From contig CAYOAN010000006.1 in NCBI GenBank assembly GCA_964402065.1, forward strand, positions 105,741 through 169,740: 64,000 nt of DNA, given 5' to 3'. Both the position numbers and the translations under genes were made by a program. This DNA is from an uncultured Chthoniobacter sp. (lineage in GTDB: Bacteria > Verrucomicrobiota > Verrucomicrobiia > Chthoniobacterales > UBA6821). The notes below the pieces were generated by a model. The model ran no database searches and was not told the origin of the DNA. It saw nothing but the letters and a program-made list of their open reading frames with translations. Below, in pieces: positions 1 through 64,000 of this stretch (positions are counted from its first letter, which is position 1; the number at the start of each line of letters is the position of its first letter).

Positions 1-1162
1 TAAAAATATTACTATTTTCCGGAAATAAAATTCCTTTTTTCATTAGAAAACCATCATTTTTTTCAGCATTAAATTTTTTATAAAAAAATGAAGTAAATAC
101 ATTTTCTCTTTTTTCTAATAATTTCATCCTTTCAAGAACCAACGAAGTAATAAGATAAATTTCTCTTGTTTTCTCATAGTAATCTTTCATGAATGCCTCA
201 CTTCTTCTAAGAATATCTCTTTGAGGATATCCTAGCGCCGTAGCGATGTTACCTTGTAATCGAAGTGTAAGCTTGTCTTGAGCTCTTTTTTCTTGATCGT
301 GCATTTCTTGCCTAACATTCAATAAAAATGATTCATTTTTTTCTAATTTTCGACGCTCACTTTCTCGAAGATATTTTAGTTCTACCAATCTAGAAAGATT
401 ACTTGCTTTGGCACAAACACGAGCAATCCAAAGAAGGTTCTGATAATCTCTTAATCCTCCTTTCCCTGATTTAATATGAGGCTCTTGCATGAAAACTGTC
501 TTTCCAAATTTTTCATGCATTTTTTTTAGATCTTCTAATCTCCAAGAGATGTATTGCTTTTCTTTTCTATAAATGCATTTTTTAAAAAATTGTTCTTTAA
601 AGTTATTAAAAACCTTTTTATCACCTTTAATAAATCGCATTTCCATCATTGCGGTCTTTGAAAGCATATCTTGATTAGCATGATCAATTGCTTGCAAAAG
701 AGAACGTGTTGCATGACCTACTTTTAATTCGAGATCCCATAACATCATTAAAATAGTGCTCACTACTTTTTCAGTAACATCTGTTATGACTTCTGTTTCT
801 TGCAAAAACATAACGTCAATATCACTGTGAGGACTTAACTCCCTCCTTCCATATCCTCCTAAGGCAATAACAGAAAATCCCGCTTTTTTTAAAGAAATCT
901 TATTTTCTTGGAGAACTGCAGTAACTATTTCTCCCAATATAACGTCTATAAGGTCAGAGCGACACTGACTAATCTCTTTTCCTTTAATTTCTTGTTTTTG
1001 CCATTTTTTAAATTGCTGATATGCCCTATTTTTAAGACGTTTAAATTGATCTAATAAAAACTTTGGAGAAGAATTTGAATCTTTTAATGATTTTTTTGAT
1101 TCTTCAATTAAACTTTCAAAAGAAATTCTTTCTTCAATTGAAAGCGAAAGGGAAAATTTCAT
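1..1162 (-). CDS. glnD: [Protein-PII] uridylyltransferase GlnD, N-terminal part; the gene continues past the window start
   Basis: Absent from the ORF track because it is open at the window edge. Manual minus-strand translation from the ATG (complement of 1160-1162) is stop-free to position 1 (MKFSLSLSIEERISFESL...). It contains the nucleotidyltransferase signature ALGGYGRRELSPHSDIDVMFL, LWDLELKVGHATRS and KSGKGGLRDYQNLLW. Confidence 0.75.
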   Translation of the reverse strand, partial: MKFSLSLSIEERISFESLIEESKKSLKDSNSSPKFLLDQFKRLKNRAYQQFKKWQKQEIKGKEISQCRSDLIDVILGEIVTAVLQENKISLKKAGFSVIALGGYGRRELSPHSDIDVMFLQETEVITDVTEKVVSTILMMLWDLELKVGHATRSLLQAIDHANQDMLSKTAMMEMRFIKGDKKVFNNFKEQFFKKCIYRKEKQYISWRLEDLKKMHEKFGKTVFMQEPHIKSGKGGLRDYQNLLWIARVCAKASNLSRLVELKYLRESERRKLEKNESFLLNVRQEMHDQEKRAQDKLTLRLQGNIATALGYPQRDILRRSEAFMKDYYEKTREIYLITSLVLERMKLLEKRENVFTSFFYKKFNAEKNDGFLMKKGILFPENSNIF

Positions 1163-1502
1163 AAGTTAAAATGAGCTAAAGGAAGAATGACTCAGAAATG
1201 AAATATTAAGAGAAAAGAAAAAGCGAAAGTTTTAAACATTTATATAAATAAATATTTTTTTATTTAAATCATTTCATCATATTCATAATGAGAATAACTT
1301 TTTTATTTAAAATTAACTTCTTTAAAACAAAGAAATTAACTTATCTTTTAAAATGTTATTTATTCTTGGTATTATTGCAAAATTTTAAGAAAGAGTGTTC
1401 TAAGGAACAAAATATTCTAACTTATTTCCATTTATACACATTTTTTTAACATTAATATCAAATCCATTTTTTATCCTATTTATATAAGAGTAAAGACGCC
1501 GT

Positions 1503-3371
1503 ATGACTTTTTTTAATTATCCTAAGCATTATCAAGTTATTGTCATTGGAGCTGGGCATGCTGGTATAGAAGCGGCTTTAGCTTCTGCTAGACTAGGGTG
1601 TGAGACACTGTTATTAACCCAAAATCCTGATACTATAGGGCAAATGTCTTGCAACCCAGCAATAGGAGGTTCTGCGAAGGGACATATTGTACGCGAAATT
1701 GATGCTCTTGGTGGAGTTATGGGGATCAATGCAGACGCTACAGGAATTCAATTTCGAATGCTCAATGCTAACAAAGGTCCTAGTATTAGAGCTCCTCGAG
1801 CTCAATGTGACAAGAAGTCTTATCAATTTAGGTTAAAGGCTATTTTGGAAAAAACTCCTTTCCTAACAATAACCCAAGCTAACGTAGCTAAGTTTTTGAT
1901 AAAGGATGATGAAGTCATCGGTGTAGAAACGACGTTTGGAATTAGATATCATGCGCCAGCTGTTGTTCTAACAACAGGAACTTTTATGAGAGGGCTGATT
2001 CACGTTGGAAAAAAAACACAAGTTGGAGGAAGAATGGCTGATAGCGCTTCTACTATTAGCGAAAGTATTGAATATTTAGGTTTCAAGTTGGGGCGTTTTA
2101 AAACAGGAACTCCCTGCAGGCTGTTAGAAAAATCTATTAACTTTTTAGCTTGTGAACGCCAAGATGGAGATGAAAAGCCTTCCCCTTTCTCTTATATTAG
2201 AGAAACTATTACTCCAGAAGTAGGAGAGATTCATACACTCAACTATTATAAAAATGGATTATTCCACGTGGAACAGATACCGTGTTGGCTAACGTACACC
2301 AATGATGAAACACACAAAATAATTGAGGATAATATTCATCGATCCCCTCTTTATTCTGGAATGATAGAGGGAGTGGGACCTCGCTACTGTCCTTCTATTG
2401 AAGATAAAGTTGTCAAATTTTCAGAAAAAGAAAGGCATCAAATTTTTTTAGAGCCAGAAGGCCGACACACAGGAGAGATTTATGTTAATGGCCTCTCAAC
2501 AAGCCTTCCATTTGAAATTCAATATGAATTTATCAGATCTATTGCTGGTCTTGAAAAAGCAGAAATTCTTCGCCCGGGATACGCAGTAGAATACGATTAT
2601 ATTTTTCCTAATCAGCTGCACTCTACTCTTGAGACAAAAAAAATTAGTGGTCTCTATTTTGCAGGCCAAATTAATGGAACTTCTGGCTATGAAGAAGCTG
2701 CTGGCCAAGGGGTAGTTGCAGGAGCTAATGCAGCATTAAAAATTCTTAAAAAAGAACCATTAATTTTAGGGAGAGATGAAGCCTATATCGGTGTAATGAT
2801 AGATGATTTGGTGACACGAGGGACTCCAGAACCTTATCGCATGTTTACGAGTCGTGCTGAGTATCGACTTCGATTGAGACAAGACAATTGTGATATCAGG
2901 TTAACTGGCAAAGCGATAGACCTAGGGTTAGCTTGTAACTACCGCAAAGAAAAATACTTAGAAAAAAAATCATCAATTTCAAGTCTCTTAGAAAAGCTTC
3001 CTTCTATGCGCTATGAAGGTATTGTTCTAGAAAATTGGTTGCGCCGGCCCGAAAACCATGTAGAACGGCTTCCCTCAGAAATAAGAGAAGGATATTCGCT
3101 GGAAGTTTGGTCTTACCTTGAAACAGAACTGAAGTTTGAAGGTTATTTAAAAAGAGAGAATCTTCAAATAGAGAGGGCTAAAAAGCAAGAAGAGTGGAAG
3201 CTTCCAAGTCAAATTGATTACCATGCTATTTCTAGCCTGAGTTCGGAAGCGCGGCAAAAGTTAACAGAATATATGCCAACTTCGTTGCGACATGCTTCTC
3301 GCATTAGTGGTGTTACTCCAGCTGACATAGATGTGCTTACTCTTTGGTTAAAGAGAAATGAAAAAAAATAA
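1503..3371 (+). CDS. mnmG: tRNA uridine 5-carboxymethylaminomethyl modification enzyme MnmG (GidA)
   Basis: 622 aa. N-terminal FAD fold [67 protein letters not shown]. Confidence 0.95.
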
Positions 3372-3418
3372 CGATTTTTTTTGACGATAAGGCAAAGAAA
3401 ACGTGATACTGATCAGCT

Positions 3419-4804
3419 ATGGCGATGATTCCTTATGATCTTATTGTAATTGGTGGTGGCCCTGCGGGCTACGTAGGTGCTATTCGTGCGGCGCAGCTTG
3501 GTAAAAAAGTGGCCGTAGTTGAAAAAGAACGTGCGGGTGGTACATGCCTCAATTGGGGTTGCATTCCTACAAAATCTTTATTGCGAAATGCAGAACTTTA
3601 TTCGCTTATCAAGAATCATGCAGGGGACTTCGGTTTTGAAATTGGTGGTGTGAATTACGACTGGTCTAAAGTCATTGGGCGCTCACGAAAAGTTGCTGAT
3701 AGACTTGCTGGTGGAATTGAATTTCTTTTTAAAAAAAATAAAGTTGATTATATCGTTGGTGAAGCAACGGTTCCAAAATCAGGACAGGTCGACGTGATCA
3801 AAAAAGATGGCTCTACGACTCAACTTGCAGCTCCAAAAATCCTTATTACGACGGGCGTTGTTACCCGAGAAATGCCTGGATTCCCAATGAATGGAACTTC
3901 AGTTATTGGAAGCCGACAAGCTATGGCTCTTCCAACACAGCCAAAAGAGATCATCGTTATTGGAGCAGGCGCAATCGGCATTGAATTTGCTTATTTCTTC
4001 AATTCTTTTGGGACCAAAGTCACTGTCATAGAAATGATGCCAAATATTCTTCCAATTGAAGATACTGAAGTCAGTGCTGCGCTTGAAAAATCTTTGACAA
4101 AACAAGGCATCAAAATTTTAACAGAAACAAAAGTTGAAAAAGCAGAAACGACAGCAACAGGCGTTTCAATTACTGTTTCTGGAAAAAAGAACGAAACCTT
4201 AACTGCTGAAATAGCACTTGTTGCTATCGGTGTTACCCCTCTCTTGCCTGGCGGAATGGCTTTTAAGCTTGATGCCAAGGGATATCTTTCCGTCAACGAA
4301 AAATATGAAACAAGTGTTCCAGGAATTTATGCGGCTGGTGACATCATCGGGCCCCCATGGCTTGCGCACGTTGCAAGTTGGGAAGCCATTCAAGCTGTTG
4401 AAGGAATGTTTGGAAAAAAGAAGCCTCAGCGTCAACGTACGTTCCCAGGATGTACTTATTGTCAGCCGCAAGTTGCAAGTGTTGGTTTAACGGAACGTGC
4501 TGCTAAAGAAAAAGGCATGTCGATAAAAATTGGGAAGTTCCCCTTCCAAGCAAGCGGCAAGGCACAGGCAATGGGTGAAACGGATGGTTTTGTAAAATTG
4601 ATTTTCAATGAACCACACGGAGAAATTGTAGGAGCTCATATCATCGGCAATGAAGCAACAGAAATGATTGCAGAATTAGGTTTGGCAATCACACTCGAAG
4701 CTACGTATGACGATATTGCTAGTACGATTCATGCTCATCCAACTCTCAGCGAAGCCGTAATGGAGGCCACGGAGGCAGCTCATGGCCACGCCATCCACAT
4801 CTAG
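3419..4804 (+). CDS. lpdA: Dihydrolipoyl dehydrogenase (E3)
   Basis: 461 aa. GGGPAGY FAD motif, redox-active disulfide GGTCLNWGCIPTK, second dinucleotide fold VIGAGAIGIEFA, C-terminal HAHPTLSE. Confidence 0.9.
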   Translation: MAMIPYDLIVIGGGPAGYVGAIRAAQLGKKVAVVEKERAGGTCLNWGCIPTKSLLRNAELYSLIKNHAGDFGFEIGGVNYDWSKVIGRSRKVADRLAGGIEFLFKKNKVDYIVGEATVPKSGQVDVIKKDGSTTQLAAPKILITTGVVTREMPGFPMNGTSVIGSRQAMALPTQPKEIIVIGAGAIGIEFAYFFNSFGTKVTVIEMMPNILPIEDTEVSAALEKSLTKQGIKILTETKVEKAETTATGVSITVSGKKNETLTAEIALVAIGVTPLLPGGMAFKLDAKGYLSVNEKYETSVPGIYAAGDIIGPPWLAHVASWEAIQAVEGMFGKKKPQRQRTFPGCTYCQPQVASVGLTERAAKEKGMSIKIGKFPFQASGKAQAMGETDGFVKLIFNEPHGEIVGAHIIGNEATEMIAELGLAITLEATYDDIASTIHAHPTLSEAVMEATEAAHGHAIHI

Positions 4805-4938
4805 AAGGATAGCCTCAAACTTTACTGATGAGACAAAGCGCTGTATAGCGTCATTATTCCTTGTGCTTTGTCCTCAGTAGCAAATGTTGAATATATTCCT
4901 AGGCTTTATGCGGGAATAGGTTCGTAGAAAACTAGATT

Positions 4939-5316
4939 TTGAAAATGACATCTTCTAAAAAGCAGATTGATTTTTTGCGCAAACGTGTACTGAGAGAATG
5001 GCGTGGACTTCCAAGCGAATCTACTCCTGATAATCAGGTTATTTTTGCAGATGTGCTGACCAAGGTTGTGACCAAACTAGGTCTTCATACGCGTATCAAG
5101 CAGGAAGAAATTGCTGCAACTTGGAGCGAATTAGTGGGTGACTTTTTAGCAGCTCATTCTGAGCCGCAGCAGCTTTCGCATGGAATTCTTTCTGTTCGCG
5201 TAATTCAGCCAACGATCCGTTATGAATTAGATCGTGTGTGGAAAAAAGAGTTATTACAAAAATTACAGTTACGCTTTGGTGCTAAATTAATTCGTGATGT
5301 CCGATTTGGGTCATAG
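4939..5316 (+). CDS. DUF721/DciA-like small protein
   Basis: 125-aa ORF with a TTG at 4939 and an ATG at 4945. The pattern W..LVG..LA.HS.P..L..G.L.V.V resembles the DUF721 family. The match is weak and judged from memory only. Confidence 0.45.
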   Translation: MKMTSSKKQIDFLRKRVLREWRGLPSESTPDNQVIFADVLTKVVTKLGLHTRIKQEEIAATWSELVGDFLAAHSEPQQLSHGILSVRVIQPTIRYELDRVWKKELLQKLQLRFGAKLIRDVRFGS

Positions 5317-5321
5317 TTTTT

Positions 5322-5672
5322 ATGGAACGAATTATTGAAATTAAAGGGATCCGAGCGCCAGTATTTATCGGTGTTCCAGCCGAAGAGCGAGCTCAGTTAC
5401 AAGAACTCTGCTTTGACTTACGATTTGCAGCTTGTCATCAACCTGAATCATTAAACGAAGATCTTACTGCTACTGTTGATTATGCCATGGTGAGGCAGAA
5501 GCTGATAGAGCTAGTTCAAATGAGGCCTCGGAGTTTGATTGAGACATTAGCGGATGAAATTACAGCTGCTTTCCTTCTTGAATTTTCACTGCGATGGATA
5601 GAGGTAACAGTTCGCAAATTTATTTTGCCAAATACTGATTATGTTGCTGTGACAGTCCGGCGTGAAAGCTAG
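5322..5672 (+). CDS. folB: Dihydroneopterin aldolase (FolB family)
   Basis: 116 aa. Typical FolB opening I.I.G....IGV..EER...Q.....L, DL..TVDY and a size of about 120 aa. Confidence 0.65.
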   Translation: MERIIEIKGIRAPVFIGVPAEERAQLQELCFDLRFAACHQPESLNEDLTATVDYAMVRQKLIELVQMRPRSLIETLADEITAAFLLEFSLRWIEVTVRKFILPNTDYVAVTVRRES

Positions 5673-5754
5673 ATAGGATCTTGCATCCAGCCCTCAGTAT
5701 AAAAAGCGGAAAGAAAAATCATCAAAGTGTTTTCATCTGCTTTTCCTATTAGAG

Positions 5755-5838
5755 CATTTAAAAAAAGTCTATAGCTAGGCATTGCGGCGTCACTCCGATG
5801 CGCGTCTTCACGAGTATTTCTTAAGCACTGCGAGTCTA
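5755..5838. repeat. Family-C palindromic intergenic repeat, diverged copy
   Basis: TCTATAGCTAGGCATTGCGGCGTCACTCCGATGCGCG aligns by eye with the reverse complement of 8410-8446 (TCTATAGCCGCGTATTGCAGTCTCACTCCGGCGCTC). It ends at a second CTATAG. Confidence 0.5.
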
Positions 5839-5945
5839 TAGTCAAATTACTTAGAAATGACAATAAATGGACTTGAGCTTAGTTAGGAACAAGCAGCGGT
5901 CTCATCCCATTACGTTATCGTTTAGATAGCGCCGGTCTTCGCCAT
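5839..5945. repeat. Family-B intergenic repeat, one-ended copy, inverted relative to the 16728 copy
   Basis: It starts TAGTCAAATTACTTAGAAATG. The body aligns by eye with the reverse complement of 16741-16856 (..CATCCCATTACGTTATCGTTTAGATAGCGCC..). Confidence 0.6.
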
Positions 5946-6113
5946 TTTTATTAAGAGGGCTCTGAAAAATTCAAGTCAGAGTATGCGAAGCAAAGACATG
6001 GGCTTGGATAGAGATGCTTGCGAGTAAACACAAAGCCGCTATCAAGTAGAGACTGTTTTTTTGTTTGGCTTTGTTGCTGAGACTATCACCAGCGGCAAAG
6101 CTCCCTAGCCTTT

Positions 6114-6347
6114 TTATTCGCCGTTGTTACCAATAGCCTCTACTGGGCAGCCTTCCATTGCTTCTTTGCAGAGAGCTTCCTCTTCGGGATTAGAAGGTTG
6201 TTTATAAACATAGGAGTGCCCCCCATCATCATTGCGCGTGAAGTTAGCCGGAGCTGTTTCACGACAAAGATCACAGTCAATGCATTGATCATCGACATAA
6301 AATTTTCCTGAAGCATTGTCAGGATATTTGTTTTCAACATCAGCCAT
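6114..6347 (-). CDS. Ferredoxin (single 4Fe-4S/3Fe-4S cluster type)
   Basis: 77 aa and acidic. Cluster ligands CIDCDLCRETAP ... EGCPVEAI. Confidence 0.85.
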   Translation of the reverse strand: MADVENKYPDNASGKFYVDDQCIDCDLCRETAPANFTRNDDGGHSYVYKQPSNPEEEALCKEAMEGCPVEAIGNNGE

Positions 6348-6356
6348 AAAGAAGTT

Positions 6357-7379
6357 CTATAATCTAAAGCCGTTTTGAATGATTTCAATGACTTTTTTTG
6401 AAACAATGTTGAAATCAAGATCTGCAAGTGTATCCGTTGGGCTTGTAATGGCGACGCTCTTTTTTGAGTGAGGCTGCCAAATCGTCGGATCTACATCACC
6501 AAAAAGAGTGACAGTGGGGATGCCAAGGCCTGCGGCGATGTGCATTGCACCACCATCAGCTCCAACAACAAGATCACAGGAAGAGAGGGCTGTCATTAAG
6601 CTTCGGAGGTCAGGTGTTTTTTTTGCAAGAACTGCAGGAAAGGCTGTTTTAAGCTGCTCTACGAGCAAGTCATCACCTGGATGTTGAAGAGAATGAGTTG
6701 AACCAGGAGACCAAAATAGTCGGATGCGAGCATGAGGCAACAGTGTAAGAATAAGTTTTTTCCATTGCTCTAAAGGCCATTGTTGTTTGAGGCGGCGTGC
6801 TGAAATTTGGAGAGCAATAATAGGTAGTTCTGGAGAGCTTGGAACAAAGAGATTTTCAGCAACTTTTAATTTTTTTTCCTCATTAGAAAGAAAGAGTGAC
6901 ATTGTTGCAGGGAGTGGTTCTGTGATTCCGAGGGCATGAGCATACGAAAAAACTTGCAGAACGTGATGTTGCTGCGGAGCAATGGACACTGGTTGATAGT
7001 TAGATGGAAGCGAAACATCTTGGGAAGAAGCGCCATAAATTGTGCTAGGCCGAATCCAATGAGCAAGGCGCACAGTGCGCTTATTAAAGGTAGGAGAGGC
7101 TATAATCAACACATCATAGCGCTCTCTTCGAAGGTGACAAAGAACGAGCGCCTTTTTCAAGATGGCGAGCGCTTTTTTTCTGAAGCCTGAAACATGCTTA
7201 GCTTTTTCATAAAACCACAAACGAGACAGTCGTGGATCGTGGCTCACCAAATCAATGTTGTAAGAGTTTCCTAGAAGGTCAATTGTTGCTGCAGGATAAG
7301 TCTTGTGCAGTACTTCAATGAGCGGTGTCGTGCAGGCCAAGTCACCAATATTATCGTTACGAATGATGAGGAACTTCAT
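6357..7379 (-). CDS. Glycosyltransferase family 9 (LPS heptosyltransferase-like)
   Basis: 340 aa. N-terminal LIIRNDNIGDLACTTPLIEVL and C-terminal GADGGAMHIAAGLGIPTVTLFG, as in the RfaC/RfaF family. Confidence 0.8.
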   Translation of the reverse strand: MKFLIIRNDNIGDLACTTPLIEVLHKTYPAATIDLLGNSYNIDLVSHDPRLSRLWFYEKAKHVSGFRKKALAILKKALVLCHLRRERYDVLIIASPTFNKRTVRLAHWIRPSTIYGASSQDVSLPSNYQPVSIAPQQHHVLQVFSYAHALGITEPLPATMSLFLSNEEKKLKVAENLFVPSSPELPIIALQISARRLKQQWPLEQWKKLILTLLPHARIRLFWSPGSTHSLQHPGDDLLVEQLKTAFPAVLAKKTPDLRSLMTALSSCDLVVGADGGAMHIAAGLGIPTVTLFGDVDPTIWQPHSKKSVAITSPTDTLADLDFNIVSKKVIEIIQNGFRL

Positions 7380-7416
7380 TGCAAGGCAGGCTACAAGCTA
7401 TAGAGAACAGGCTACA
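7380..7416 (-). repeat. Tandem degenerate heptamer leader array abutting the GT9 start codon
   Basis: Minus strand reads TTTTTTC-TGTAGCC-TGTTCTC-TATAGCT-TGTAGCC-TGCCTTG-CA-ATG. Confidence 0.5.
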
Positions 7417-7480
7417 GAAAAAAATAAGTTCTTATAAAATTTTCTTCAGCCTTTCTTCTTCATTCAGTAGTCTGAGGGAT

Positions 7481-8308
7481 ATGACTCAACAACCTATTCT
7501 TCCCACAGAAGGACGTCATGCCCTTCATCTTTTTTTTCGAGTTGATCAAACAGTTTGGTCTTACCTTGATCAAGAAGAACAACAGGCAAGGCTTGCTGCC
7601 TTAGAGGCCCTTTTGAACGAGGTTCGTAGCCTTCCTGATACACAGCTTTTGAGTTTTAGCATGGTAACACCAAAAGCAGATATTGGATTCATGATGATGA
7701 CGCCTGACTTGCAGCAGCTCGATGGTGCTGCAAAAAAACTAGAGCGCGTACTTGGTGAGGGAGTTTTAGTACCTTCTTTTTCGTGGCTCTCGATGACAGA
7801 GCGGAGCGAGTATGGGATGAGTGATGAAGAATATGCTGCAAAATTAGAGCGCGAAGAAAATCTTTCTCCTGCAATGCCTGGCTTCGAACCTAAGATGCAA
7901 GCCTTTCGAGAGCGAGTTGAAAAATATGTTGAGGAACGTCTCTATCCAGAACTACCGACAGCCAGTGACTTTCCAGTGTTTTGTTTTTATCCGATGTCCA
8001 AGCGTCGTAACCCAGATCAAAACTGGTATGCACTGCCACTTGATGTCCGGAAAAAGTTAATGCATGGACATGCGCTTGTAGGACGGCGCTATGCAGGACG
8101 AGTCCGGCAATTTATCACAGGATCAACGGGGCTTGACGATCAAGAATGGGGCGTTTCTCTTTTTGCAAAGACGACAAACTCGATCAAAGAAATTGTTTAT
8201 GAAATGCGCTTCGATGAAGTGAGTGTTAAGTATGCAGAGTTTGGCGAATTTTTCATTGGCATTCAAATGACTCCAGAGGATCTTGCAGAGCGGCTAGGGC
8301 TGAAATGA
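7481..8308 (+). CDS. Chlorite dismutase family protein (HemQ/coproheme decarboxylase-like)
   Basis: The track ORF starts at a TTG (7379) that overlaps the divergent gene's ATG. The ATG at 7481 is preceded by GAGGGAT. Motifs FCFYPMSKRR, NWY.LP...R..LM..H...GR.Y and EWGV.LFA match the Cld/HemQ family. Confidence 0.75.
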   Translation: MTQQPILPTEGRHALHLFFRVDQTVWSYLDQEEQQARLAALEALLNEVRSLPDTQLLSFSMVTPKADIGFMMMTPDLQQLDGAAKKLERVLGEGVLVPSFSWLSMTERSEYGMSDEEYAAKLEREENLSPAMPGFEPKMQAFRERVEKYVEERLYPELPTASDFPVFCFYPMSKRRNPDQNWYALPLDVRKKLMHGHALVGRRYAGRVRQFITGSTGLDDQEWGVSLFAKTTNSIKEIVYEMRFDEVSVKYAEFGEFFIGIQMTPEDLAERLGLK

Positions 8309-8330
8309 AGTTAAAGGAGGTCTAGAACAT

Positions 8331-8453
8331 TTCAAAAATATTATAGCCGATGTAGTGCCCGGAACGAGGAGCGCAAAAACGGAGTGTATATCTCATACTT
8401 GAAGTTTTGAGCGCCGGAGTGAGACTGCAATACGCGGCTATAGAATTTTTGAA
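8331..8453. repeat. Family-C palindromic intergenic element (about 123 bp) between convergent genes
   Basis: The arms TTCAAAAATATTATAGCCG (8331-8349) and CGGCTATAGAATTTTTGAA (8435-8453) are inverted repeats. An inner pair GCGCAAAAAC / GTTTTGAGCGC is also inverted. Confidence 0.6.
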
Positions 8454-8459
8454 AACGCT

Positions 8460-9299
8460 CTAAGCAAAATAGGTTTCTTTCACCCAAAAGTAGGGCCCAA
8501 ATTCAACTGCAATCCTTTTTTGAAGTGCAGAGATTTTTTCCTTGCTGATGTCCCCTTTCAAAGCAGCCACCATGGTAGAACCTGAGCCAGTCATCCAGGC
8601 AGTAGCGACTTCAGATTGTTGCTTCAGCCACGATTTTAACATGGGAAGCTGCAAATATTTTTTGAAGATAGGGGGCTCAAGATCATTGAATATGGCAATG
8701 CTATCAAGGTTAGTTGGTTTTGCTTCTAGTCTACTTTGAGCCTCCAGCATGCTGTAGGCTTCCGCTGAAGCAATCGGAAAGGGAGGCTTGATTAAAAGTA
8801 ATTTCCAATGAGGGAGTGAAATAGTTTCTCCTAATAATTCTCCACGTCCTCGGCACCATCTCGGTTTGGGGTCGAGGAAAAAGGGAACGTCTGAGCCAAG
8901 CGATGTTGCAAGTTGATGAAGTTCTTCAAAACAAAGTGGCTCTTCGAAAAGCGCGTTCATGCCCCGCAGAATAGTGGCAGCATCGCTACTTCCGCCGCCG
9001 AGGCCTGCGCCATGTGGAATTTTTTTTAATAGCGTGATCGTTATTGGGTCGAGCAGACCGCTAGCTTCTTGAAAAGCCTTTGCAGCTTTAATGCAGAGGT
9101 TATCGTCGCCTGTTGGGAGCGAGGGATCATTACAAAAAAAGGTGATGTTTCCAGGGGCATGACCGTGCGTATGTAGGAGTTCTATTTCATCAGCAAGTGC
9201 AAGGGGGGCCATGAGGGTTTCAATTTCATGGTATCCATCTTCTCGCTTGCCGAGAAGGCGCAGCGAGAGATTGATCTTAGCGGGAGCGATGAAATTCAT
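8460..9299 (-). CDS. ispE: 4-diphosphocytidyl-2-C-methyl-D-erythritol kinase
   Basis: APAKINLSLRLLGKREDGYHEIETLM and the GHMP kinase loop KKIPHGAGLGGGSSDAA. The start is taken at M29 of the track ORF (ATG complement 9297-9299). Confidence 0.9.
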   Translation of the reverse strand: MNFIAPAKINLSLRLLGKREDGYHEIETLMAPLALADEIELLHTHGHAPGNITFFCNDPSLPTGDDNLCIKAAKAFQEASGLLDPITITLLKKIPHGAGLGGGSSDAATILRGMNALFEEPLCFEELHQLATSLGSDVPFFLDPKPRWCRGRGELLGETISLPHWKLLLIKPPFPIASAEAYSMLEAQSRLEAKPTNLDSIAIFNDLEPPIFKKYLQLPMLKSWLKQQSEVATAWMTGSGSTMVAALKGDISKEKISALQKRIAVEFGPYFWVKETYFA

Positions 9300-9382
9300 A
9301 AAAATTAGTTTGAACGAAGGAGCGTTTAAATTGTCAAATCTAGCAGGGAGAAAAATCACGATCAAGATAGAGTCAGATAGCA

Positions 9383-10885
9383 ATGAAAATAAAACAAAAA
9401 AACCACCCCCGTTTAGCTGTCGTAAGCCTCATTCTTTTATCAACTTTTTTTGGAAAACCAAATAAGGCCTATAGCCATAGCAGCATTGCATTTCAATCCA
9501 GTAAAAAAGGACCAGAGGTGAGTGGAAAAATGGTTTTTTCTCCAGCAGATAATCAAAGTAGCACAGACTCTATTTTTTCTTTAATCACCATTGGAGACCC
9601 TTGTAATGCGCCAGATGATCAGGGACGTGGGGCTGTTGAGAAAATTTATCAAATTGGAAAATACGAAGTAACAGCGCGTCAGTATGCAGGCTTTCTTAAT
9701 GCTGTGGCTTGGAAAGAAGACCCACATGGTCTTTATCACTCTGAGATGGGGAGCGATAAAAAAGTAGCCTGTATTCAGCGTGGTATAAATGATGATGGAA
9801 CTTATCGCTATGATCTCATTGATGATCAAAGAGGAGATCTTCCCATTACCTATGTCACGTTGAATGATGCGGAACGATTTTGTAATTGGCTGGAGAACGG
9901 CTTGCCTGGCCGCGATCAAGACTATCAATTTTTACAGCAAAGCACTGAATCTGGAGCTTATATTTTTTCGCAACAAGACAATCAAATGTTTGCTGAGGCA
10001 AATCCTAATGCCCACTATCATCTCCCTAGCGATGATGAATGGATGAAGGCAGCGTACTATAATGGAGGCGGGGCTAGTGCCAGATATTGGCTCTACCCAA
10101 CCCAACATGATACAGCGCCTAGCGCTGGAGCAGGAGATGTTACCAATTTTGCAAATTATCAAACATATCAGGGGAATGTTAGGGATAATTTTCTAGACGC
10201 GTTCCTCATGATTACTGCGGTTAATTGCTTTGATAAAACAGAAACTTTTTATCAAGCCTGTGACATGGGTGGTAATGTTGCAGAATGGACAATCCCAACA
10301 GGCTCATCAGGTCCTGCACTAGCAAGAGGTGGGTCGTGGCAGTCTATTTATAGCTGGTATGGGCATAATGAGTTAATGAGGACAACGCTCCCAAAAGGCT
10401 ATGATCCTTCCACCGCAACCAATTTTATAGGATTTAGAATTGCTGCAACAGTTGATCCAACTTTCTTAGGCAATCAAAATCAATCCAGCTTTGAGCCTTC
10501 TCAAACGGTAGCAACAGATGGAACAGCAAGCGCTGCATCCTCAAAAATATTATCTAACGATGAGGTTTTTCTTGGGAAAATGTTATTCACTGGGGGGGTG
10601 TTGCTAGCTAGTTCCCTTCTTTTTATTGGTGCTGAAATAGCACTTGGTATTCTTGTTCCTGAGGTCTCACTTCCTATAGCAGTGGCTGTGTTAGAAGGAG
10701 ATTGTGTGGATGAACTTGCTGTGGTAGAGGCAGAGATGATGCCTTCTCTCGCTCCTGCTACGGGGATGTATGATAGTTTCTTAAAAACATTATCCGCATT
10801 TCCGCCTAGAAGAATACTCGTAATGGGAGTGCATCTTTTGATCAATGCGTACGCTGTTACTAAAAGCGCGCAAATAAAAGGATAA
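9383..10885 (+). CDS. Exported SUMF1/formylglycine-generating-enzyme-domain protein with C-terminal hydrophobic segments
   Basis: N-terminal signal-like segment. FGE-sulfatase domain motifs YEVTARQYAGFLNAV, PITYVTLNDAERFCNWL, LPSDDEWMKAAY, GGNVAEWT, RGGSWQS and IGFRIA. The C-terminus has TM-like stretches (GGVLLASSLLFIGAEIALGILV). Confidence 0.75.
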   Translation: MKIKQKNHPRLAVVSLILLSTFFGKPNKAYSHSSIAFQSSKKGPEVSGKMVFSPADNQSSTDSIFSLITIGDPCNAPDDQGRGAVEKIYQIGKYEVTARQYAGFLNAVAWKEDPHGLYHSEMGSDKKVACIQRGINDDGTYRYDLIDDQRGDLPITYVTLNDAERFCNWLENGLPGRDQDYQFLQQSTESGAYIFSQQDNQMFAEANPNAHYHLPSDDEWMKAAYYNGGGASARYWLYPTQHDTAPSAGAGDVTNFANYQTYQGNVRDNFLDAFLMITAVNCFDKTETFYQACDMGGNVAEWTIPTGSSGPALARGGSWQSIYSWYGHNELMRTTLPKGYDPSTATNFIGFRIAATVDPTFLGNQNQSSFEPSQTVATDGTASAASSKILSNDEVFLGKMLFTGGVLLASSLLFIGAEIALGILVPEVSLPIAVAVLEGDCVDELAVVEAEMMPSLAPATGMYDSFLKTLSAFPPRRILVMGVHLLINAYAVTKSAQIKG

Positions 10886-10886
10886 C

Positions 10887-13130
10887 TCAGTTCGACTGCA
10901 TCATATGAGGAAGCGCTGTTGACCACGCATGATGAAGTGTTTTCATATTCCACTGATAAGGCGTGCCATCAAGTGCAATCGTAAGCTCTGGGTTTTCTGT
11001 CACAACACCGAGACGGTGGAACGGAAGTTTGGAGGCATCTAAGATCTTTTCTACTTCATCTGCCTTAATAGCAGCTGTTGAGAAAATAATGCGACCTGAA
11101 GTTTCGTTGAAGAGAGTCACATCAGGGCGTGCCTTGATTTTTTCTAGCGAGATTGTAGCTCCCAAAAGAGGAACATCTTTCGATTTTTGAAAGCATGACT
11201 CAGCGAGTGCTACAGCTAAGCCGCCTTCCGAGCAGTCGTGAGCACTATGGACTAGCCCAGCTCGAATCAAGGACAAGAGCTGTGCATTAATATTTTTCTC
11301 GTGGTCAAAATCGATGCGAGGAGGAAGGCCTTCTTTTCTGCCATGCGAGACAAGCAGATAATGAGAGCCGCCAAGCTCTTCGCCAAGGTTTCCAAGTAAG
11401 AAAATTACATCGCCTGGATTTTTAAACTGCTGCGTGGTGATATGGTCTTTCGCTTCAATCAATCCAACCATGGCAACTGTTGGAGTTGGGTCAATAGAAG
11501 ATTGTTGACTCTCATTGTAAAGGCTCACATTTCCTCCAGTGACAGGAACATCAAAAGCTCGACAGCCTTCTGAGATGCCTTCAACGGCAGCGCGTAATTG
11601 GTAAAAACTTTCTGGCTTGTGAGGATTGCCAAAATTCAAATTATCAGTGACTCCAATGGGCGTTGCTCCCGAGCATGCTAAATTACGAGCAGCTTCTGCC
11701 ACAGCCGCTTTAGCCCCTTCTTTAGGGTCAAGGGCGCAGTAAATTGCATTGCAATCGCTGGTAGCGGCTAACAATTTATCAGCCTCTCGAAGGTAGAAAA
11801 CAGCAGCGTCGGAGCCTGGGGGAACGACAGTGCTGGTTTGAACCATATAATCATACTGGCGCCAAACCCAATTTTTTGAAGCAATGCTCGGATGAGCGAG
11901 AAGTAGGAGCAAGGTAGACTGAATGTCAGCGACAGGGAGCGTTGTTGCATCAATAGCTTCTGGAGCCTTCCATGGAGCAGCTTCCCGAGCGTAAAGTGGA
12001 GCGTCGTCGGCAAGGGCTCTCGCAGGAATTTCTACAACGGTTTTTTCTCCAGAGCGCACGCGCATCATCCCATCATCGGTAACATGACCAATCAAAGCAT
12101 AAGGAAGCTCCCATTTTTCAAAAATCTTTTTTACTGGTGCTTCTTGGCCTTTGTTCACGATGACGAGCATTCGTTCTTGAGATTCGCTCAATAAAATTTC
12201 ATAAGGCGTCAAGTCGGTTGCACGTTTGGGCACAAGGTTTAAATCAATTTCTACGCCAGTGCCACCCCTGCTTGCCGTTTCGCAAGTAGAACAGGTGAGA
12301 CCCGCTGCCCCCATGTCTTGGATGCCCGCAACACAACCACTCGCAAGGAGTTCAAGACAAGCTTCGAGCAAGAGTTTTTCGCGGAAAGGATCGCCAACTT
12401 GAACAGCAGGACGATCAGCCTTTGATTCTTCTGTTAACTCACGCGAGGCAAAGGCAGCTCCGGCAAGACCATCTCGGCCAGTTTCTGCGCCAACATAAAA
12501 AACAGGATTGCCAACACCTTTTGCCGCCCCACGAGCAATTTGCTCATGACGAAGAACACCTAAACAGAAAGCGTTAACAAGAGGGTTGCCATTGTAGCTA
12601 GCATCAAAATAGATTTCGCCGCCGATCGTAGGAACGCCAATGCAATTTCCATAATGTGAAATTCCTGCCGTGACGCCAGCGAGGAGTTGTCGATTAGCTT
12701 TAGCCTGTTGGGTATCACCTTCAATTGTGCCGAAGCGGAGGGAATCGAGCAAGAAAGCAGGGCGAGCGCCCATGGTAAAAATATCCCGAATGATTCCACC
12801 AACCCCCGTAGCAGCTCCTTGAAATGGCTCAATCGCGCTGGGATGATTATGGCTTTCAATTTTAAAACAGACAGCCCAACCATCACCGACATCAATAACG
12901 CCAGCATTTTCTTCACCTGCTTTGACCAGCACTTTTTCTCCTGTTGTTGGAAACTTGCGTAACTCGAGTCGAGAGTTTTTGTAGGAGCAATGTTCGCTCC
13001 ACATGACGGAGAAGACACCAAGCTCCTCTAACGTTGGTTCTCGTCGAAGGATCGAAAGGATTTTTTGGTACTCTTCAGAAGTGAGACCATGTTCATCAAG
13101 GAGGGCTGGAGTGATAGTAGAAGAGCTCAT
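10887..13130 (-). CDS. purL: Phosphoribosylformylglycinamidine synthase subunit PurL
   Basis: 747 aa. [31 protein letters not shown], and two AIR-synthase-like repeats. Confidence 0.95.
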
Positions 13131-13807
13131 AGTAACATCGATTCAAAAATCAAACGACCATCAGTGCTCCCAAGAAGCTCTTCACAGGCTCGTTCTGGGT
13201 GAGGCATGAGCCCCACAATATTACGCTGACGATTGCAAATCCCCGCGATATTTTCCATCGAACCATTAGGATTAGCTGCGGCTGTGATTTCTCCTTGAGG
13301 CGTACAGTAGCGAAAAAGAATCTGATGGTGCTCTTGAAGCTCTTTCAATGTTTTCTCATCAGCCGTGTAGCATCCCTCACCGTGAGCAATAGGAAGGCGA
13401 AGGATTTGTTGAGGAGTGCACTTGTTAGTAAAAGGAGAGGTTGTTTCTTCAATGCGAAGATAAACTTCTTCGCAACGGAAAAGGAGTTTTCGATTACGAA
13501 TTAAAGTGCCAGGTAAAAATCCAGCCTCACAAAGAATTTGAAAACCATTACAGATGCCGAGGATTCGCTTTCCTTGATCAGCGGCCTCTCGGAGGGCTTT
13601 CATGATGGGAGAGAATCGTGCAATAGCGCCGCAACGAAGATAGTCGCCATAAGAAAAGCCACCGGGAAGAATAATAGCATCAAATGCATCAAGCGATGTT
13701 TCTTGATGCCAAACTAAGGATGCAGAGGTATTCGGAAAAGAGCGAAGGGCAACGAGAGCATCGTTGTCACAATTGGATCCCGGGAATTGAAGAACAGCGC
13801 AATGCAT
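13127..13807 (-). CDS. purQ: Phosphoribosylformylglycinamidine synthase glutaminase subunit PurQ
   Basis: [17 protein letters not shown], active-site GICNGFQIL, and the HPER tail. The start is taken at M76 of the track ORF (ATG complement 13805-13807), which removes the overlap with purS. Confidence 0.9.
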
Positions 13808-13811
13808 CTGA

Positions 13812-14042
13812 TTATGAGAGAATTTCCAAATGATAATCTTCAATAACAGGATTGGAAAGAAGATCGCGGCAAATTTGATGCAGCTGTTCTTGCGTAGCTC
13901 CTTCGATTTCAAGATCGATTGATTTTCCAATACGAACAGAACGAACTCCGCTGATACCGAGATGTTCAATAGCTTTCGCAGTAGCAACCCCCGCTGGATC
14001 AAGGACAGCGGCTTGAGGCATAATAGTAACACGTGCTTTCAT
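13812..14042 (-). CDS. purS: Phosphoribosylformylglycinamidine synthase subunit PurS
   Basis: About 76 aa. MKARVTIMP...VLDPAG..........G......VR.GK is typical PurS, and the gene lies directly upstream of purQ/purL. ATG at complement 14040-14042; a TTG alternative sits at 14063. Confidence 0.8.
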   Translation of the reverse strand: MKARVTIMPQAAVLDPAGVATAKAIEHLGISGVRSVRIGKSIDLEIEGATQEQLHQICRDLLSNPVIEDYHLEILS

Positions 14043-14329
14043 GAGATCTGAAGTGTAGTTCAAGTTTAGTTGATGGGAAAGAAATAATCGATTCTTTGCT
14101 CAATCTAAAAAGTCTATTCAAGTTGTAAGGCTCTTTCTTTTGGAATTGTTGTTGGTGCAGGAGCACTAGTAGGAAGTGGTCTATTAATGCAACATCGAGA
14201 AAAAATTTGAACGTTATAAAAAAAATAGTGTCAAAGTAAGTAAATTCACATTTTTATTTTTTAAGCATTGTTAGAGCCGCTTCAAAAAATTAACGTCAAA
14301 ATCAACCTAAACTAACATATTAAACTCCT

Positions 14330-14845
14330 ATGAAAAGTATCACATTAAAATTAGCATTTCTTATAGCGCTTGTTTGCTCAAGTCTTTCCATGGCTGCTCA
14401 GCCAACCATTAATAATGACAAAATCGTCTTCGATGGTCTTTTTCAACACACTCAACCTGATTGGATAGAAGTAATCATTCAACAACCAGACAAAAATGTT
14501 AATAGTTATGAAGTTTTTGCAGGTAGTGATTGGAGCAAAGGCCCTGCTATGTCAGCAGCCAATACCTATAAGACAACCCTCTCTCTTCCAAGCCCTATTC
14601 GTAACCTCACTTGCGATGAAGCAAAACATCTCTTCTACGTTGCCGGCAATGACTTTGTTTCCATCTCTTCTGATGCTGCAACTTGGTATACGAGCACCAA
14701 ATCTGTTGAGGTTCCATTTGTAAATATTGGGAGTGACGCAAAAAATAACGCTGCACGGATCTTTTCAACTTCGCAAATTCCAAATAAGCCAAGCTTTATT
14801 CCTGCATTTGTTGTTGTTGGAAGCGACTCAGCTATTCAAAACTAA
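14330..14845 (+). CDS. Hypothetical exported protein
   Basis: 171 aa. Signal peptide MKSITLKLAFLIALVCSSLSMAAQP. A strong terminator follows. No family recognised. Confidence 0.5.
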   Translation: MKSITLKLAFLIALVCSSLSMAAQPTINNDKIVFDGLFQHTQPDWIEVIIQQPDKNVNSYEVFAGSDWSKGPAMSAANTYKTTLSLPSPIRNLTCDEAKHLFYVAGNDFVSISSDAATWYTSTKSVEVPFVNIGSDAKNNAARIFSTSQIPNKPSFIPAFVVVGSDSAIQN

Positions 14846-14873
14846 AACAAACTGAAAACAGTCTAACCTTGAA

Positions 14874-14906
14874 AGCATCCTGGATCACCTCCAGGATGCT
14901 TTTTTT
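14874..14906 (+). terminator. Rho-independent terminator
   Basis: Perfect 11-bp stem AGCATCCTGGA / TCCAGGATGCT, 5-nt loop TCACC, then TTTTTTT. Confidence 0.8.
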
Positions 14907-15570
14907 GTACCTTTGACGAAACAATCACGTTGAATATTTGGCGCTCTTGCAGGGCTCTTTCATTGTGGAGGAACGATTGGCTTGCAGCTTCTGGTACGGC
15001 TTCGTCTCTTTGGCGGTTCCTATTTTCTTATTTTTGTTTCATGGCGTGATCGGCTGAAACAAGATTTACGATGGGCTCCCATAGCATTTTTTCTGTTTGT
15101 TTTATGTTGTCTTTGCACTTCTCAACTTCAAATAGTAAGAAATGCGCTCGCCTTTTTCCCGCTCACTTTGGCGTTCTATGATCGATAAGCGGATCAGAAA
15201 AAATGGGGAAATTTTTTTATGCTGATCTTCTTTTTTTGCTCTGGTCATGGATCCATCCCTCTTCCCCCTACAGAACGTCAAGCGATGGCAGCCGCGTAAT
15301 CCTCAATCCTTAGCTTACAACTTCATCATTTATCAAAAGCAGCCGCAGTCACTATCAGTCAAAAACCCAGCTCTTTCTGCAGGGTTAACACGCTTCTTAG
15401 CCCAGCTCTCAACAAGGAAACATCGGCTTAGAACAACCTGCTATTATAGTCGAGTTTATTGCTGCCATGAGGGAAATAGAGAGAAAGACGGTCATTGCCC
15501 CTCGGGCTCTCAATCTGTATCCTTTCTCTACACCCCTGATCAGTTTTACATTTAGCTCCAGTTTATCAAT

Positions 15571-16641
15571 ATGAAATCCGAATCCCGTGCTTTTTTAAAG
15601 AACCTCCTTGAAACTCCCTCTCCGTCAGGATTTGAGACCCGTGGGCAAAAACTCTGGGTCGATTATGTGACTCCTTTTGCAGATCGTGTCGAGGTCGATG
15701 CCTATGGAAATGCTTTCGCCACCATCAATCCAGAAGGTTCTCCTAAAATCCTTTTGGCAGGGCATGTTGATGAGATCGGGATGATGGTTTCTTATATTTC
15801 GGATGAAGGATACCTCTATTTTAAAGGGATCGGAGGCATTGATCAGACGTTGGTCCGTGGACAACGGGTTGTTGTTCATGGTGCTCAGGGAGCTATTCCT
15901 GGGGTGACCGGCCTTCTTGCCATTCATTTGCAAGAGCCAGATGATCGGAAAAAAGTCCCTCCACTCCACGAAATGTACATCGACATCGGCGCCTCTTCCC
16001 GCAAGGAGGCAGAACAACTTGTCAGTATTGGAGATGCGGTGACCTATGCTGCTGGTTTTCAGGAGTTGGCAGGAGGACGTTTTGCTGCCCGGGGATGTGA
16101 TAATCGGATTGGCGCTTGGGCTTCTGCAGAGGCACTCCGTCTTGTGAGCAAGGATCGGAAAAATTTAAAAGCATGCGTGATTGCTCTTTCGACGATTCAA
16201 GAAGAAAACGGTCTCTATGGAGCGACAATGGCCAGTTACACCATTCATCCGGATGTCGCGCTGGTAGTTGATGTCACGCATGCGACCGACATCCCAAACT
16301 GCTCAAAACCCAAATTTGGCGAAGTGAAACTTGGAAAAGGTCCCGTCCTTAGCGTCGGCAGCTCGAATCATCCAGTCGTCAATGATCGACTCCGGGCTGT
16401 TGCTAAGAGAAATAAAATCAATCTGCAAATTGAAACCAACCCTCGTTGGACAGGCACGGATGCTGATGCCATCTTTTTACAAAAGGGAGGCATTCCAACA
16501 ACATCGATTGGCGTTCCCAATCGGTACATGCACTCTCCTGTAGAGATGATTCAAGCTTCCGATCTTCAAGAAACTGCCGAGTTGCTCGCAGCATTTTCAT
16601 TGAGCATCAAGAAAGATGAAAAATTTGGGGTGAAGCTGTAA
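15571..16641 (+). CDS. M42 family metallopeptidase (FrvX/glutamyl aminopeptidase-like)
   Basis: 356 aa. LLETPSPSGFE, AGHVDEIGMMV, GCDNRIG, STIQEENGLYGA. Confidence 0.85.
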   Translation: MKSESRAFLKNLLETPSPSGFETRGQKLWVDYVTPFADRVEVDAYGNAFATINPEGSPKILLAGHVDEIGMMVSYISDEGYLYFKGIGGIDQTLVRGQRVVVHGAQGAIPGVTGLLAIHLQEPDDRKKVPPLHEMYIDIGASSRKEAEQLVSIGDAVTYAAGFQELAGGRFAARGCDNRIGAWASAEALRLVSKDRKNLKACVIALSTIQEENGLYGATMASYTIHPDVALVVDVTHATDIPNCSKPKFGEVKLGKGPVLSVGSSNHPVVNDRLRAVAKRNKINLQIETNPRWTGTDADAIFLQKGGIPTTSIGVPNRYMHSPVEMIQASDLQETAELLAAFSLSIKKDEKFGVKL

Positions 16642-16727
16642 GAAAAAAAAGGGATGAAATTTTTTTGGAAGCTGGTTCCTATTTCAAAAAAAAATAGGAA
16701 GAAAATTGATCAAGCTGAAAAGAACGG

Positions 16728-16856
16728 AGAGATTTTTAGAAAAGGCAAGGCCGAAGACTGAGCGCTATCTCAACGATAACGTGATGGGATAAGAACGCTG
16801 CTTGTTTCTAAATAAGATCACGTCAATTTATCGCCATTTCTAAGTAATTTGACTAC
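16728..16856. repeat. Family-B intergenic repeat, copy lacking the left terminus
   Basis: TTTTTAGAAAAGGCAAGGCCGAAGAC...GATAACGTGATGGGAT.AGAACGCTGCTTG..TCTAAATAAGATCACGTCAATTTAT....TCTAAGTAATTTGACTAC is nearly identical to 61415-61544. Confidence 0.7.
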
Positions 16857-16882
16857 AGGCTCAGCTAGTTGCTAAGGCTGTT

Positions 16883-18460
16883 TTAGCCTTCTGCTCCTGG
16901 AGCGGCTAAAGCCTGTTCCCTCTCAGTACGCTTTTTGTAGGAAATGCGGCTGTGCAACATTCCGAGGAGAGAGAGGACGATGGCATCCACAACTTGATGG
17001 AGTTCTTTCATCGTGATAGGACATTCATCATATTGACCGTCGTGCAGGCGCTCTTCCATAAGATCGTGGACAAGATCAGCGAGGCGTTGAGGAGTTGGCT
17101 TTTCTACACTACGAGAAGCGCTTTCTGCTGCATCAGCGAGGCCAATGATAGCAGCTTCTTTCGACTGTGGTTTGGGCCCTGGATAACGAAAGTTTTCAAT
17201 AGCTAAGTCTGGAATATCTTGGGGGCGCAAGTTCATCATCTTGCCACCAAGCTGCGCATCTTGCTGTTGTTGTTGAGCGCGCTGGAAAAAGTAGCGAATG
17301 ATAGTTGTTCCATGGTGCTGGCGAATAATATCGATGATGCGAAGAGGAAGTTTATTTTTAAGAGCAAGATCAACGCCCTCTTTAACGTGGGCAGCGATAA
17401 TGAGAGCGCTCATGGTTGGCGTGAGTGTATCGTGAGGATTTTTTTCAGAAGAAATGTTTTCCGTGAAGTACTCTGGTTTAACGAGTTTTCCAATGTCGTG
17501 AAAATAAGCCCCCACACGGCAAATCGTCGTATTTGCGCCGACGGCCTCTGCCGCAGCCTCTGCGAGTTGAGCTAAAGCCAGACTGTGTTGGTAAGTTCCT
17601 GTGGCTTCAACGGAGAGTCTTCGTAGAAGTGGATGGTTAAGATCCGACATTTCAATCCATGAAATATCAGTTTTAATGCGAAAGATGGCTTCCAAAATTG
17701 GCAAAAGCCCGCTCACAACAACAGCAGTGCAGAGCCCGCTTCCAACAGCTGTCATACTTTGGAAAAAAAGGAGAGACCAGGGAATGTTTTTGAGTGTTGC
17801 GTTTTCGAGAGGGCCAAGTTTTCCAAAAATAATAGCGAGGATACCAGCAGCAATACCGCTATAAATTCCAGCACGGATAATGAGAGAGCGACGGCGAACA
17901 TGGCGTGTTGCGAGGACGGCCACTAGACCGGTGATCAATGACGTGATCATGAAGAGAGGATGAGAACCACTAAAAAGAAAAGCGATCCACAGACTGCTGA
18001 AGAGCGTGGCAAAAAGACCTTCGCTCTTTCCCAACAAAACAGAAAGTGCCAAAGGGGCCAATGCGTATGGCAGCAAAAATGGAACAACGCTGGTGTAGAG
18101 GCTATCATGCGCTCCGTGAAGCAAGAGGAATTTTAACAAGACACCCTGTGTGAGAAGCGCTCCAAAGACCAATGCTAAGCGAGAATTACTACGCAAGACT
18201 TCGGAGCCGCTGATCCAAAGGTGCCCCAGTGCACCAACAAAAATAAAAAGCGTGAGAGAGACGCGCTGTGGGGCGTAAGGATCAGAACCATAAAAATCAA
18301 GCACACCAAAGCCGAGAGCAATAACAAGAAGAAGCAACAAGCGGATCATTTTTGCCTTTTCGAGGAGGAGCAAAAACTTATTTCGTTCTACACGACGGCG
18401 TGTCTTGCCACACGCAAGACCGCGGGCAGCTAGCTGGCGCTGTTCAAAATACTTGACCAT
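16883..18460 (-). CDS. 7TM-receptor-type membrane protein with HD/HDIG phosphohydrolase domain (PgpH-like)
   Basis: Multiple TM helices followed by YQHSLALAQLAE...GAYFHDIGK and AAHVKEG..LA. The gene lies downstream of phoH, as in phoH-pgpH(yqfF) clusters. An alternative start exists at 18349. Confidence 0.8.
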   Translation of the reverse strand: MVKYFEQRQLAARGLACGKTRRRVERNKFLLLLEKAKMIRLLLLLVIALGFGVLDFYGSDPYAPQRVSLTLFIFVGALGHLWISGSEVLRSNSRLALVFGALLTQGVLLKFLLLHGAHDSLYTSVVPFLLPYALAPLALSVLLGKSEGLFATLFSSLWIAFLFSGSHPLFMITSLITGLVAVLATRHVRRRSLIIRAGIYSGIAAGILAIIFGKLGPLENATLKNIPWSLLFFQSMTAVGSGLCTAVVVSGLLPILEAIFRIKTDISWIEMSDLNHPLLRRLSVEATGTYQHSLALAQLAEAAAEAVGANTTICRVGAYFHDIGKLVKPEYFTENISSEKNPHDTLTPTMSALIIAAHVKEGVDLALKNKLPLRIIDIIRQHHGTTIIRYFFQRAQQQQQDAQLGGKMMNLRPQDIPDLAIENFRYPGPKPQSKEAAIIGLADAAESASRSVEKPTPQRLADLVHDLMEERLHDGQYDECPITMKELHQVVDAIVLSLLGMLHSRISYKKRTEREQALAAPGAEG

Positions 18461-18505
18461 AAAAACAAGATATAATTTGCAGACGGGAGGTTACACGAAA
18501 AACGA

Positions 18506-19528
18506 TCATGAATGAACACCAGGTGTCTGCGACCTGCTTGCTTGATAGGCTTTGATAATAGCCTGGACGAGCGCGTGGCGGACGACGTCTTTTTCTTTAA
18601 AATAGTGAAACCCAATCCCTGCTGTTTTTTTTAGGATAGAAGTCGCTTCCAAGAGACCGCTCGGTTTGTTTTTTGGCAAATCAATTTGAGTTACGTCGCC
18701 CGTAATGATGCAGCGTGATCCGCGGCCAATACGAGTAAGAAACATGAACATCTGTTCGGTTGTCGTATTTTGAGCTTCATCCAAAATAATGAAGGCATTA
18801 TTCAATGTTCGGCCTCGCATATAGGCAAGTGGTGCGATCTCAAGAATGTTTTTATCGATATAACGCTGGATCTCTTCAGGCTCGAGCATTTCGTGTAAAG
18901 CATCGTACAAAGGACGAAGATAAGGGAAAATTTTTTCCTGGAGAACGCCGGGAAGAAATCCCAAAGCCTCTCCTGCCTCAACAGCGGGGCGTGTCAAAAT
19001 AATACGACTGACTTTTTCTTGTTTTAACGCAGCGACTGCTTTCGCCATAGCAAGGTACGTTTTTCCAGTTCCTGCTGGACCAAGTCCAAAGGTAATATCG
19101 TGTTGGTCAATTTGATGAAGATAGGAGCGCTGAGATTCCGTTTGAGGGACAACAGGAGGCTTGCGCGGGGAGCAAAAAATGCGATCGGCCGACTTTTCTT
19201 TCCCTTCAAAAGCTGATTGTTGCACGATGTCCAAAAACTCATATTGGCCGATGCCACCATCACGTTCGTGCAGTTGTTGCAAGCGTTCAAAAATCCAGAT
19301 GGCTCGCTTTATTGACGCAGAAGAGCCAGTGAAGCGGATCCATGCATCGCGTGTTGTAATCGTAATGCAAAGAGCTTCTTCCATAGCGCGAAGCAATTTT
19401 TCGTCATTATGATAGAGGCTTCGCAGCAAATGAGGGTCATCAAATTCTAGCGTCTGTTCAAGAGAGAGGGATTTTTGAGAGGAAGATTTCACTTTATTGG
19501 AGATCTGGAGCGACTGGAGACAAAGCAA
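18506..19528 (-). CDS. phoH: PhoH-like ATPase
   Basis: Walker A GPAGTGKTYLAMA; ILTRPAVEAGE.LGFLPG; ILDEAQNTT; GD..Q.DLP. Confidence 0.9.
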   Translation of the reverse strand: MLCLQSLQISNKVKSSSQKSLSLEQTLEFDDPHLLRSLYHNDEKLLRAMEEALCITITTRDAWIRFTGSSASIKRAIWIFERLQQLHERDGGIGQYEFLDIVQQSAFEGKEKSADRIFCSPRKPPVVPQTESQRSYLHQIDQHDITFGLGPAGTGKTYLAMAKAVAALKQEKVSRIILTRPAVEAGEALGFLPGVLQEKIFPYLRPLYDALHEMLEPEEIQRYIDKNILEIAPLAYMRGRTLNNAFIILDEAQNTTTEQMFMFLTRIGRGSRCIITGDVTQIDLPKNKPSGLLEATSILKKTAGIGFHYFKEKDVVRHALVQAIIKAYQASRSQTPGVHS

Positions 19529-19655
19529 TGAGTGGTTAACAGCGGGTAATAAGTAAGAGGGTCGCCTTCGACAAAGATAAATTTAAAAAAAGTCTCATAG
19601 GCACATCAAATTTATTAAAAACTCATTCATCATGGGTTTCGTCACCCGAAAACCA

Positions 19656-28668: not shown

Positions 28669-29631
28669 TTATAACTTAAGTAAGCGATGTAGTGCATCAG
28701 TAATTGAAGTTGCCATCGGTCGATGTGTTCCCCACAAAGCCGGATGATAAGGAACAGGCGTGTCTTTGGCATTAAGGCGCTGAGGTGGAGCATCGAGAAG
28801 CCCGAAGCCTTCTGCTGTTACCCTGGCAACAACTTCAGCGGCGACGCCTCCCCAAGGAAAAGCTTCGCTCACAACAAGCAGGCGGCCCGTTCGCGCAACA
28901 GAAGCCAAGATGGTATCGGTATCGAGTGGCTTCACTGAGCGGAGATCGACAACTTCAATTTCATAGCCTTCACTGGTGAGTTCTGCTGCTGCAGCTAGCG
29001 CCTCATGCAACATCGCGCCGTAAGCAACAACTGTGGCATCACGACCCGGACGAGCAATACGGGCTTTGTTAAAAGGCAAAGCTTCGGTTGGAAGAGACTC
29101 TGCCTTGAGATGGTAATAAAGAAACTTATGCTCACAAAAAATGACAGGATCCTGCAGCGTCATGGCTTCAAGAAACATGGTGTAAGCGTCTTCCACAGTG
29201 CTAGGAGTCATGACAATCACGCCTGGGTAAGTGGCATAGAGCGCCTCTACGCTTTGGCTGTGAAATGGTCCTGTGCCAGAAGTTCCGCCATAAGGCAGGC
29301 GAAGAACAATGGGGCATGGAACTTCTGTCCGATAAAATAACGTGGCAGCTTGATTGACAACTTGATTCAGTCCGCAGATAGAAAAATCAGCAAACTGCAT
29401 TTCTATGATGGGGCGCATTCCCTCAATAGCTGCACCAATAGCAACGCCAACTAAGGCATCTTCACTAATGGGTGCATCAATCACGCGACCTGGAAATTCT
29501 TTTGCGAGGTTTTTAGTAGCTTTGAAGGCTCCTCCAAAATGGCCAACGTCTTGCCCATAAATGAAAACACGAGGATCATCGGCAAGTGCTTTTTGCTGAG
29601 CAAGGCGAATGGCTTCGAGGTAGGTGATCAT
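28669..29631 (-). CDS. 2-oxoacid dehydrogenase E1 beta subunit
   Basis: 320 aa, transketolase-like Pyr and C-terminal domains. GQDVG.FGGAFK.T, EMQFADF. Confidence 0.9.
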   Translation of the reverse strand: MITYLEAIRLAQQKALADDPRVFIYGQDVGHFGGAFKATKNLAKEFPGRVIDAPISEDALVGVAIGAAIEGMRPIIEMQFADFSICGLNQVVNQAATLFYRTEVPCPIVLRLPYGGTSGTGPFHSQSVEALYATYPGVIVMTPSTVEDAYTMFLEAMTLQDPVIFCEHKFLYYHLKAESLPTEALPFNKARIARPGRDATVVAYGAMLHEALAAAAELTSEGYEIEVVDLRSVKPLDTDTILASVARTGRLLVVSEAFPWGGVAAEVVARVTAEGFGLLDAPPQRLNAKDTPVPYHPALWGTHRPMATSITDALHRLLKL

Positions 29632-29823
29632 GAAAGTTGAAGTGAAAGTTTAAGTTTAAGTTTCGAGATTTCGCAAAGCAAATTTTTATGAACTTCCACT
29701 GCGATGAAGCCGTTAGTGTAGATGAAGAGCAAGGAGTAACGGCACGCAGAAGGGCAGTGTATATGGAAACACTTGATGAGTCGAGTACAGTCGTGAGGCC
29801 GTTCTTTGCTGCATTAGTAAAAC

Positions 29824-30795
29824 TTAAAACACGCTAGCGTAAGCATTCCATTCCTCCTCATCAGGATCAGGGGCAGGCTCACGAAGAACACGAGAAGTGA
29901 TATTTTCGACTTCTTGCTCTAGTTCCTGCCGCCAAGAAGCGATTTCTTCGGCAGTGGCTAAATTTTTTTCAAGCAGCGTTTCTTCCGCAAGTAATAAACA
30001 ATCGCGTCCGAGTAGGGATGCTTTAATCTCGTGAGGAATATAGGAAGCATCATCGTGTTCTCCATGTCCGACAAGGCGCAATAAATCAGCAACAACGAGT
30101 TGAGGGCCCCCTCCAGCACGGGCCGCAGCAACGGCTTTTCCTACAACCTCGAGGCAACTCTCTAGATTAACTCCTTCTGCATGATGTCCAGCAACACCAT
30201 AACCAATGGCTCGATCAATAAGGTTTTTACAGGCAAACTGGCTGGTGTTGGGGGTGGAGTAGGCATATTGATTGTTAGCCACTACGACAACGAGTGGTAA
30301 TTTTTCTACAGCAGCCATGTTGAGCCCCTCATGAAAACTGCCAGTCGAAGTCCCCCCATCCCCAATACAAGTCGCACCAACAACGCCCGTTTCTCCTCGG
30401 AGGCGTCGTGCTAAAAGCGCACCAGCAACAGTGGAAACCATAACGCCAAGGTGGCTAATCATGGCGAAGTAGCCTTCTTTAGGGCGACCACGATGGATGT
30501 TTCCATCACGGCCTCGCATAGAGCCAAGCGAAGATCCGAGATAAGTTCTCATGGTGTCGAGAATCGTATCTCCAAAAGCAAGGCGACCCGCTTGATCGCG
30601 AATAAGCGGGGCATAGATATCCCCTTTCCGCAAATGGATCCCAAGAGCGACACTCAAGGCTTCTTGGCCGCGACCTAAAAAAACGCCGCCAAAAATTTTT
30701 CCAGAGCGGTACAGTGCAGTGAGCTTTTCCTCCGTAAGACGTGCTGCCAGCATCGTCTTGTAGGCGTTAAGATAGAGATCAGGCAAAACTTTCAT
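29824..30795 (-). CDS. 2-oxoacid dehydrogenase E1 alpha subunit (TPP-dependent)
   Basis: 323 aa. TPP motif GDGGTSTGSFHEGLNMAA...VVANNQYA. Confidence 0.9.
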   Translation of the reverse strand: MKVLPDLYLNAYKTMLAARLTEEKLTALYRSGKIFGGVFLGRGQEALSVALGIHLRKGDIYAPLIRDQAGRLAFGDTILDTMRTYLGSSLGSMRGRDGNIHRGRPKEGYFAMISHLGVMVSTVAGALLARRLRGETGVVGATCIGDGGTSTGSFHEGLNMAAVEKLPLVVVVANNQYAYSTPNTSQFACKNLIDRAIGYGVAGHHAEGVNLESCLEVVGKAVAAARAGGGPQLVVADLLRLVGHGEHDDASYIPHEIKASLLGRDCLLLAEETLLEKNLATAEEIASWRQELEQEVENITSRVLREPAPDPDEEEWNAYASVF

Positions 30796-30836
30796 GATGG
30801 AAGCTGTAGCTTACAACCTACAGATTCTAGGTTACA
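30796..30836 (-). repeat. Tandem degenerate heptamer leader array abutting the E1alpha start codon
   Basis: Minus strand reads TTTC-TGTAACC-TAGAATC-TGTAGGT-TGTAAGC-TACAGCT-TCCATC-ATG. Confidence 0.5.
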
Positions 30837-30914
30837 GAAAAAACTTTTCGGAAAAATTTTTTTTAATGCCTCTAGAAAAATATCAGCTGCAATATTTTTA
30901 AAACTCCCTAACTA

Positions 30915-31346
30915 TTACGAGGGGAGTGATCTCCAGAGGAGTAATAAGATGATCAATAAAACAGCGCAAAGCAGAACAAATTGCATCCGGGCCGCACGAC
31001 GTTCGGCTAAGCGCTTTCCTCCTGATGCAGAAGTTGGCCTGCTGCTACGCAAGGCTTCACGCTTGTCACGCAGCTTGCTGATTCCGTCAGCACGGGTAGG
31101 TGCAGCAACTAAATGAAGGCGCATTAACTCTTGTTGCTTTCGCTGACGTTCGGCAAGTTTTTTAGGAAGGCTTTCTAAGCGTTGTCGGGCCGCGATTTCT
31201 TGCTGGCGAATTTTTTCCTCAAGCTTTCGAATTTCTTCTGCCTCCTGGTGCAAAAGCTGACGATCGACATCTAACTTGCGTGTCCGTTGAGGGACAGAAT
31301 TGTTACGACCACTGCGAGAGCGGGAGTTAGAAGGGCGACGAAGCAT
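30915..31346 (-). CDS. Hypothetical Arg/Glu-rich coiled-coil protein with C-terminal TM anchor
   Basis: 143 aa. A charged heptad-like region (EEIRKLEEKIRQQEIAARQRLE) and a C-terminal FVLLCAVLLIILLLLW. Confidence 0.5.
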   Translation of the reverse strand: MLRRPSNSRSRSGRNNSVPQRTRKLDVDRQLLHQEAEEIRKLEEKIRQQEIAARQRLESLPKKLAERQRKQQELMRLHLVAAPTRADGISKLRDKREALRSSRPTSASGGKRLAERRAARMQFVLLCAVLLIILLLLWRSLPS

Positions 31347-31353
31347 GGGTTTT

Positions 31354-31998
31354 TTATCGCGGTGCTAATGTCAAAATGCGCCAGATCCAAATACCGAGGG
31401 CAACAAACCCGAGCGCTAAGAGTGGGAGCGTAAAGGCAGCCCCGCATTGTAACCAGTAGAGGAATCCTTGCTCTTTAAGCCCGAATTCATCGGCATAAGA
31501 TTCTTCTAAAATATCATTTTCTTCGATTGGGGCAATTTTAGCTTGAGTGCGAGTGTAAGTGGCTTTGGCTTCATCAACAATTCCAGTTGCTCGCGTCAGT
31601 TCGCGCGCAAGTTCCTTGCCGCCCCAGCTTTTGCAATCAATTTGCTCTAGTTCTTTCAAGTGTTCTGCAAAAGAATCTTGAATATTATGAAGCTGTTCTA
31701 AGCGACGTTGTGATTCTTCGCTCTCTCGTTGCACCAAGAGTAGTGAGCGCGTTAGTTTATCAACCATCTCAATGCGACCACGTTCAAGGTCTTCCTGGCG
31801 ACGACTTAATTCTTCAAGACGTTGTTTTTCTTTTTCAATTTGATCTTGGCGGCGCTTGAGCTCGATTAATTCAGATTGAGCGCGTTGCACTTGATCCTGG
31901 AGTTCTTCAGCAGAAGGCTCTTCAGCTAAGTCTAGTAGCTCATCGTGGTCATTGATAAAGTCGGACATGCTTCTATTATTTAGCGGAGAAAAGTACAT
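31354..31998 (-). CDS. Hypothetical coiled-coil protein with C-terminal TM segments
   Basis: 214 aa, with an alternative ATG at 31968. A coiled-coil region (ELIELKRRQDQIEKEKQRLEELSRRQEDLERG) and a C-terminal hydrophobic AAFTLPLLALGFVALGIWIW. Confidence 0.5.
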   Translation of the reverse strand: MYFSPLNNRSMSDFINDHDELLDLAEEPSAEELQDQVQRAQSELIELKRRQDQIEKEKQRLEELSRRQEDLERGRIEMVDKLTRSLLLVQRESEESQRRLEQLHNIQDSFAEHLKELEQIDCKSWGGKELARELTRATGIVDEAKATYTRTQAKIAPIEENDILEESYADEFGLKEQGFLYWLQCGAAFTLPLLALGFVALGIWIWRILTLAPR

Positions 31999-32007
31999 TT
32001 GAAAAGC

Positions 32008-32679
32008 TCAACTTGCGTTCCTTTCTCCAAAAAGTGCGGATCCAATTCTAACGAGGGTTGCCCCCTCTTCAATCGCGATTTCAAAATCGTGGCTCATCCC
32101 CATCGAAAGCGAAGAAAGGGGAATTCCAAAGTCACGTGCCGCTTCATCGCGAAGTTTTCGAAGCTGAGCAAAATAAGGGCGCGTTGTTTCTGGGTCTTTG
32201 GTGAGTGGAGCCATCGTCATAAAGCCTTCTACTTGCAGACGAGGCAGCTTCAAAAGCTGATCTAATGAGGCTTTCAGCATCGTTGGAGAAAAACCATGCT
32301 TGCTTGCTTCGCCCGAAACATTTACTTCCAAGAGAACGCGTGGAAATCGTCCCATTTCTTCAGCAATACGGTCCATAGCCAGCGCTAGATCAAGAGAGTC
32401 AATGCTATGAAAGAGTTCAAAGAGGGGGAGTGCCTTTCTAATTTTGTTACTCTGCAGGTGTCCGATAAAATGCCAATGGAGTTTTGCAGGTAGCAGAGGG
32501 ATTTTGATAGCAGCCTCTTGAATACGGCTTTCTCCGAAGAGAGAGAGGCCTTCTTCCATGATCGTCCGAATTTTTGGAGCAGGCTGATATTTTGAAACTC
32601 CCACAAGTTGAATATCAGAGGCCTTGCGGCCTGAGCGTTCGGCGGCAGCAGAAATGCGATTTTGCAAGAGGGAGAGCAT
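32008..32679 (-). CDS. yggS: PLP-binding homeostasis protein YggS family
   Basis: LVGVSKYQP (PLP lysine), [38 protein letters not shown]. Confidence 0.9.
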
Positions 32680-32690
32680 AAAATAAAAAG

Positions 32691-35111
32691 ATGAAAGAAA
32701 AGACGTATATTTTTACAATTCGAATTGCTCCCTGCAATGAATTAAAGATAATGCTTCCATTCACAATGATCCGCGGGAGCATAATTTTTCTTTTTTTGGG
32801 GTTATCCCTTGTTGCTCAGGAGACAGATACCCATCTTTCTTCTGATGCCACTTCGACGGCTCTTGATCTGATTAGCAAGACACGAGCTGAAATGGAGGCT
32901 GAGAAAAAAGTAGATAAAAAAATAGCACCAACCGTGCCTGCCTCTCCTAATTCTAGTGGGGATGTTCTTTCTAGTACACGCGCAGAAATGGAAGCGGAAG
33001 GAATTTCTCTCAAACCAACGTTCCGACCCGCTGATTTTGCAACCGGAGATATTATTTCGGAAACACGTGCCGAAATGGAGGCGAGTCGCATTCCGTGGAG
33101 GACTTCCAACTTTACGATTGTGGCGCAGAATCGTCCGATTAATGATTTGCTGCGAGACTTTGGAGGGCAACAAGGGTTGCATGTTCATGTCAGCCCTTCT
33201 GTTCAAGGAGAGATCAGTGGAAGTTTTGTTAATCAATCGCCAGCTGCTTTTTTGGCTCAAATGGCCAGAGCCTATGGCCTTAGTTGGTTTTATGTCAATG
33301 GACTGCTCTATATTGGCAGCAATCAAGAAGTGAACCTGTTAGTCAAGCCGCTCCGCTATGTCAAAGCAGATGCGGCGCTCGAAATGCTGAGGACTAGCGG
33401 TTTTATCTCCTCTGATGGACGCGTAGAAAAAATCAAAGATTCTGGAATGGTTACCATTTCTGGTATTCCAAAATACATTGAGTTAACCACACAGCTCCTC
33501 AACTCGATTGATAGTGAGACTCAATTTCATGACAATGGGGAGACAGTCATTGAAGTTTTTCCGCTGAACAATGCATGGGCTTATGACGTAAACATTGGTG
33601 GTGGTGTGGCAACAATTCAAGGTGTCGCCTCGACGTTGAGGCAATTAATTTGGGGGTATGGTGGTGGTGGCGTTGGACGTACAGGAGGCTTTGGATCCGG
33701 AGCTGGAGGAAGTGTTAATGGGGCTCTCAATAAAAATGGCGTGCCAAATCAACTTTCTGTTCCTAATCAAACAACCGGTGTTCTTCCGCCAACGTCGCAA
33801 CAAGTCCCTCCTGGATATGCAGGAAATGCTCCTGCTATGGCCAACTCTGGATCACCTGGACGTCCTCCTTCTGTTGCCAATAATGGAACGCCTGACCTTC
33901 CGCCTGCTTCGGAGAGCCCTAATCTTCCTAGCTCTCCAAGTGGTGGCCCTGGCTCTGATTGGACTTATGCCATGATTACGGCAGACGTCCGGAGGAATGC
34001 TATTGTTATTCGAGATATCCGCGCCAATATGCCTCTCTATGAAGCAGCTATCCGTAAACTCGACGTGCCAGTGCGCGTTGTGGAGATTTCAGCAGCGATT
34101 GTTGATTTGCAATTGGGAACTGGGCGGACGCTTGGATTAAATACTTTTGGCGTCAATACGGGGTCTTTCAGTGTTGGAGGGAGCACTACCAATGAGATTG
34201 CTGCTGGGGCAACGGCTGCTCCGGGAAGTCCTTCTAATCTCAACTTAAATGGTGTTTTTGGAACAACGGCTATTACTGCAAAGATCAATTTTTTAGCCTC
34301 AGAAAAGAAAGCAAAAATTTTATCGCGACCTACAATTTTAACGCTCGATAATTTTGGGGCCATGATCAACCATGAAGAAACTTTTTATGTCAATTCTGTT
34401 GGTCAGTATGTCAGTAATCTTTACAATGTGAGCACGGGTCTTAACTTACAAGTTGTTCCTCACATCACCCTGTCTCATGGTGAAAATCGCATCTACCTGC
34501 AGGTTCAAATTCAAGATGGAAAATCGATTCCACAAGGTGCAGGAGGCCTTCCGACAGTCGAGCAATCAAGCTTAACAACGCAGTCGGTAGTTAAAGAAGG
34601 TCAGAGCTTGCTGATTGGAGGTATCTATAAAAAAGTAACAGGAAAAGATGCCAGCGGCTACCCTTGGCTTTACAAGCTTCCTGTGGTGAGTTTTCTTTTT
34701 GGTGTAAAAGACAGTGCCAAAAATATGGTGGAGAGTGTGTTTCTTATTACTCCACGGATTATCGAGGTCAGTTCAAAAAATCTGGGTGACTATAGCGAAT
34801 ACTTTAAGCCAGCGCCATTAGTAGAAGATGCCATGAATATTGAACAAAGCGCCAGTTCTCTTCCTACTTCGGAAATTCAAGCTATGTCGAATAAAGGCTG
34901 GGTCACTTCTACCAATCAAGCTGTGCCTTTAACGCCAAGTGCTTCCACCAGTCATAAGAATGGCGTAAAAAATAAAACGAAGCAAAATAGAACGACTGCT
35001 TCCTTGCCTGGATCACAACCTATACCAGCAGCAACACCTAAAGCGAAAAAAGGCTATCCCTACGATCCGCCGTTGAAACTTCCCAAGTCTCAATTAGATG
35101 TTGATGAGTAA
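32691..35111 (+). CDS. sctC: Type III secretion-type secretin (SctC/YscC/InvG-like) with atypical N-terminal repeats, Gly/Pro-rich insert and C-terminal tail
   Basis: The N0/N1-like region NDLLRDFGGQQGLHVHVSPSVQGEISGSFVNQSPAAFLAQMARAYGLSWFYVNGLLYIGSNQE resembles the YscC/InvG N-terminus. The secretin core follows (ILSRPTILTLDN..A.I......Y, SLLIGGIY, FLITPRII). The true start is probably M21 (32751) or M26 (32766), just before the signal-like IIFLFLGLSLVAQE. Confidence 0.7.
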   Translation: MKEKTYIFTIRIAPCNELKIMLPFTMIRGSIIFLFLGLSLVAQETDTHLSSDATSTALDLISKTRAEMEAEKKVDKKIAPTVPASPNSSGDVLSSTRAEMEAEGISLKPTFRPADFATGDIISETRAEMEASRIPWRTSNFTIVAQNRPINDLLRDFGGQQGLHVHVSPSVQGEISGSFVNQSPAAFLAQMARAYGLSWFYVNGLLYIGSNQEVNLLVKPLRYVKADAALEMLRTSGFISSDGRVEKIKDSGMVTISGIPKYIELTTQLLNSIDSETQFHDNGETVIEVFPLNNAWAYDVNIGGGVATIQGVASTLRQLIWGYGGGGVGRTGGFGSGAGGSVNGALNKNGVPNQLSVPNQTTGVLPPTSQQVPPGYAGNAPAMANSGSPGRPPSVANNGTPDLPPASESPNLPSSPSGGPGSDWTYAMITADVRRNAIVIRDIRANMPLYEAAIRKLDVPVRVVEISAAIVDLQLGTGRTLGLNTFGVNTGSFSVGGSTTNEIAAGATAAPGSPSNLNLNGVFGTTAITAKINFLASEKKAKILSRPTILTLDNFGAMINHEETFYVNSVGQYVSNLYNVSTGLNLQVVPHITLSHGENRIYLQVQIQDGKSIPQGAGGLPTVEQSSLTTQSVVKEGQSLLIGGIYKKVTGKDASGYPWLYKLPVVSFLFGVKDSAKNMVESVFLITPRIIEVSSKNLGDYSEYFKPAPLVEDAMNIEQSASSLPTSEIQAMSNKGWVTSTNQAVPLTPSASTSHKNGVKNKTKQNRTTASLPGSQPIPAATPKAKKGYPYDPPLKLPKSQLDVDE
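32871..33086 (+). repeat. In-frame triple repeat (I/L)S-x-TRAEMEA(E/S) in the secretin N-terminus
   Basis: ISKTRAEMEAE / LSSTRAEMEAE / ISETRAEMEAS, spaced about 30 codons apart. Confidence 0.8.
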
Positions 35112-35461
35112 AGCAAGACAGGATGCTCTCTATTCCCTTCATGTTCTTAGGGTGAATGTAGCAATATAAAATTACCATGAGTGGTAAGAGAAATGGAGCT
35201 AGGGTAGATTAACTAACGTTCCAGCCGCTTGGGATCAATGGAGTGGCCAATGATCCTCCCCTGCCTAGTTAATGGATCTTGCGGGAACAACTGGGCGGAT
35301 GTTCTCAATAACAACAAGACAGCTAGAGCGGTTTAAAAATGCCCTAATAGGATTGCTGCTAATAGATCCTAGCGACAGTTAGCATTTTGCACTAAAGAAT
35401 GCACCGTGATTAATACGGGCGGTTTTGTTTTTCTTGCTTGTGGCAGGCTAGGCCCTTGCAG

Positions 35462-36604
35462 CTATTCTTCCCAGTCACTACTCTCAGGAACAATAGCAAG
35501 AGAAACAGGTCGGTGTGTTTTGAGCTTCCACCATTTCCAGAGGAGATTACCAAGGATGTAGATGATCAAGGCAGGGTAGAGAACTTCAATAACGGGAGAG
35601 ACGATTTTCATAATGCCACTAAATCCGAGGGAGGTCATGGCAGCAGTTATGATAACGGTGATAATTAGAGAAACAAGGTAGCTGAGCCGCCCTGCCAACA
35701 AGTCTTTGTGCAAGTACATAGCAAACATAGCAGTCAAAGCAATAGCTGTTGTAAGGCAGGCAATGGCAACGGTAACGTTTGCAAAACAACCGCCGGCGGT
35801 TCCAAGAATTAAAATGGTTAATGAACTAAAAATGTCTGCTTTTTCAACGGAAGCAAGTTGAGCTCCATGAAAACCAGAGGTGATGCAAAAGCCAGCATAA
35901 ACAATTGATAAAAGAAACCCTCCCACGAGGCTTGCCTTTAACCCTAACTTGATAACAGCACGTGCATCGTTTTGTTGTTCAGGATGAAGGCCCTCTCTTA
36001 ATCGGCTTAGAATGAGGCTGGAGAGGAATATCATTGCGATGAGATCACATGTTCCGTAGCCAGCAAAGAGCCCCATTTTGAATCCTTCGACTTTGGTTAA
36101 AGTTACTGGCAACATCATCGATGGAGCAAAAATTCCTTTGGCAATAATCGCGAGCAGAAGAGTAACTTTTAAAGGGCCTAAAAATTTTCCCAGCAAATCG
36201 ATGATAAAACTGCTTTTGACTGTGCAAAGAAAAATAAGCAACGCGCAGGCCGCTCCAAACAACCAAAGAGGAACCCCTGGCATGTAAGATTTAACGGCAG
36301 TGTAAGAAATAGAAACGCAACGTGGTATAATTGCCAGCGGTCCCATTAAGATCATGCAGCTAGCAGTAATTAAAAAAGTAGGGATCTTTCCAAGTGGAGC
36401 GAAAAGAGCTTTGTAATCACCATGATTGAGCATGATAGCAAAAAGACCTAGGAGCGGCACTATAACAGCGGTGACGCAGAATCCAGTTAACCCAAAAGCA
36501 AGTTGGTTGGCGCTATCACGGCCTAAAATTAATGGGAAAACAACATTGCCAGCGCCAAATAACATAGCGAACATAGCAAAGCCTGAGGTCAATACTTTTT
36601 TCAT
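35462..36604 (-). CDS. brnQ: Branched-chain amino acid transport system II carrier (BrnQ/LIVCS family)
   Basis: 380 aa and polytopic. N-terminal GFAMFAMLFGAGNVVFPLILG is the BrnQ signature. It is shorter than typical BrnQ (about 440 aa). Confidence 0.7.
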   Translation of the reverse strand: MKKVLTSGFAMFAMLFGAGNVVFPLILGRDSANQLAFGLTGFCVTAVIVPLLGLFAIMLNHGDYKALFAPLGKIPTFLITASCMILMGPLAIIPRCVSISYTAVKSYMPGVPLWLFGAACALLIFLCTVKSSFIIDLLGKFLGPLKVTLLLAIIAKGIFAPSMMLPVTLTKVEGFKMGLFAGYGTCDLIAMIFLSSLILSRLREGLHPEQQNDARAVIKLGLKASLVGGFLLSIVYAGFCITSGFHGAQLASVEKADIFSSLTILILGTAGGCFANVTVAIACLTTAIALTAMFAMYLHKDLLAGRLSYLVSLIITVIITAAMTSLGFSGIMKIVSPVIEVLYPALIIYILGNLLWKWWKLKTHRPVSLAIVPESSDWEE

Positions 36605-36625
36605 AACGGGAGACCCTAAAGCAAC

Positions 36626-37192
36626 ATGTTAAATTCTGCAATGAAATCTCTATTTTTTAAAAAAAAGAACGCTTTTTTTTTGCTGTTTGTTTTTATCCCG
36701 TGGCTCTCTTTGCAAGCCGCACAGCAAATCAAAGTGCCTCTAGGCTGTGCGTGGGGAGAAAGTCCTGGGCAATTAGATGAACTGATTCATGCAGGAGGAC
36801 TCACGCTGGTTGGAACAGAGGTGATTCCTTCCGCCCGAAAAAAAGTTGTGACTGTTCGTGGTGTTATTGGTGCCGCATTAAAACAAAATAACTTTATTTT
36901 TCAAAAAGAAGAACTTACTGAAATTGAATACCAGTACGGTGATTCAAGGTGGGATGACAAAAAGCACCAAGAGTTTTTTGATAATTTTCGACGGATGTTC
37001 GAAAACAAATATGGGCCAGGAACACCATTAACAAAAACGGGAACTCTGCAAAGTAGTGTTGGCGGAATCGCCACCTCAATTGTTGGTTATGAATGGGCTC
37101 AATCTTGTTGTGTGTTAGATCTTTTTTACTATAGCGCAGAACGCGGTGCTCAGCGCTATCAAGTGGTAAGCGTGCATTACAAAATGCCGTAG
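36626..37192 (+). CDS. Hypothetical exported protein upstream of rhs
   Basis: 188 aa with a signal-like FFLLFVFIPWLSLQAAQQ. No family recognised. Confidence 0.45.
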   Translation: MLNSAMKSLFFKKKNAFFLLFVFIPWLSLQAAQQIKVPLGCAWGESPGQLDELIHAGGLTLVGTEVIPSARKKVVTVRGVIGAALKQNNFIFQKEELTEIEYQYGDSRWDDKKHQEFFDNFRRMFENKYGPGTPLTKTGTLQSSVGGIATSIVGYEWAQSCCVLDLFYYSAERGAQRYQVVSVHYKMP

Positions 37193-37358
37193 CATAGTAG
37201 CGCCAGATTAACGTTGCTGGGCCGCAGAGCCTCGTTTCTAGGGAGTTCGATTATTGTTAGCAGAGTATAGAAGGAGCGCTAATTGAGAAAAAAGGCCAGG
37301 AAAAATCAATATTTTAATGCTGTTAAAACATCATTTTTGTTGACTTTTCTGTTTTTAT

Positions 37359-40300
37359 ATGCAATACCTGCCGGCACTTTCATCAACCCTCAGAAACTTT
37401 ATGGTACCCCTTCATTTTGTTGCGATTGGATTAATTTCATTTTGGCCCTTTAATCATACCGATTCGATAGGAGAGCAGCCAAAAAAATTTCAAAAGGAGA
37501 ATGTTGTTCAATATAGCCAATCCATTTACGCAATTGATGCTGAGGAGAAAGCTTGGAAAGGGAGTGTGAAAAATAAGAAAGAGTTAGCAGGTGATGTCAT
37601 TGATGCACAGGTTCACCCTATCTTATTTGAAAAAAAACTTGTTGCTCTCTTTGCTGATGCGGAAGGAAAGCCCATTTTTGAAGATGAGTCAGGGAGTTGC
37701 TACGATGAAGATGGAAACGTTAGCATTGATCCAGTCATCAAATCAGCAAAAGCGCGTGCGGTTTTGCAACATACATCAGGAATAGATTTTTCGAGAAAAT
37801 CACCGCTCGCTATGTTAGATGAAAGTCATCAACTGTTATTGTCGGAGACGGACGCCTCGTCCATTCCTGTAGAGTGGCAGTTAAAATATTTTGGTTATGT
37901 TGGAGTAGATCCTGACGCTCCAGCGCCCAATGGGAGCGGACAGACAATTTTTCAATGCTATTTGCAAGGAATAGAACCGGTAGCTCTAGAGCCAATCACG
38001 ATGAGCATCAGTGCAACAGGTCCTTTTCGAGATCCTGCTAACGTAACCTTAGTCGCTTCGATTACTCACCCAGCTAATGTTGAAATAAGTCATATCGATT
38101 TTTTTTATAGAGGGACAAATGCGGCTAACTGCTTGGGGCATGCAACTACAGAACCCTATCAGATTACGACGAATCTTTTTGGGGCTGGATGTTTTGTTAT
38201 TCAGGCTAAAGCTTATGATTCTAATGAATGCGAAGTAGCAACAGCAACAATGTCGATAGATGTTCTTCCTTCTAATCGATACTTTCGAGGGCTGCTACCT
38301 GGGGTTTACGGCATGCATGAGATGAATTATGTTTCCTCTATTGTTGCGCTTGATTTTCAGCATGGTGTCTCATTGGATGGTACGAATAATACTTCCCTAA
38401 CAGATTTTGATCACCTTTATTCAAGTGGCTACCCTTGGTTTTTGAGGACTGCTTCAGACTTAAAAGGGCCGTGCTATCATCTTATCAATGCTAATGGGGC
38501 GTTAGATTATGTACCTGTTAATATGATTCCAACTGTGGGTGGAGTTGCTGTTGGAGATCAACCTCCCATGGTCGCTTTCGGAAGCCAAGCAGGCTTAGGA
38601 GCAACACCTCTCTTTGTTGATCAAGCGTACCATTTTGGCATTGCTGGCGGAGGAGAAAAACCAGAAGCAATAAAAGATTTAAAAATTGAGGTCTATGAGA
38701 GATCTGCATTTGATGCAGGAAATGCAAATGTACCACCAGTTTTTGTTGCTGATTACAAACTTCCTTCCCTCTTAAATAAATCAGACTCGGATGATTTTTC
38801 TGTTAGTAATTTAACTCAAGATTATCACTTACTTACCAACTGGAATGGAAAGATCATTGATTTTGACACGCAGGTCACTTACCAAATTAATGATCCAGAA
38901 AGTACATGGGGACAATCTGGGAAATATAATTTTATCCTCACCCACAAGGCTGCTAATGACTTGTTCTATTATAAAGTCAGCTTTATGGGAGCGGGGTGTA
39001 CAGAGAAGGATGCGGCGCTTTTTGACATGGCAAAAAATAGCTCAAAAACGACATCGGCATATAATATCAGCTACTCTCTTGATTTTGAGAAACCCCTTCC
39101 TTGGAGGTCAGTTTTTATTAACCAACCTCATTTTCAAACCATTCCGCTTCCAAGTGAATATCAAGGAAAGAGTATTGATGAGCTCCTTCATCAGACGCCG
39201 GCAATTAGTGATGCTTTTACAGCAAAAACGCCTGAACAAATCGAAAAAGAGACAGGGTATGATCTGAGGCTGCTCAATCATAGTACCGAGCTTAAAGACC
39301 ATTCTCTCTTGGATAAGTTGGTATCTGACTTAGAAGGAGATCCCATCAAGATAGCGAACTATGTTCTTAATGAAATAGAGCTTACGGACGCTATTGGGCT
39401 TGGTGTAGAGAATGGAGAGGCAAGCGATTTAGATAAGACCGCTATTAATCCTCAAGGAGTCAATCGCGATGCATTGGCAACTTATTTGGAGGGTCAAGGC
39501 TCTCCTATCGAGCAATGCGCCCTACTTATCTACCTCCTACGGAAGGCCGGTTATTCTGCGGCCTATGTTTTTCCTGATCATAATAAGACACTGATGTTTG
39601 ATCAGGAGCTAAGTAAGATACTTAAAATGCAATTTCGGGGAACCATGTCTTGTGTAGGAAACATGCGCGAGCCTGAACTCATACCTGTCAATTATCCCTG
39701 GGTTGTCTTTTTTGACAAAGATCAAAAAAAATGGATCCATCTTTTTCCATGGATTAAAAATATAAAAGTTAAAGAAGGAAAAGACCTTTGGAATTATTTT
39801 CCATCGGGCTACAACACCCCGCGGCAATGGTTGTTAAAATATCTTCTTAATGATGGGAGTGTTCGCAATCCACTTGAAACAAAAGATCCAGCAATTTTAA
39901 GAGAAGATAATGTTGGAACGCTTTTCCCCTTGTATGCAGCAAAACAGCTAGCGTTGCACAATCTTACCATTGACGATGTGGGTATCCAATTCACGCATCA
40001 ACCTTGTTACTATGAGAGTTGGGATGAGTTTCCTCGTCCATGGGCAACCTCCCCTATTTCTAATGGAAACCTAGCTCAAAATTTAGAAGCGGATCAAAAT
40101 ACGAAGCTAAAACCAGAAATTAAAAATCAGTTAGCGGATATTTTTGACACCATTGAAATAACCGTCATTAGTGATAGGAAAAATAATGGGAGTGTTAATT
40201 TAAAGGATCATCCTGGAGATCCTGTTATTCAAACAGGAGTCCTACGTATGGCGAATCTTCATGATCGTGCTCTATTATTGCATCACGAAGTTGAAACTAA

Positions 40301-43300
40301 TCATCACTACAAGATGATCCTTTCTTTGGATCCTTATGATGCAACTCAAGCAGATAGTGAGCATCAAACTAATAGTTTTTATTCAGGAAATAATCCCACT
40401 CCTTCCTCGGATCAACTTTTAAGAGGCAAGCAAGCCATGAGCGTTGATCTCGATGATCGAGACAATAGCATTTTGTATCACATTCTCTACCGACATCATC
40501 AGCAGGTCTTAAAGGGGGTTGATTACAGTAAACAATTTTTCGGAATTGATGAAATGACAACAATTGATGACACGCGACCTTTATTCAAAGGAGACATGGC
40601 TTGTTTATCATTGTTTTATGGAAGGGTTAGCCCTGAGATGATGAATTTTCAAAATCAAAAATTTATACAATTACGGGATGCCCTTAACAATGGTCCAGCC
40701 TTCTTAGAAAATCAAAATGCCATGAAAGGCCAGTATCTAGCAATTGTTGGGCAATCTTATTATCAAATGGTAGGAGAAACGCAACAAATGCTCGAACGAA
40801 TGAACAAATTGCATGCTGTTTCTTATGCAGCGCATGGATTAACTAAATTGTCTCCACTGCGTGATGATCATAATCAGATCGTTCTTACCACTGATTTCTT
40901 GACTGAGAAGGAAGATCTAAACTTGGTATATCCTAATGTTGATATGAGTTTTCAAACGCTGGTTCATGTTAATAATAGCAGCACTCACTTAGAAGCGAGT
41001 AACGCCTCAGGATCCTATATTGATGTTTTAGGGAATTTATTAATTGGAGAAATTTCCGCTGATGAACATCGTGTTATTGATAAACTGTATGGACAAAAGA
41101 ACGCCATTTCTACGGTTAAGTTACTTGATATTGCACAAGGATGGACATCTGAGGTAGGACTAGCCACACACCCAGGAGAAGGAGCAATCGTCTTAACGGC
41201 TAATAATTATCAAGACGAAGGAAAAAAAAGCTATATTGCGAAAAGAACATCGGATCATGTTCCTCTTAAAAAAACGCTCTCTGAATGGGGTGATCTTATT
41301 GGCGGATACTGGTCAAACCAGGTAAAAAGTACACTGCAAGTTTCTTCTTCTGCTGAAAAGAATTTTATCATCATGACCCCTGGTCCCGTCACAGCAAGTG
41401 GTCAAGAAGGCGGGGTGCCATATACCGGTATGGGTGCTATGGTCTTTACACCTCTTAGTGCTGGGGCCTTGATTACTGGAAGAACAACCATCAATGGCGG
41501 TTACGGTGAGCCAACATATCAATTTGAAAATAATGGAGATTCTATCTTTTTACCTCCTACAACAATAGAGACCAGAGTAAAAATACCAGACTATTATAAA
41601 CTTGAGACCAATCCTCCTAGCAACAGCAATATCAGTATTTCAAATCCTCTCAATCCACAAAATAGTCCCTTTGGATATGGAGGACAATACTATCATGATC
41701 CTCGATTTCTCAATCCCTCGACACCTTCCTGGCAAACTCCTTCGCAACCTTCCTGGCAACCTCCTTCACAACCAAGTCCGCCTCCTTCTTCTCCTGCGAA
41801 TCCCACTATAACGGCACCGCCAGCGCCTTCTCCTGCACCACCAACGCCATCACCCACGCCCCCAGTAAGCCAAGAAAAATTCAAAGAGATAGTTAAAAAA
41901 ACCATCTCGGAAAAAGGGAATACAGGTAGTCCCGTCTTTTATGGAAAGCTCAAGAACTTTGTTATGGATCCAGTGAGCGTGGTAACTGGAGAATTTTATG
42001 TCAACGCTGTTGATCTCAAGTTAGCAGGGCCAATGCCTCTTGAAGTTCGCCGTATTTATAGCTCGCAAAGTAGTGTTAATGAAAATCTGGGGCATGGATG
42101 GAGGCTTAGTTATTTTTCCTATCTGGCGCTCTCGAGTGATAGTGAAACAACGCCAACGATCATTAATGCTGCAGAAATGGATGGCTCTGTTATTTCCTAT
42201 CGCTACAACAAAGATCAACAAATTTGGATGCCACTCCCAAGTGATAATCCAACGCTCATCAACGAAAATGATGGTGCTAACCTTATTAGTAAAAATCTTT
42301 TTAACAACCGCATCACTCAAACAACAAGTGATGGCGCTATTGCCTACACTTTATCGAGTGCGGATGGCAGCAAAAGAGTATTTAAGGTTCATCCTGAATT
42401 CACTCACCAACGACCTTATCTTGATTCGTGGAGCGATCATCAAGGTAATTCCTATCAATTTTTCTTTGGTCAAAATAAGCAATCTTCGGATTATGAACAA
42501 CTCATCCGCATTGCTTCAAGCAATGGCAATACAATCCGTTTCAATTACGATAATAATGGTCATATTGTAAAAGCTTTTTCCAGCGATGGACGCTTGCTCA
42601 AATACACCTATGACAGCAATGGCGACCTTGTTCAAGTTACGCTCTCAGATGGGACAAAAATTAACTACAGCTATAAAATTCTCGATCAAGACTCACCTCA
42701 CCTGCTTGTTCAAGAAATAAAACCAGAAGGACGTAGCTTGCAAAATAATTATGACGCACTAGGCCGCGTTATCACTCAATATGCGACAACTGGCGTTAGT
42801 CCAACAGCAACACTGAGTGGCACCTTTAACTATAGCCTCACTGCTACCAACGCTGATAACACCTTTGATGGAACGACGCTGCTTGTGGATGGTGCTGGCA
42901 ATAAAACGACTTACACTATCTCTCATAATCAAATGACAAGCATAGCTTGTCCTGAAAATCGAACGATCACGCAAACGTGGAATGTGAACGAGAGCTCACG
43001 TTCCCTAGCTAGTGCTGTCGATGTTCGAGGGCTCATAACAAGCTATGACTATGATGGGAGTGGGAATGTTATTAGCCGTAGCCTCAAAGGAGACATTACT
43101 GGCAGCGGGGCAAGCGAAACAGCAAAGACGACATCGACCTACAACAGTCTCAATGTTCTAAGTTCGACTATTGACGCTGTTGGAAACATAACAAAGTACA
43201 CTTATAACAACGCATCATTTCCGTACAATCCAACAACTGTTATGACAACAGCCCCTTCGGGACAAACGGTCAATGCGCTTCAAATTGAGTATACAAAGTC

Positions 43301-46300
43301 TGGAGGTGCTTCTGGACTTGTTTCCAGCCTCAATAATAATGGAGCGATCACAACTTATACCTACGATCAACATGGATTTCCAAATTCCATAACGCAAAAA
43401 ACAGGGACGAAAGATCCCGACCTGACAACAACATTAACCTGCAATGCACGAGGAGAAATTATTGCTGCAACAGATGCTCTCGGACAAAAGAAAAAATACT
43501 TCTACGACGGCCTTGGGCGTCCTACTGGAGTGGAGGTTTATGATAAAACAGGAGCTCTCATCGATTGGCACTTTAAATATTATAACTACAATGGAGAAAT
43601 TGAGTGGGAGCAAGGGGCTCGTTTAAACCCTGTTGATTATACCTATTATGATTATGACCGAGCAGGGCATCTTCTGCACAAGGCAACCTACCTTATTGCT
43701 GGAGCTTCTGCTTGGGCAGGAGAACTAGTTATGAACAACAATGTTGCTTTGACCTCTTACAACTATGACGCACAAGGCAATTGTATTTCCATGACCGATC
43801 CTAATGGCAACATAACAACAATGGGCAACTATGATGCATTAGGAAATATGGGATCACGAACGCTTGCAGATGGAACAAAAGAGAGCTTTAGCTATGAGGC
43901 GGGTGGTAACGTCGCGAGCCATACAACTGTTTTGGGAGCAGCAGAAACTTTTACTTACACCTCAACAGGCCTTATAAAATCTGCTTGTCGCGCTGATGGA
44001 AGTGTAACGCAGTACCAGTACGATCTCATGGGGCATCTTGTTAAAGAGCAATCTTCCCAGGGGCCAACCTGCAATATTACTTATAATGGCAATGTCACTA
44101 CAAAAACATTCAATGCCTCTGGAAAGTCCTTAGGGTCTACATCTGAGTCCTATGATGGACGTGGCAATTTATTACAAAAAACAGATCTTGCAGGCAACCA
44201 ATGGAATTACAGTTACGACAATTTGAATCGTCTTAAAACAGAACAAGGCCCACCAACCTCTGGAACTAGTGCCCAACAAAGTGTCACGCACTACTACGCT
44301 CTCAACTTCGAAACACTTCTCAACGGCGCTGGTGAATGGACTAACCGGTCGTTGGATGCGATGGGGCGTTCTCTGATAATGACCAGCTACAACAAAGATG
44401 GGAGCATTGCTCAAACGATCAGTAATCATTACTCGGGAGATCACCAAAGCATAGAGACAACGGTTGGAACCGGCACTAATGCTATTACAACAACGACCTA
44501 CACGGATACGCGAGAACGTCCTCTTACCATTCAAAACAGTGATGGGAAATGTAAAATTTTCACTTACGATCCTAACGGCAACCTCACTTTTGTTAGCGAT
44601 GAAGATGGTCTTATCACCTGCTATAGTTATGACAGCCTTAATCATCTAGCCTCAGAAACAATTCTTCCTGACGGAACCTTCATTGCTTATAAGTATGATG
44701 CTGCTGGCAATCTTCTCACGCGCTCGATGCCGCATGGCCTCAAAGAACAAAACTCTTATAACGCTGCAGGACAAAAAACTTCCTCTGCCTTATTTGGAGG
44801 TGATGAAGCCGTGACTCGCAACTTCGCTTATCAGTATCAAAATGGCCTTCTCTCTTCGATCCAAGATCCGCGAGGCTTCACAACATCGATTGCCTACGAT
44901 GATTGGAAACGACCTGTAAGCCTTGTTTCAAGCGGAGCTAGCCTTCCTGAACAAAATCAAACAACAGGTTACAAATACGATCCGCGAGGATTTCTTGTGG
45001 CTATAGCTCAACACTACAACGATGCCGCTGCGGGGCCATCTACTCTTGTTTCCAGGTCCTACGATGCCTATGGACAACTCACCTCGGAAACTACCTCTCT
45101 CAATAACAGCAATATTTCCTCTTGGAGTCAAAGATGGGACGCAGCAGGAAGAAGAACGGCCCTCAACTGGAACTTAAATCCGCAAAGCAAAGGTCCGCAG
45201 TATACCTTCTCATACAATGCTCTTGGGGAAATGACTAGCTCTCAAAACGGCTCTGGTACTTATTCCTACGACTATAATAACAATGGATTGCTTTTTCAGC
45301 GAACAACACCACATGGTACAATTTCACTCACTCGTGACGAGCGAGGTCGCATTACCGATATTGGAAATAGCATCAGTAACCTAACGATACTTGCTGAACA
45401 CATCGATTGGAAATTGGACAACAGAATTCAGAGTTATAACGTACTTGAAAATAGGATAGGCGTCCCACAGGAATCGCGTAATTATGGATATGCAGGAAGA
45501 AAAGTGACGCAAGAGCCGTTTATGCTGACGAGTTCTTCTGATCCAACAATGCTTCCGAATGGAACTCAGACAGTGCAATATCTTTTTGATGAAACAAATC
45601 TCCTTCAATTGAATTCAGGCAATATCAATGGACTTGGTGTAAGAACAACCCAAATTATCGATTCAAATGCTGCAAACTGTGTTGCTGCTCAAAATAGCCT
45701 TGGACAGGTCACGCAAGCGAACACTTACTCTTTCCGAGCTATTTATGATTGGATGCTTGCCTACGATGCTGCTGGAAATATGAACAAAGCAACGTTGGAA
45801 ACTTGTGTGGATCAAACATTGACTTGGGACAGCTTTAATCGACTTGTTGATTTCAATCAACGAAGCGTATTAGGACATAATTTTAACCCTCAATGGACTT
45901 CTTCCTATGATTGGAAAACTGCTTACGATGGCCTTGGAAGACGAATACAGACTACTTGTGGAAGTGATATGATTAATTACTACTACGATCCAGAAGTGGC
46001 ATTTTTAGAACTCGGTCGCACCATCAATGGAAGTGAAACCTGGAATCTCTACGGACCTGATCGAAGCGGCATCTATGGAGGAGCTCAAGGCATTGGTGGC
46101 CTTGAAACCAGCTACGATCAAAATACTGGAACAGTGAAAAACTGGGTGAATAATTATTTTGGGGATGCACTAGTATGGTATGACGCGGCAAGCCAGTATT
46201 TCTTAAACCATGGCTCTATCAGTTTTGGAGGCTATGGACCGATGCTTGGAAGCAGTACGCCTGAAAATTCCGACCCTCAATGGCGAGGACATTACGTGGA

Positions 46301-47162
46301 TGAAACAGGCCTCTACTACATGGGAGCTCGCTACTACGATCCGATCAACGGAACATTTATTTCACCAGACCCACTTGGCCATAGTTCTAGCCTAAGCCTG
46401 TATGACTATTGCAACGGCGACCCAGTTAATGGCTTGGATCCCGATGGACGGTGTGTGGAGAAAATCAACAATGCTGAAATCAATGTTGGCTACAGTTGGA
46501 ATCAAGCGTGCAACCAGTACGATTCTGATATTGGAGCTCGCATCTTAGCAGGAATACCTGTGAGCATTCTAAGTGGTGATGCATTCACTCACTACACAAC
46601 GCCACAAGAACAAATGAACCAATACGGCTTTATGCCAGCTGCATTTAGTGCAAATGGGATTTTTGCTGATCGTAGTGATATAATCTATATGAGAAGTAAA
46701 GTTGCTGAAGGACTTAACTTCAATGAAGAGAATATCTTTCAAATTCAAAACCCTTCCTATGGACCACTTGATTTAATAAGAGCAGGAGGACAAGAAGCAG
46801 GGGCGATCGATATCACAGCCTTACGAGCTGCTGATATGATTAATACTTCTGGAGGTGGTTCTTTTGTTGCTCACAGTAATGGATCGGCTCTTTTTTACGC
46901 AGCTTCTGCTCTGCTGAGGCCTGAAGTGAAAGCTCATATTGATTACAGAGGCTATGGACCTCAGATTAATATTAATTCCGGAAATGTGCCTCGACTTCAT
47001 AGCTACCATAATATTACCGGGGCTCATGATTTGGTTGGTACCGTGTTAAATCCAAATGCTCATTGGGATCAAATTATTCCTCAGAGTCCATTACATCCAC
47101 TTGATAATCATAGTTTTAAGAAAACTTATGCTTCGGATGTTTCAAACATGATGACGTTATGA
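37359..47162 (+). CDS. Giant Rhs/YD-repeat polymorphic toxin (3267 aa)
   Basis: Many YD repeats (YDALGR, YTYDSNGDL, YDYDGSGNV, YKYDAAGNL ...). Shell-opening motif DPVSVVTGEFYVNAVDLKLAGPMPLEVRRIYSS...LGHGW. Canonical core end YYMGARYYDPINGTFISPDPLG...YDYCNGDPVNGLDPDGR, followed by a distinct C-terminal domain of about 236 aa. Confidence 0.9.
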   Translation: MQYLPALSSTLRNFMVPLHFVAIGLISFWPFNHTDSIGEQPKKFQKENVVQYSQSIYAIDAEEKAWKGSVKNKKELAGDVIDAQVHPILFEKKLVALFADAEGKPIFEDESGSCYDEDGNVSIDPVIKSAKARAVLQHTSGIDFSRKSPLAMLDESHQLLLSETDASSIPVEWQLKYFGYVGVDPDAPAPNGSGQTIFQCYLQGIEPVALEPITMSISATGPFRDPANVTLVASITHPANVEISHIDFFYRGTNAANCLGHATTEPYQITTNLFGAGCFVIQAKAYDSNECEVATATMSIDVLPSNRYFRGLLPGVYGMHEMNYVSSIVALDFQHGVSLDGTNNTSLTDFDHLYSSGYPWFLRTASDLKGPCYHLINANGALDYVPVNMIPTVGGVAVGDQPPMVAFGSQAGLGATPLFVDQAYHFGIAGGGEKPEAIKDLKIEVYERSAFDAGNANVPPVFVADYKLPSLLNKSDSDDFSVSNLTQDYHLLTNWNGKIIDFDTQVTYQINDPESTWGQSGKYNFILTHKAANDLFYYKVSFMGAGCTEKDAALFDMAKNSSKTTSAYNISYSLDFEKPLPWRSVFINQPHFQTIPLPSEYQGKSIDELLHQTPAISDAFTAKTPEQIEKETGYDLRLLNHSTELKDHSLLDKLVSDLEGDPIKIANYVLNEIELTDAIGLGVENGEASDLDKTAINPQGVNRDALATYLEGQGSPIEQCALLIYLLRKAGYSAAYVFPDHNKTLMFDQELSKILKMQFRGTMSCVGNMREPELIPVNYPWVVFFDKDQKKWIHLFPWIKNIKVKEGKDLWNYFPSGYNTPRQWLLKYLLNDGSVRNPLETKDPAILREDNVGTLFPLYAAKQLALHNLTIDDVGIQFTHQPCYYESWDEFPRPWATSPISNGNLAQNLEADQNTKLKPEIKNQLADIFDTIEITVISDRKNNGSVNLKDHPGDPVIQTGVLRMANLHDRALLLHHEVETNHHYKMILSLDPYDATQADSEHQTNSFYSGNNPTPSSDQLLRGKQAMSVDLDDRDNSILYHILYRHHQQVLKGVDYSKQFFGIDEMTTIDDTRPLFKGDMACLSLFYGRVSPEMMNFQNQKFIQLRDALNNGPAFLENQNAMKGQYLAIVGQSYYQMVGETQQMLERMNKLHAVSYAAHGLTKLSPLRDDHNQIVLTTDFLTEKEDLNLVYPNVDMSFQTLVHVNNSSTHLEASNASGSYIDVLGNLLIGEISADEHRVIDKLYGQKNAISTVKLLDIAQGWTSEVGLATHPGEGAIVLTANNYQDEGKKSYIAKRTSDHVPLKKTLSEWGDLIGGYWSNQVKSTLQVSSSAEKNFIIMTPGPVTASGQEGGVPYTGMGAMVFTPLSAGALITGRTTINGGYGEPTYQFENNGDSIFLPPTTIETRVKIPDYYKLETNPPSNSNISISNPLNPQNSPFGYGGQYYHDPRFLNPSTPSWQTPSQPSWQPPSQPSPPPSSPANPTITAPPAPSPAPPTPSPTPPVSQEKFKEIVKKTISEKGNTGSPVFYGKLKNFVMDPVSVVTGEFYVNAVDLKLAGPMPLEVRRIYSSQSSVNENLGHGWRLSYFSYLALSSDSETTPTIINAAEMDGSVISYRYNKDQQIWMPLPSDNPTLINENDGANLISKNLFNNRITQTTSDGAIAYTLSSADGSKRVFKVHPEFTHQRPYLDSWSDHQGNSYQFFFGQNKQSSDYEQLIRIASSNGNTIRFNYDNNGHIVKAFSSDGRLLKYTYDSNGDLVQVTLSDGTKINYSYKILDQDSPHLLVQEIKPEGRSLQNNYDALGRVITQYATTGVSPTATLSGTFNYSLTATNADNTFDGTTLLVDGAGNKTTYTISHNQMTSIACPENRTITQTWNVNESSRSLASAVDVRGLITSYDYDGSGNVISRSLKGDITGSGASETAKTTSTYNSLNVLSSTIDAVGNITKYTYNNASFPYNPTTVMTTAPSGQTVNALQIEYTKSGGASGLVSSLNNNGAITTYTYDQHGFPNSITQKTGTKDPDLTTTLTCNARGEIIAATDALGQKKKYFYDGLGRPTGVEVYDKTGALIDWHFKYYNYNGEIEWEQGARLNPVDYTYYDYDRAGHLLHKATYLIAGASAWAGELVMNNNVALTSYNYDAQGNCISMTDPNGNITTMGNYDALGNMGSRTLADGTKESFSYEAGGNVASHTTVLGAAETFTYTSTGLIKSACRADGSVTQYQYDLMGHLVKEQSSQGPTCNITYNGNVTTKTFNASGKSLGSTSESYDGRGNLLQKTDLAGNQWNYSYDNLNRLKTEQGPPTSGTSAQQSVTHYYALNFETLLNGAGEWTNRSLDAMGRSLIMTSYNKDGSIAQTISNHYSGDHQSIETTVGTGTNAITTTTYTDTRERPLTIQNSDGKCKIFTYDPNGNLTFVSDEDGLITCYSYDSLNHLASETILPDGTFIAYKYDAAGNLLTRSMPHGLKEQNSYNAAGQKTSSALFGGDEAVTRNFAYQYQNGLLSSIQDPRGFTTSIAYDDWKRPVSLVSSGASLPEQNQTTGYKYDPRGFLVAIAQHYNDAAAGPSTLVSRSYDAYGQLTSETTSLNNSNISSWSQRWDAAGRRTALNWNLNPQSKGPQYTFSYNALGEMTSSQNGSGTYSYDYNNNGLLFQRTTPHGTISLTRDERGRITDIGNSISNLTILAEHIDWKLDNRIQSYNVLENRIGVPQESRNYGYAGRKVTQEPFMLTSSSDPTMLPNGTQTVQYLFDETNLLQLNSGNINGLGVRTTQIIDSNAANCVAAQNSLGQVTQANTYSFRAIYDWMLAYDAAGNMNKATLETCVDQTLTWDSFNRLVDFNQRSVLGHNFNPQWTSSYDWKTAYDGLGRRIQTTCGSDMINYYYDPEVAFLELGRTINGSETWNLYGPDRSGIYGGAQGIGGLETSYDQNTGTVKNWVNNYFGDALVWYDAASQYFLNHGSISFGGYGPMLGSSTPENSDPQWRGHYVDETGLYYMGARYYDPINGTFISPDPLGHSSSLSLYDYCNGDPVNGLDPDGRCVEKINNAEINVGYSWNQACNQYDSDIGARILAGIPVSILSGDAFTHYTTPQEQMNQYGFMPAAFSANGIFADRSDIIYMRSKVAEGLNFNEENIFQIQNPSYGPLDLIRAGGQEAGAIDITALRAADMINTSGGGSFVAHSNGSALFYAASALLRPEVKAHIDYRGYGPQININSGNVPRLHSYHNITGAHDLVGTVLNPNAHWDQIIPQSPLHPLDNHSFKKTYASDVSNMMTL
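41724..41771 (+). repeat. In-frame 2 x 24-bp tandem repeat within the Pro-rich linker of the Rhs protein
   Basis: CCTTCCTGGCAAACTCCTTCGCAA / CCTTCCTGGCAACCTCCTTCACAA, encoding PSWQTPSQ / PSWQPPSQ. Confidence 0.85.
41967..46451 (+). other. Rhs/YD-repeat shell region (residues about 1537-3031)
   Basis: Bounded by DPVSVVTGEF (D1537 at 41967) and LDPDGR (D3027 at 46437). Confidence 0.8.
46452..47159 (+). other. C-terminal toxin domain, putative alpha/beta-hydrolase (lipase/esterase-like)
   Basis: It follows the DPDGR core end. Nucleophile-elbow-like FVAHSNGSALF (S3173 at 46875-46877). Candidate acid and base residues are GAHDLVG (D3224) and LDNHSF (H3251). The fold assignment is inference. Confidence 0.45.
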
Positions 47163-47671
47163 TAGTAAGATCGATTATTCTTAGTTTGGCTTTGTTATGC
47201 AGTGGCTGTTCTATCACTAAAAATATCAGTAATCAGCCTCCGTATAATCACTGCATTGGCAAGAAATTTATTCTTAAAGAGGATATGTATGTTTTTAAGT
47301 TCCATGATAGTCCTGATTATTTTATTGCTCCTGAACATAGCGGCATTACAGGATTACCCCCTTATGTAGATAAGAAATATTTAGAAAATGATTATTTTGG
47401 AAAACATAATTATTATCTCACTATTTTAGGCATCGTTCCAAAAGGAAGTATTTTTAATATTATCCGAGTGGTAAGAAGAACAACCTTTGAACTGTCTTAT
47501 GTGATGTATCTAATAGCATTTGACAATCTGCCATCTATCAAAAATGGAATTATTACAACAGAAATACTCAATTTTGATAATCCGCCAGATGCATTGTACT
47601 GGTCCGATCCCCCAATCTTTGAAGCCAAATTTGCAGAGCCATTACCAAGTGATGGAGTTTGGTGGAAATAA
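47159..47671 (+). CDS. Putative immunity protein 1 (lipoprotein-like)
   Basis: Its ATG overlaps the rhs TGA (ATGA at 47159-47162). 170 aa with a signal peptide and lipobox-like LALLCSGCS, which is atypical at position -3. Two paralogues lie downstream. Confidence 0.6.
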   Translation: MIVRSIILSLALLCSGCSITKNISNQPPYNHCIGKKFILKEDMYVFKFHDSPDYFIAPEHSGITGLPPYVDKKYLENDYFGKHNYYLTILGIVPKGSIFNIIRVVRRTTFELSYVMYLIAFDNLPSIKNGIITTEILNFDNPPDALYWSDPPIFEAKFAEPLPSDGVWWK

Positions 47672-47689
47672 AAAAGGCTTTCTAAAAAA

Positions 47690-47808
47690 GGGGTCAGTCC
47701 CTGATATTGCGTATTTTTGTGCCAGTTTATGATATATTTTAGATGCCATGAACTGATACCAAATATCATAGAGTGCCCCCGAAATACGCAATATCAGGGA
47801 CTGACCCC
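47690..47808. mobile_element. Family-A MITE-like palindromic element (119 bp)
   Basis: 27-bp perfect terminal inverted repeats GGGGTCAGTCCCTGATATTGCGTATTT ... AAATACGCAATATCAGGGACTGACCCC. The interior is also partly palindromic (TATGATAT/ATATCATA). It has no coding capacity. Confidence 0.8.
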
Positions 47809-47812
47809 TTCC

Positions 47813-48067
47813 TTTTACGCAGCTTCTGTCTTGCTGAGGCCTGAAGTGAAAGCTCATATTGATTACAGAGGCTATGGACCTCAGATTAATATTAATTCCG
47901 GAAATGTGCCTCGACTTCATAGCTACCACAATATTACCGGCGCTCATGATTTGGTTGGTACCGTATTAAATCCGCATGCTTACTGGGATAGCGTCATTCC
48001 TCAAAGTCCATTACATCCACTCGACAATCATAGTTTTAAGAAAACATATGCTCCTGAAGCTTATTAA
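47813..48067 (+). pseudogene. Truncated copy of the Rhs toxin C-terminus (last ~85 codons), orphan fragment 1
   Basis: FYAASVLLRPEVKAHIDYRGYGPQININSGNVPRLHSYHNITGAHDLVGTVLNPHAYWDSVIPQSPLHPLDNHSFKKTYAPEAY matches rhs residues 3179 onward. Homology begins exactly at the MITE right end. The Ser elbow is missing. Confidence 0.8.
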
Positions 48068-48081
48068 AGAGCAACGCCCTT

Positions 48082-48579
48082 ATGATCATGCGATTTATTA
48101 TTCTTAGTTTGGCTTTGTTATGTAGTGGCTGTTCTATCACCAAAAATATCAGCAATCAGCCTCCCTATAATCAGTGCATTGGTAAGAAATTTATTCTGAA
48201 GGAAGATATGTATATTTTTAAAGATGACGATACCTCTCTATACTCAATCGCCCCTCAAGATGCTGGAATTAATAACCTGCCTCGTTTCATTGATCCCAAG
48301 TATATTGGCAGGCATATACATAGTCTTACAGTTACAACGATCATTCCAAAAGGAAATGTTTTTACTATTATAAAAGTAATCATAAAAAAAACTTTTGAGC
48401 TATCTTACACAGACTATTTAATATCTTTTGACGATTTTCAATTTACTAAAAAAGGTCTTCTTTCAGGTCAAATATTAAACCTAAATAACCCTCCCTACAC
48501 GCCTCATTGGTCCGATCCCCCAATCTTTGAAGCCAAATTTGCAGAGCCATTACCAAGTGATGGAGTTTGGTGGAAATAA
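48082..48579 (+). CDS. Putative immunity protein 2 (paralogue)
   Basis: 165 aa. The first ~47 and last 23 residues are almost identical to immunity protein 1. The central part has diverged. Confidence 0.6.
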   Translation: MIMRFIILSLALLCSGCSITKNISNQPPYNQCIGKKFILKEDMYIFKDDDTSLYSIAPQDAGINNLPRFIDPKYIGRHIHSLTVTTIIPKGNVFTIIKVIIKKTFELSYTDYLISFDDFQFTKKGLLSGQILNLNNPPYTPHWSDPPIFEAKFAEPLPSDGVWWK

Positions 48580-48597
48580 AAAAGGCTTTCTAAAAAA

Positions 48598-48716
48598 GGG
48601 GTCAGTCCCTGATATTGCGTATTTTTGTGCCAGTTTATGATATATTTTAGATGCCATGAACTGATACCAAATATCATAGAGTGCCCCCGAAATACGCAAT
48701 ATCAGGGACTGACCCC
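48598..48716. mobile_element. Family-A MITE-like palindromic element (119 bp), second full copy
   Basis: Same TIRs and interior as 47690-47808. A short tandem duplication of the end sequence (CTGACCCCTTCC TCTGACCCCTTCC) follows at 48708-48733. Confidence 0.8.
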
Positions 48717-48733
48717 TTCCTCTGACCCCTTCC

Positions 48734-49003
48734 TTTTACGCAGCTTCTGTCTTGCTGAGGCCTGAAGTGAAAGCTCATATTGATTACAGAGGCTATGGAC
48801 CTCAGATTAATATTAATTCCGGAAATGTGCCTCGACTTCATAGCTACCACAATATTACCGGTGCTCATGATTTGGTTGGTACCGTGTTAAATCCAAATGC
48901 TCATTGGGATCGAGTGATACCTCAAAGTCCATTACATCCACTCGATAATCACAGTTTTAAGAAAACTTATGCTCCAGATGTTTTAAAAATGATGACCTTA
49001 TGA
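48734..49003 (+). pseudogene. Truncated copy of the Rhs toxin C-terminus, orphan fragment 2
   Basis: ..LLRPEVKAHIDYRGYGPQININSGNVPRLHSYHNITGAHDLVGTVLNPNAHWDRVIPQSPLHPLDNHSFKKTYAPDVLKMMTL. It has the same breakpoint as fragment 1 and keeps the ATGA overlap with the next immunity gene. Confidence 0.8.
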
Positions 49004-49512
49004 TAGCAAGATTGATTATTCTTAGTTTGGCTTTGGCATGTAGTGGCTGTTCTATCACCAAAAATATCAGCAATCAGCCTCCGTATAATCAGTGCATTGG
49101 CAAGAAATTTATTCTTAAAGAGGATATGTATATTTTTAAATTTCATGGCAGCTTTCAAGGTGCTATAGCAAGGCCTAATAACGGAATGATGGGATTACCT
49201 CGCTATGTAAATAAGAAATATTTAGAGGATGATCATTTTGGAAAAAATAATCATTACCTTACTATTTTAGGCATCGTTCCAAAAGGGAGTATTTTTACCA
49301 TTATAACAGTTATTAATAGACGAACCTTTGAGGGTGCTTATGTCGATTTTCTAATAGATTTTGATGACTTCCCTATTACAAAAAAAGGATTGTTATCAAT
49401 AGATATATGCAATCTTAAAAACCCTCCCTACACGCCTCATTGGTCCGATCCCCCAATCTTTGAAGCCAAATTTGCAGAGCCATTACCAAGTGATGGAGTT
49501 TGGTGGAAATAG
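49000..49512 (+). CDS. Putative immunity protein 3 (paralogue, mosaic of 1 and 2)
   Basis: 170 aa. It shares KKYLE.D.FGK.N.YLTILGIVPKGSIF with protein 1, and FDDF..TKKGLLS / NPPYTPHWSDPP with protein 2. Confidence 0.6.
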   Translation: MIARLIILSLALACSGCSITKNISNQPPYNQCIGKKFILKEDMYIFKFHGSFQGAIARPNNGMMGLPRYVNKKYLEDDHFGKNNHYLTILGIVPKGSIFTIITVINRRTFEGAYVDFLIDFDDFPITKKGLLSIDICNLKNPPYTPHWSDPPIFEAKFAEPLPSDGVWWK

Positions 49513-49517
49513 AAAAA

Positions 49518-49791
49518 GGGTCAGTACTAGCTAATTCATGAGCAGAGCGATGCATTGCAGGAGAGAGCTCTTTGCTACTCGAGAAAGAAAAAGGCTTTCC
49601 AACTAGTTCTACAATCAAAACCAAACTCAGCAACCTTTACTTGAAGCTAGAAGAAAGATGCTTATTTTCATCAAATGCTCTGCTCCAGCTCTAGAAAAAC
49701 CCAGCCTCTGAGCCAGATTCAAAAAACTAATGAACTGGCACCAAATATCATAGACTGGCACCAAAATACGCAATATCAGGGACTGACCCCT
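49518..49791. mobile_element. Family-A element, long/degenerate copy
   Basis: Degenerate left end GGGTCAGTACTAG at 49518. Intact right arm ATGAACTGGCACCAAATATCATAGACTGGCACCAAAATACGCAATATCAGGGACTGACCCC ends at 49791. About 200 bp of unrelated sequence lies between them. Confidence 0.55.
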
Positions 49792-49798
49792 TTGCACT

Positions 49799-50206
49799 CT
49801 ATTGAATATTCACAATAAAGGTGACAATTTTTTGGAGTGGAAAAGAACGGTCAGGGCCTGTTTGCAGAAGAGCAAATGTTATCTGGCCACTGTTAGCTGC
49901 AGTAAAAACATCCGATCTCACCGTGCCTGTGTAGTTTTGCATAGCAGCTTCTGCATCCTTTGATAAAAGTGCAGCAGAAGGATCGTTGGCTAGTATTGCT
50001 GAGTCAGCAAAAGCAATATTTATCGGCCAGAACATCCAACTTCCTGAAGAGCTGCTCTTCAATAAAAAAGTAAGCGTGTCTCCCTTGTTAACGAAGATGG
50101 GAGCTGCTGCATCAGCTTCGGTGAATGTCTTGCTTTCAGCGTGCAAGGCAGAAGGAAGGAAGGCTACACAAAATGAAAAAAAGAGAGAAAGGAGCGTTGA
50201 TTTCAT
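49799..50206 (-). CDS. Hypothetical exported protein
   Basis: The start is taken at MKSTLLSLFFSFCVAFLPSALHA (M24 of the track ORF). No family recognised. Confidence 0.45.
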   Translation of the reverse strand: MKSTLLSLFFSFCVAFLPSALHAESKTFTEADAAAPIFVNKGDTLTFLLKSSSSGSWMFWPINIAFADSAILANDPSAALLSKDAEAAMQNYTGTVRSDVFTAANSGQITFALLQTGPDRSFPLQKIVTFIVNIQ

Positions 50207-50243
50207 AACTACGAAGCCTCTATCAAGTAAAAATTTTGTCAAA

Positions 50244-51041
50244 CTAAAACACGAAAGGGATTCCTTCATGAGCAAATCCCTCTTTTTGCTTTGAAAGATA
50301 GTGGGCGCCTAGCTTTTCAAAGCCTTTTTCTTCACGAAAAGTTTTGAGAAACTGGTTTATTTGATTTCTTAACTCTATGTCAGACTGACGGAGGCCAATG
50401 GCCCAAGGTTCTTGCTGCAGAGAAGAAAGCAAGGCTCTTGTTTGAAGGGGATGTTCTTCATGGTGGTTCCAGATGCTCATTTCATCGTAGAGAAATGCAT
50501 CTACTTTTTTTTGGAGGACTTCCAGAACCGCAGCAGCTTCCTGATCGAAGACAATGATGCTAGCTTCTGACAAATTTTTTTGCGCCCACAATTGGCCTGT
50601 GGTTCCTTGGCGTACAGCTATCTTTTTGCTGATGTGATTTAAGTCTTGGATGTTCTTGATGTTAGCGTCTTGTGGGACGAGAGCGCCAAGACCAATGGTC
50701 AAGTAGGGATCAGAAAAAGCAATGCTCTTCCGCCGTTCTGGTGTGTCTGTCATCGAAGAAATAACAAGGTCGATTTTTCCTGTTTGGAGCGAAGGGAGTA
50801 GTCCAACAAAAGGAATGTTTTCGATTTTTAAGGGGCGATGCAAGTAATCGCTTAAAGCCCGCGCTATTGAAACGCTGATTCCATCAGGTTCGCCACGTTC
50901 ATTGATCATTTCAAATGGGGGATACGAAAGATCCATGCCGACGCGTAGTGGCATTTCCTGGGGCGGGCGATGACAGCCTGTCAAAAATAGAAAAGCAAGA
51001 ATAGCAGTAAAACGAAGGCAATAGCTAATAAGCAAAGACAT
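50244..51041 (-). CDS. Amino-acid ABC transporter substrate-binding lipoprotein (SBP family 3)
   Basis: Lipobox FLFLTGC. GMDLSYPPFE, IDLVISSMTDTPERRKSIAFSDPY. The start is taken at M24 of the track ORF. Confidence 0.85.
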   Translation of the reverse strand: MSLLISYCLRFTAILAFLFLTGCHRPPQEMPLRVGMDLSYPPFEMINERGEPDGISVSIARALSDYLHRPLKIENIPFVGLLPSLQTGKIDLVISSMTDTPERRKSIAFSDPYLTIGLGALVPQDANIKNIQDLNHISKKIAVRQGTTGQLWAQKNLSEASIIVFDQEAAAVLEVLQKKVDAFLYDEMSIWNHHEEHPLQTRALLSSLQQEPWAIGLRQSDIELRNQINQFLKTFREEKGFEKLGAHYLSKQKEGFAHEGIPFVF

Positions 51042-51771
51042 TGGCAAGAAACTTTTTGACGCGGGGATGTTGAGGACGATTAAAAAAGGAATCAGCATTA
51101 CCCTGCTCAAGAATCATCCCATTTTCGACAAACAGAAGTTCCTCTGCACAGGCTCTAGCAAAATTCATTTCGTGAGTTACTAATACAATAGGCGTTTCCA
51201 TTGTTTTTAATTCATTGATGAGATCTAAGATTTCCACTTTCATTTCCACATCAAGGGAAGCAGTTGGCTCATCTAAAAGCAAGAAACGTGGTTTTGTGAC
51301 CAAGGCCCGAGCAATTGCAACGCGCTGCGCTTGACCGCCGGAGAGTTGATGGGGCTTTTTGGAAGCATGTTGGAAGATTTTTAGCCGTTGCATGATCGCG
51401 CTGGCTTTTTCTTGAGCTATAGCTGGTTTTTCAGCATGAACCAAGGTCAAGGGAAGCATGATATTTTCGAGAGCGGTGTAATGGGGAAAAAGATTTTGCT
51501 GTTGAAAAACGAAGCCAAGATTTTTTTGATACTCGTGCAACCATCTTGACGCATTGAATTGAATGGCTTCCCCATCAACCATGATCTCTCCGCAGTCAGG
51601 AAGTTCGAGGCCTGCGAGTAGCCGTAGCAAGGTTGTTTTACCACTCCCGCTGCTACCGACAAAAGCGAGGACATGATGAAACTCGACAGAAAAAGAGAGG
51701 TCATGAAAAAGCTCGATCGTGTGCCGACCTGCAATAAAACTTTTATTAAGATGAGAAACGGAAATTTTCAT
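51025..51771 (-). CDS. Amino-acid ABC transporter ATP-binding protein
   Basis: Walker A GSSGSGKTTLLRLL, signature LSGGQAQRVAIARAL, Walker B LLLDEPTASLD. The start is at M34, giving an ATGA overlap with the permease stop. Confidence 0.9.
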   Translation of the reverse strand: MKISVSHLNKSFIAGRHTIELFHDLSFSVEFHHVLAFVGSSGSGKTTLLRLLAGLELPDCGEIMVDGEAIQFNASRWLHEYQKNLGFVFQQQNLFPHYTALENIMLPLTLVHAEKPAIAQEKASAIMQRLKIFQHASKKPHQLSGGQAQRVAIARALVTKPRFLLLDEPTASLDVEMKVEILDLINELKTMETPIVLVTHEMNFARACAEELLFVENGMILEQGNADSFFNRPQHPRVKKFLANVFAY

Positions 51772-52511
51772 AAGGCCCATTTTTTTTCTAAGCATCGACT
51801 TCCTATCGAGAGAGGTAATGTGAGGAGTAAATAACCACATGCTAAGGGAAAGTAGCTCTCTAAAGTGCAATAGGTGGCTGCGTTCACTTGTTGTGCTGCC
51901 ATTGTAAGCTCCCTAATTCCAATAATAGAAAGGAGAGAAGAATCCTTAATGAGAGAAGCAAGTTGACCGGTCAAGGCTGGCGATAGCTGGCGCAATACTT
52001 GAGGTAAGATCACGTAACGATACGTTTGAAATCGCGTTAAGCCCAAAATTTTTGCAGATTCCCATTGTGATAATGGAATCGCATCAATACCTCCGCGAAT
52101 CATTTCCGCCGTATAGGCGCTGCTAAAAAGCGAGAGAATGAAAATACCGACGAGGAATCGGTTGTCGAATCCGATTCCATGAGCGACCACATAAAACAAG
52201 AAAAGAATTTGCGTGAGCAAAGGAGTGCCGCGGACGATTTCAACAAGAGCGAGGGCGGTTGCGCGAAGTGTTAAAAAAGAAGATCGACGAGCCATTACAA
52301 TGAGGATGCCCAATACGCTGCTAAGAAAAAGTGCCGCAATGGCAATCATGACAGTTTCAAGCCAGCCCTTCCAAAAAACAGCGCGGTATCGCCAGACTAC
52401 TTCCCAGTGAAGTGACGCACGCGTACTTTCTGCCAAGAAAAAAAAGCAGACAAAAGAAAAAAGAAGAAAGGCGATGAGTAGGGAAATGAGAGAGCAGCGG
52501 CGCGCAGTCAT
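51768..52511 (-). CDS. Amino-acid ABC transporter permease
   Basis: 247 aa and polytopic, HisM/GlnP-type (GTPLLTQILFLFY; EAA-like region ESAKILGLTRFQTYRYVILPQ). Confidence 0.85.
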   Translation of the reverse strand: MTARRCSLISLLIAFLLFSFVCFFFLAESTRASLHWEVVWRYRAVFWKGWLETVMIAIAALFLSSVLGILIVMARRSSFLTLRATALALVEIVRGTPLLTQILFLFYVVAHGIGFDNRFLVGIFILSLFSSAYTAEMIRGGIDAIPLSQWESAKILGLTRFQTYRYVILPQVLRQLSPALTGQLASLIKDSSLLSIIGIRELTMAAQQVNAATYCTLESYFPLACGYLLLTLPLSIGSRCLEKKWAL

Positions 52512-52611
52512 GGCGTAAGATAGTGAAGAGTAAAAGCTGGAGGGTAAAGCGTCTTTAGAGTAAATATTTAAACTTCACTCCTGTTCCTTGACTCTTTACT
52601 CTTTATCGACC

Positions 52612-53091
52612 ATGGATGCCTTGCTTCAACTATTACAAAGAGATGATCGAACCTCTCCAGCAGAGTTGGCTCGTCGACTTAATATTTCGGAAAAAGAGGT
52701 TGTTGCGAAAATTCGCGATTGGGAATCTGACGGAACGATTCTCGGTTATCATGCAGTTGTTGACCGAGAACGAGTCGATCCCGACCTTGTCACAGCTGTG
52801 ATTGAGGTAAAAGTAACGCCCGATCGAGAAGGGGGATTTGACCACACGGCGCAGCGCATTGCTCGTTTTGAGCAAGTGGAGAGCGTTTACTTAATGAGTG
52901 GTGGGTATGATGTGCTCGTGATTGTTCATGGGCAATCATTACGCGAGGTGGCCAATTTTATTACCAATAAACTGAGCGCGATGGAGGGAGTGGAGTCATG
53001 TACGACACGCTTTCGGCTCAAGACCTACAAAGAAAATGGAGTCCTCCATGGCATGGAAGAAAAGTGTGAGCGGCTCGCTGTTGCTCCGTAA
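52612..53091 (+). CDS. lrp: Lrp/AsnC family transcriptional regulator
   Basis: HTH LLQRDDRTSPAELARRLNISEKEVVAKIRDWESDGTILGY plus an RAM/AsnC_trans_reg domain. The ATG at 52612 is preferred over the TTG at 52588. Confidence 0.85.
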   Translation: MDALLQLLQRDDRTSPAELARRLNISEKEVVAKIRDWESDGTILGYHAVVDRERVDPDLVTAVIEVKVTPDREGGFDHTAQRIARFEQVESVYLMSGGYDVLVIVHGQSLREVANFITNKLSAMEGVESCTTRFRLKTYKENGVLHGMEEKCERLAVAP

Positions 53092-53221
53092 GCAACTTTA
53101 CAGGCTTTAGAAATAGCTAATAGGAATGAAAGTAATCAGTTGGAACAATAAATTTCGTTAAAATTTTAACAGGGACAAAAGAGATAAATAGAATTGTTTT
53201 TATGAGTGAGCTCGATTTTCC

Positions 53222-53254
53222 TGTAACCCTCAACCTGTAATCAGAATTGCTGTT
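53222..53254 (+). repeat. Tandem degenerate heptamer leader array abutting the aminotransferase start
   Basis: TTTTCC-TGTAACC-CTCAACC-TGTAATC-AGAATTG-CTGTT-ATG. Confidence 0.5.
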
Positions 53255-54421
53255 ATGAATCGCATCGCATCTGTTGTTCAACAAATTCCTAAATCTGGCA
53301 TTCGCGATTTTTTTGATATCGTTCAGACGATGAAAGATGTCATCTCGCTTGGTATTGGTGAGCCTGATTTTGTGACGCCCTGGCATATTCGTGAGGCGGC
53401 GATCTATGCGCTGGAACGTGGAAAAACTTCGTATACTGCTAATCTTGGAAGCTTGCGTCTCCGCCATGCGATAGCGACTTATTTAGCGAAGCATCTTCAT
53501 GTTGATTATCATCCTAAAAATGAAATTCTCGTGAGTGTTGGTGTTTCAGAAGCTATCGATTTAGCCTTGCGGGCTTTGATTAATCCAGGAGATGAAGTTC
53601 TTTATCATGAACCATGTTACGTTTCCTATGGGCCTACTATCACGCTTGCAGGAGGTCGGCCTGTTCCTGTTGCAACACGCTTTGAAGAAAATTTTTCACT
53701 CAATATTGCTGACTTGGAAAAAGCAGTGACCAAGAAAACAAAAATCTTGATGCTGAATTTCCCAACTAATCCAACAGGTGCTTCCATTACCGAGGAACAA
53801 CTCATTGAGCTAGCCCGTTTTTGTGAAAAGCATGACTTGATTGTTTTATCGGATGAAATTTATAGCGAGTTAACGTACGACGAAACTATGCATCGTTCCA
53901 TTGCGGCGATCCCAGGAATGAAGGATCGGACGGTTTTATTGCATGGTGTTTCAAAGGCCTTCGCTATGACAGGTTGGCGCATTGGCTTTGCTTGCGGTCC
54001 TGCAGATATTATTGAAGCGATGATGAAAATTCATCAGTACTCGATTCTTTGTGCTCCAATCATGGGACAAGAAGCCGCAGTGGAGGCGCTAGAACGAGGC
54101 GAGTTTAGTGTAACTCAAATGCGTAATGAGTATGAACATCGTCGCAATTTTGTTGTTGCTGCCTGTCGCGACATGGATCTGCCTTGTTTAATGCCACAAG
54201 GAGCTTTCTACATTTTTCCAAATATCACGAAGTATGGAATGAAGAGCAAAGAATTTGCCCTACAATTGCTCCAAGAGAAAAAAGTAGCAGTTGTTCCTGG
54301 AAGTGCTTTTGGCGCTAGCGGAGAAGGTTTTGTGCGCTGCAGTTATGCAACGAGCATGGAAAAACTAAAGATAGCGATGAGCCGCATTGAAGAGTTCCTA
54401 GGAGAAATTCAACGAGGATAA
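53255..54421 (+). CDS. PLP-dependent aminotransferase, class I/II
   Basis: 388 aa. NPTG, SDEIY, and the PLP lysine in SKAFAMTGWRIG. Confidence 0.85.
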   Translation: MNRIASVVQQIPKSGIRDFFDIVQTMKDVISLGIGEPDFVTPWHIREAAIYALERGKTSYTANLGSLRLRHAIATYLAKHLHVDYHPKNEILVSVGVSEAIDLALRALINPGDEVLYHEPCYVSYGPTITLAGGRPVPVATRFEENFSLNIADLEKAVTKKTKILMLNFPTNPTGASITEEQLIELARFCEKHDLIVLSDEIYSELTYDETMHRSIAAIPGMKDRTVLLHGVSKAFAMTGWRIGFACGPADIIEAMMKIHQYSILCAPIMGQEAAVEALERGEFSVTQMRNEYEHRRNFVVAACRDMDLPCLMPQGAFYIFPNITKYGMKSKEFALQLLQEKKVAVVPGSAFGASGEGFVRCSYATSMEKLKIAMSRIEEFLGEIQRG

Positions 54422-54479
54422 AACGGCCTCTCCAGAGGGGCTGTTTTTATTGGTATTTTTAAGGAGATAGATTTTTTGC

Positions 54480-54514
54480 TGTAACCTCTAATCTGCTGTC
54501 TGTAACCTCCGATC
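54480..54514 (+). repeat. Tandem degenerate heptamer leader array abutting the dedA start (five in-phase units)
   Basis: TTTTTTGC-TGTAACC-TCTAATC-TGCTGTC-TGTAACC-TCCGATC-ATG. Confidence 0.55.
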
Positions 54515-55159
54515 ATGACTTTCATTCACTGGTTCCAAGAAAATTTTATTCATCTCGATAAAAGCCTCGCGCATATCGTCGATCTTTATGGGATTTGGGT
54601 TTATGCGATTCTTTTTGCCATCGTTTTTTGTGAAACAGGATTAGTGGTGACACCTTTTCTTCCTGGGGATGCCCTCCTCTTTGCTATCGGAGCCTTTGCC
54701 GCAGCTCATCCTGGAGGTGGGTTGAGCTATACCACAGCACTTGTTTTGCTCTGCCTAGCAGCGATCATCGGCAACCTCATTAACTTTGCTTTTGGAATAA
54801 GTATCGGCGGTCGCATTTTTAAAGAGCATGCAATCATCCTTAAAAAATCGTATCTCGATCGAGCACATCAATTTTTTGGAAAACATGGAGCGAAAGCTGT
54901 TATCTTAGCCCGTTTTCTCCCTATTTTTCGAACGATGATTCCTTTTGTTGCCGGCATGGCGCGTATGAATTACCGAGCCTTTTTTTCTTACACGGTGACA
55001 GGAAGTTTTTGTTGGGTTTTCTTAATGATGACCTCAGGCCTCTTTTTTGGGCGTATTCCATGGGTGCAACAGCATTTTGAAGCCGTTGTGATCGCAATCA
55101 TCCTTGTTTCAATGTTGCCAGTAGCATACGAAGGGCTTTTGCATTGGCGGAAAAAATAG
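54515..55159 (+). CDS. dedA: DedA family membrane protein
   Basis: GLVVTPFLPGDALLF plus RFLPIFRTMIPFVAGM. Confidence 0.85.
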   Translation: MTFIHWFQENFIHLDKSLAHIVDLYGIWVYAILFAIVFCETGLVVTPFLPGDALLFAIGAFAAAHPGGGLSYTTALVLLCLAAIIGNLINFAFGISIGGRIFKEHAIILKKSYLDRAHQFFGKHGAKAVILARFLPIFRTMIPFVAGMARMNYRAFFSYTVTGSFCWVFLMMTSGLFFGRIPWVQQHFEAVVIAIILVSMLPVAYEGLLHWRKK

Positions 55160-55181
55160 AGTTAGAGCATGATATAGTGTA

Positions 55182-64000: not shown

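What the first reader, a model, noticed from the sequence alone, without database searches (positions are those of the whole stretch)
37359..47162. 3267-aa Rhs protein with a ~1500-aa non-Rhs N-terminal region and no recognisable T6SS or Tc delivery module
The YD-repeat shell spans residues ~1537-3031. It follows about 1480 residues with no PAAR, VgrG, SpvB/TcB or haemagglutinin/TPS motifs that I can recognise. No T6SS, Tc or two-partner-secretion gene is present in the window. The N-terminal region contains four elements:
- A hydrophobic signal- or anchor-like start (VPLHFVAIGLISFWPF).
- An Ig-like-looking segment (residues ~215-300).
- A stretch resembling the Cys loop of transglutaminase-like/papain-fold domains, GSPIEQCALLIYLLRKAGYSAAYV (Cys720 at 39516-39518). 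The usual downstream His/Asp (H.W.E...DP) is not evident, since the sequence reads NYPWVVFFDKDQKKWIHLFPW.
- A Pro-rich linker (about 41716-41872) with a 2 x 24-bp in-frame tandem repeat, a potential length-variable site.
The only secretion hardware hinted at in this window is a T3SS. How a Gram-negative cell would export and deliver this protein is therefore an open question.
Basis: partly seen in the sequence, partly recalled or inferred. Interest (0 to 1): 0.7.

Follow-up and report, generated by a model that had tools for sequence, protein, structure and literature searches.

The report
Sec-exported Rhs toxin, transglutaminase-like leader
This giant gene encodes a bacterial toxin capsule (Rhs) whose long front half is a conserved, transglutaminase-shaped module preceded by an ordinary export signal, an architecture shared by hundreds of mostly Verrucomicrobiota proteins and noted in 2012 but never studied experimentally.

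Summary
Every element of the observation checks out. These are the 3267-aa ORF, the Rhs shell from ~1537 to 3030, the Ig-like segment, the transglutaminase-like Cys loop lacking His/Asp, the Pro-rich linker with a 24-bp x2.1 repeat, a T3SS secretin nearby, and no T6SS/Tc/TPS gene in the window.

The interpretation that no delivery module can be recognised is only partly right. Residues ~324-1383 form a conserved ~1060-aa module. It defines a family of at least 309 clusters (50% identity, E<=1e-30), mostly from Verrucomicrobiota. In 107 of 108 members with enough sequence, the module is followed by a 67-241-aa linker and then the DUF6531 plug. Of 73 full-length members, 66 start with a Sec-type hydrophobic leader.

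AlphaFold2 plus Foldseek place the module with factor XIII/TG2-type transglutaminases. Its last ~300 aa match no known fold.

Zhang et al. (2012) already described "inactive transglutaminase" domains placed after a signal peptide and before RHS repeats.

The C-terminal toxin carries an alpha/beta-hydrolase-like Ser/Asp/His pattern. It is followed by three diverged lipoprotein immunity genes, which suggests an antibacterial toxin acting in the periplasm.

Export therefore starts with Sec. How the protein crosses the outer membrane and enters a target cell remains unknown.

Verdict: a new member of a computationally known but uncharacterised kind.

The parts
37359..47162 (+). rhs-family polymorphic toxin gene, 3267 aa. 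The true start is probably Met15 at 37401.
   Evidence: ORF list and translation. Orthologues L004 and P0001 begin at the position of Met15.
37401..37451 (+). N-terminal hydrophobic signal or anchor segment (MVPLHFVAIGLISFWPF, residues 15-31).
   Evidence: Read directly from the sequence. Of 73 full-length family members, 66 have a signal-peptide-like hydrophobic N-terminus.
37971..38294 (+). Bacterial Ig-like (Big/Fn3-like) domain, residues ~205-312. This is the variable adhesion-type decoration.
   Evidence: The family profile hits GH9 Fn3-like modules and chitodextrinase Ig domains. Homologues carry PF17957 at the same place.
38328..41507 (+). Conserved ~1060-aa family module, residues 324-1383. 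It consists of beta-sandwich region(s), a transglutaminase-like core, beta-barrel-like domains and a novel C-terminal subdomain.
   Evidence: Alignments A2, A3 and A5. AF2 model with pLDDT 83.8 and pTM 0.86. Foldseek matches factor XIII, TG2, TG3 and protein 4.2. The representative library holds 645/447/309 relatives at E<=1e-3/1e-10/1e-30.
39441..39581 (+). Transglutaminase-like Cys loop, residues 695-741. Cys720 is encoded at 39516-39518. The His and Asp positions hold Tyr779 and Phe796.
   Evidence: Sub-threshold Pfam Transglut_core hit here, and hits in 14 of 15 relatives. Conservation: C720 156/166, Y779 160/165, F796 157/165.
40593..41507 (+). C-terminal subdomain of the module, residues 1079-1383, with no detectable known fold. 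Glu1236 and Ser1251 are invariant. His1237 and Asp1195 are nearly invariant.
   Evidence: AF2 model with pLDDT 80.8. Foldseek finds nothing at E<=1e-3 in the PDB or BFVD.
41508..41966 (+). Poorly conserved Pro/Ser/Thr-rich tether, residues 1384-1536. It contains a 24-bp x 2.1 in-frame repeat at 41723-41773.
   Evidence: TRF result. The family linker between module and plug has a median of 117 aa and ranges from 67 to 241 aa.
41967..42140 (+). DUF6531 Rhs N-terminal plug, residues 1537-1594. It starts with PVSVVTGEF, which resembles the TseI N-terminal self-cleavage signature.
   Evidence: Pfam PF20148, E=2e-15. The motif comparison is with Pei et al. 2020 (PMC7170923).
42141..46448 (+). YD-repeat (Rhs) shell with the Rhs-associated core, residues 1595-3030. 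The core spans 2967-3030 and ends in ...DPVNGLDPDGR.
   Evidence: RHS_repeat E=5.6e-60, YD_repeat_2x, and Rhs_assc_core E=2.9e-18.
46449..47159 (+). C-terminal toxin domain, residues 3031-3267. It shows an alpha/beta-hydrolase-like pattern: Asn3099-Gly3100, Asp3138, Ser3173 (in AHSNG), Asp3224 and His3251.
   Evidence: These are invariant columns of alignment A6, with positions confirmed. The pattern equals the 'Tox-AB hydrolase2' signature of Zhang et al.. No Pfam or PDB sequence match was found.
47159..47671 (+). Immunity gene 1: a 170-aa lipoprotein (MIVRSIILSLALLCSGC...). Its start codon overlaps the rhs stop codon (ATGA).
   Evidence: Homologues follow the same toxin domain in L010, L011 and L015, with a conserved lipobox Cys.
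47813..48579 (+). Second repeat unit: a remnant of the last ~270 nt of the toxin gene (47813-48081) plus immunity paralogue 2 (48082-48579, 165 aa, 64% identical to copy 1).
   Evidence: Direct-repeat families D1-D3 with ~920-bp spacing. BLASTP comparison.
48734..49512 (+). Third repeat unit: a toxin 3' remnant (48734-48999) plus immunity paralogue 3 (49000-49512, 170 aa, 71% identical to copy 1).

Best explanation
This is a Sec-dependent, T6SS-independent Rhs polymorphic toxin of the "inactive transglutaminase-RHS" class, from a Chthoniobacterales-like Verrucomicrobiota genome. Each step below is marked as shown or inferred.

1. An N-terminal hydrophobic leader sends the protein through the Sec translocon. 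This is inferred from the sequence and from the family-wide signal peptides.
2. The mature protein is modular, and this domain order is shown. It runs: a variable adhesion-type head (an Ig-like domain here; RCC1 propellers, PA14, SBBP or Calx-beta in relatives), a conserved ~1060-aa module, a ~120-150-aa Pro-rich flexible tether, the DUF6531 plug, and the YD shell enclosing the C-terminal toxin.
3. The conserved module has a factor XIII-like domain arrangement. Its transglutaminase core keeps the Cys but has Tyr and Phe at the His and Asp positions. I infer that it is a non-catalytic binding or anchoring scaffold that holds the cocoon at the cell envelope or surface and probably takes part in target recognition. 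Its last ~300 aa have no known fold. They carry an invariant Glu/Ser and near-invariant His/Asp site of unknown role.
4. The shell's Rhs-associated core should release the toxin inside the cocoon by aspartyl autoproteolysis after ...DPDGR (residue 3031). This is inferred from established Rhs/TcC biochemistry. An N-terminal self-cleavage before PVSVVTGE (Asp1537|Pro1538) is possible but uncertain.
5. The toxin is predicted to be an alpha/beta-hydrolase-type esterase or lipase with Ser3173, Asp3224 and His3251. It would act on the periplasmic side of a Gram-negative envelope. The cognate immunity proteins are lipoproteins, which supports this (inferred).
6. Three diverged immunity copies, each preceded by a toxin 3' remnant, arose by ~920-bp tandem duplication (shown). 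They probably broaden protection against variant toxins of kin (inferred).

The steps across the producer's outer membrane and the target's outer membrane are not identified.
For: - Architecture.
- Family and strict coupling to Rhs: 34 genome loci, mostly Verrucomicrobiota. The module is followed by plug and shell wherever the contig extends far enough. The representative library holds 645/447/309 relatives at E<=1e-3/1e-10/1e-30. Of 108 members with room after a complete module, 107 have the plug. The linker ranges from 67 to 241 aa.
- Sec leaders: classical signal peptides such as MKKALLFLFLAGAAGVQAQ in minimal members. Of 73 full-length members, 66 have a hydrophobic leader, and in 28 the module starts within 60 aa of the N-terminus.
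- Transglutaminase-like fold: AF2 pLDDT 83.8 and pTM 0.86. Foldseek's top 48 PDB hits are FXIII, TG2, TG3 and protein 4.2, with best E=1.3e-5 and probability 0.85. Pfam Transglut_core scores below threshold in 14 of 15 members.
- Remodelled triad: C720 156/166, Y779 160/165, F796 157/165.
- Prior description of this architecture and of the anchoring idea: PMC3482391.
- Toxin and immunity: invariant N-G, D, S, D, H pattern, matching the Tox-AB hydrolase2 signature. The toxin and the lipoprotein immunity co-occur in L010, L011 and L015. The stop and start codons overlap as ATGA. The immunity array is tandem.
- Organism: the window aminotransferase clusters at >=90% identity with proteins named Chthoniobacterales or Verrucomicrobiota.
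- No conserved flanking partner gene across 36 loci. The largest accessory cluster occurs in only 6 loci.
Against: - No experiment exists for any family member. Surface display, contact dependence and the binding role of the module are inferences.
- Foldseek TM-scores are low (0.10-0.17). The match rests on E-value, probability, the consistency of the hit list and sub-threshold Pfam hits. A PDB sequence-profile search of the TGase-like region found nothing.
- Cys720 is 94% conserved. That is high for a purely structural residue in an exported protein, so a catalytic or covalent role cannot be excluded.
- The window protein's own leader lacks a clear n-region and cleavage site, so it may be an uncleaved anchor.
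- The second Glu needed for TseI N-terminal cleavage is Phe here.
- The rest of the genome could not be surveyed for T2SS, T6SS or T9SS.
Confidence: 0.62

Rival explanations
1. The protein is released as a soluble, bacteriocin-like toxin rather than tethered to the surface for contact-dependent delivery. Release could be through a T2SS, outer-membrane vesicles or cell lysis. The N-terminal module would then serve as the receptor-binding and uptake part, as in colicin-type toxins.
For: - Sec leaders and the absence of a linked outer-membrane partner gene.
- Variable lectin- or adhesin-like heads that could bind receptors on targets.
- Zhang et al. file such toxins under 'T2SS/Sec'.
- A Xanthomonas bacteriocin paper surfaced in a literature search on Rhs/YD-repeat terms (PMC7259588). 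I did not read it in detail.
Against: - A folded ~350-kDa protein with an Rhs cocoon is larger than known T2SS substrates (my own knowledge).
- No T2SS gene is in the window. The only secretin is a T3SS SctC.
- Several close relatives, and the window protein itself, have anchor-like rather than cleavable leaders.
Confidence: 0.18
2. The transglutaminase-like domain is catalytically active. It would use Cys720 with a non-canonical partner such as His794. It might cross-link the protein to peptidoglycan, to its own surface or to a target-cell protein, or it might process the toxin.
For: - Cys720 is kept in 156/166 representatives and His794 in 136/164.
- The surrounding Arg703, Glu711, Glu718, Gln719 and Arg728 are 95-100% conserved.
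- The 'EQC' motif resembles the animal 'GQC' active-site motif (my own knowledge).
Against: - The canonical His and Asp positions are Tyr and Phe in about 95% of members.
- Ten representatives replace the Cys with Ser, Ala, Asp or Asn.
- Zhang et al. reached the same 'inactive' verdict for this architecture.
Confidence: 0.12
3. This is a Tc-like (ABC-type) toxin aimed at a eukaryotic host of a T3SS-bearing symbiont. The N-terminal module would play the part of a TcA-like binding and translocation component, and the Rhs part that of TcB-TcC.
For: - The genome encodes a T3SS secretin and an IpgD/SopB-like effector with its chaperone, which suggests a host-associated lifestyle.
- In three loci the module and the Rhs part are separate ORFs. 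In L038 and L025 a giant PA14/RCC1 protein is a further adjacent gene, giving a multi-component layout.
Against: - No SpvB, TcB beta-propeller or TcA signature is present.
- The shell is closed by a DUF6531 plug, as in Rhs proteins.
- The toxin is paired with a tandem array of lipoprotein immunity genes, which is the hallmark of interbacterial toxins.
- Two of the three split cases look like frameshifts. L001 has overlapping frames, and the L038 Rhs ORF has no leader.
Confidence: 0.06
4. It is an ordinary T6SS Rhs effector whose adaptor or PAAR-like region is too divergent to recognise, served by a T6SS encoded elsewhere in the genome.
For: Only 64 kb of the genome could be inspected. Most characterised Gram-negative Rhs toxins are T6SS cargo (PMC7170923; PMC8765631).
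Against: - Family-wide Sec signal peptides are incompatible with cytoplasmic loading onto VgrG.
- There is no PAAR, VgrG, DUF4150 or DUF1795 hit.
- No conserved T6SS-like neighbour occurs in 36 loci with up to 10-kb flanks.
- The N-terminal region is 3-10 times longer than T6SS Rhs N-termini (my own knowledge).
Confidence: 0.03

Closest known systems
Polymorphic toxins with an N-terminal inactive transglutaminase domain followed by RHS repeats (Zhang, de Souza, Anantharaman, Iyer & Aravind 2012, Biol Direct 7:18; PMC3482391)
   Same: - A signal peptide or TM helix, an occasional bacterial Ig domain, a transglutaminase-like domain lacking catalytic residues, RHS repeats, then a variable toxin with a downstream immunity gene.
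- Verrucomicrobia are listed among the carriers.
- The class is filed as Sec-dependent.
   Different: - The paper describes only the transglutaminase domain and proposes surface anchoring by peptide binding.
- Here the conserved unit is ~1060 aa: a factor XIII-like multi-domain arrangement plus a ~300-aa subdomain of unknown fold.
- Identity with the exact sequences of their Figure 5D could not be checked.
T6SS Rhs effectors (for example Aeromonas TseI, Pseudomonas protegens RhsA)
   Same: - DUF6531-type plug with a PVSxVTGE signature.
- YD shell.
- Rhs-associated core that autoproteolytically releases an encapsulated C-terminal toxin.
- Immunity gene downstream.
   Different: - Those proteins have no signal peptide. 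They have short PAAR, prePAAR or VgrG-interacting N-termini and depend on VgrG, chaperones and a T6SS.
- This protein has a Sec-type leader and a 1500-aa N-terminal region, with no T6SS signature.
WapA of Bacillus subtilis / Streptococcus suis (Sec-dependent Rhs toxins of Gram-positives)
   Same: A Sec-exported, cell-envelope-associated Rhs polymorphic toxin used in interbacterial competition (PMC12704120 abstract; my own knowledge of Koskiniemi et al. 2013).
   Different: - WapA is anchored by cell-wall-binding repeats in a monoderm.
- This protein is in a diderm, has a different N-terminal module, and must also deal with an outer membrane.
Bacterial teneurin-like proteins (TLPs; Nat Commun 2026, PMC13018210)
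   Same: - Sec-signal-bearing, surface-displayed YD-shell toxins with variable adhesion domains and polymorphic C-terminal toxins.
- Their delivery mechanism is explicitly stated to be unknown.
   Different: - TLPs have TTR, TIP, FN-plug and NHL beta-propeller domains and the teneurin-type shell.
- None of these is detected here, and TLPs have no transglutaminase-like module.
Animal transglutaminases and the inactive paralogue protein 4.2
   Same: These are the best structural matches of the module, over ~800 aligned columns covering a beta-sandwich, the core and barrel domains. Protein 4.2 is a precedent for a catalytically dead transglutaminase used as a scaffold (my own knowledge).
   Different: Sequence identity is 8-10% and TM-scores are only 0.10-0.17. 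The His and Asp are replaced. An extra C-terminal subdomain is present. The context is bacterial and secreted.
Tc (ABC) toxins and CdiA two-partner-secretion toxins
   Same: As functional analogues, they are large modular devices that combine receptor binding, a tether or stalk, and delivery of a polymorphic or encapsulated toxin.
   Different: This protein has no SpvB, TcB propeller or TcA domain, no TPS domain or FHA repeats, and no CdiB/TpsB partner gene.

Membership tests
Rhs/YD-repeat polymorphic toxin | Array of YD/RHS repeats forming the shell | tested here: met
   PF05593 with 11 stretches, E=5.6e-60. TIGR01643 E=7.2e-51.
Rhs/YD-repeat polymorphic toxin | N-terminal plug (DUF6531) and C-terminal Rhs-associated core with DPxG-type motifs | tested here: met
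   PF20148 at 1537-1594 (E=2e-15). TIGR03696 at 2967-3030 (E=2.9e-18). The core ends in ...DPVNGLDPDGR. Actual autoproteolysis cannot be tested here.
Rhs/YD-repeat polymorphic toxin | Variable C-terminal toxin with a cognate immunity gene immediately downstream | tested here: met
   The same toxin domain and the same lipoprotein travel together in L010, L011 and L015, while other family members carry other C-termini. The stop and start codons overlap as ATGA.
T6SS-delivered Rhs effector | PAAR, prePAAR or VgrG-interacting N-terminus; no Sec signal; linked vgrG or chaperone genes | tested here: not met
   No such Pfam or NCBIfam hit. Hydrophobic Sec-type leaders are found across the family. No T6SS gene is in the window, and there is no conserved neighbour in 36 loci.
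Tc toxin TcB-TcC | SpvB domain and integrin-like beta-propeller closing the cocoon; a TcA partner | tested here: not met
   No SpvB, propeller or TcA hits in the protein or the window.
Two-partner secretion (CdiA/FhaB-type) toxins | N-terminal TPS domain, FHA repeats, and a TpsB/CdiB gene | tested here: not met
   No hits in the protein or the window.
Inactive-transglutaminase RHS polymorphic toxins (Zhang et al. 2012) | [quoted passage not shown] | tested here: met
   The hydrophobic segment at residues 15-31. Of 73 full-length relatives, 66 have signal-peptide-like starts.
Inactive-transglutaminase RHS polymorphic toxins (Zhang et al. 2012) | Transglutaminase-fold domain lacking one or more of the Cys/His/Asp triad | tested here: met
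   Foldseek matches FXIII and TG2. Sub-threshold Transglut_core hits occur in 14 of 15 members. Tyr779 and Phe796 occupy the His and Asp positions by my hand alignment to the FXIII motifs. Their conservation is given.
Inactive-transglutaminase RHS polymorphic toxins (Zhang et al. 2012) | Followed by RHS repeats; sometimes adjacent to bacterial Ig domains | tested here: met
   Of 108 members with room after the module, 107 have the plug and shell. An Ig-like domain lies at residues ~205-312.
Inactive-transglutaminase RHS polymorphic toxins (Zhang et al. 2012) | Sequence homology to the proteins in their Figure 5D alignment | not testable with these tools
   The figure and its sequence identifiers are not held, and the supplement search found nothing.
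Bacterial teneurin-like proteins | TTR, TIP and FN-plug domains, an NHL beta-propeller, and a teneurin-type YD shell | tested here: not met
   Only RHS_repeat and DUF6531 are found. There is no NHL or TEN_YD-shell hit for the window protein.
Tox-AB hydrolase2 (Zhang et al. 2012) alpha/beta-hydrolase toxins | Signature NG, [DE], [KR], HSxG, D, H in that order | tested here: met
   Invariant or near-invariant N3099-G3100, D3138, R3141, (H)S3173-N-G, D3224 and H3251 in alignment A6. The signature is quoted.
Tox-AB hydrolase2 (Zhang et al. 2012) alpha/beta-hydrolase toxins | Alpha/beta-hydrolase fold and esterase or lipase activity | not tested
There is no Pfam hit and no PDB sequence hit. One weak PET-hydrolase match at E=0.51 is not evidence.

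The most novel reading that the evidence does not exclude
The ~1060-aa transglutaminase-like module with its Pro-rich tether could be a self-contained, T6SS-independent delivery device for Rhs cocoons in diderm PVC bacteria. It would display the cocoon on the producer's surface, bind the target through exchangeable adhesin heads, and carry the toxin across the target's outer membrane. The fold-orphan C-terminal subdomain (invariant Glu1236 and Ser1251, near-invariant His1237 and Asp1195) would act as a new enzymatic or triggering element. That would amount to a new contact-dependent inhibition route.
Probability: 0.25. Interest if true: 0.75.

Novelty: new member of a known kind. Interest (0 to 1): 0.42.

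Why it matters
How Sec-exported YD-shell toxins of diderm bacteria leave the producer and enter a target is an open problem. The 2026 teneurin-like-protein paper says as much for its own family.

This work shows that the 2012 "inactive transglutaminase-RHS" architecture is more than a stray domain. It is a large, strictly conserved ~1060-aa module-tether-cocoon design. The design dominates in Verrucomicrobiota and has at least 309 clusters at 50% identity.

The work also gives a confident structural model and pinpoints an orphan subdomain with an invariant polar site. It predicts a periplasm-acting hydrolase toxin with lipoprotein immunity. It identifies cultured carriers (Verrucomicrobium sp. 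BvORR034 and BvORR106) in which the delivery question can be tested directly.

For the window itself the result is mostly clarifying. The gene is an ordinary member of that class, and the neighbouring T3SS is unrelated.

Tried and rejected
- The first homologue search used residues 1-1536 and returned only 5 proteins. The Pro-rich linker probably swamped the word index. Repeating it with a core-only profile gave 46.
- A representative search with alignment A3 failed because the profile exceeded 1,200 positions. It was redone with the trimmed alignment A5.
- PDB sequence-profile searches found only the Ig-like domain for the whole module. They found nothing for the transglutaminase-like region and nothing for the toxin.
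- Foldseek of the C-terminal subdomain gave no significant match against the PDB or BFVD.
- An hhalign test of whether that subdomain is a second degenerate transglutaminase domain was negative (probability 0.8%).
- A tblastn search of the module against PLSDB plasmids gave no match.
- A search of the 2012 paper's supplements for the member list found nothing.
- An exact look-up of the window protein's own contig, meant to extend beyond the window, found nothing on record.
- The 188-aa ORF upstream (36626-37192) was tested as a conserved partner. It is absent from all other loci.
- A ~280-aa secreted protein upstream of the gene occurs in only 6 of 36 loci and has no Pfam hit. I rejected it as a general partner.
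- The T3SS as export route was rejected. SctC is separated from the gene by an opposite-strand transporter gene, and the family carries Sec leaders.


Full report
**Observation**

The ORF 37359..47162 (+) encodes 3267 aa. Pfam and NCBIfam place DUF6531 at 1537-1594, eleven RHS_repeat stretches, and the Rhs-associated core at 2967-3030. They find nothing in residues 1-1536 or 3031-3267.

- The hydrophobic start is there.
- An Ig-like domain lies at about residues 205-312. The family profile matches Fn3-like/bacterial Ig modules with E=3e-9.
- The Cys720 loop is transglutaminase-like (details below).
- The Pro-rich linker contains a 24-bp x 2.1 repeat at 41723-41773.

About 45 other ORFs of the window were scanned. 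They are housekeeping genes apart from two T3SS-related items. One is a T3SS secretin SctC at 32691-35111 (TIGR02516, 333.7 bits against a cut-off of 238.45). The other is an IpgD/SopB-like protein with a CesT/SicP-like chaperone at 24553-26654. There is no T6SS, Tc or two-partner-secretion gene.

**Source organism**

The exact protein is in the public collection, on a 171,395-bp NCBI contig, without a name. A window aminotransferase shares a 90% cluster with proteins labelled Chthoniobacterales or Verrucomicrobiota. The window therefore most likely comes from a Chthoniobacterales-like Verrucomicrobiota genome with about 44% G+C.

**The N-terminal region is a conserved family module**

A scan of one genome per species found 34 loci encoding relatives. 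Most are from Verrucomicrobiota: Chthoniobacterales, Terrimicrobiaceae, Verrucomicrobium sp. BvORR034 and BvORR106, Haloferula, Puniceicoccaceae and Akkermansiaceae. A few come from bins with odd labels.

In every locus that extends far enough, the region homologous to residues ~324-1383 is followed by the plug and the Rhs shell. Complete genes encode 2979-4063 aa.

A profile search of 1.84 billion representative proteins found 645, 447 and 309 relatives at E<=1e-3, 1e-10 and 1e-30. Counts among the listed members are as follows.
- Of 108 members with at least 300 aa after a complete module, 107 carry the DUF6531-type plug.
- The linker between module and plug is 67-241 aa, with a median of 117.
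- Of 73 full-length members, 66 start with a hydrophobic signal-peptide-like segment.
- In 28 of those 73, the module begins within 60 residues of the N-terminus. Those proteins are signal peptide, module, linker and Rhs, with nothing else.

Examples of the leaders are MKKALLFLFLAGAAGVQAQ and MKRLIVLFLALLSLPAFSQ. Other members insert variable heads before the module. These include Big_9/Ig, RCC1 propellers, SBBP and Calx-beta. In L025 and L038 a giant RCC1/PA14/fn3 protein is encoded immediately upstream instead.

The window protein's closest relatives (P0001, L004) begin at the position of its Met15, so 37401 is the likelier start.

**Structure of the module**

AlphaFold2 on a 39-sequence alignment gave a confident model of residues 324-1383, with mean pLDDT 83.8 and pTM 0.86.

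Foldseek against the PDB returned animal transglutaminases and their inactive paralogue protein 4.2 as the top 48 hits. Factor XIII chain 1evu_B was best (E=1.3e-5, probability 0.85), followed by TG2 and TG3 entries. The alignments cover about 800 columns. TM-scores are low (0.10-0.17), as expected when several domains are oriented differently.

Two independent observations support the assignment. First, Pfam Transglut_core scores below threshold on the Cys-loop region in 14 of 15 diverse family members. The best E-value is 3.5e-6, and the window protein scores E=0.046 at residues 695-741. My hand alignment to the FXIII motifs puts Tyr779 and Phe796 at those positions.

Conservation across about 165 representatives is as follows.
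- Cys720: 156/166
- Tyr779: 160/165
- Phe796: 157/165
- His794: 136/164
- Arg703: 166/166
- Arg728: 165/166

The site is therefore remodelled but strongly conserved. That pattern fits a binding pocket better than a protease or transglutaminase active site. The 94% conserved Cys leaves some doubt.

The last ~300 aa of the module (residues 1079-1383) were modelled separately, with pLDDT 80.8. They have no match at E<=1e-3 in the PDB or BFVD and are unrelated to the transglutaminase-like part. This subdomain carries Glu1236 (133/133), Ser1251 (133/133), His1237 (126/133) and Asp1195 (125/138). Its role is unknown.

**Prior knowledge**

Zhang et al. [quoted passage not shown] They are occasionally adjacent to bacterial Ig domains and lack one or more of the Cys/His/Asp residues. 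[quoted passage not shown] They file them under Sec-dependent ("T2SS") toxins and list Verrucomicrobia among the carriers.

The window protein meets every stated feature of that class. I could not verify homology to their particular sequences. None of the homologues retrieved here carries a functional name; sources call them "hypothetical protein", "RHS repeat protein" or "DUF6531 domain-containing protein", and my literature searches found no experimental study of such a protein.

A 2026 paper on bacterial teneurin-like proteins covers a different family of Sec-dependent YD-shell toxins. It states that their delivery to targets remains to be elucidated (PMC13018210).

An outer-membrane proteome of Akkermansia muciniphila detected YD-repeat proteins in the outer-membrane fraction (PMC4960237). 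This fits envelope localisation in this phylum, but those proteins were not shown to belong to this family.

**Rhs part**

The plug begins with PVSVVTGEF (Pro1538 onwards). This closely resembles the "PVSMVTGEELL" signature that follows the N-terminal self-cleavage site of the T6SS effector TseI, where E428 and E429 are required (PMC7170923). Here the second Glu is Phe1546, so N-terminal self-cleavage is possible but uncertain.

Three loci encode the module and the Rhs part as separate ORFs.
- In L001 the frames overlap, which looks like a frameshift.
- In L037 the Rhs ORF has its own signal peptide (MRVSFTILSLLLSHSLCAEQ).
- In L038 it has none.

At least the L037 case suggests that the two halves can work as separately exported partners.

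**Toxin and immunity**

The C-terminal 237 aa have few homologues and no Pfam domain. An alignment of ten relatives has the following invariant or near-invariant residues.
- Asn3099-Gly3100
- Asp3138
- Arg3141 (near-invariant)
- Ser3173, in [H/Y/F]-S-[N/Q]-[G/A]
- Asp3224
- His3251

This order equals the "Tox-AB hydrolase2" signature of Zhang et al. (NG, [DE], [KR], HSxG, D, H). The fold itself was not modelled.

The rhs stop codon overlaps the start of a 170-aa gene as ATGA. Its product has a lipoprotein-type leader ending in a Cys. That Cys is conserved, with canonical lipoboxes, in the homologues that follow the same toxin in L010, L011 and L015.

Downstream are two further ~920-bp units. 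Each consists of a remnant of the last ~270 nt of the toxin gene plus a diverged immunity paralogue (64% and 71% identity).

Lipoprotein immunity points to a toxin that acts on the periplasmic side of Gram-negative envelopes, and so to interbacterial antagonism.

**Mechanism**

Shown:
- the domain order;
- the strict module-linker-Rhs coupling;
- the family-wide Sec-type leaders;
- the transglutaminase-like fold with a remodelled triad;
- the toxin-immunity linkage and its tandem amplification.

Inferred:
- Sec export;
- envelope or surface anchoring and target binding by the module and its variable heads, with the cocoon on a flexible Pro-rich tether;
- autoproteolytic release of the toxin inside the shell;
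- hydrolase action in the target periplasm;
- protection of kin by the lipoproteins.

Unknown:
- how the protein crosses the producer's outer membrane;
- how the toxin crosses the target's outer membrane;
- what the orphan subdomain does.

No conserved neighbouring gene that could supply these functions was found across 36 loci. The nearby T3SS secretin is very unlikely to be involved. A Sec-type leader and a folded ~350-kDa cocoon do not fit T3SS substrates.

**Verdict**

The finding is real and well described. The architecture is not unprecedented, however. It is a new member of a class that is known from computation but has never been studied experimentally.

What is added here:
- the true extent and structure of the N-terminal module;
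- the size of the family and its concentration in Verrucomicrobiota;
- the orphan subdomain with an invariant polar site;
- the predicted toxin and immunity biology;
- cultured carriers suitable for experiments.

Interest is moderate, at 0.42. The most novel reading not excluded is that the module is an autonomous delivery device for Rhs cocoons. I give this a probability of about 0.25.

Noticed in passing
window 32691-35111 (+) and 24553-26654 (-): A Verrucomicrobiota-like genome carries a T3SS outer-membrane secretin SctC, standing alone among housekeeping genes. About 6 kb away lies an IpgD/SopB-like inositol-phosphatase-type effector with a CesT/SicP-like chaperone. Together these suggest a lifestyle associated with a eukaryotic host.
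   Followed up: partly
window 57661-59979 (+): A 772-aa ORF (GTG start) has a signal-like N-terminus and long Glu/Lys/Gln-rich, coiled-coil-looking sequence. The DNA has a strong AT skew (+0.30 in 58001-60000). There is no Pfam or NCBIfam hit. It may be a secreted or effector-like protein.
   Followed up: partly
window 47748-47810, 48656-48718, 49730-49792: A 63-nt element (ATGAACTGATACCAAATATCATAGAGTGCCCCCGAAATACGCAATATCAGGGACTGACCCCTT) recurs after each of the three immunity genes at 90-100% identity. The third copy lies outside the ~920-bp repeat register.
   Followed up: no
L025 3390-9212 and L038 2797-9957: Giant secreted proteins lie directly upstream of the module-Rhs genes. One has RCC1 propellers with fn3, Big_7 and FG-GAP domains (1940 aa). 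The other has PA14 plus RCC1 domains (2386 aa). [quoted passage not shown]
   Followed up: partly
L021 1960-2838, L024 8479-9297, L026 8482-9345, L032 8815-9348, L034 7007-7870, L035 6978-7829: A conserved ~280-aa protein with a signal peptide and no Pfam hit lies just upstream of the toxin gene. It occurs in 6 of 36 loci (Terrimicrobiaceae and Puniceicoccaceae types) and could be a lineage-specific accessory factor.
   Followed up: partly
L037 2336-7912 / 7975-15651; L001 10001-15211 / 15181-20550; L038 10001-15178 / 15253-21477: In these loci the transglutaminase-like module and the Rhs part are separate ORFs. In L037 the Rhs ORF has its own signal peptide. L001 looks like a frameshift within the linker. 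The L038 Rhs ORF has no visible leader and is followed by a 162-aa immunity candidate with no leader.
   Followed up: partly
window 1-2000: G+C is markedly low (0.31, against about 0.44 for the rest of the window) upstream of the mnmG/gidA gene.
   Followed up: no

Follow-up and report, generated by a model that had tools for sequence, protein, structure and literature searches.

The window, i.e., the whole 64-kb stretch of DNA analysed (64,000 nucleotides), contains an Rhs polymorphic toxin gene followed by an orphan-immunity array, a locus that has probably been formed by C-terminal displacement and subsequent recombination between homology blocks. The array is real and of a fairly ordinary orphan-immunity kind, the junction between a hairpin element and a toxin stub being its unusual part. 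After rhs and immunity gene 1 (imm1) come two units, in each of which the hairpin element precedes the final 84-89 codons of the toxin and a complete immunity paralogue; the unit of about 908 bp occurring twice, as proposed in a first-pass annotation of this DNA, is borne out by the identical element copies lying 908 nt apart. The features of the locus are the following:

37359-47162, plus strand: rhs gene, 3267 aa, with the Pfam matches RHS_repeat (5.6e-60) and DUF6531 (2e-15)
46452-47162, plus strand: toxin domain, 236 aa, of an unannotated family, a predicted minimal alpha/beta hydrolase (esterase or lipase-like)
47159-47671, plus strand: immunity gene 1 (imm1), 170 aa, coupled to rhs by ATGA (ORF list, alignment)
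47688-47814, no strand assigned: hairpin element copy 1, 123 nt (47688-47810) plus the terminal CCTT, both ends complete
47813-48067, plus strand: toxin stub 1, 84 codons, running from residue 3179 almost to the toxin end, Ser3173 missing, Asp and His kept
48082-48579, plus strand: immunity paralogue 2 (imm2), 165 aa, first variable region of the L002/L016 allele class
48596-48735, no strand assigned: hairpin element copy 2, the element itself (48596-48718) identical to copy 1, then a 13-bp duplication
48734-49003, plus strand: toxin stub 2, 89 codons, protein 93% identical to the tail of rhs, overlapping imm3 by ATGA
49000-49512, plus strand: immunity paralogue 3 (imm3), 170 aa (ORF list, alignment)
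49513-49793, no strand assigned: closing element, its right end genuine (49703-49793) and oriented like those of copies 1 and 2

From the N- to the C-terminus, the Rhs protein comprises about 1500 unannotated aa (residues 1-1514 gave zero Pfam matches even at E<=1), DUF6531, an RHS/YD-repeat shell, the core end, which reads …YCNGDPVNGLDPDGR in translation, and the C-terminal toxin. The toxin domain had no match among the Pfam and PDB sequences, and many of its remote relatives (n=105) lie at the C-termini of Rhs proteins. The candidate triad is Ser3173 (codon 46875-46877), Asp3224 and His3251, and in the family alignments Ser142 (= S3173) and Asp193 (alignment A4) and N219-H220 (alignment A3) are invariant. 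The AF2 model of the domain (pLDDT 95.4) matched exclusively minimal alpha/beta hydrolases in Foldseek, with cutinases, B. subtilis LipA and dienelactone hydrolase on top, at weak scores (E ~1e-3, TM 0.35-0.48). The C-terminal toxin is thus predicted to be an esterase or lipase-like alpha/beta hydrolase of small size with a Ser-Asp-His triad, both its activity and its target being putative. The gene imm1 carries a signal sequence and a conserved Cys (LLCSGC) in a non-canonical lipobox, with Cys at position -3, and its product, the putative cognate immunity protein, is, to judge by the sequence, probably a lipoprotein facing the periplasm, a predicted location that suggests a toxin target in the cell envelope. 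Wherever the context was read, all the imm1 homologues (n=32) adjoin toxins of the same family. No genes of a T6SS or of other dedicated export were found within the 64-kb window.

The lipase effectors of the T6SS (Tle/Tli) are countered by periplasmic lipoprotein immunity, and the immunity genes are often multi-copy. The locus here resembles these systems in that its toxin is predicted to be a Ser-Asp-His alpha/beta hydrolase and its immunity protein is probably a lipoprotein; in contrast to them, the toxin of the window belongs to no Tle family by sequence (Pfam null) and its domain is fused to Rhs.

Both stubs begin TTTTACGCAGCTTCTG at one and the same nucleotide (equal to 46893 in rhs, F3179), as had been claimed, and the codon of the putative Ser3173 lies six codons upstream of this point. 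Since the triad is predicted at the three residues named above, the stubs are without the predicted nucleophile and keep the predicted Asp and His, in which the alignment, the AF2 model and the Foldseek matches agree; devoid of everything up to codon 3178, the stub toxins would be inert. The three tails (46893-47192, 47813-48112 and 48734-49033) are 82-94% identical, with the differences NPNAHWDQII / NPHAYWDSVI / NPNAHWDRVI and the differing C-termini present as listed earlier, and the C-terminus of stub 1, APEAY, is like the toxins of other genomes. Present, too, are the ATGA coupling of the second fragment to imm3 and the 14-nt gap from stub 1 to imm2, while unit 2 has a 13-bp tandem duplication (CTGACCCCTTCCT x2) across the element-stub junction (48709-48734). 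For the stubs, pS is 0.21-0.41 and pN 0.03-0.07 over codons 45-80; because the differences are mainly synonymous, the substitutions would have built up while the sequences were under selection, which suggests that the stubs once were functional alleles.

The identity between the units is mosaic: 95-100% over the first ~130 nt of the stub, 65-90% at the toxin 3' end, 90-98% at the immunity 5' end, 40-70% in the immunity core and 88-100% at the immunity 3' end, with 100% between element copies 1 and 2. The outer two units are more alike than either is to the middle one. The genes imm1, imm2 and imm3 form a three-copy family, whose proteins are 64-71% identical. The first variable region of imm2 shows 87% identity to L002 and 84% to L016 vs 56-57% to imm1/imm3, with dS saturated in the latter comparison, and the second variable region of imm1 shows 86% to L002 vs 67% to its own paralogues. 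In the conserved segments, dN is well below dS, and purifying selection acts on the intact immunity genes; the paralogues most likely guard the cell against toxin variants from related strains. The immunity cores look like old, once functional alleles that were stacked and then homogenised at their edges.

The downstream modules would accordingly be relics of earlier or alternative alleles of one toxin-immunity pair, piled one behind another by C-terminal displacement, with the right-hand junction of the displacement at the intact end of the hairpin element, 16 nt past the immunity stop codon. As the junction is identical in both units, it would have been made once and then copied, spreading to the second unit by homologous recombination or gene conversion, with the exchange taking place between two conserved blocks. 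Block (a) comprises the 3'-terminal ~90 nt of the immunity gene together with the element and the initial ~130-165 nt of the stub, and block (b) comprises the 5'-terminal ~140 nt of the immunity gene. Such exchange would keep the blocks nearly identical within the genome and leave diversity in the immunity core and at the 3' end of the toxin. Directly shown are the anatomy of the array, the mosaic of identities, the relationships among the alleles, the conserved residues and the fold as predicted, whereas the order of these events is inferred.

An origin purely in situ, where the element enters or adjoins one orphan, unequal crossing-over doubles the unit and the copies diverge on the spot, is rather unlikely, even if several observations speak in its favour. 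The junction is the same in both units, identity is 100% for the element copies with their flanks, and the residues KAHIDYRGY…PRLHSYHNITGAHDLVGTV, common to all three tails, occur in no other genome's toxin; taken alone, these genome-specific residues fit in-situ duplication as well as homogenisation by gene conversion. The 13-bp junction duplication, which differs between two assemblies, shows ongoing repeat exchange as well. However, a simple duplication is at odds with the array, since the variable immunity cores are closer to the alleles of other genomes than to their neighbours, from which they are separated by saturated dS. Moreover, the divergence along the unit is very uneven (from 100% down to 40%), mostly synonymous differences are unexpected for dead copies decaying in place, and the likeness of the outer units is not the simplest outcome of one unequal crossover. 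Thus, of the earlier proposal of MITE-mediated disruption followed by unequal crossing-over, the position of the junction at the element end stands, whereas crossing-over by itself fails before the allele-like immunity cores and the synonymous stub differences.

It is decidedly doubtful that the stubs serve as a working reservoir, with their first ~130 nt as an intradomain recombination handle by which rhs swaps its last ~45 codons together with the matching immunity gene and so switches toxin specificity within the domain rather than by exchange of the domain as a whole. Towards the 5' end, the stubs are indeed 95-100% identical to rhs, while their 3' part varies, as do the immunity cores; both stubs have intact frames with a signature of purifying selection; the variable toxin residues (positions 201-209 and the C-terminus) lie close to the predicted His loop; and in Salmonella the recombination of the main rhs with an orphan has been shown (Koskiniemi 2014, as cited in PMC5361080). 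Yet the tails differ by few residues, no fusion of rhs with either stub was seen in the L001 assembly, the stub breakpoints of the relatives vary as those of accidental relics would, and each swap would also remove an immunity gene.

In L001, an independent metagenome assembly with a contig coverage of ~4x, the same three-unit array was found, with 6 SNPs over 14 kb and, as the sole structural difference, the 13-bp duplication at both element-stub junctions; the comparison with another metagenome variant, which had been suggested for the array length, gave the same order and copy number. The copy number is known from metagenome assemblies, and an assembler-made triplication appears very unlikely, because the units differ strongly in the centres of the immunity genes. 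In particular, the probability that strain variants were mis-joined into a triplication is practically negligible. The source assembly is metagenome-derived, the second contig has the low depth given above, and a near-identical block of ~350 nt, longer than typical k-mers, recurs; but two SNP-distinct assemblies agree, the divergent immunity genes are each flanked by unique sequence, a single path through the repeat uses every segment, and a strain chimera would not yield identical element-stub junctions.

Among the relatives, a single toxin-immunity pair is present in L012-17, L024-25 and L026-28, and classical orphans, with 15 aa of the core and the full toxin, are present in L002 and L021. 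The stub of L018 starts ~17 codons further upstream than those of the window (toxin-domain residue ~131 vs 148) and comes directly after the stop of the immunity gene in front of it, and that of L022 starts at ~residue 70. The element is absent from both, so it is unnecessary for stub formation. In no strain was imm2 or imm3 found beside an intact toxin, and displacement is therefore inferred from the remnants rather than observed.

The proposed history by displacement and block recombination has precedents in several known systems. C-terminal displacement has been described for the orphan arrays of Rhs/CdiA (Jackson 2009, as cited in PMC5361080), where, as in the window, promoter-less pairs of toxin fragment and immunity gene lie downstream of a full rhs whose polymorphic toxin end is overlapped by an immunity gene, and the relatives L002 and L021 have the classical form with the same toxin family. 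The orphans of the window differ from it in having no Rhs core and starting inside the toxin domain, past the predicted nucleophile, so that they cannot rebuild a functional toxin by core recombination; besides, both of their junctions are identical and placed at the end of a repeat element. Hence, the contrast with classical orphan arrays drawn in the first-pass annotation is right in that no core is kept, but it is smaller than claimed, since IS-disrupted orphans and fragments without the conserved motif (Poole 2011, PMC3150448) and arrays of 3' effector remnants and immunity genes left by effector displacement in the T6SS of Vibrio cholerae (Kirchberger 2017, PMC5361080) have already been published. 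In the V. cholerae arrays, too, old immunity genes are kept after effector replacement, sometimes with the effector 3' end, the immunity alleles match other strains rather than their neighbours, and the mechanism proposed is displacement by homology-facilitated illegitimate recombination (PMC5361080). In contrast, the carrier here is an Rhs protein of an uncultured member of Verrucomicrobiota, with no T6SS genes in view, a single toxin family is involved, and a mobile hairpin stands at the illegitimate junction. Homology blocks were found to drive recombination among the tandem immunity paralogues EsaG and the lipoprotein TipC, explaining expansion, loss and mosaic genes (Garrett 2022, PMC9484751); these arrays share with the window the conserved gene start, the conserved end with the downstream intergenic region and the variable centre, while theirs consist of immunity genes only, in the T7SS of Firmicutes, and the repeats here add a toxin stub and a mobile element.

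The palindromic element, given earlier as 119 bp, measures 119 nt from GGGG to CCCC and 123 nt in full; it has 48-nt inverted arms (88% complementary), ends in GGGGTCAG, and its 27-nt terminus matches the window 8 times vs 0 expected. Copy 1 is flanked by the 16 nt of the imm1 3' flank on the left and by toxin codon 3179 on the right, and the element end probably takes in four further bases, CCTT (47811-47814), which also flank the copy at 61300 (61300-61303), set in an unrelated context. The junction was rightly placed at a mobile-element terminus, being the complete end of a repeated hairpin element, identical in both units. At 49730-49792, the right end of copies 1 and 2 is found again with 90% identity, within what had been called a degenerate or long closing copy. 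There, the right terminus is genuine and 94.5% identical to 21084-21174, whereas the left end is degenerate (AAAAAGGGTCAGTAC, 13/15 match) and the interior of ~175 nt is unrelated to the other copies; this closing element abuts the stop codon of a downstream minus-strand ORF (49799-50275). Two more copies lie outside the array:

21084-21174, plus strand: one-ended element copy, upstream of an hldE-like gene
61300-61593, no strand assigned: two-ended element copy between bioF and purH, with a second repeat-family member nested inside

In size, the element is close to integron attC sites and REP elements. As an RNA, the element would form a very stable hairpin (-71.8 kcal/mol, z = -11.9 vs shuffles), located 16 nt past each immunity stop and followed by a T-rich stretch, and its copies might be conceived as selected modules, namely, promoters driving immunity-only expression, terminators, hairpins that stabilise the mRNA or attC-like recombination sites delimiting cassettes. 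This possibility is nevertheless highly improbable: consensus scans found no promoter- or terminator-like site inside the elements, with counts not above the shuffle controls, lending no support to the regulatory role suggested at first; there was no Rfam match; neither an integrase nor GTTRRRY core sites are present; members of the same family occur in other genomes and, within the window, in unrelated intergenic regions (21084; 61300); and the relatives have arrays without the element. Rather than regulatory, the role of the element is most likely that of a passenger or breakage point.

The label MITE may be wrong for it, as no target-site duplication is visible at the element and GGGGTCAG-core repeats flank a Y1 transposase in a relative. 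The element may be REPIN-like. Similar to the REPINs mobilised by RAYT Y1 transposases and to bacterial MITEs (Bertels & Rainey 2011, PMC3116915; PMC3337134), it is a short non-coding intergenic hairpin with two inverted repeats, many copies and no visible target-site duplication, and inverted repeats sharing its core stand on both sides of the Y1 transposase of the relative, for which RAYT is the best-matching model. Unlike REPINs, the element of the window has long arms with two or three sub-repeats and lacks a GTAG or CGTC tag; the match of the transposase (63.9 bits) is below the curated NCBIfam cut-off of 80, and no Y1 transposase gene occurs within the 64-kb window, so the element is a candidate REPIN. 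In L016 and L017, the Y1 transposase with its flanking inverted GGGGTCAG repeats adjoins the homologous rhs locus, L012, L013 and L015 contain a fragment of the transposase, and its link to the element is a shared motif of ~10-20 nt. The element belongs to an abundant non-autonomous family with GGGGTCAG termini, probably mobilised by a RAYT-like Y1 transposase, and an element of the same family lies just 3' of the last immunity gene in the relatives L002, L016 and L021.

The array downstream of the rhs gene is real and was accurately described in the first-pass annotation; it belongs to a known kind of system, the orphan-immunity array of an Rhs locus. Its genes, taken from the ORF list, and its repeats, obtained by repeat finding, are as follows.

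37359-47162: rhs gene, encoding a protein of 3267 aa
47159, 48082 and 49000 (starts): immunity genes imm1, imm2 and imm3, of 170, 165 and 170 aa
46893-47192, 47813-48112 and 48734-49033: toxin tails, a three-copy direct repeat family of 82-94% identity, the last two copies being the truncated stubs 1 and 2
47688-47810 and 48596-48718: two copies of the hairpin element, 100% identical
49730-49792: recurrence of the right end of the hairpin element

The immunity genes likewise form a three-copy direct repeat family, and the element copies lie 908 nt apart, in agreement with the repeated unit of about 908 bp originally proposed. By sequence reading and a three-unit alignment, the homology of both stubs to rhs was found to begin at TTTTACGCAGCTTCTG (46893, F3179), as had been claimed; their frames are open over 84 and 89 codons, with the small differences in the tails that were listed earlier, stub 2 overlapping imm3 through ATGA and the end of stub 1 being separated from imm2 by a gap of 14 nt. 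The array had also been described as closed by a degenerate or long copy of the same element; of this closing copy (49513-49793), the right end is genuine and the left end (a 13/15 match) and the interior, unrelated to the other copies, are not. A 13-bp tandem duplication, CTGACCCCTTCCT, spans the element-stub junction of unit 2 (48709-48734). The four bases CCTT probably belong to the element end, since they also flank the copy at 61300, which stands in an unrelated context, so that a complete element would abut the stub with an ambiguity of <=2 nt. In unit 1 (47717-48067), the stub frame remains open backwards through ~32 codons of the element, up to a TTG, and by its reading frame the translation of stub 1 could begin within the hairpin; in unit 2 the 13-bp duplication shifts this backward-open frame, so that there is no conserved element-stub fusion.

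An assembly artefact, by which copies of a single gene had been collapsed or expanded, is very unlikely as the source of the array. The exact-sequence lookup of imm1 led to a contig of a different, independent metagenome assembly (L001; ENA ERZ4216102, 53 kb), which differs from the window by 6 SNPs over 14 kb and contains the same three-unit array, and the three immunity genes share only 64-71% protein identity, which excludes collapsed or expanded copies of one gene. The sole structural difference is the 13-bp duplication, found at both junctions in L001 (the second at L001 10643-10655) and at one in the window. It goes back either to an ambiguity of the assembly or to gene conversion among the repeats of the population, and in the latter case the repeats are still exchanging.

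The Rhs protein has an RHS/YD-repeat shell (PF05593, RHS_repeat, in 9 stretches, E = 5.6e-60; DUF6531, E = 2e-15) and a core-end motif of the DPxGL type (…YDPINGTFISPDPLG…YCNGDPVNGLDPDGR), followed by a variable C-terminal domain of 236 aa, the toxin domain, which is numbered here from 1 to 236. No Pfam match, and no PDB sequence match at E<=10, was found for this domain, and membership in the Tle1-5 families of T6SS lipases was rejected on this ground. Close homologues of the toxin were only six; a profile search of 1.84 billion representatives returned 105 relatives, many of which form the C-terminal end of Rhs proteins 1000-3500 aa long; a word-indexed homologue search with a broad profile added almost none, and no Pfam toxin domain was present in 10 remote relatives either. 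The earlier guess of a Ser/Asp/His enzyme gained support from several sides. Ser142 (= Ser3173), within an AHSNG or AHSQG motif, and Asp193 (= Asp3224) do not vary across a diverse alignment of 24 members, and N219-H220 (His3251) is invariant among the close members. The AF2 model of the domain reached a pLDDT of 95.4 and a pTM of 0.92, a high confidence obtained only once the remote relatives from the profile search had been added (pLDDT 41 with the 6-sequence alignment), and places AHS3173NG between a strand (136-141) and a helix (144-152) as a nucleophile elbow (small-x-Ser-x-small). All top Foldseek matches in the PDB were minimal alpha/beta hydrolases (cutinases, lipase A (LipA) of B. subtilis, dienelactone hydrolase and PETases), with a probability of ~1.0 but an E value of only ~1e-3 and TM of 0.35-0.48. 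An alpha/beta-hydrolase (lipase/esterase) fold with a candidate Ser-Asp-His triad is thereby supported at the level of a predicted structure. With only residues 148-236 remaining, the stubs are without the nucleophile and three of the core strands, and should be inert.

The position of imm1 and its ATGA coupling to rhs are as expected for an Rhs polymorphic toxin, and in all loci read a gene of this immunity family stands after a toxin of this family. The immunity proteins gave no Pfam match, and no relatives of the family were found in the GTDB representative genomes, so that the source species is not among them. They have a signal sequence and, in a lipobox-like but non-canonical LLCSGC motif, a conserved Cys, which makes them probable lipoproteins. 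By analogy with Tle/Tli pairs, an immunity protein of this kind suggests the cell envelope as the toxin's site of action. The frames of the orphan immunity genes are intact, with dN well below dS in the conserved segments, an indirect sign that their products may protect against non-self effectors. The locus also adds an unannotated family of Rhs-borne toxins, predicted to be alpha/beta hydrolases and paired with immunity proteins that are probably lipoproteins; the family comprises ~105 representative clusters and has no Pfam model.

The first ~1500 residues of the Rhs protein (37359-41900) had no Pfam or NCBIfam match, nor had the 188-aa ORF just upstream of rhs (36626-37192), a similar ORF of 140-141 aa preceding rhs in five contigs with related loci (L012-L016). 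Within the window the gene is surrounded by housekeeping genes; no PAAR, VgrG or other delivery markers and no secretion genes for Rhs delivery were seen there.

A sliding comparison along the unit revealed that the identity between units is strongly mosaic. The stub is 95-100% identical over its first ~130 nt and only 65-90% at the toxin 3' end. The immunity gene begins with ~140 nt of 90-98% identity, passes through a core of 40-70% and closes with ~90 nt of 88-100%, and the two element copies are 100% identical.

In codon-level comparisons, the identity of imm2 in its first variable region amounts to 87% with the counterpart in L002 and 84% with that in L016, both contigs with related loci, and to 56-57% with imm1 and imm3, with dS saturated; for imm1, the second variable region gave 86% with L002 versus 67% with the paralogues. 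The orphan immunity genes are thus nearer to the alleles of other genomes than to their own neighbours, as expected of a displacement array. The conserved ends, on the other hand, are closer within the window, where imm2 and imm3 agree at 100% in their last 28 codons, than between genomes, where the identity is 75-80%, and from this pattern the cores are read as old allele classes shared across genomes and the flanks as locally homogenised. The three toxin tails also share genome-specific residues found in the toxin of no other genome, a sequence signature that points to homogenisation or a recent common origin. The differences between the stubs are mostly synonymous (codons 45-80: pS 0.21-0.41, pN 0.03-0.07) and so would have accumulated under purifying selection, as in alleles that once worked; dead copies decaying in place would not show such a pattern. 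The same arrangement of conserved blocks around a variable centre has been described for the arrays of EsaG and the lipoprotein TipC, in which block recombination changes the copy number (PMC9484751). Homogenised blocks enclosing old variable cores make the array a compact case for how immunity repertoires stay diverse.

The context of toxin and immunity homologues was read in 20 further loci, most of which (L012-17, L024-28) contain a single rhs with this toxin and a single immunity gene. Classical orphans were found in L002 and L021, each situated downstream of another gene and consisting of 15 Rhs-core residues (YCNGDPVNGLDPDGR), a complete toxin and an immunity gene; the same 15 core residues also head the orphans of L003-5. 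The stubs of the window differ from classical orphans, defined by a core/VENN piece with a complete toxin, in that they start at residue 148 of 236 and have no core match. Truncated forms of other kinds were also present. In L003-5, the orphan breaks off after toxin residue 72, and an IS256-type transposase gene (Transposase_mut) stands directly downstream on the opposite strand; in L022 a stub begins from ~residue 70; and in L018 the toxin and its immunity gene are followed, directly after the immunity stop codon and with no hairpin element, by a stub of a divergent subfamily from ~residue 131 and a divergent immunity gene. Stubs with assorted breakpoints, as in L018 and L022, consequently arise without the element. 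The first-pass annotation had named intact alternative toxin genes in related genomes, with no element at the junction, as an observation that would speak against it, and this was in part what the related genomes showed.

In the displacement model for rhs and Vibrio T6SS clusters, the old effector gives way to a new module through homology-facilitated illegitimate recombination, and the old immunity gene is kept, sometimes with the 3' end of the old effector (PMC5361080); the spectrum of the relatives' loci fits that model. In CDI/Rhs systems, orphans disrupted by insertion sequences and fragments without the conserved motif have been described as well (PMC3150448). With this locus, the range of orphan-immunity arrays and C-terminal displacement comes to include an uncultured lineage, probably one of Verrucomicrobiota/Chthoniobacterales. 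Two further arrangements were observed among the relatives. The orphan of L003 (5548-7408), L004 and L005 (15 aa of core and 72 toxin residues) comes right behind a group of integrase, primase and HTH genes, so that an integrative element also carries this toxin cassette or accompanies it; the IS256-type gene immediately 3' of this orphan, on the opposite strand, was specifically noted in L003. In L025 (1880-2173), an rhs-core fragment (core residues 3-91) lies downstream of a complete toxin-immunity pair and represents an orphan type starting deep in the core.

The hairpin element has a length of 123 nt with 48-nt arms and, as RNA, a folding energy of -71.8 kcal/mol (z = -11.9 versus shuffles). 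As is characteristic of a MITE, it is short and non-coding, has terminal inverted repeats and occurs in several copies: its 27-nt terminus was found 8 times in the 64-kb window versus 0 expected, including the following copies outside the array.

21084-21174: one-ended copy of the family
61300-61593: two-ended copy of the family, between bioF and purH

Element copies of 92-95% identity occur in Chthoniobacterales MAGs, and one homologue carries a Verrucomicrobiota name, which together point to the source lineage. The terminus had six matches in the GTDB genomes, about four of them at chance level, the three Chthoniobacterales MAG matches being genuine, from which no autonomous element was recovered; in the JGI metagenomes there was only one small, unrelated-looking element (L019). 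In L002 and L021, a family element lies just after the last immunity gene, the position of the closing element in the window. No target-site duplication flanks the copies at 47688-47814 and 61300-61593 or that in L019; at the copies within the array, rearrangement could be an alternative cause of its absence.

A gene for a 349-aa Y1_Tnp protein was found in L016 (11176-12775) and L017 (3380-4625), ~800 nt downstream of the homologous rhs-immunity pair, with three inverted repeats on each side that share an invariant GGGGTCAG(T/C)C core with the window element, the similarity extending over only ~10-20 nt. The best NCBIfam match of the L016 ORF is the REP-associated tyrosine transposase (E = 1.5e-17, 63.9 bits versus a cut-off of 80), and the Pfam Y1_Tnp model passes. 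Fragments of this gene follow the locus in L012/L013 (13488-13669) and L015 (10612-10793), while no Y1 transposase was detected in the window by tblastn. REP ends bear a GTAG or CGTC tag at one end (PMC3733652); these tags are absent from the element ends, which read AAAGGGGTCAGTCCC. The recurrent Y1 neighbourhood in related contigs could be the source of the hairpin elements, which may be REPIN-like rather than MITEs of the DDE type; this is put forward as a lead. Two other origins were considered and rejected, namely integron cassettes, as no integrase is among the annotated ORFs of the window and the termini have no RYYYAAC/GTTRRRY cores of attC sites, and IS608-type TTAC targeting, as TTAC is present at the junction but on the wrong side of the element end.

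The palindromes had also been proposed as promoter and terminator modules for the expression of immunity genes, an idea that found no backing: consensus scans revealed no promoter- or terminator-like sites in or around the elements, with counts inside them not above the shuffle controls, and there was no Rfam match. The hairpin could terminate or process transcripts. The small ORFs inside the closing element had no Pfam match.

As the most likely history of the array, we infer a displacement or duplication event followed by block recombination. A family element would at first have stood next to the 3' end of the locus; in one displacement/duplication event the intact right end of a copy, 16 nt after an immunity stop codon, would have been joined to codon 3179 of the resident toxin, leaving a stub and its immunity gene downstream, and this junction would then have been copied to the next unit via recombination or gene conversion between the conserved blocks. 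Candidate routes for the joining are (a) illegitimate joining at a breakage-prone element end, (b) two insertions with subsequent element-element recombination deleting the 5' part of the orphan, and (c) an element-mediated duplication between sister chromosomes. The locus illustrates cleanly how the illegitimate junction left by displacement can fall at the intact end of a small hairpin element, perhaps one that a Y1 transposase mobilises, and this hints at an ability of such elements to fix the limits of modules within polymorphic-toxin loci. Current models are not overturned, and the value of the array lies in the new toxin-immunity family and the possible REPIN-like elements, without a new principle.

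A further reading, which we consider quite improbable, is that the modules of stub, immunity gene and hairpin are half-cassettes for switching toxin specificity at the sub-domain level, in a system tied to a mobile element. By way of the almost identical first ~130 nt of the stub, the expressed rhs would then be able to recombine inside its own toxin domain, exchanging the part with the Asp/His loops (plausibly the surface recognised by the immunity protein) together with the matching immunity gene, and the hairpin could supply breaks or stalled forks as triggers of the exchange, via RAYT-like Y1 nicking or its 48-bp stem.

Some other features of the window were observed apart from the array. 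An ORF of 526 aa (24553-26133, minus strand) matches the IpgD family (E = 1.7e-8), inositol-phosphate phosphatases that serve as virulence effectors, a similarity that hints at an interaction of the organism with eukaryotic cells. The hairpin element between bioF and purH ends 1-5 nt from the start codon of bioF (61296-61303), so that any ribosome-binding site and promoter of this gene must be located inside the element or reach bioF by read-through across it. A second, unrelated palindromic family, with the ends TGTAGTCAAATTACTTAGA…TCTAAGTAATTTGACTACA, is present in the window (61390-61545, 16719-16857, 5839-5930 and 27395-27439) and in L010 (65-170). The copy at 61390-61545 sits within the GGGGTCAG element that separates bioF from purH, and the other copies, one of them in a Chthoniobacterales MAG, are 84-92% identical; the genome appears to be rich in small non-autonomous elements.
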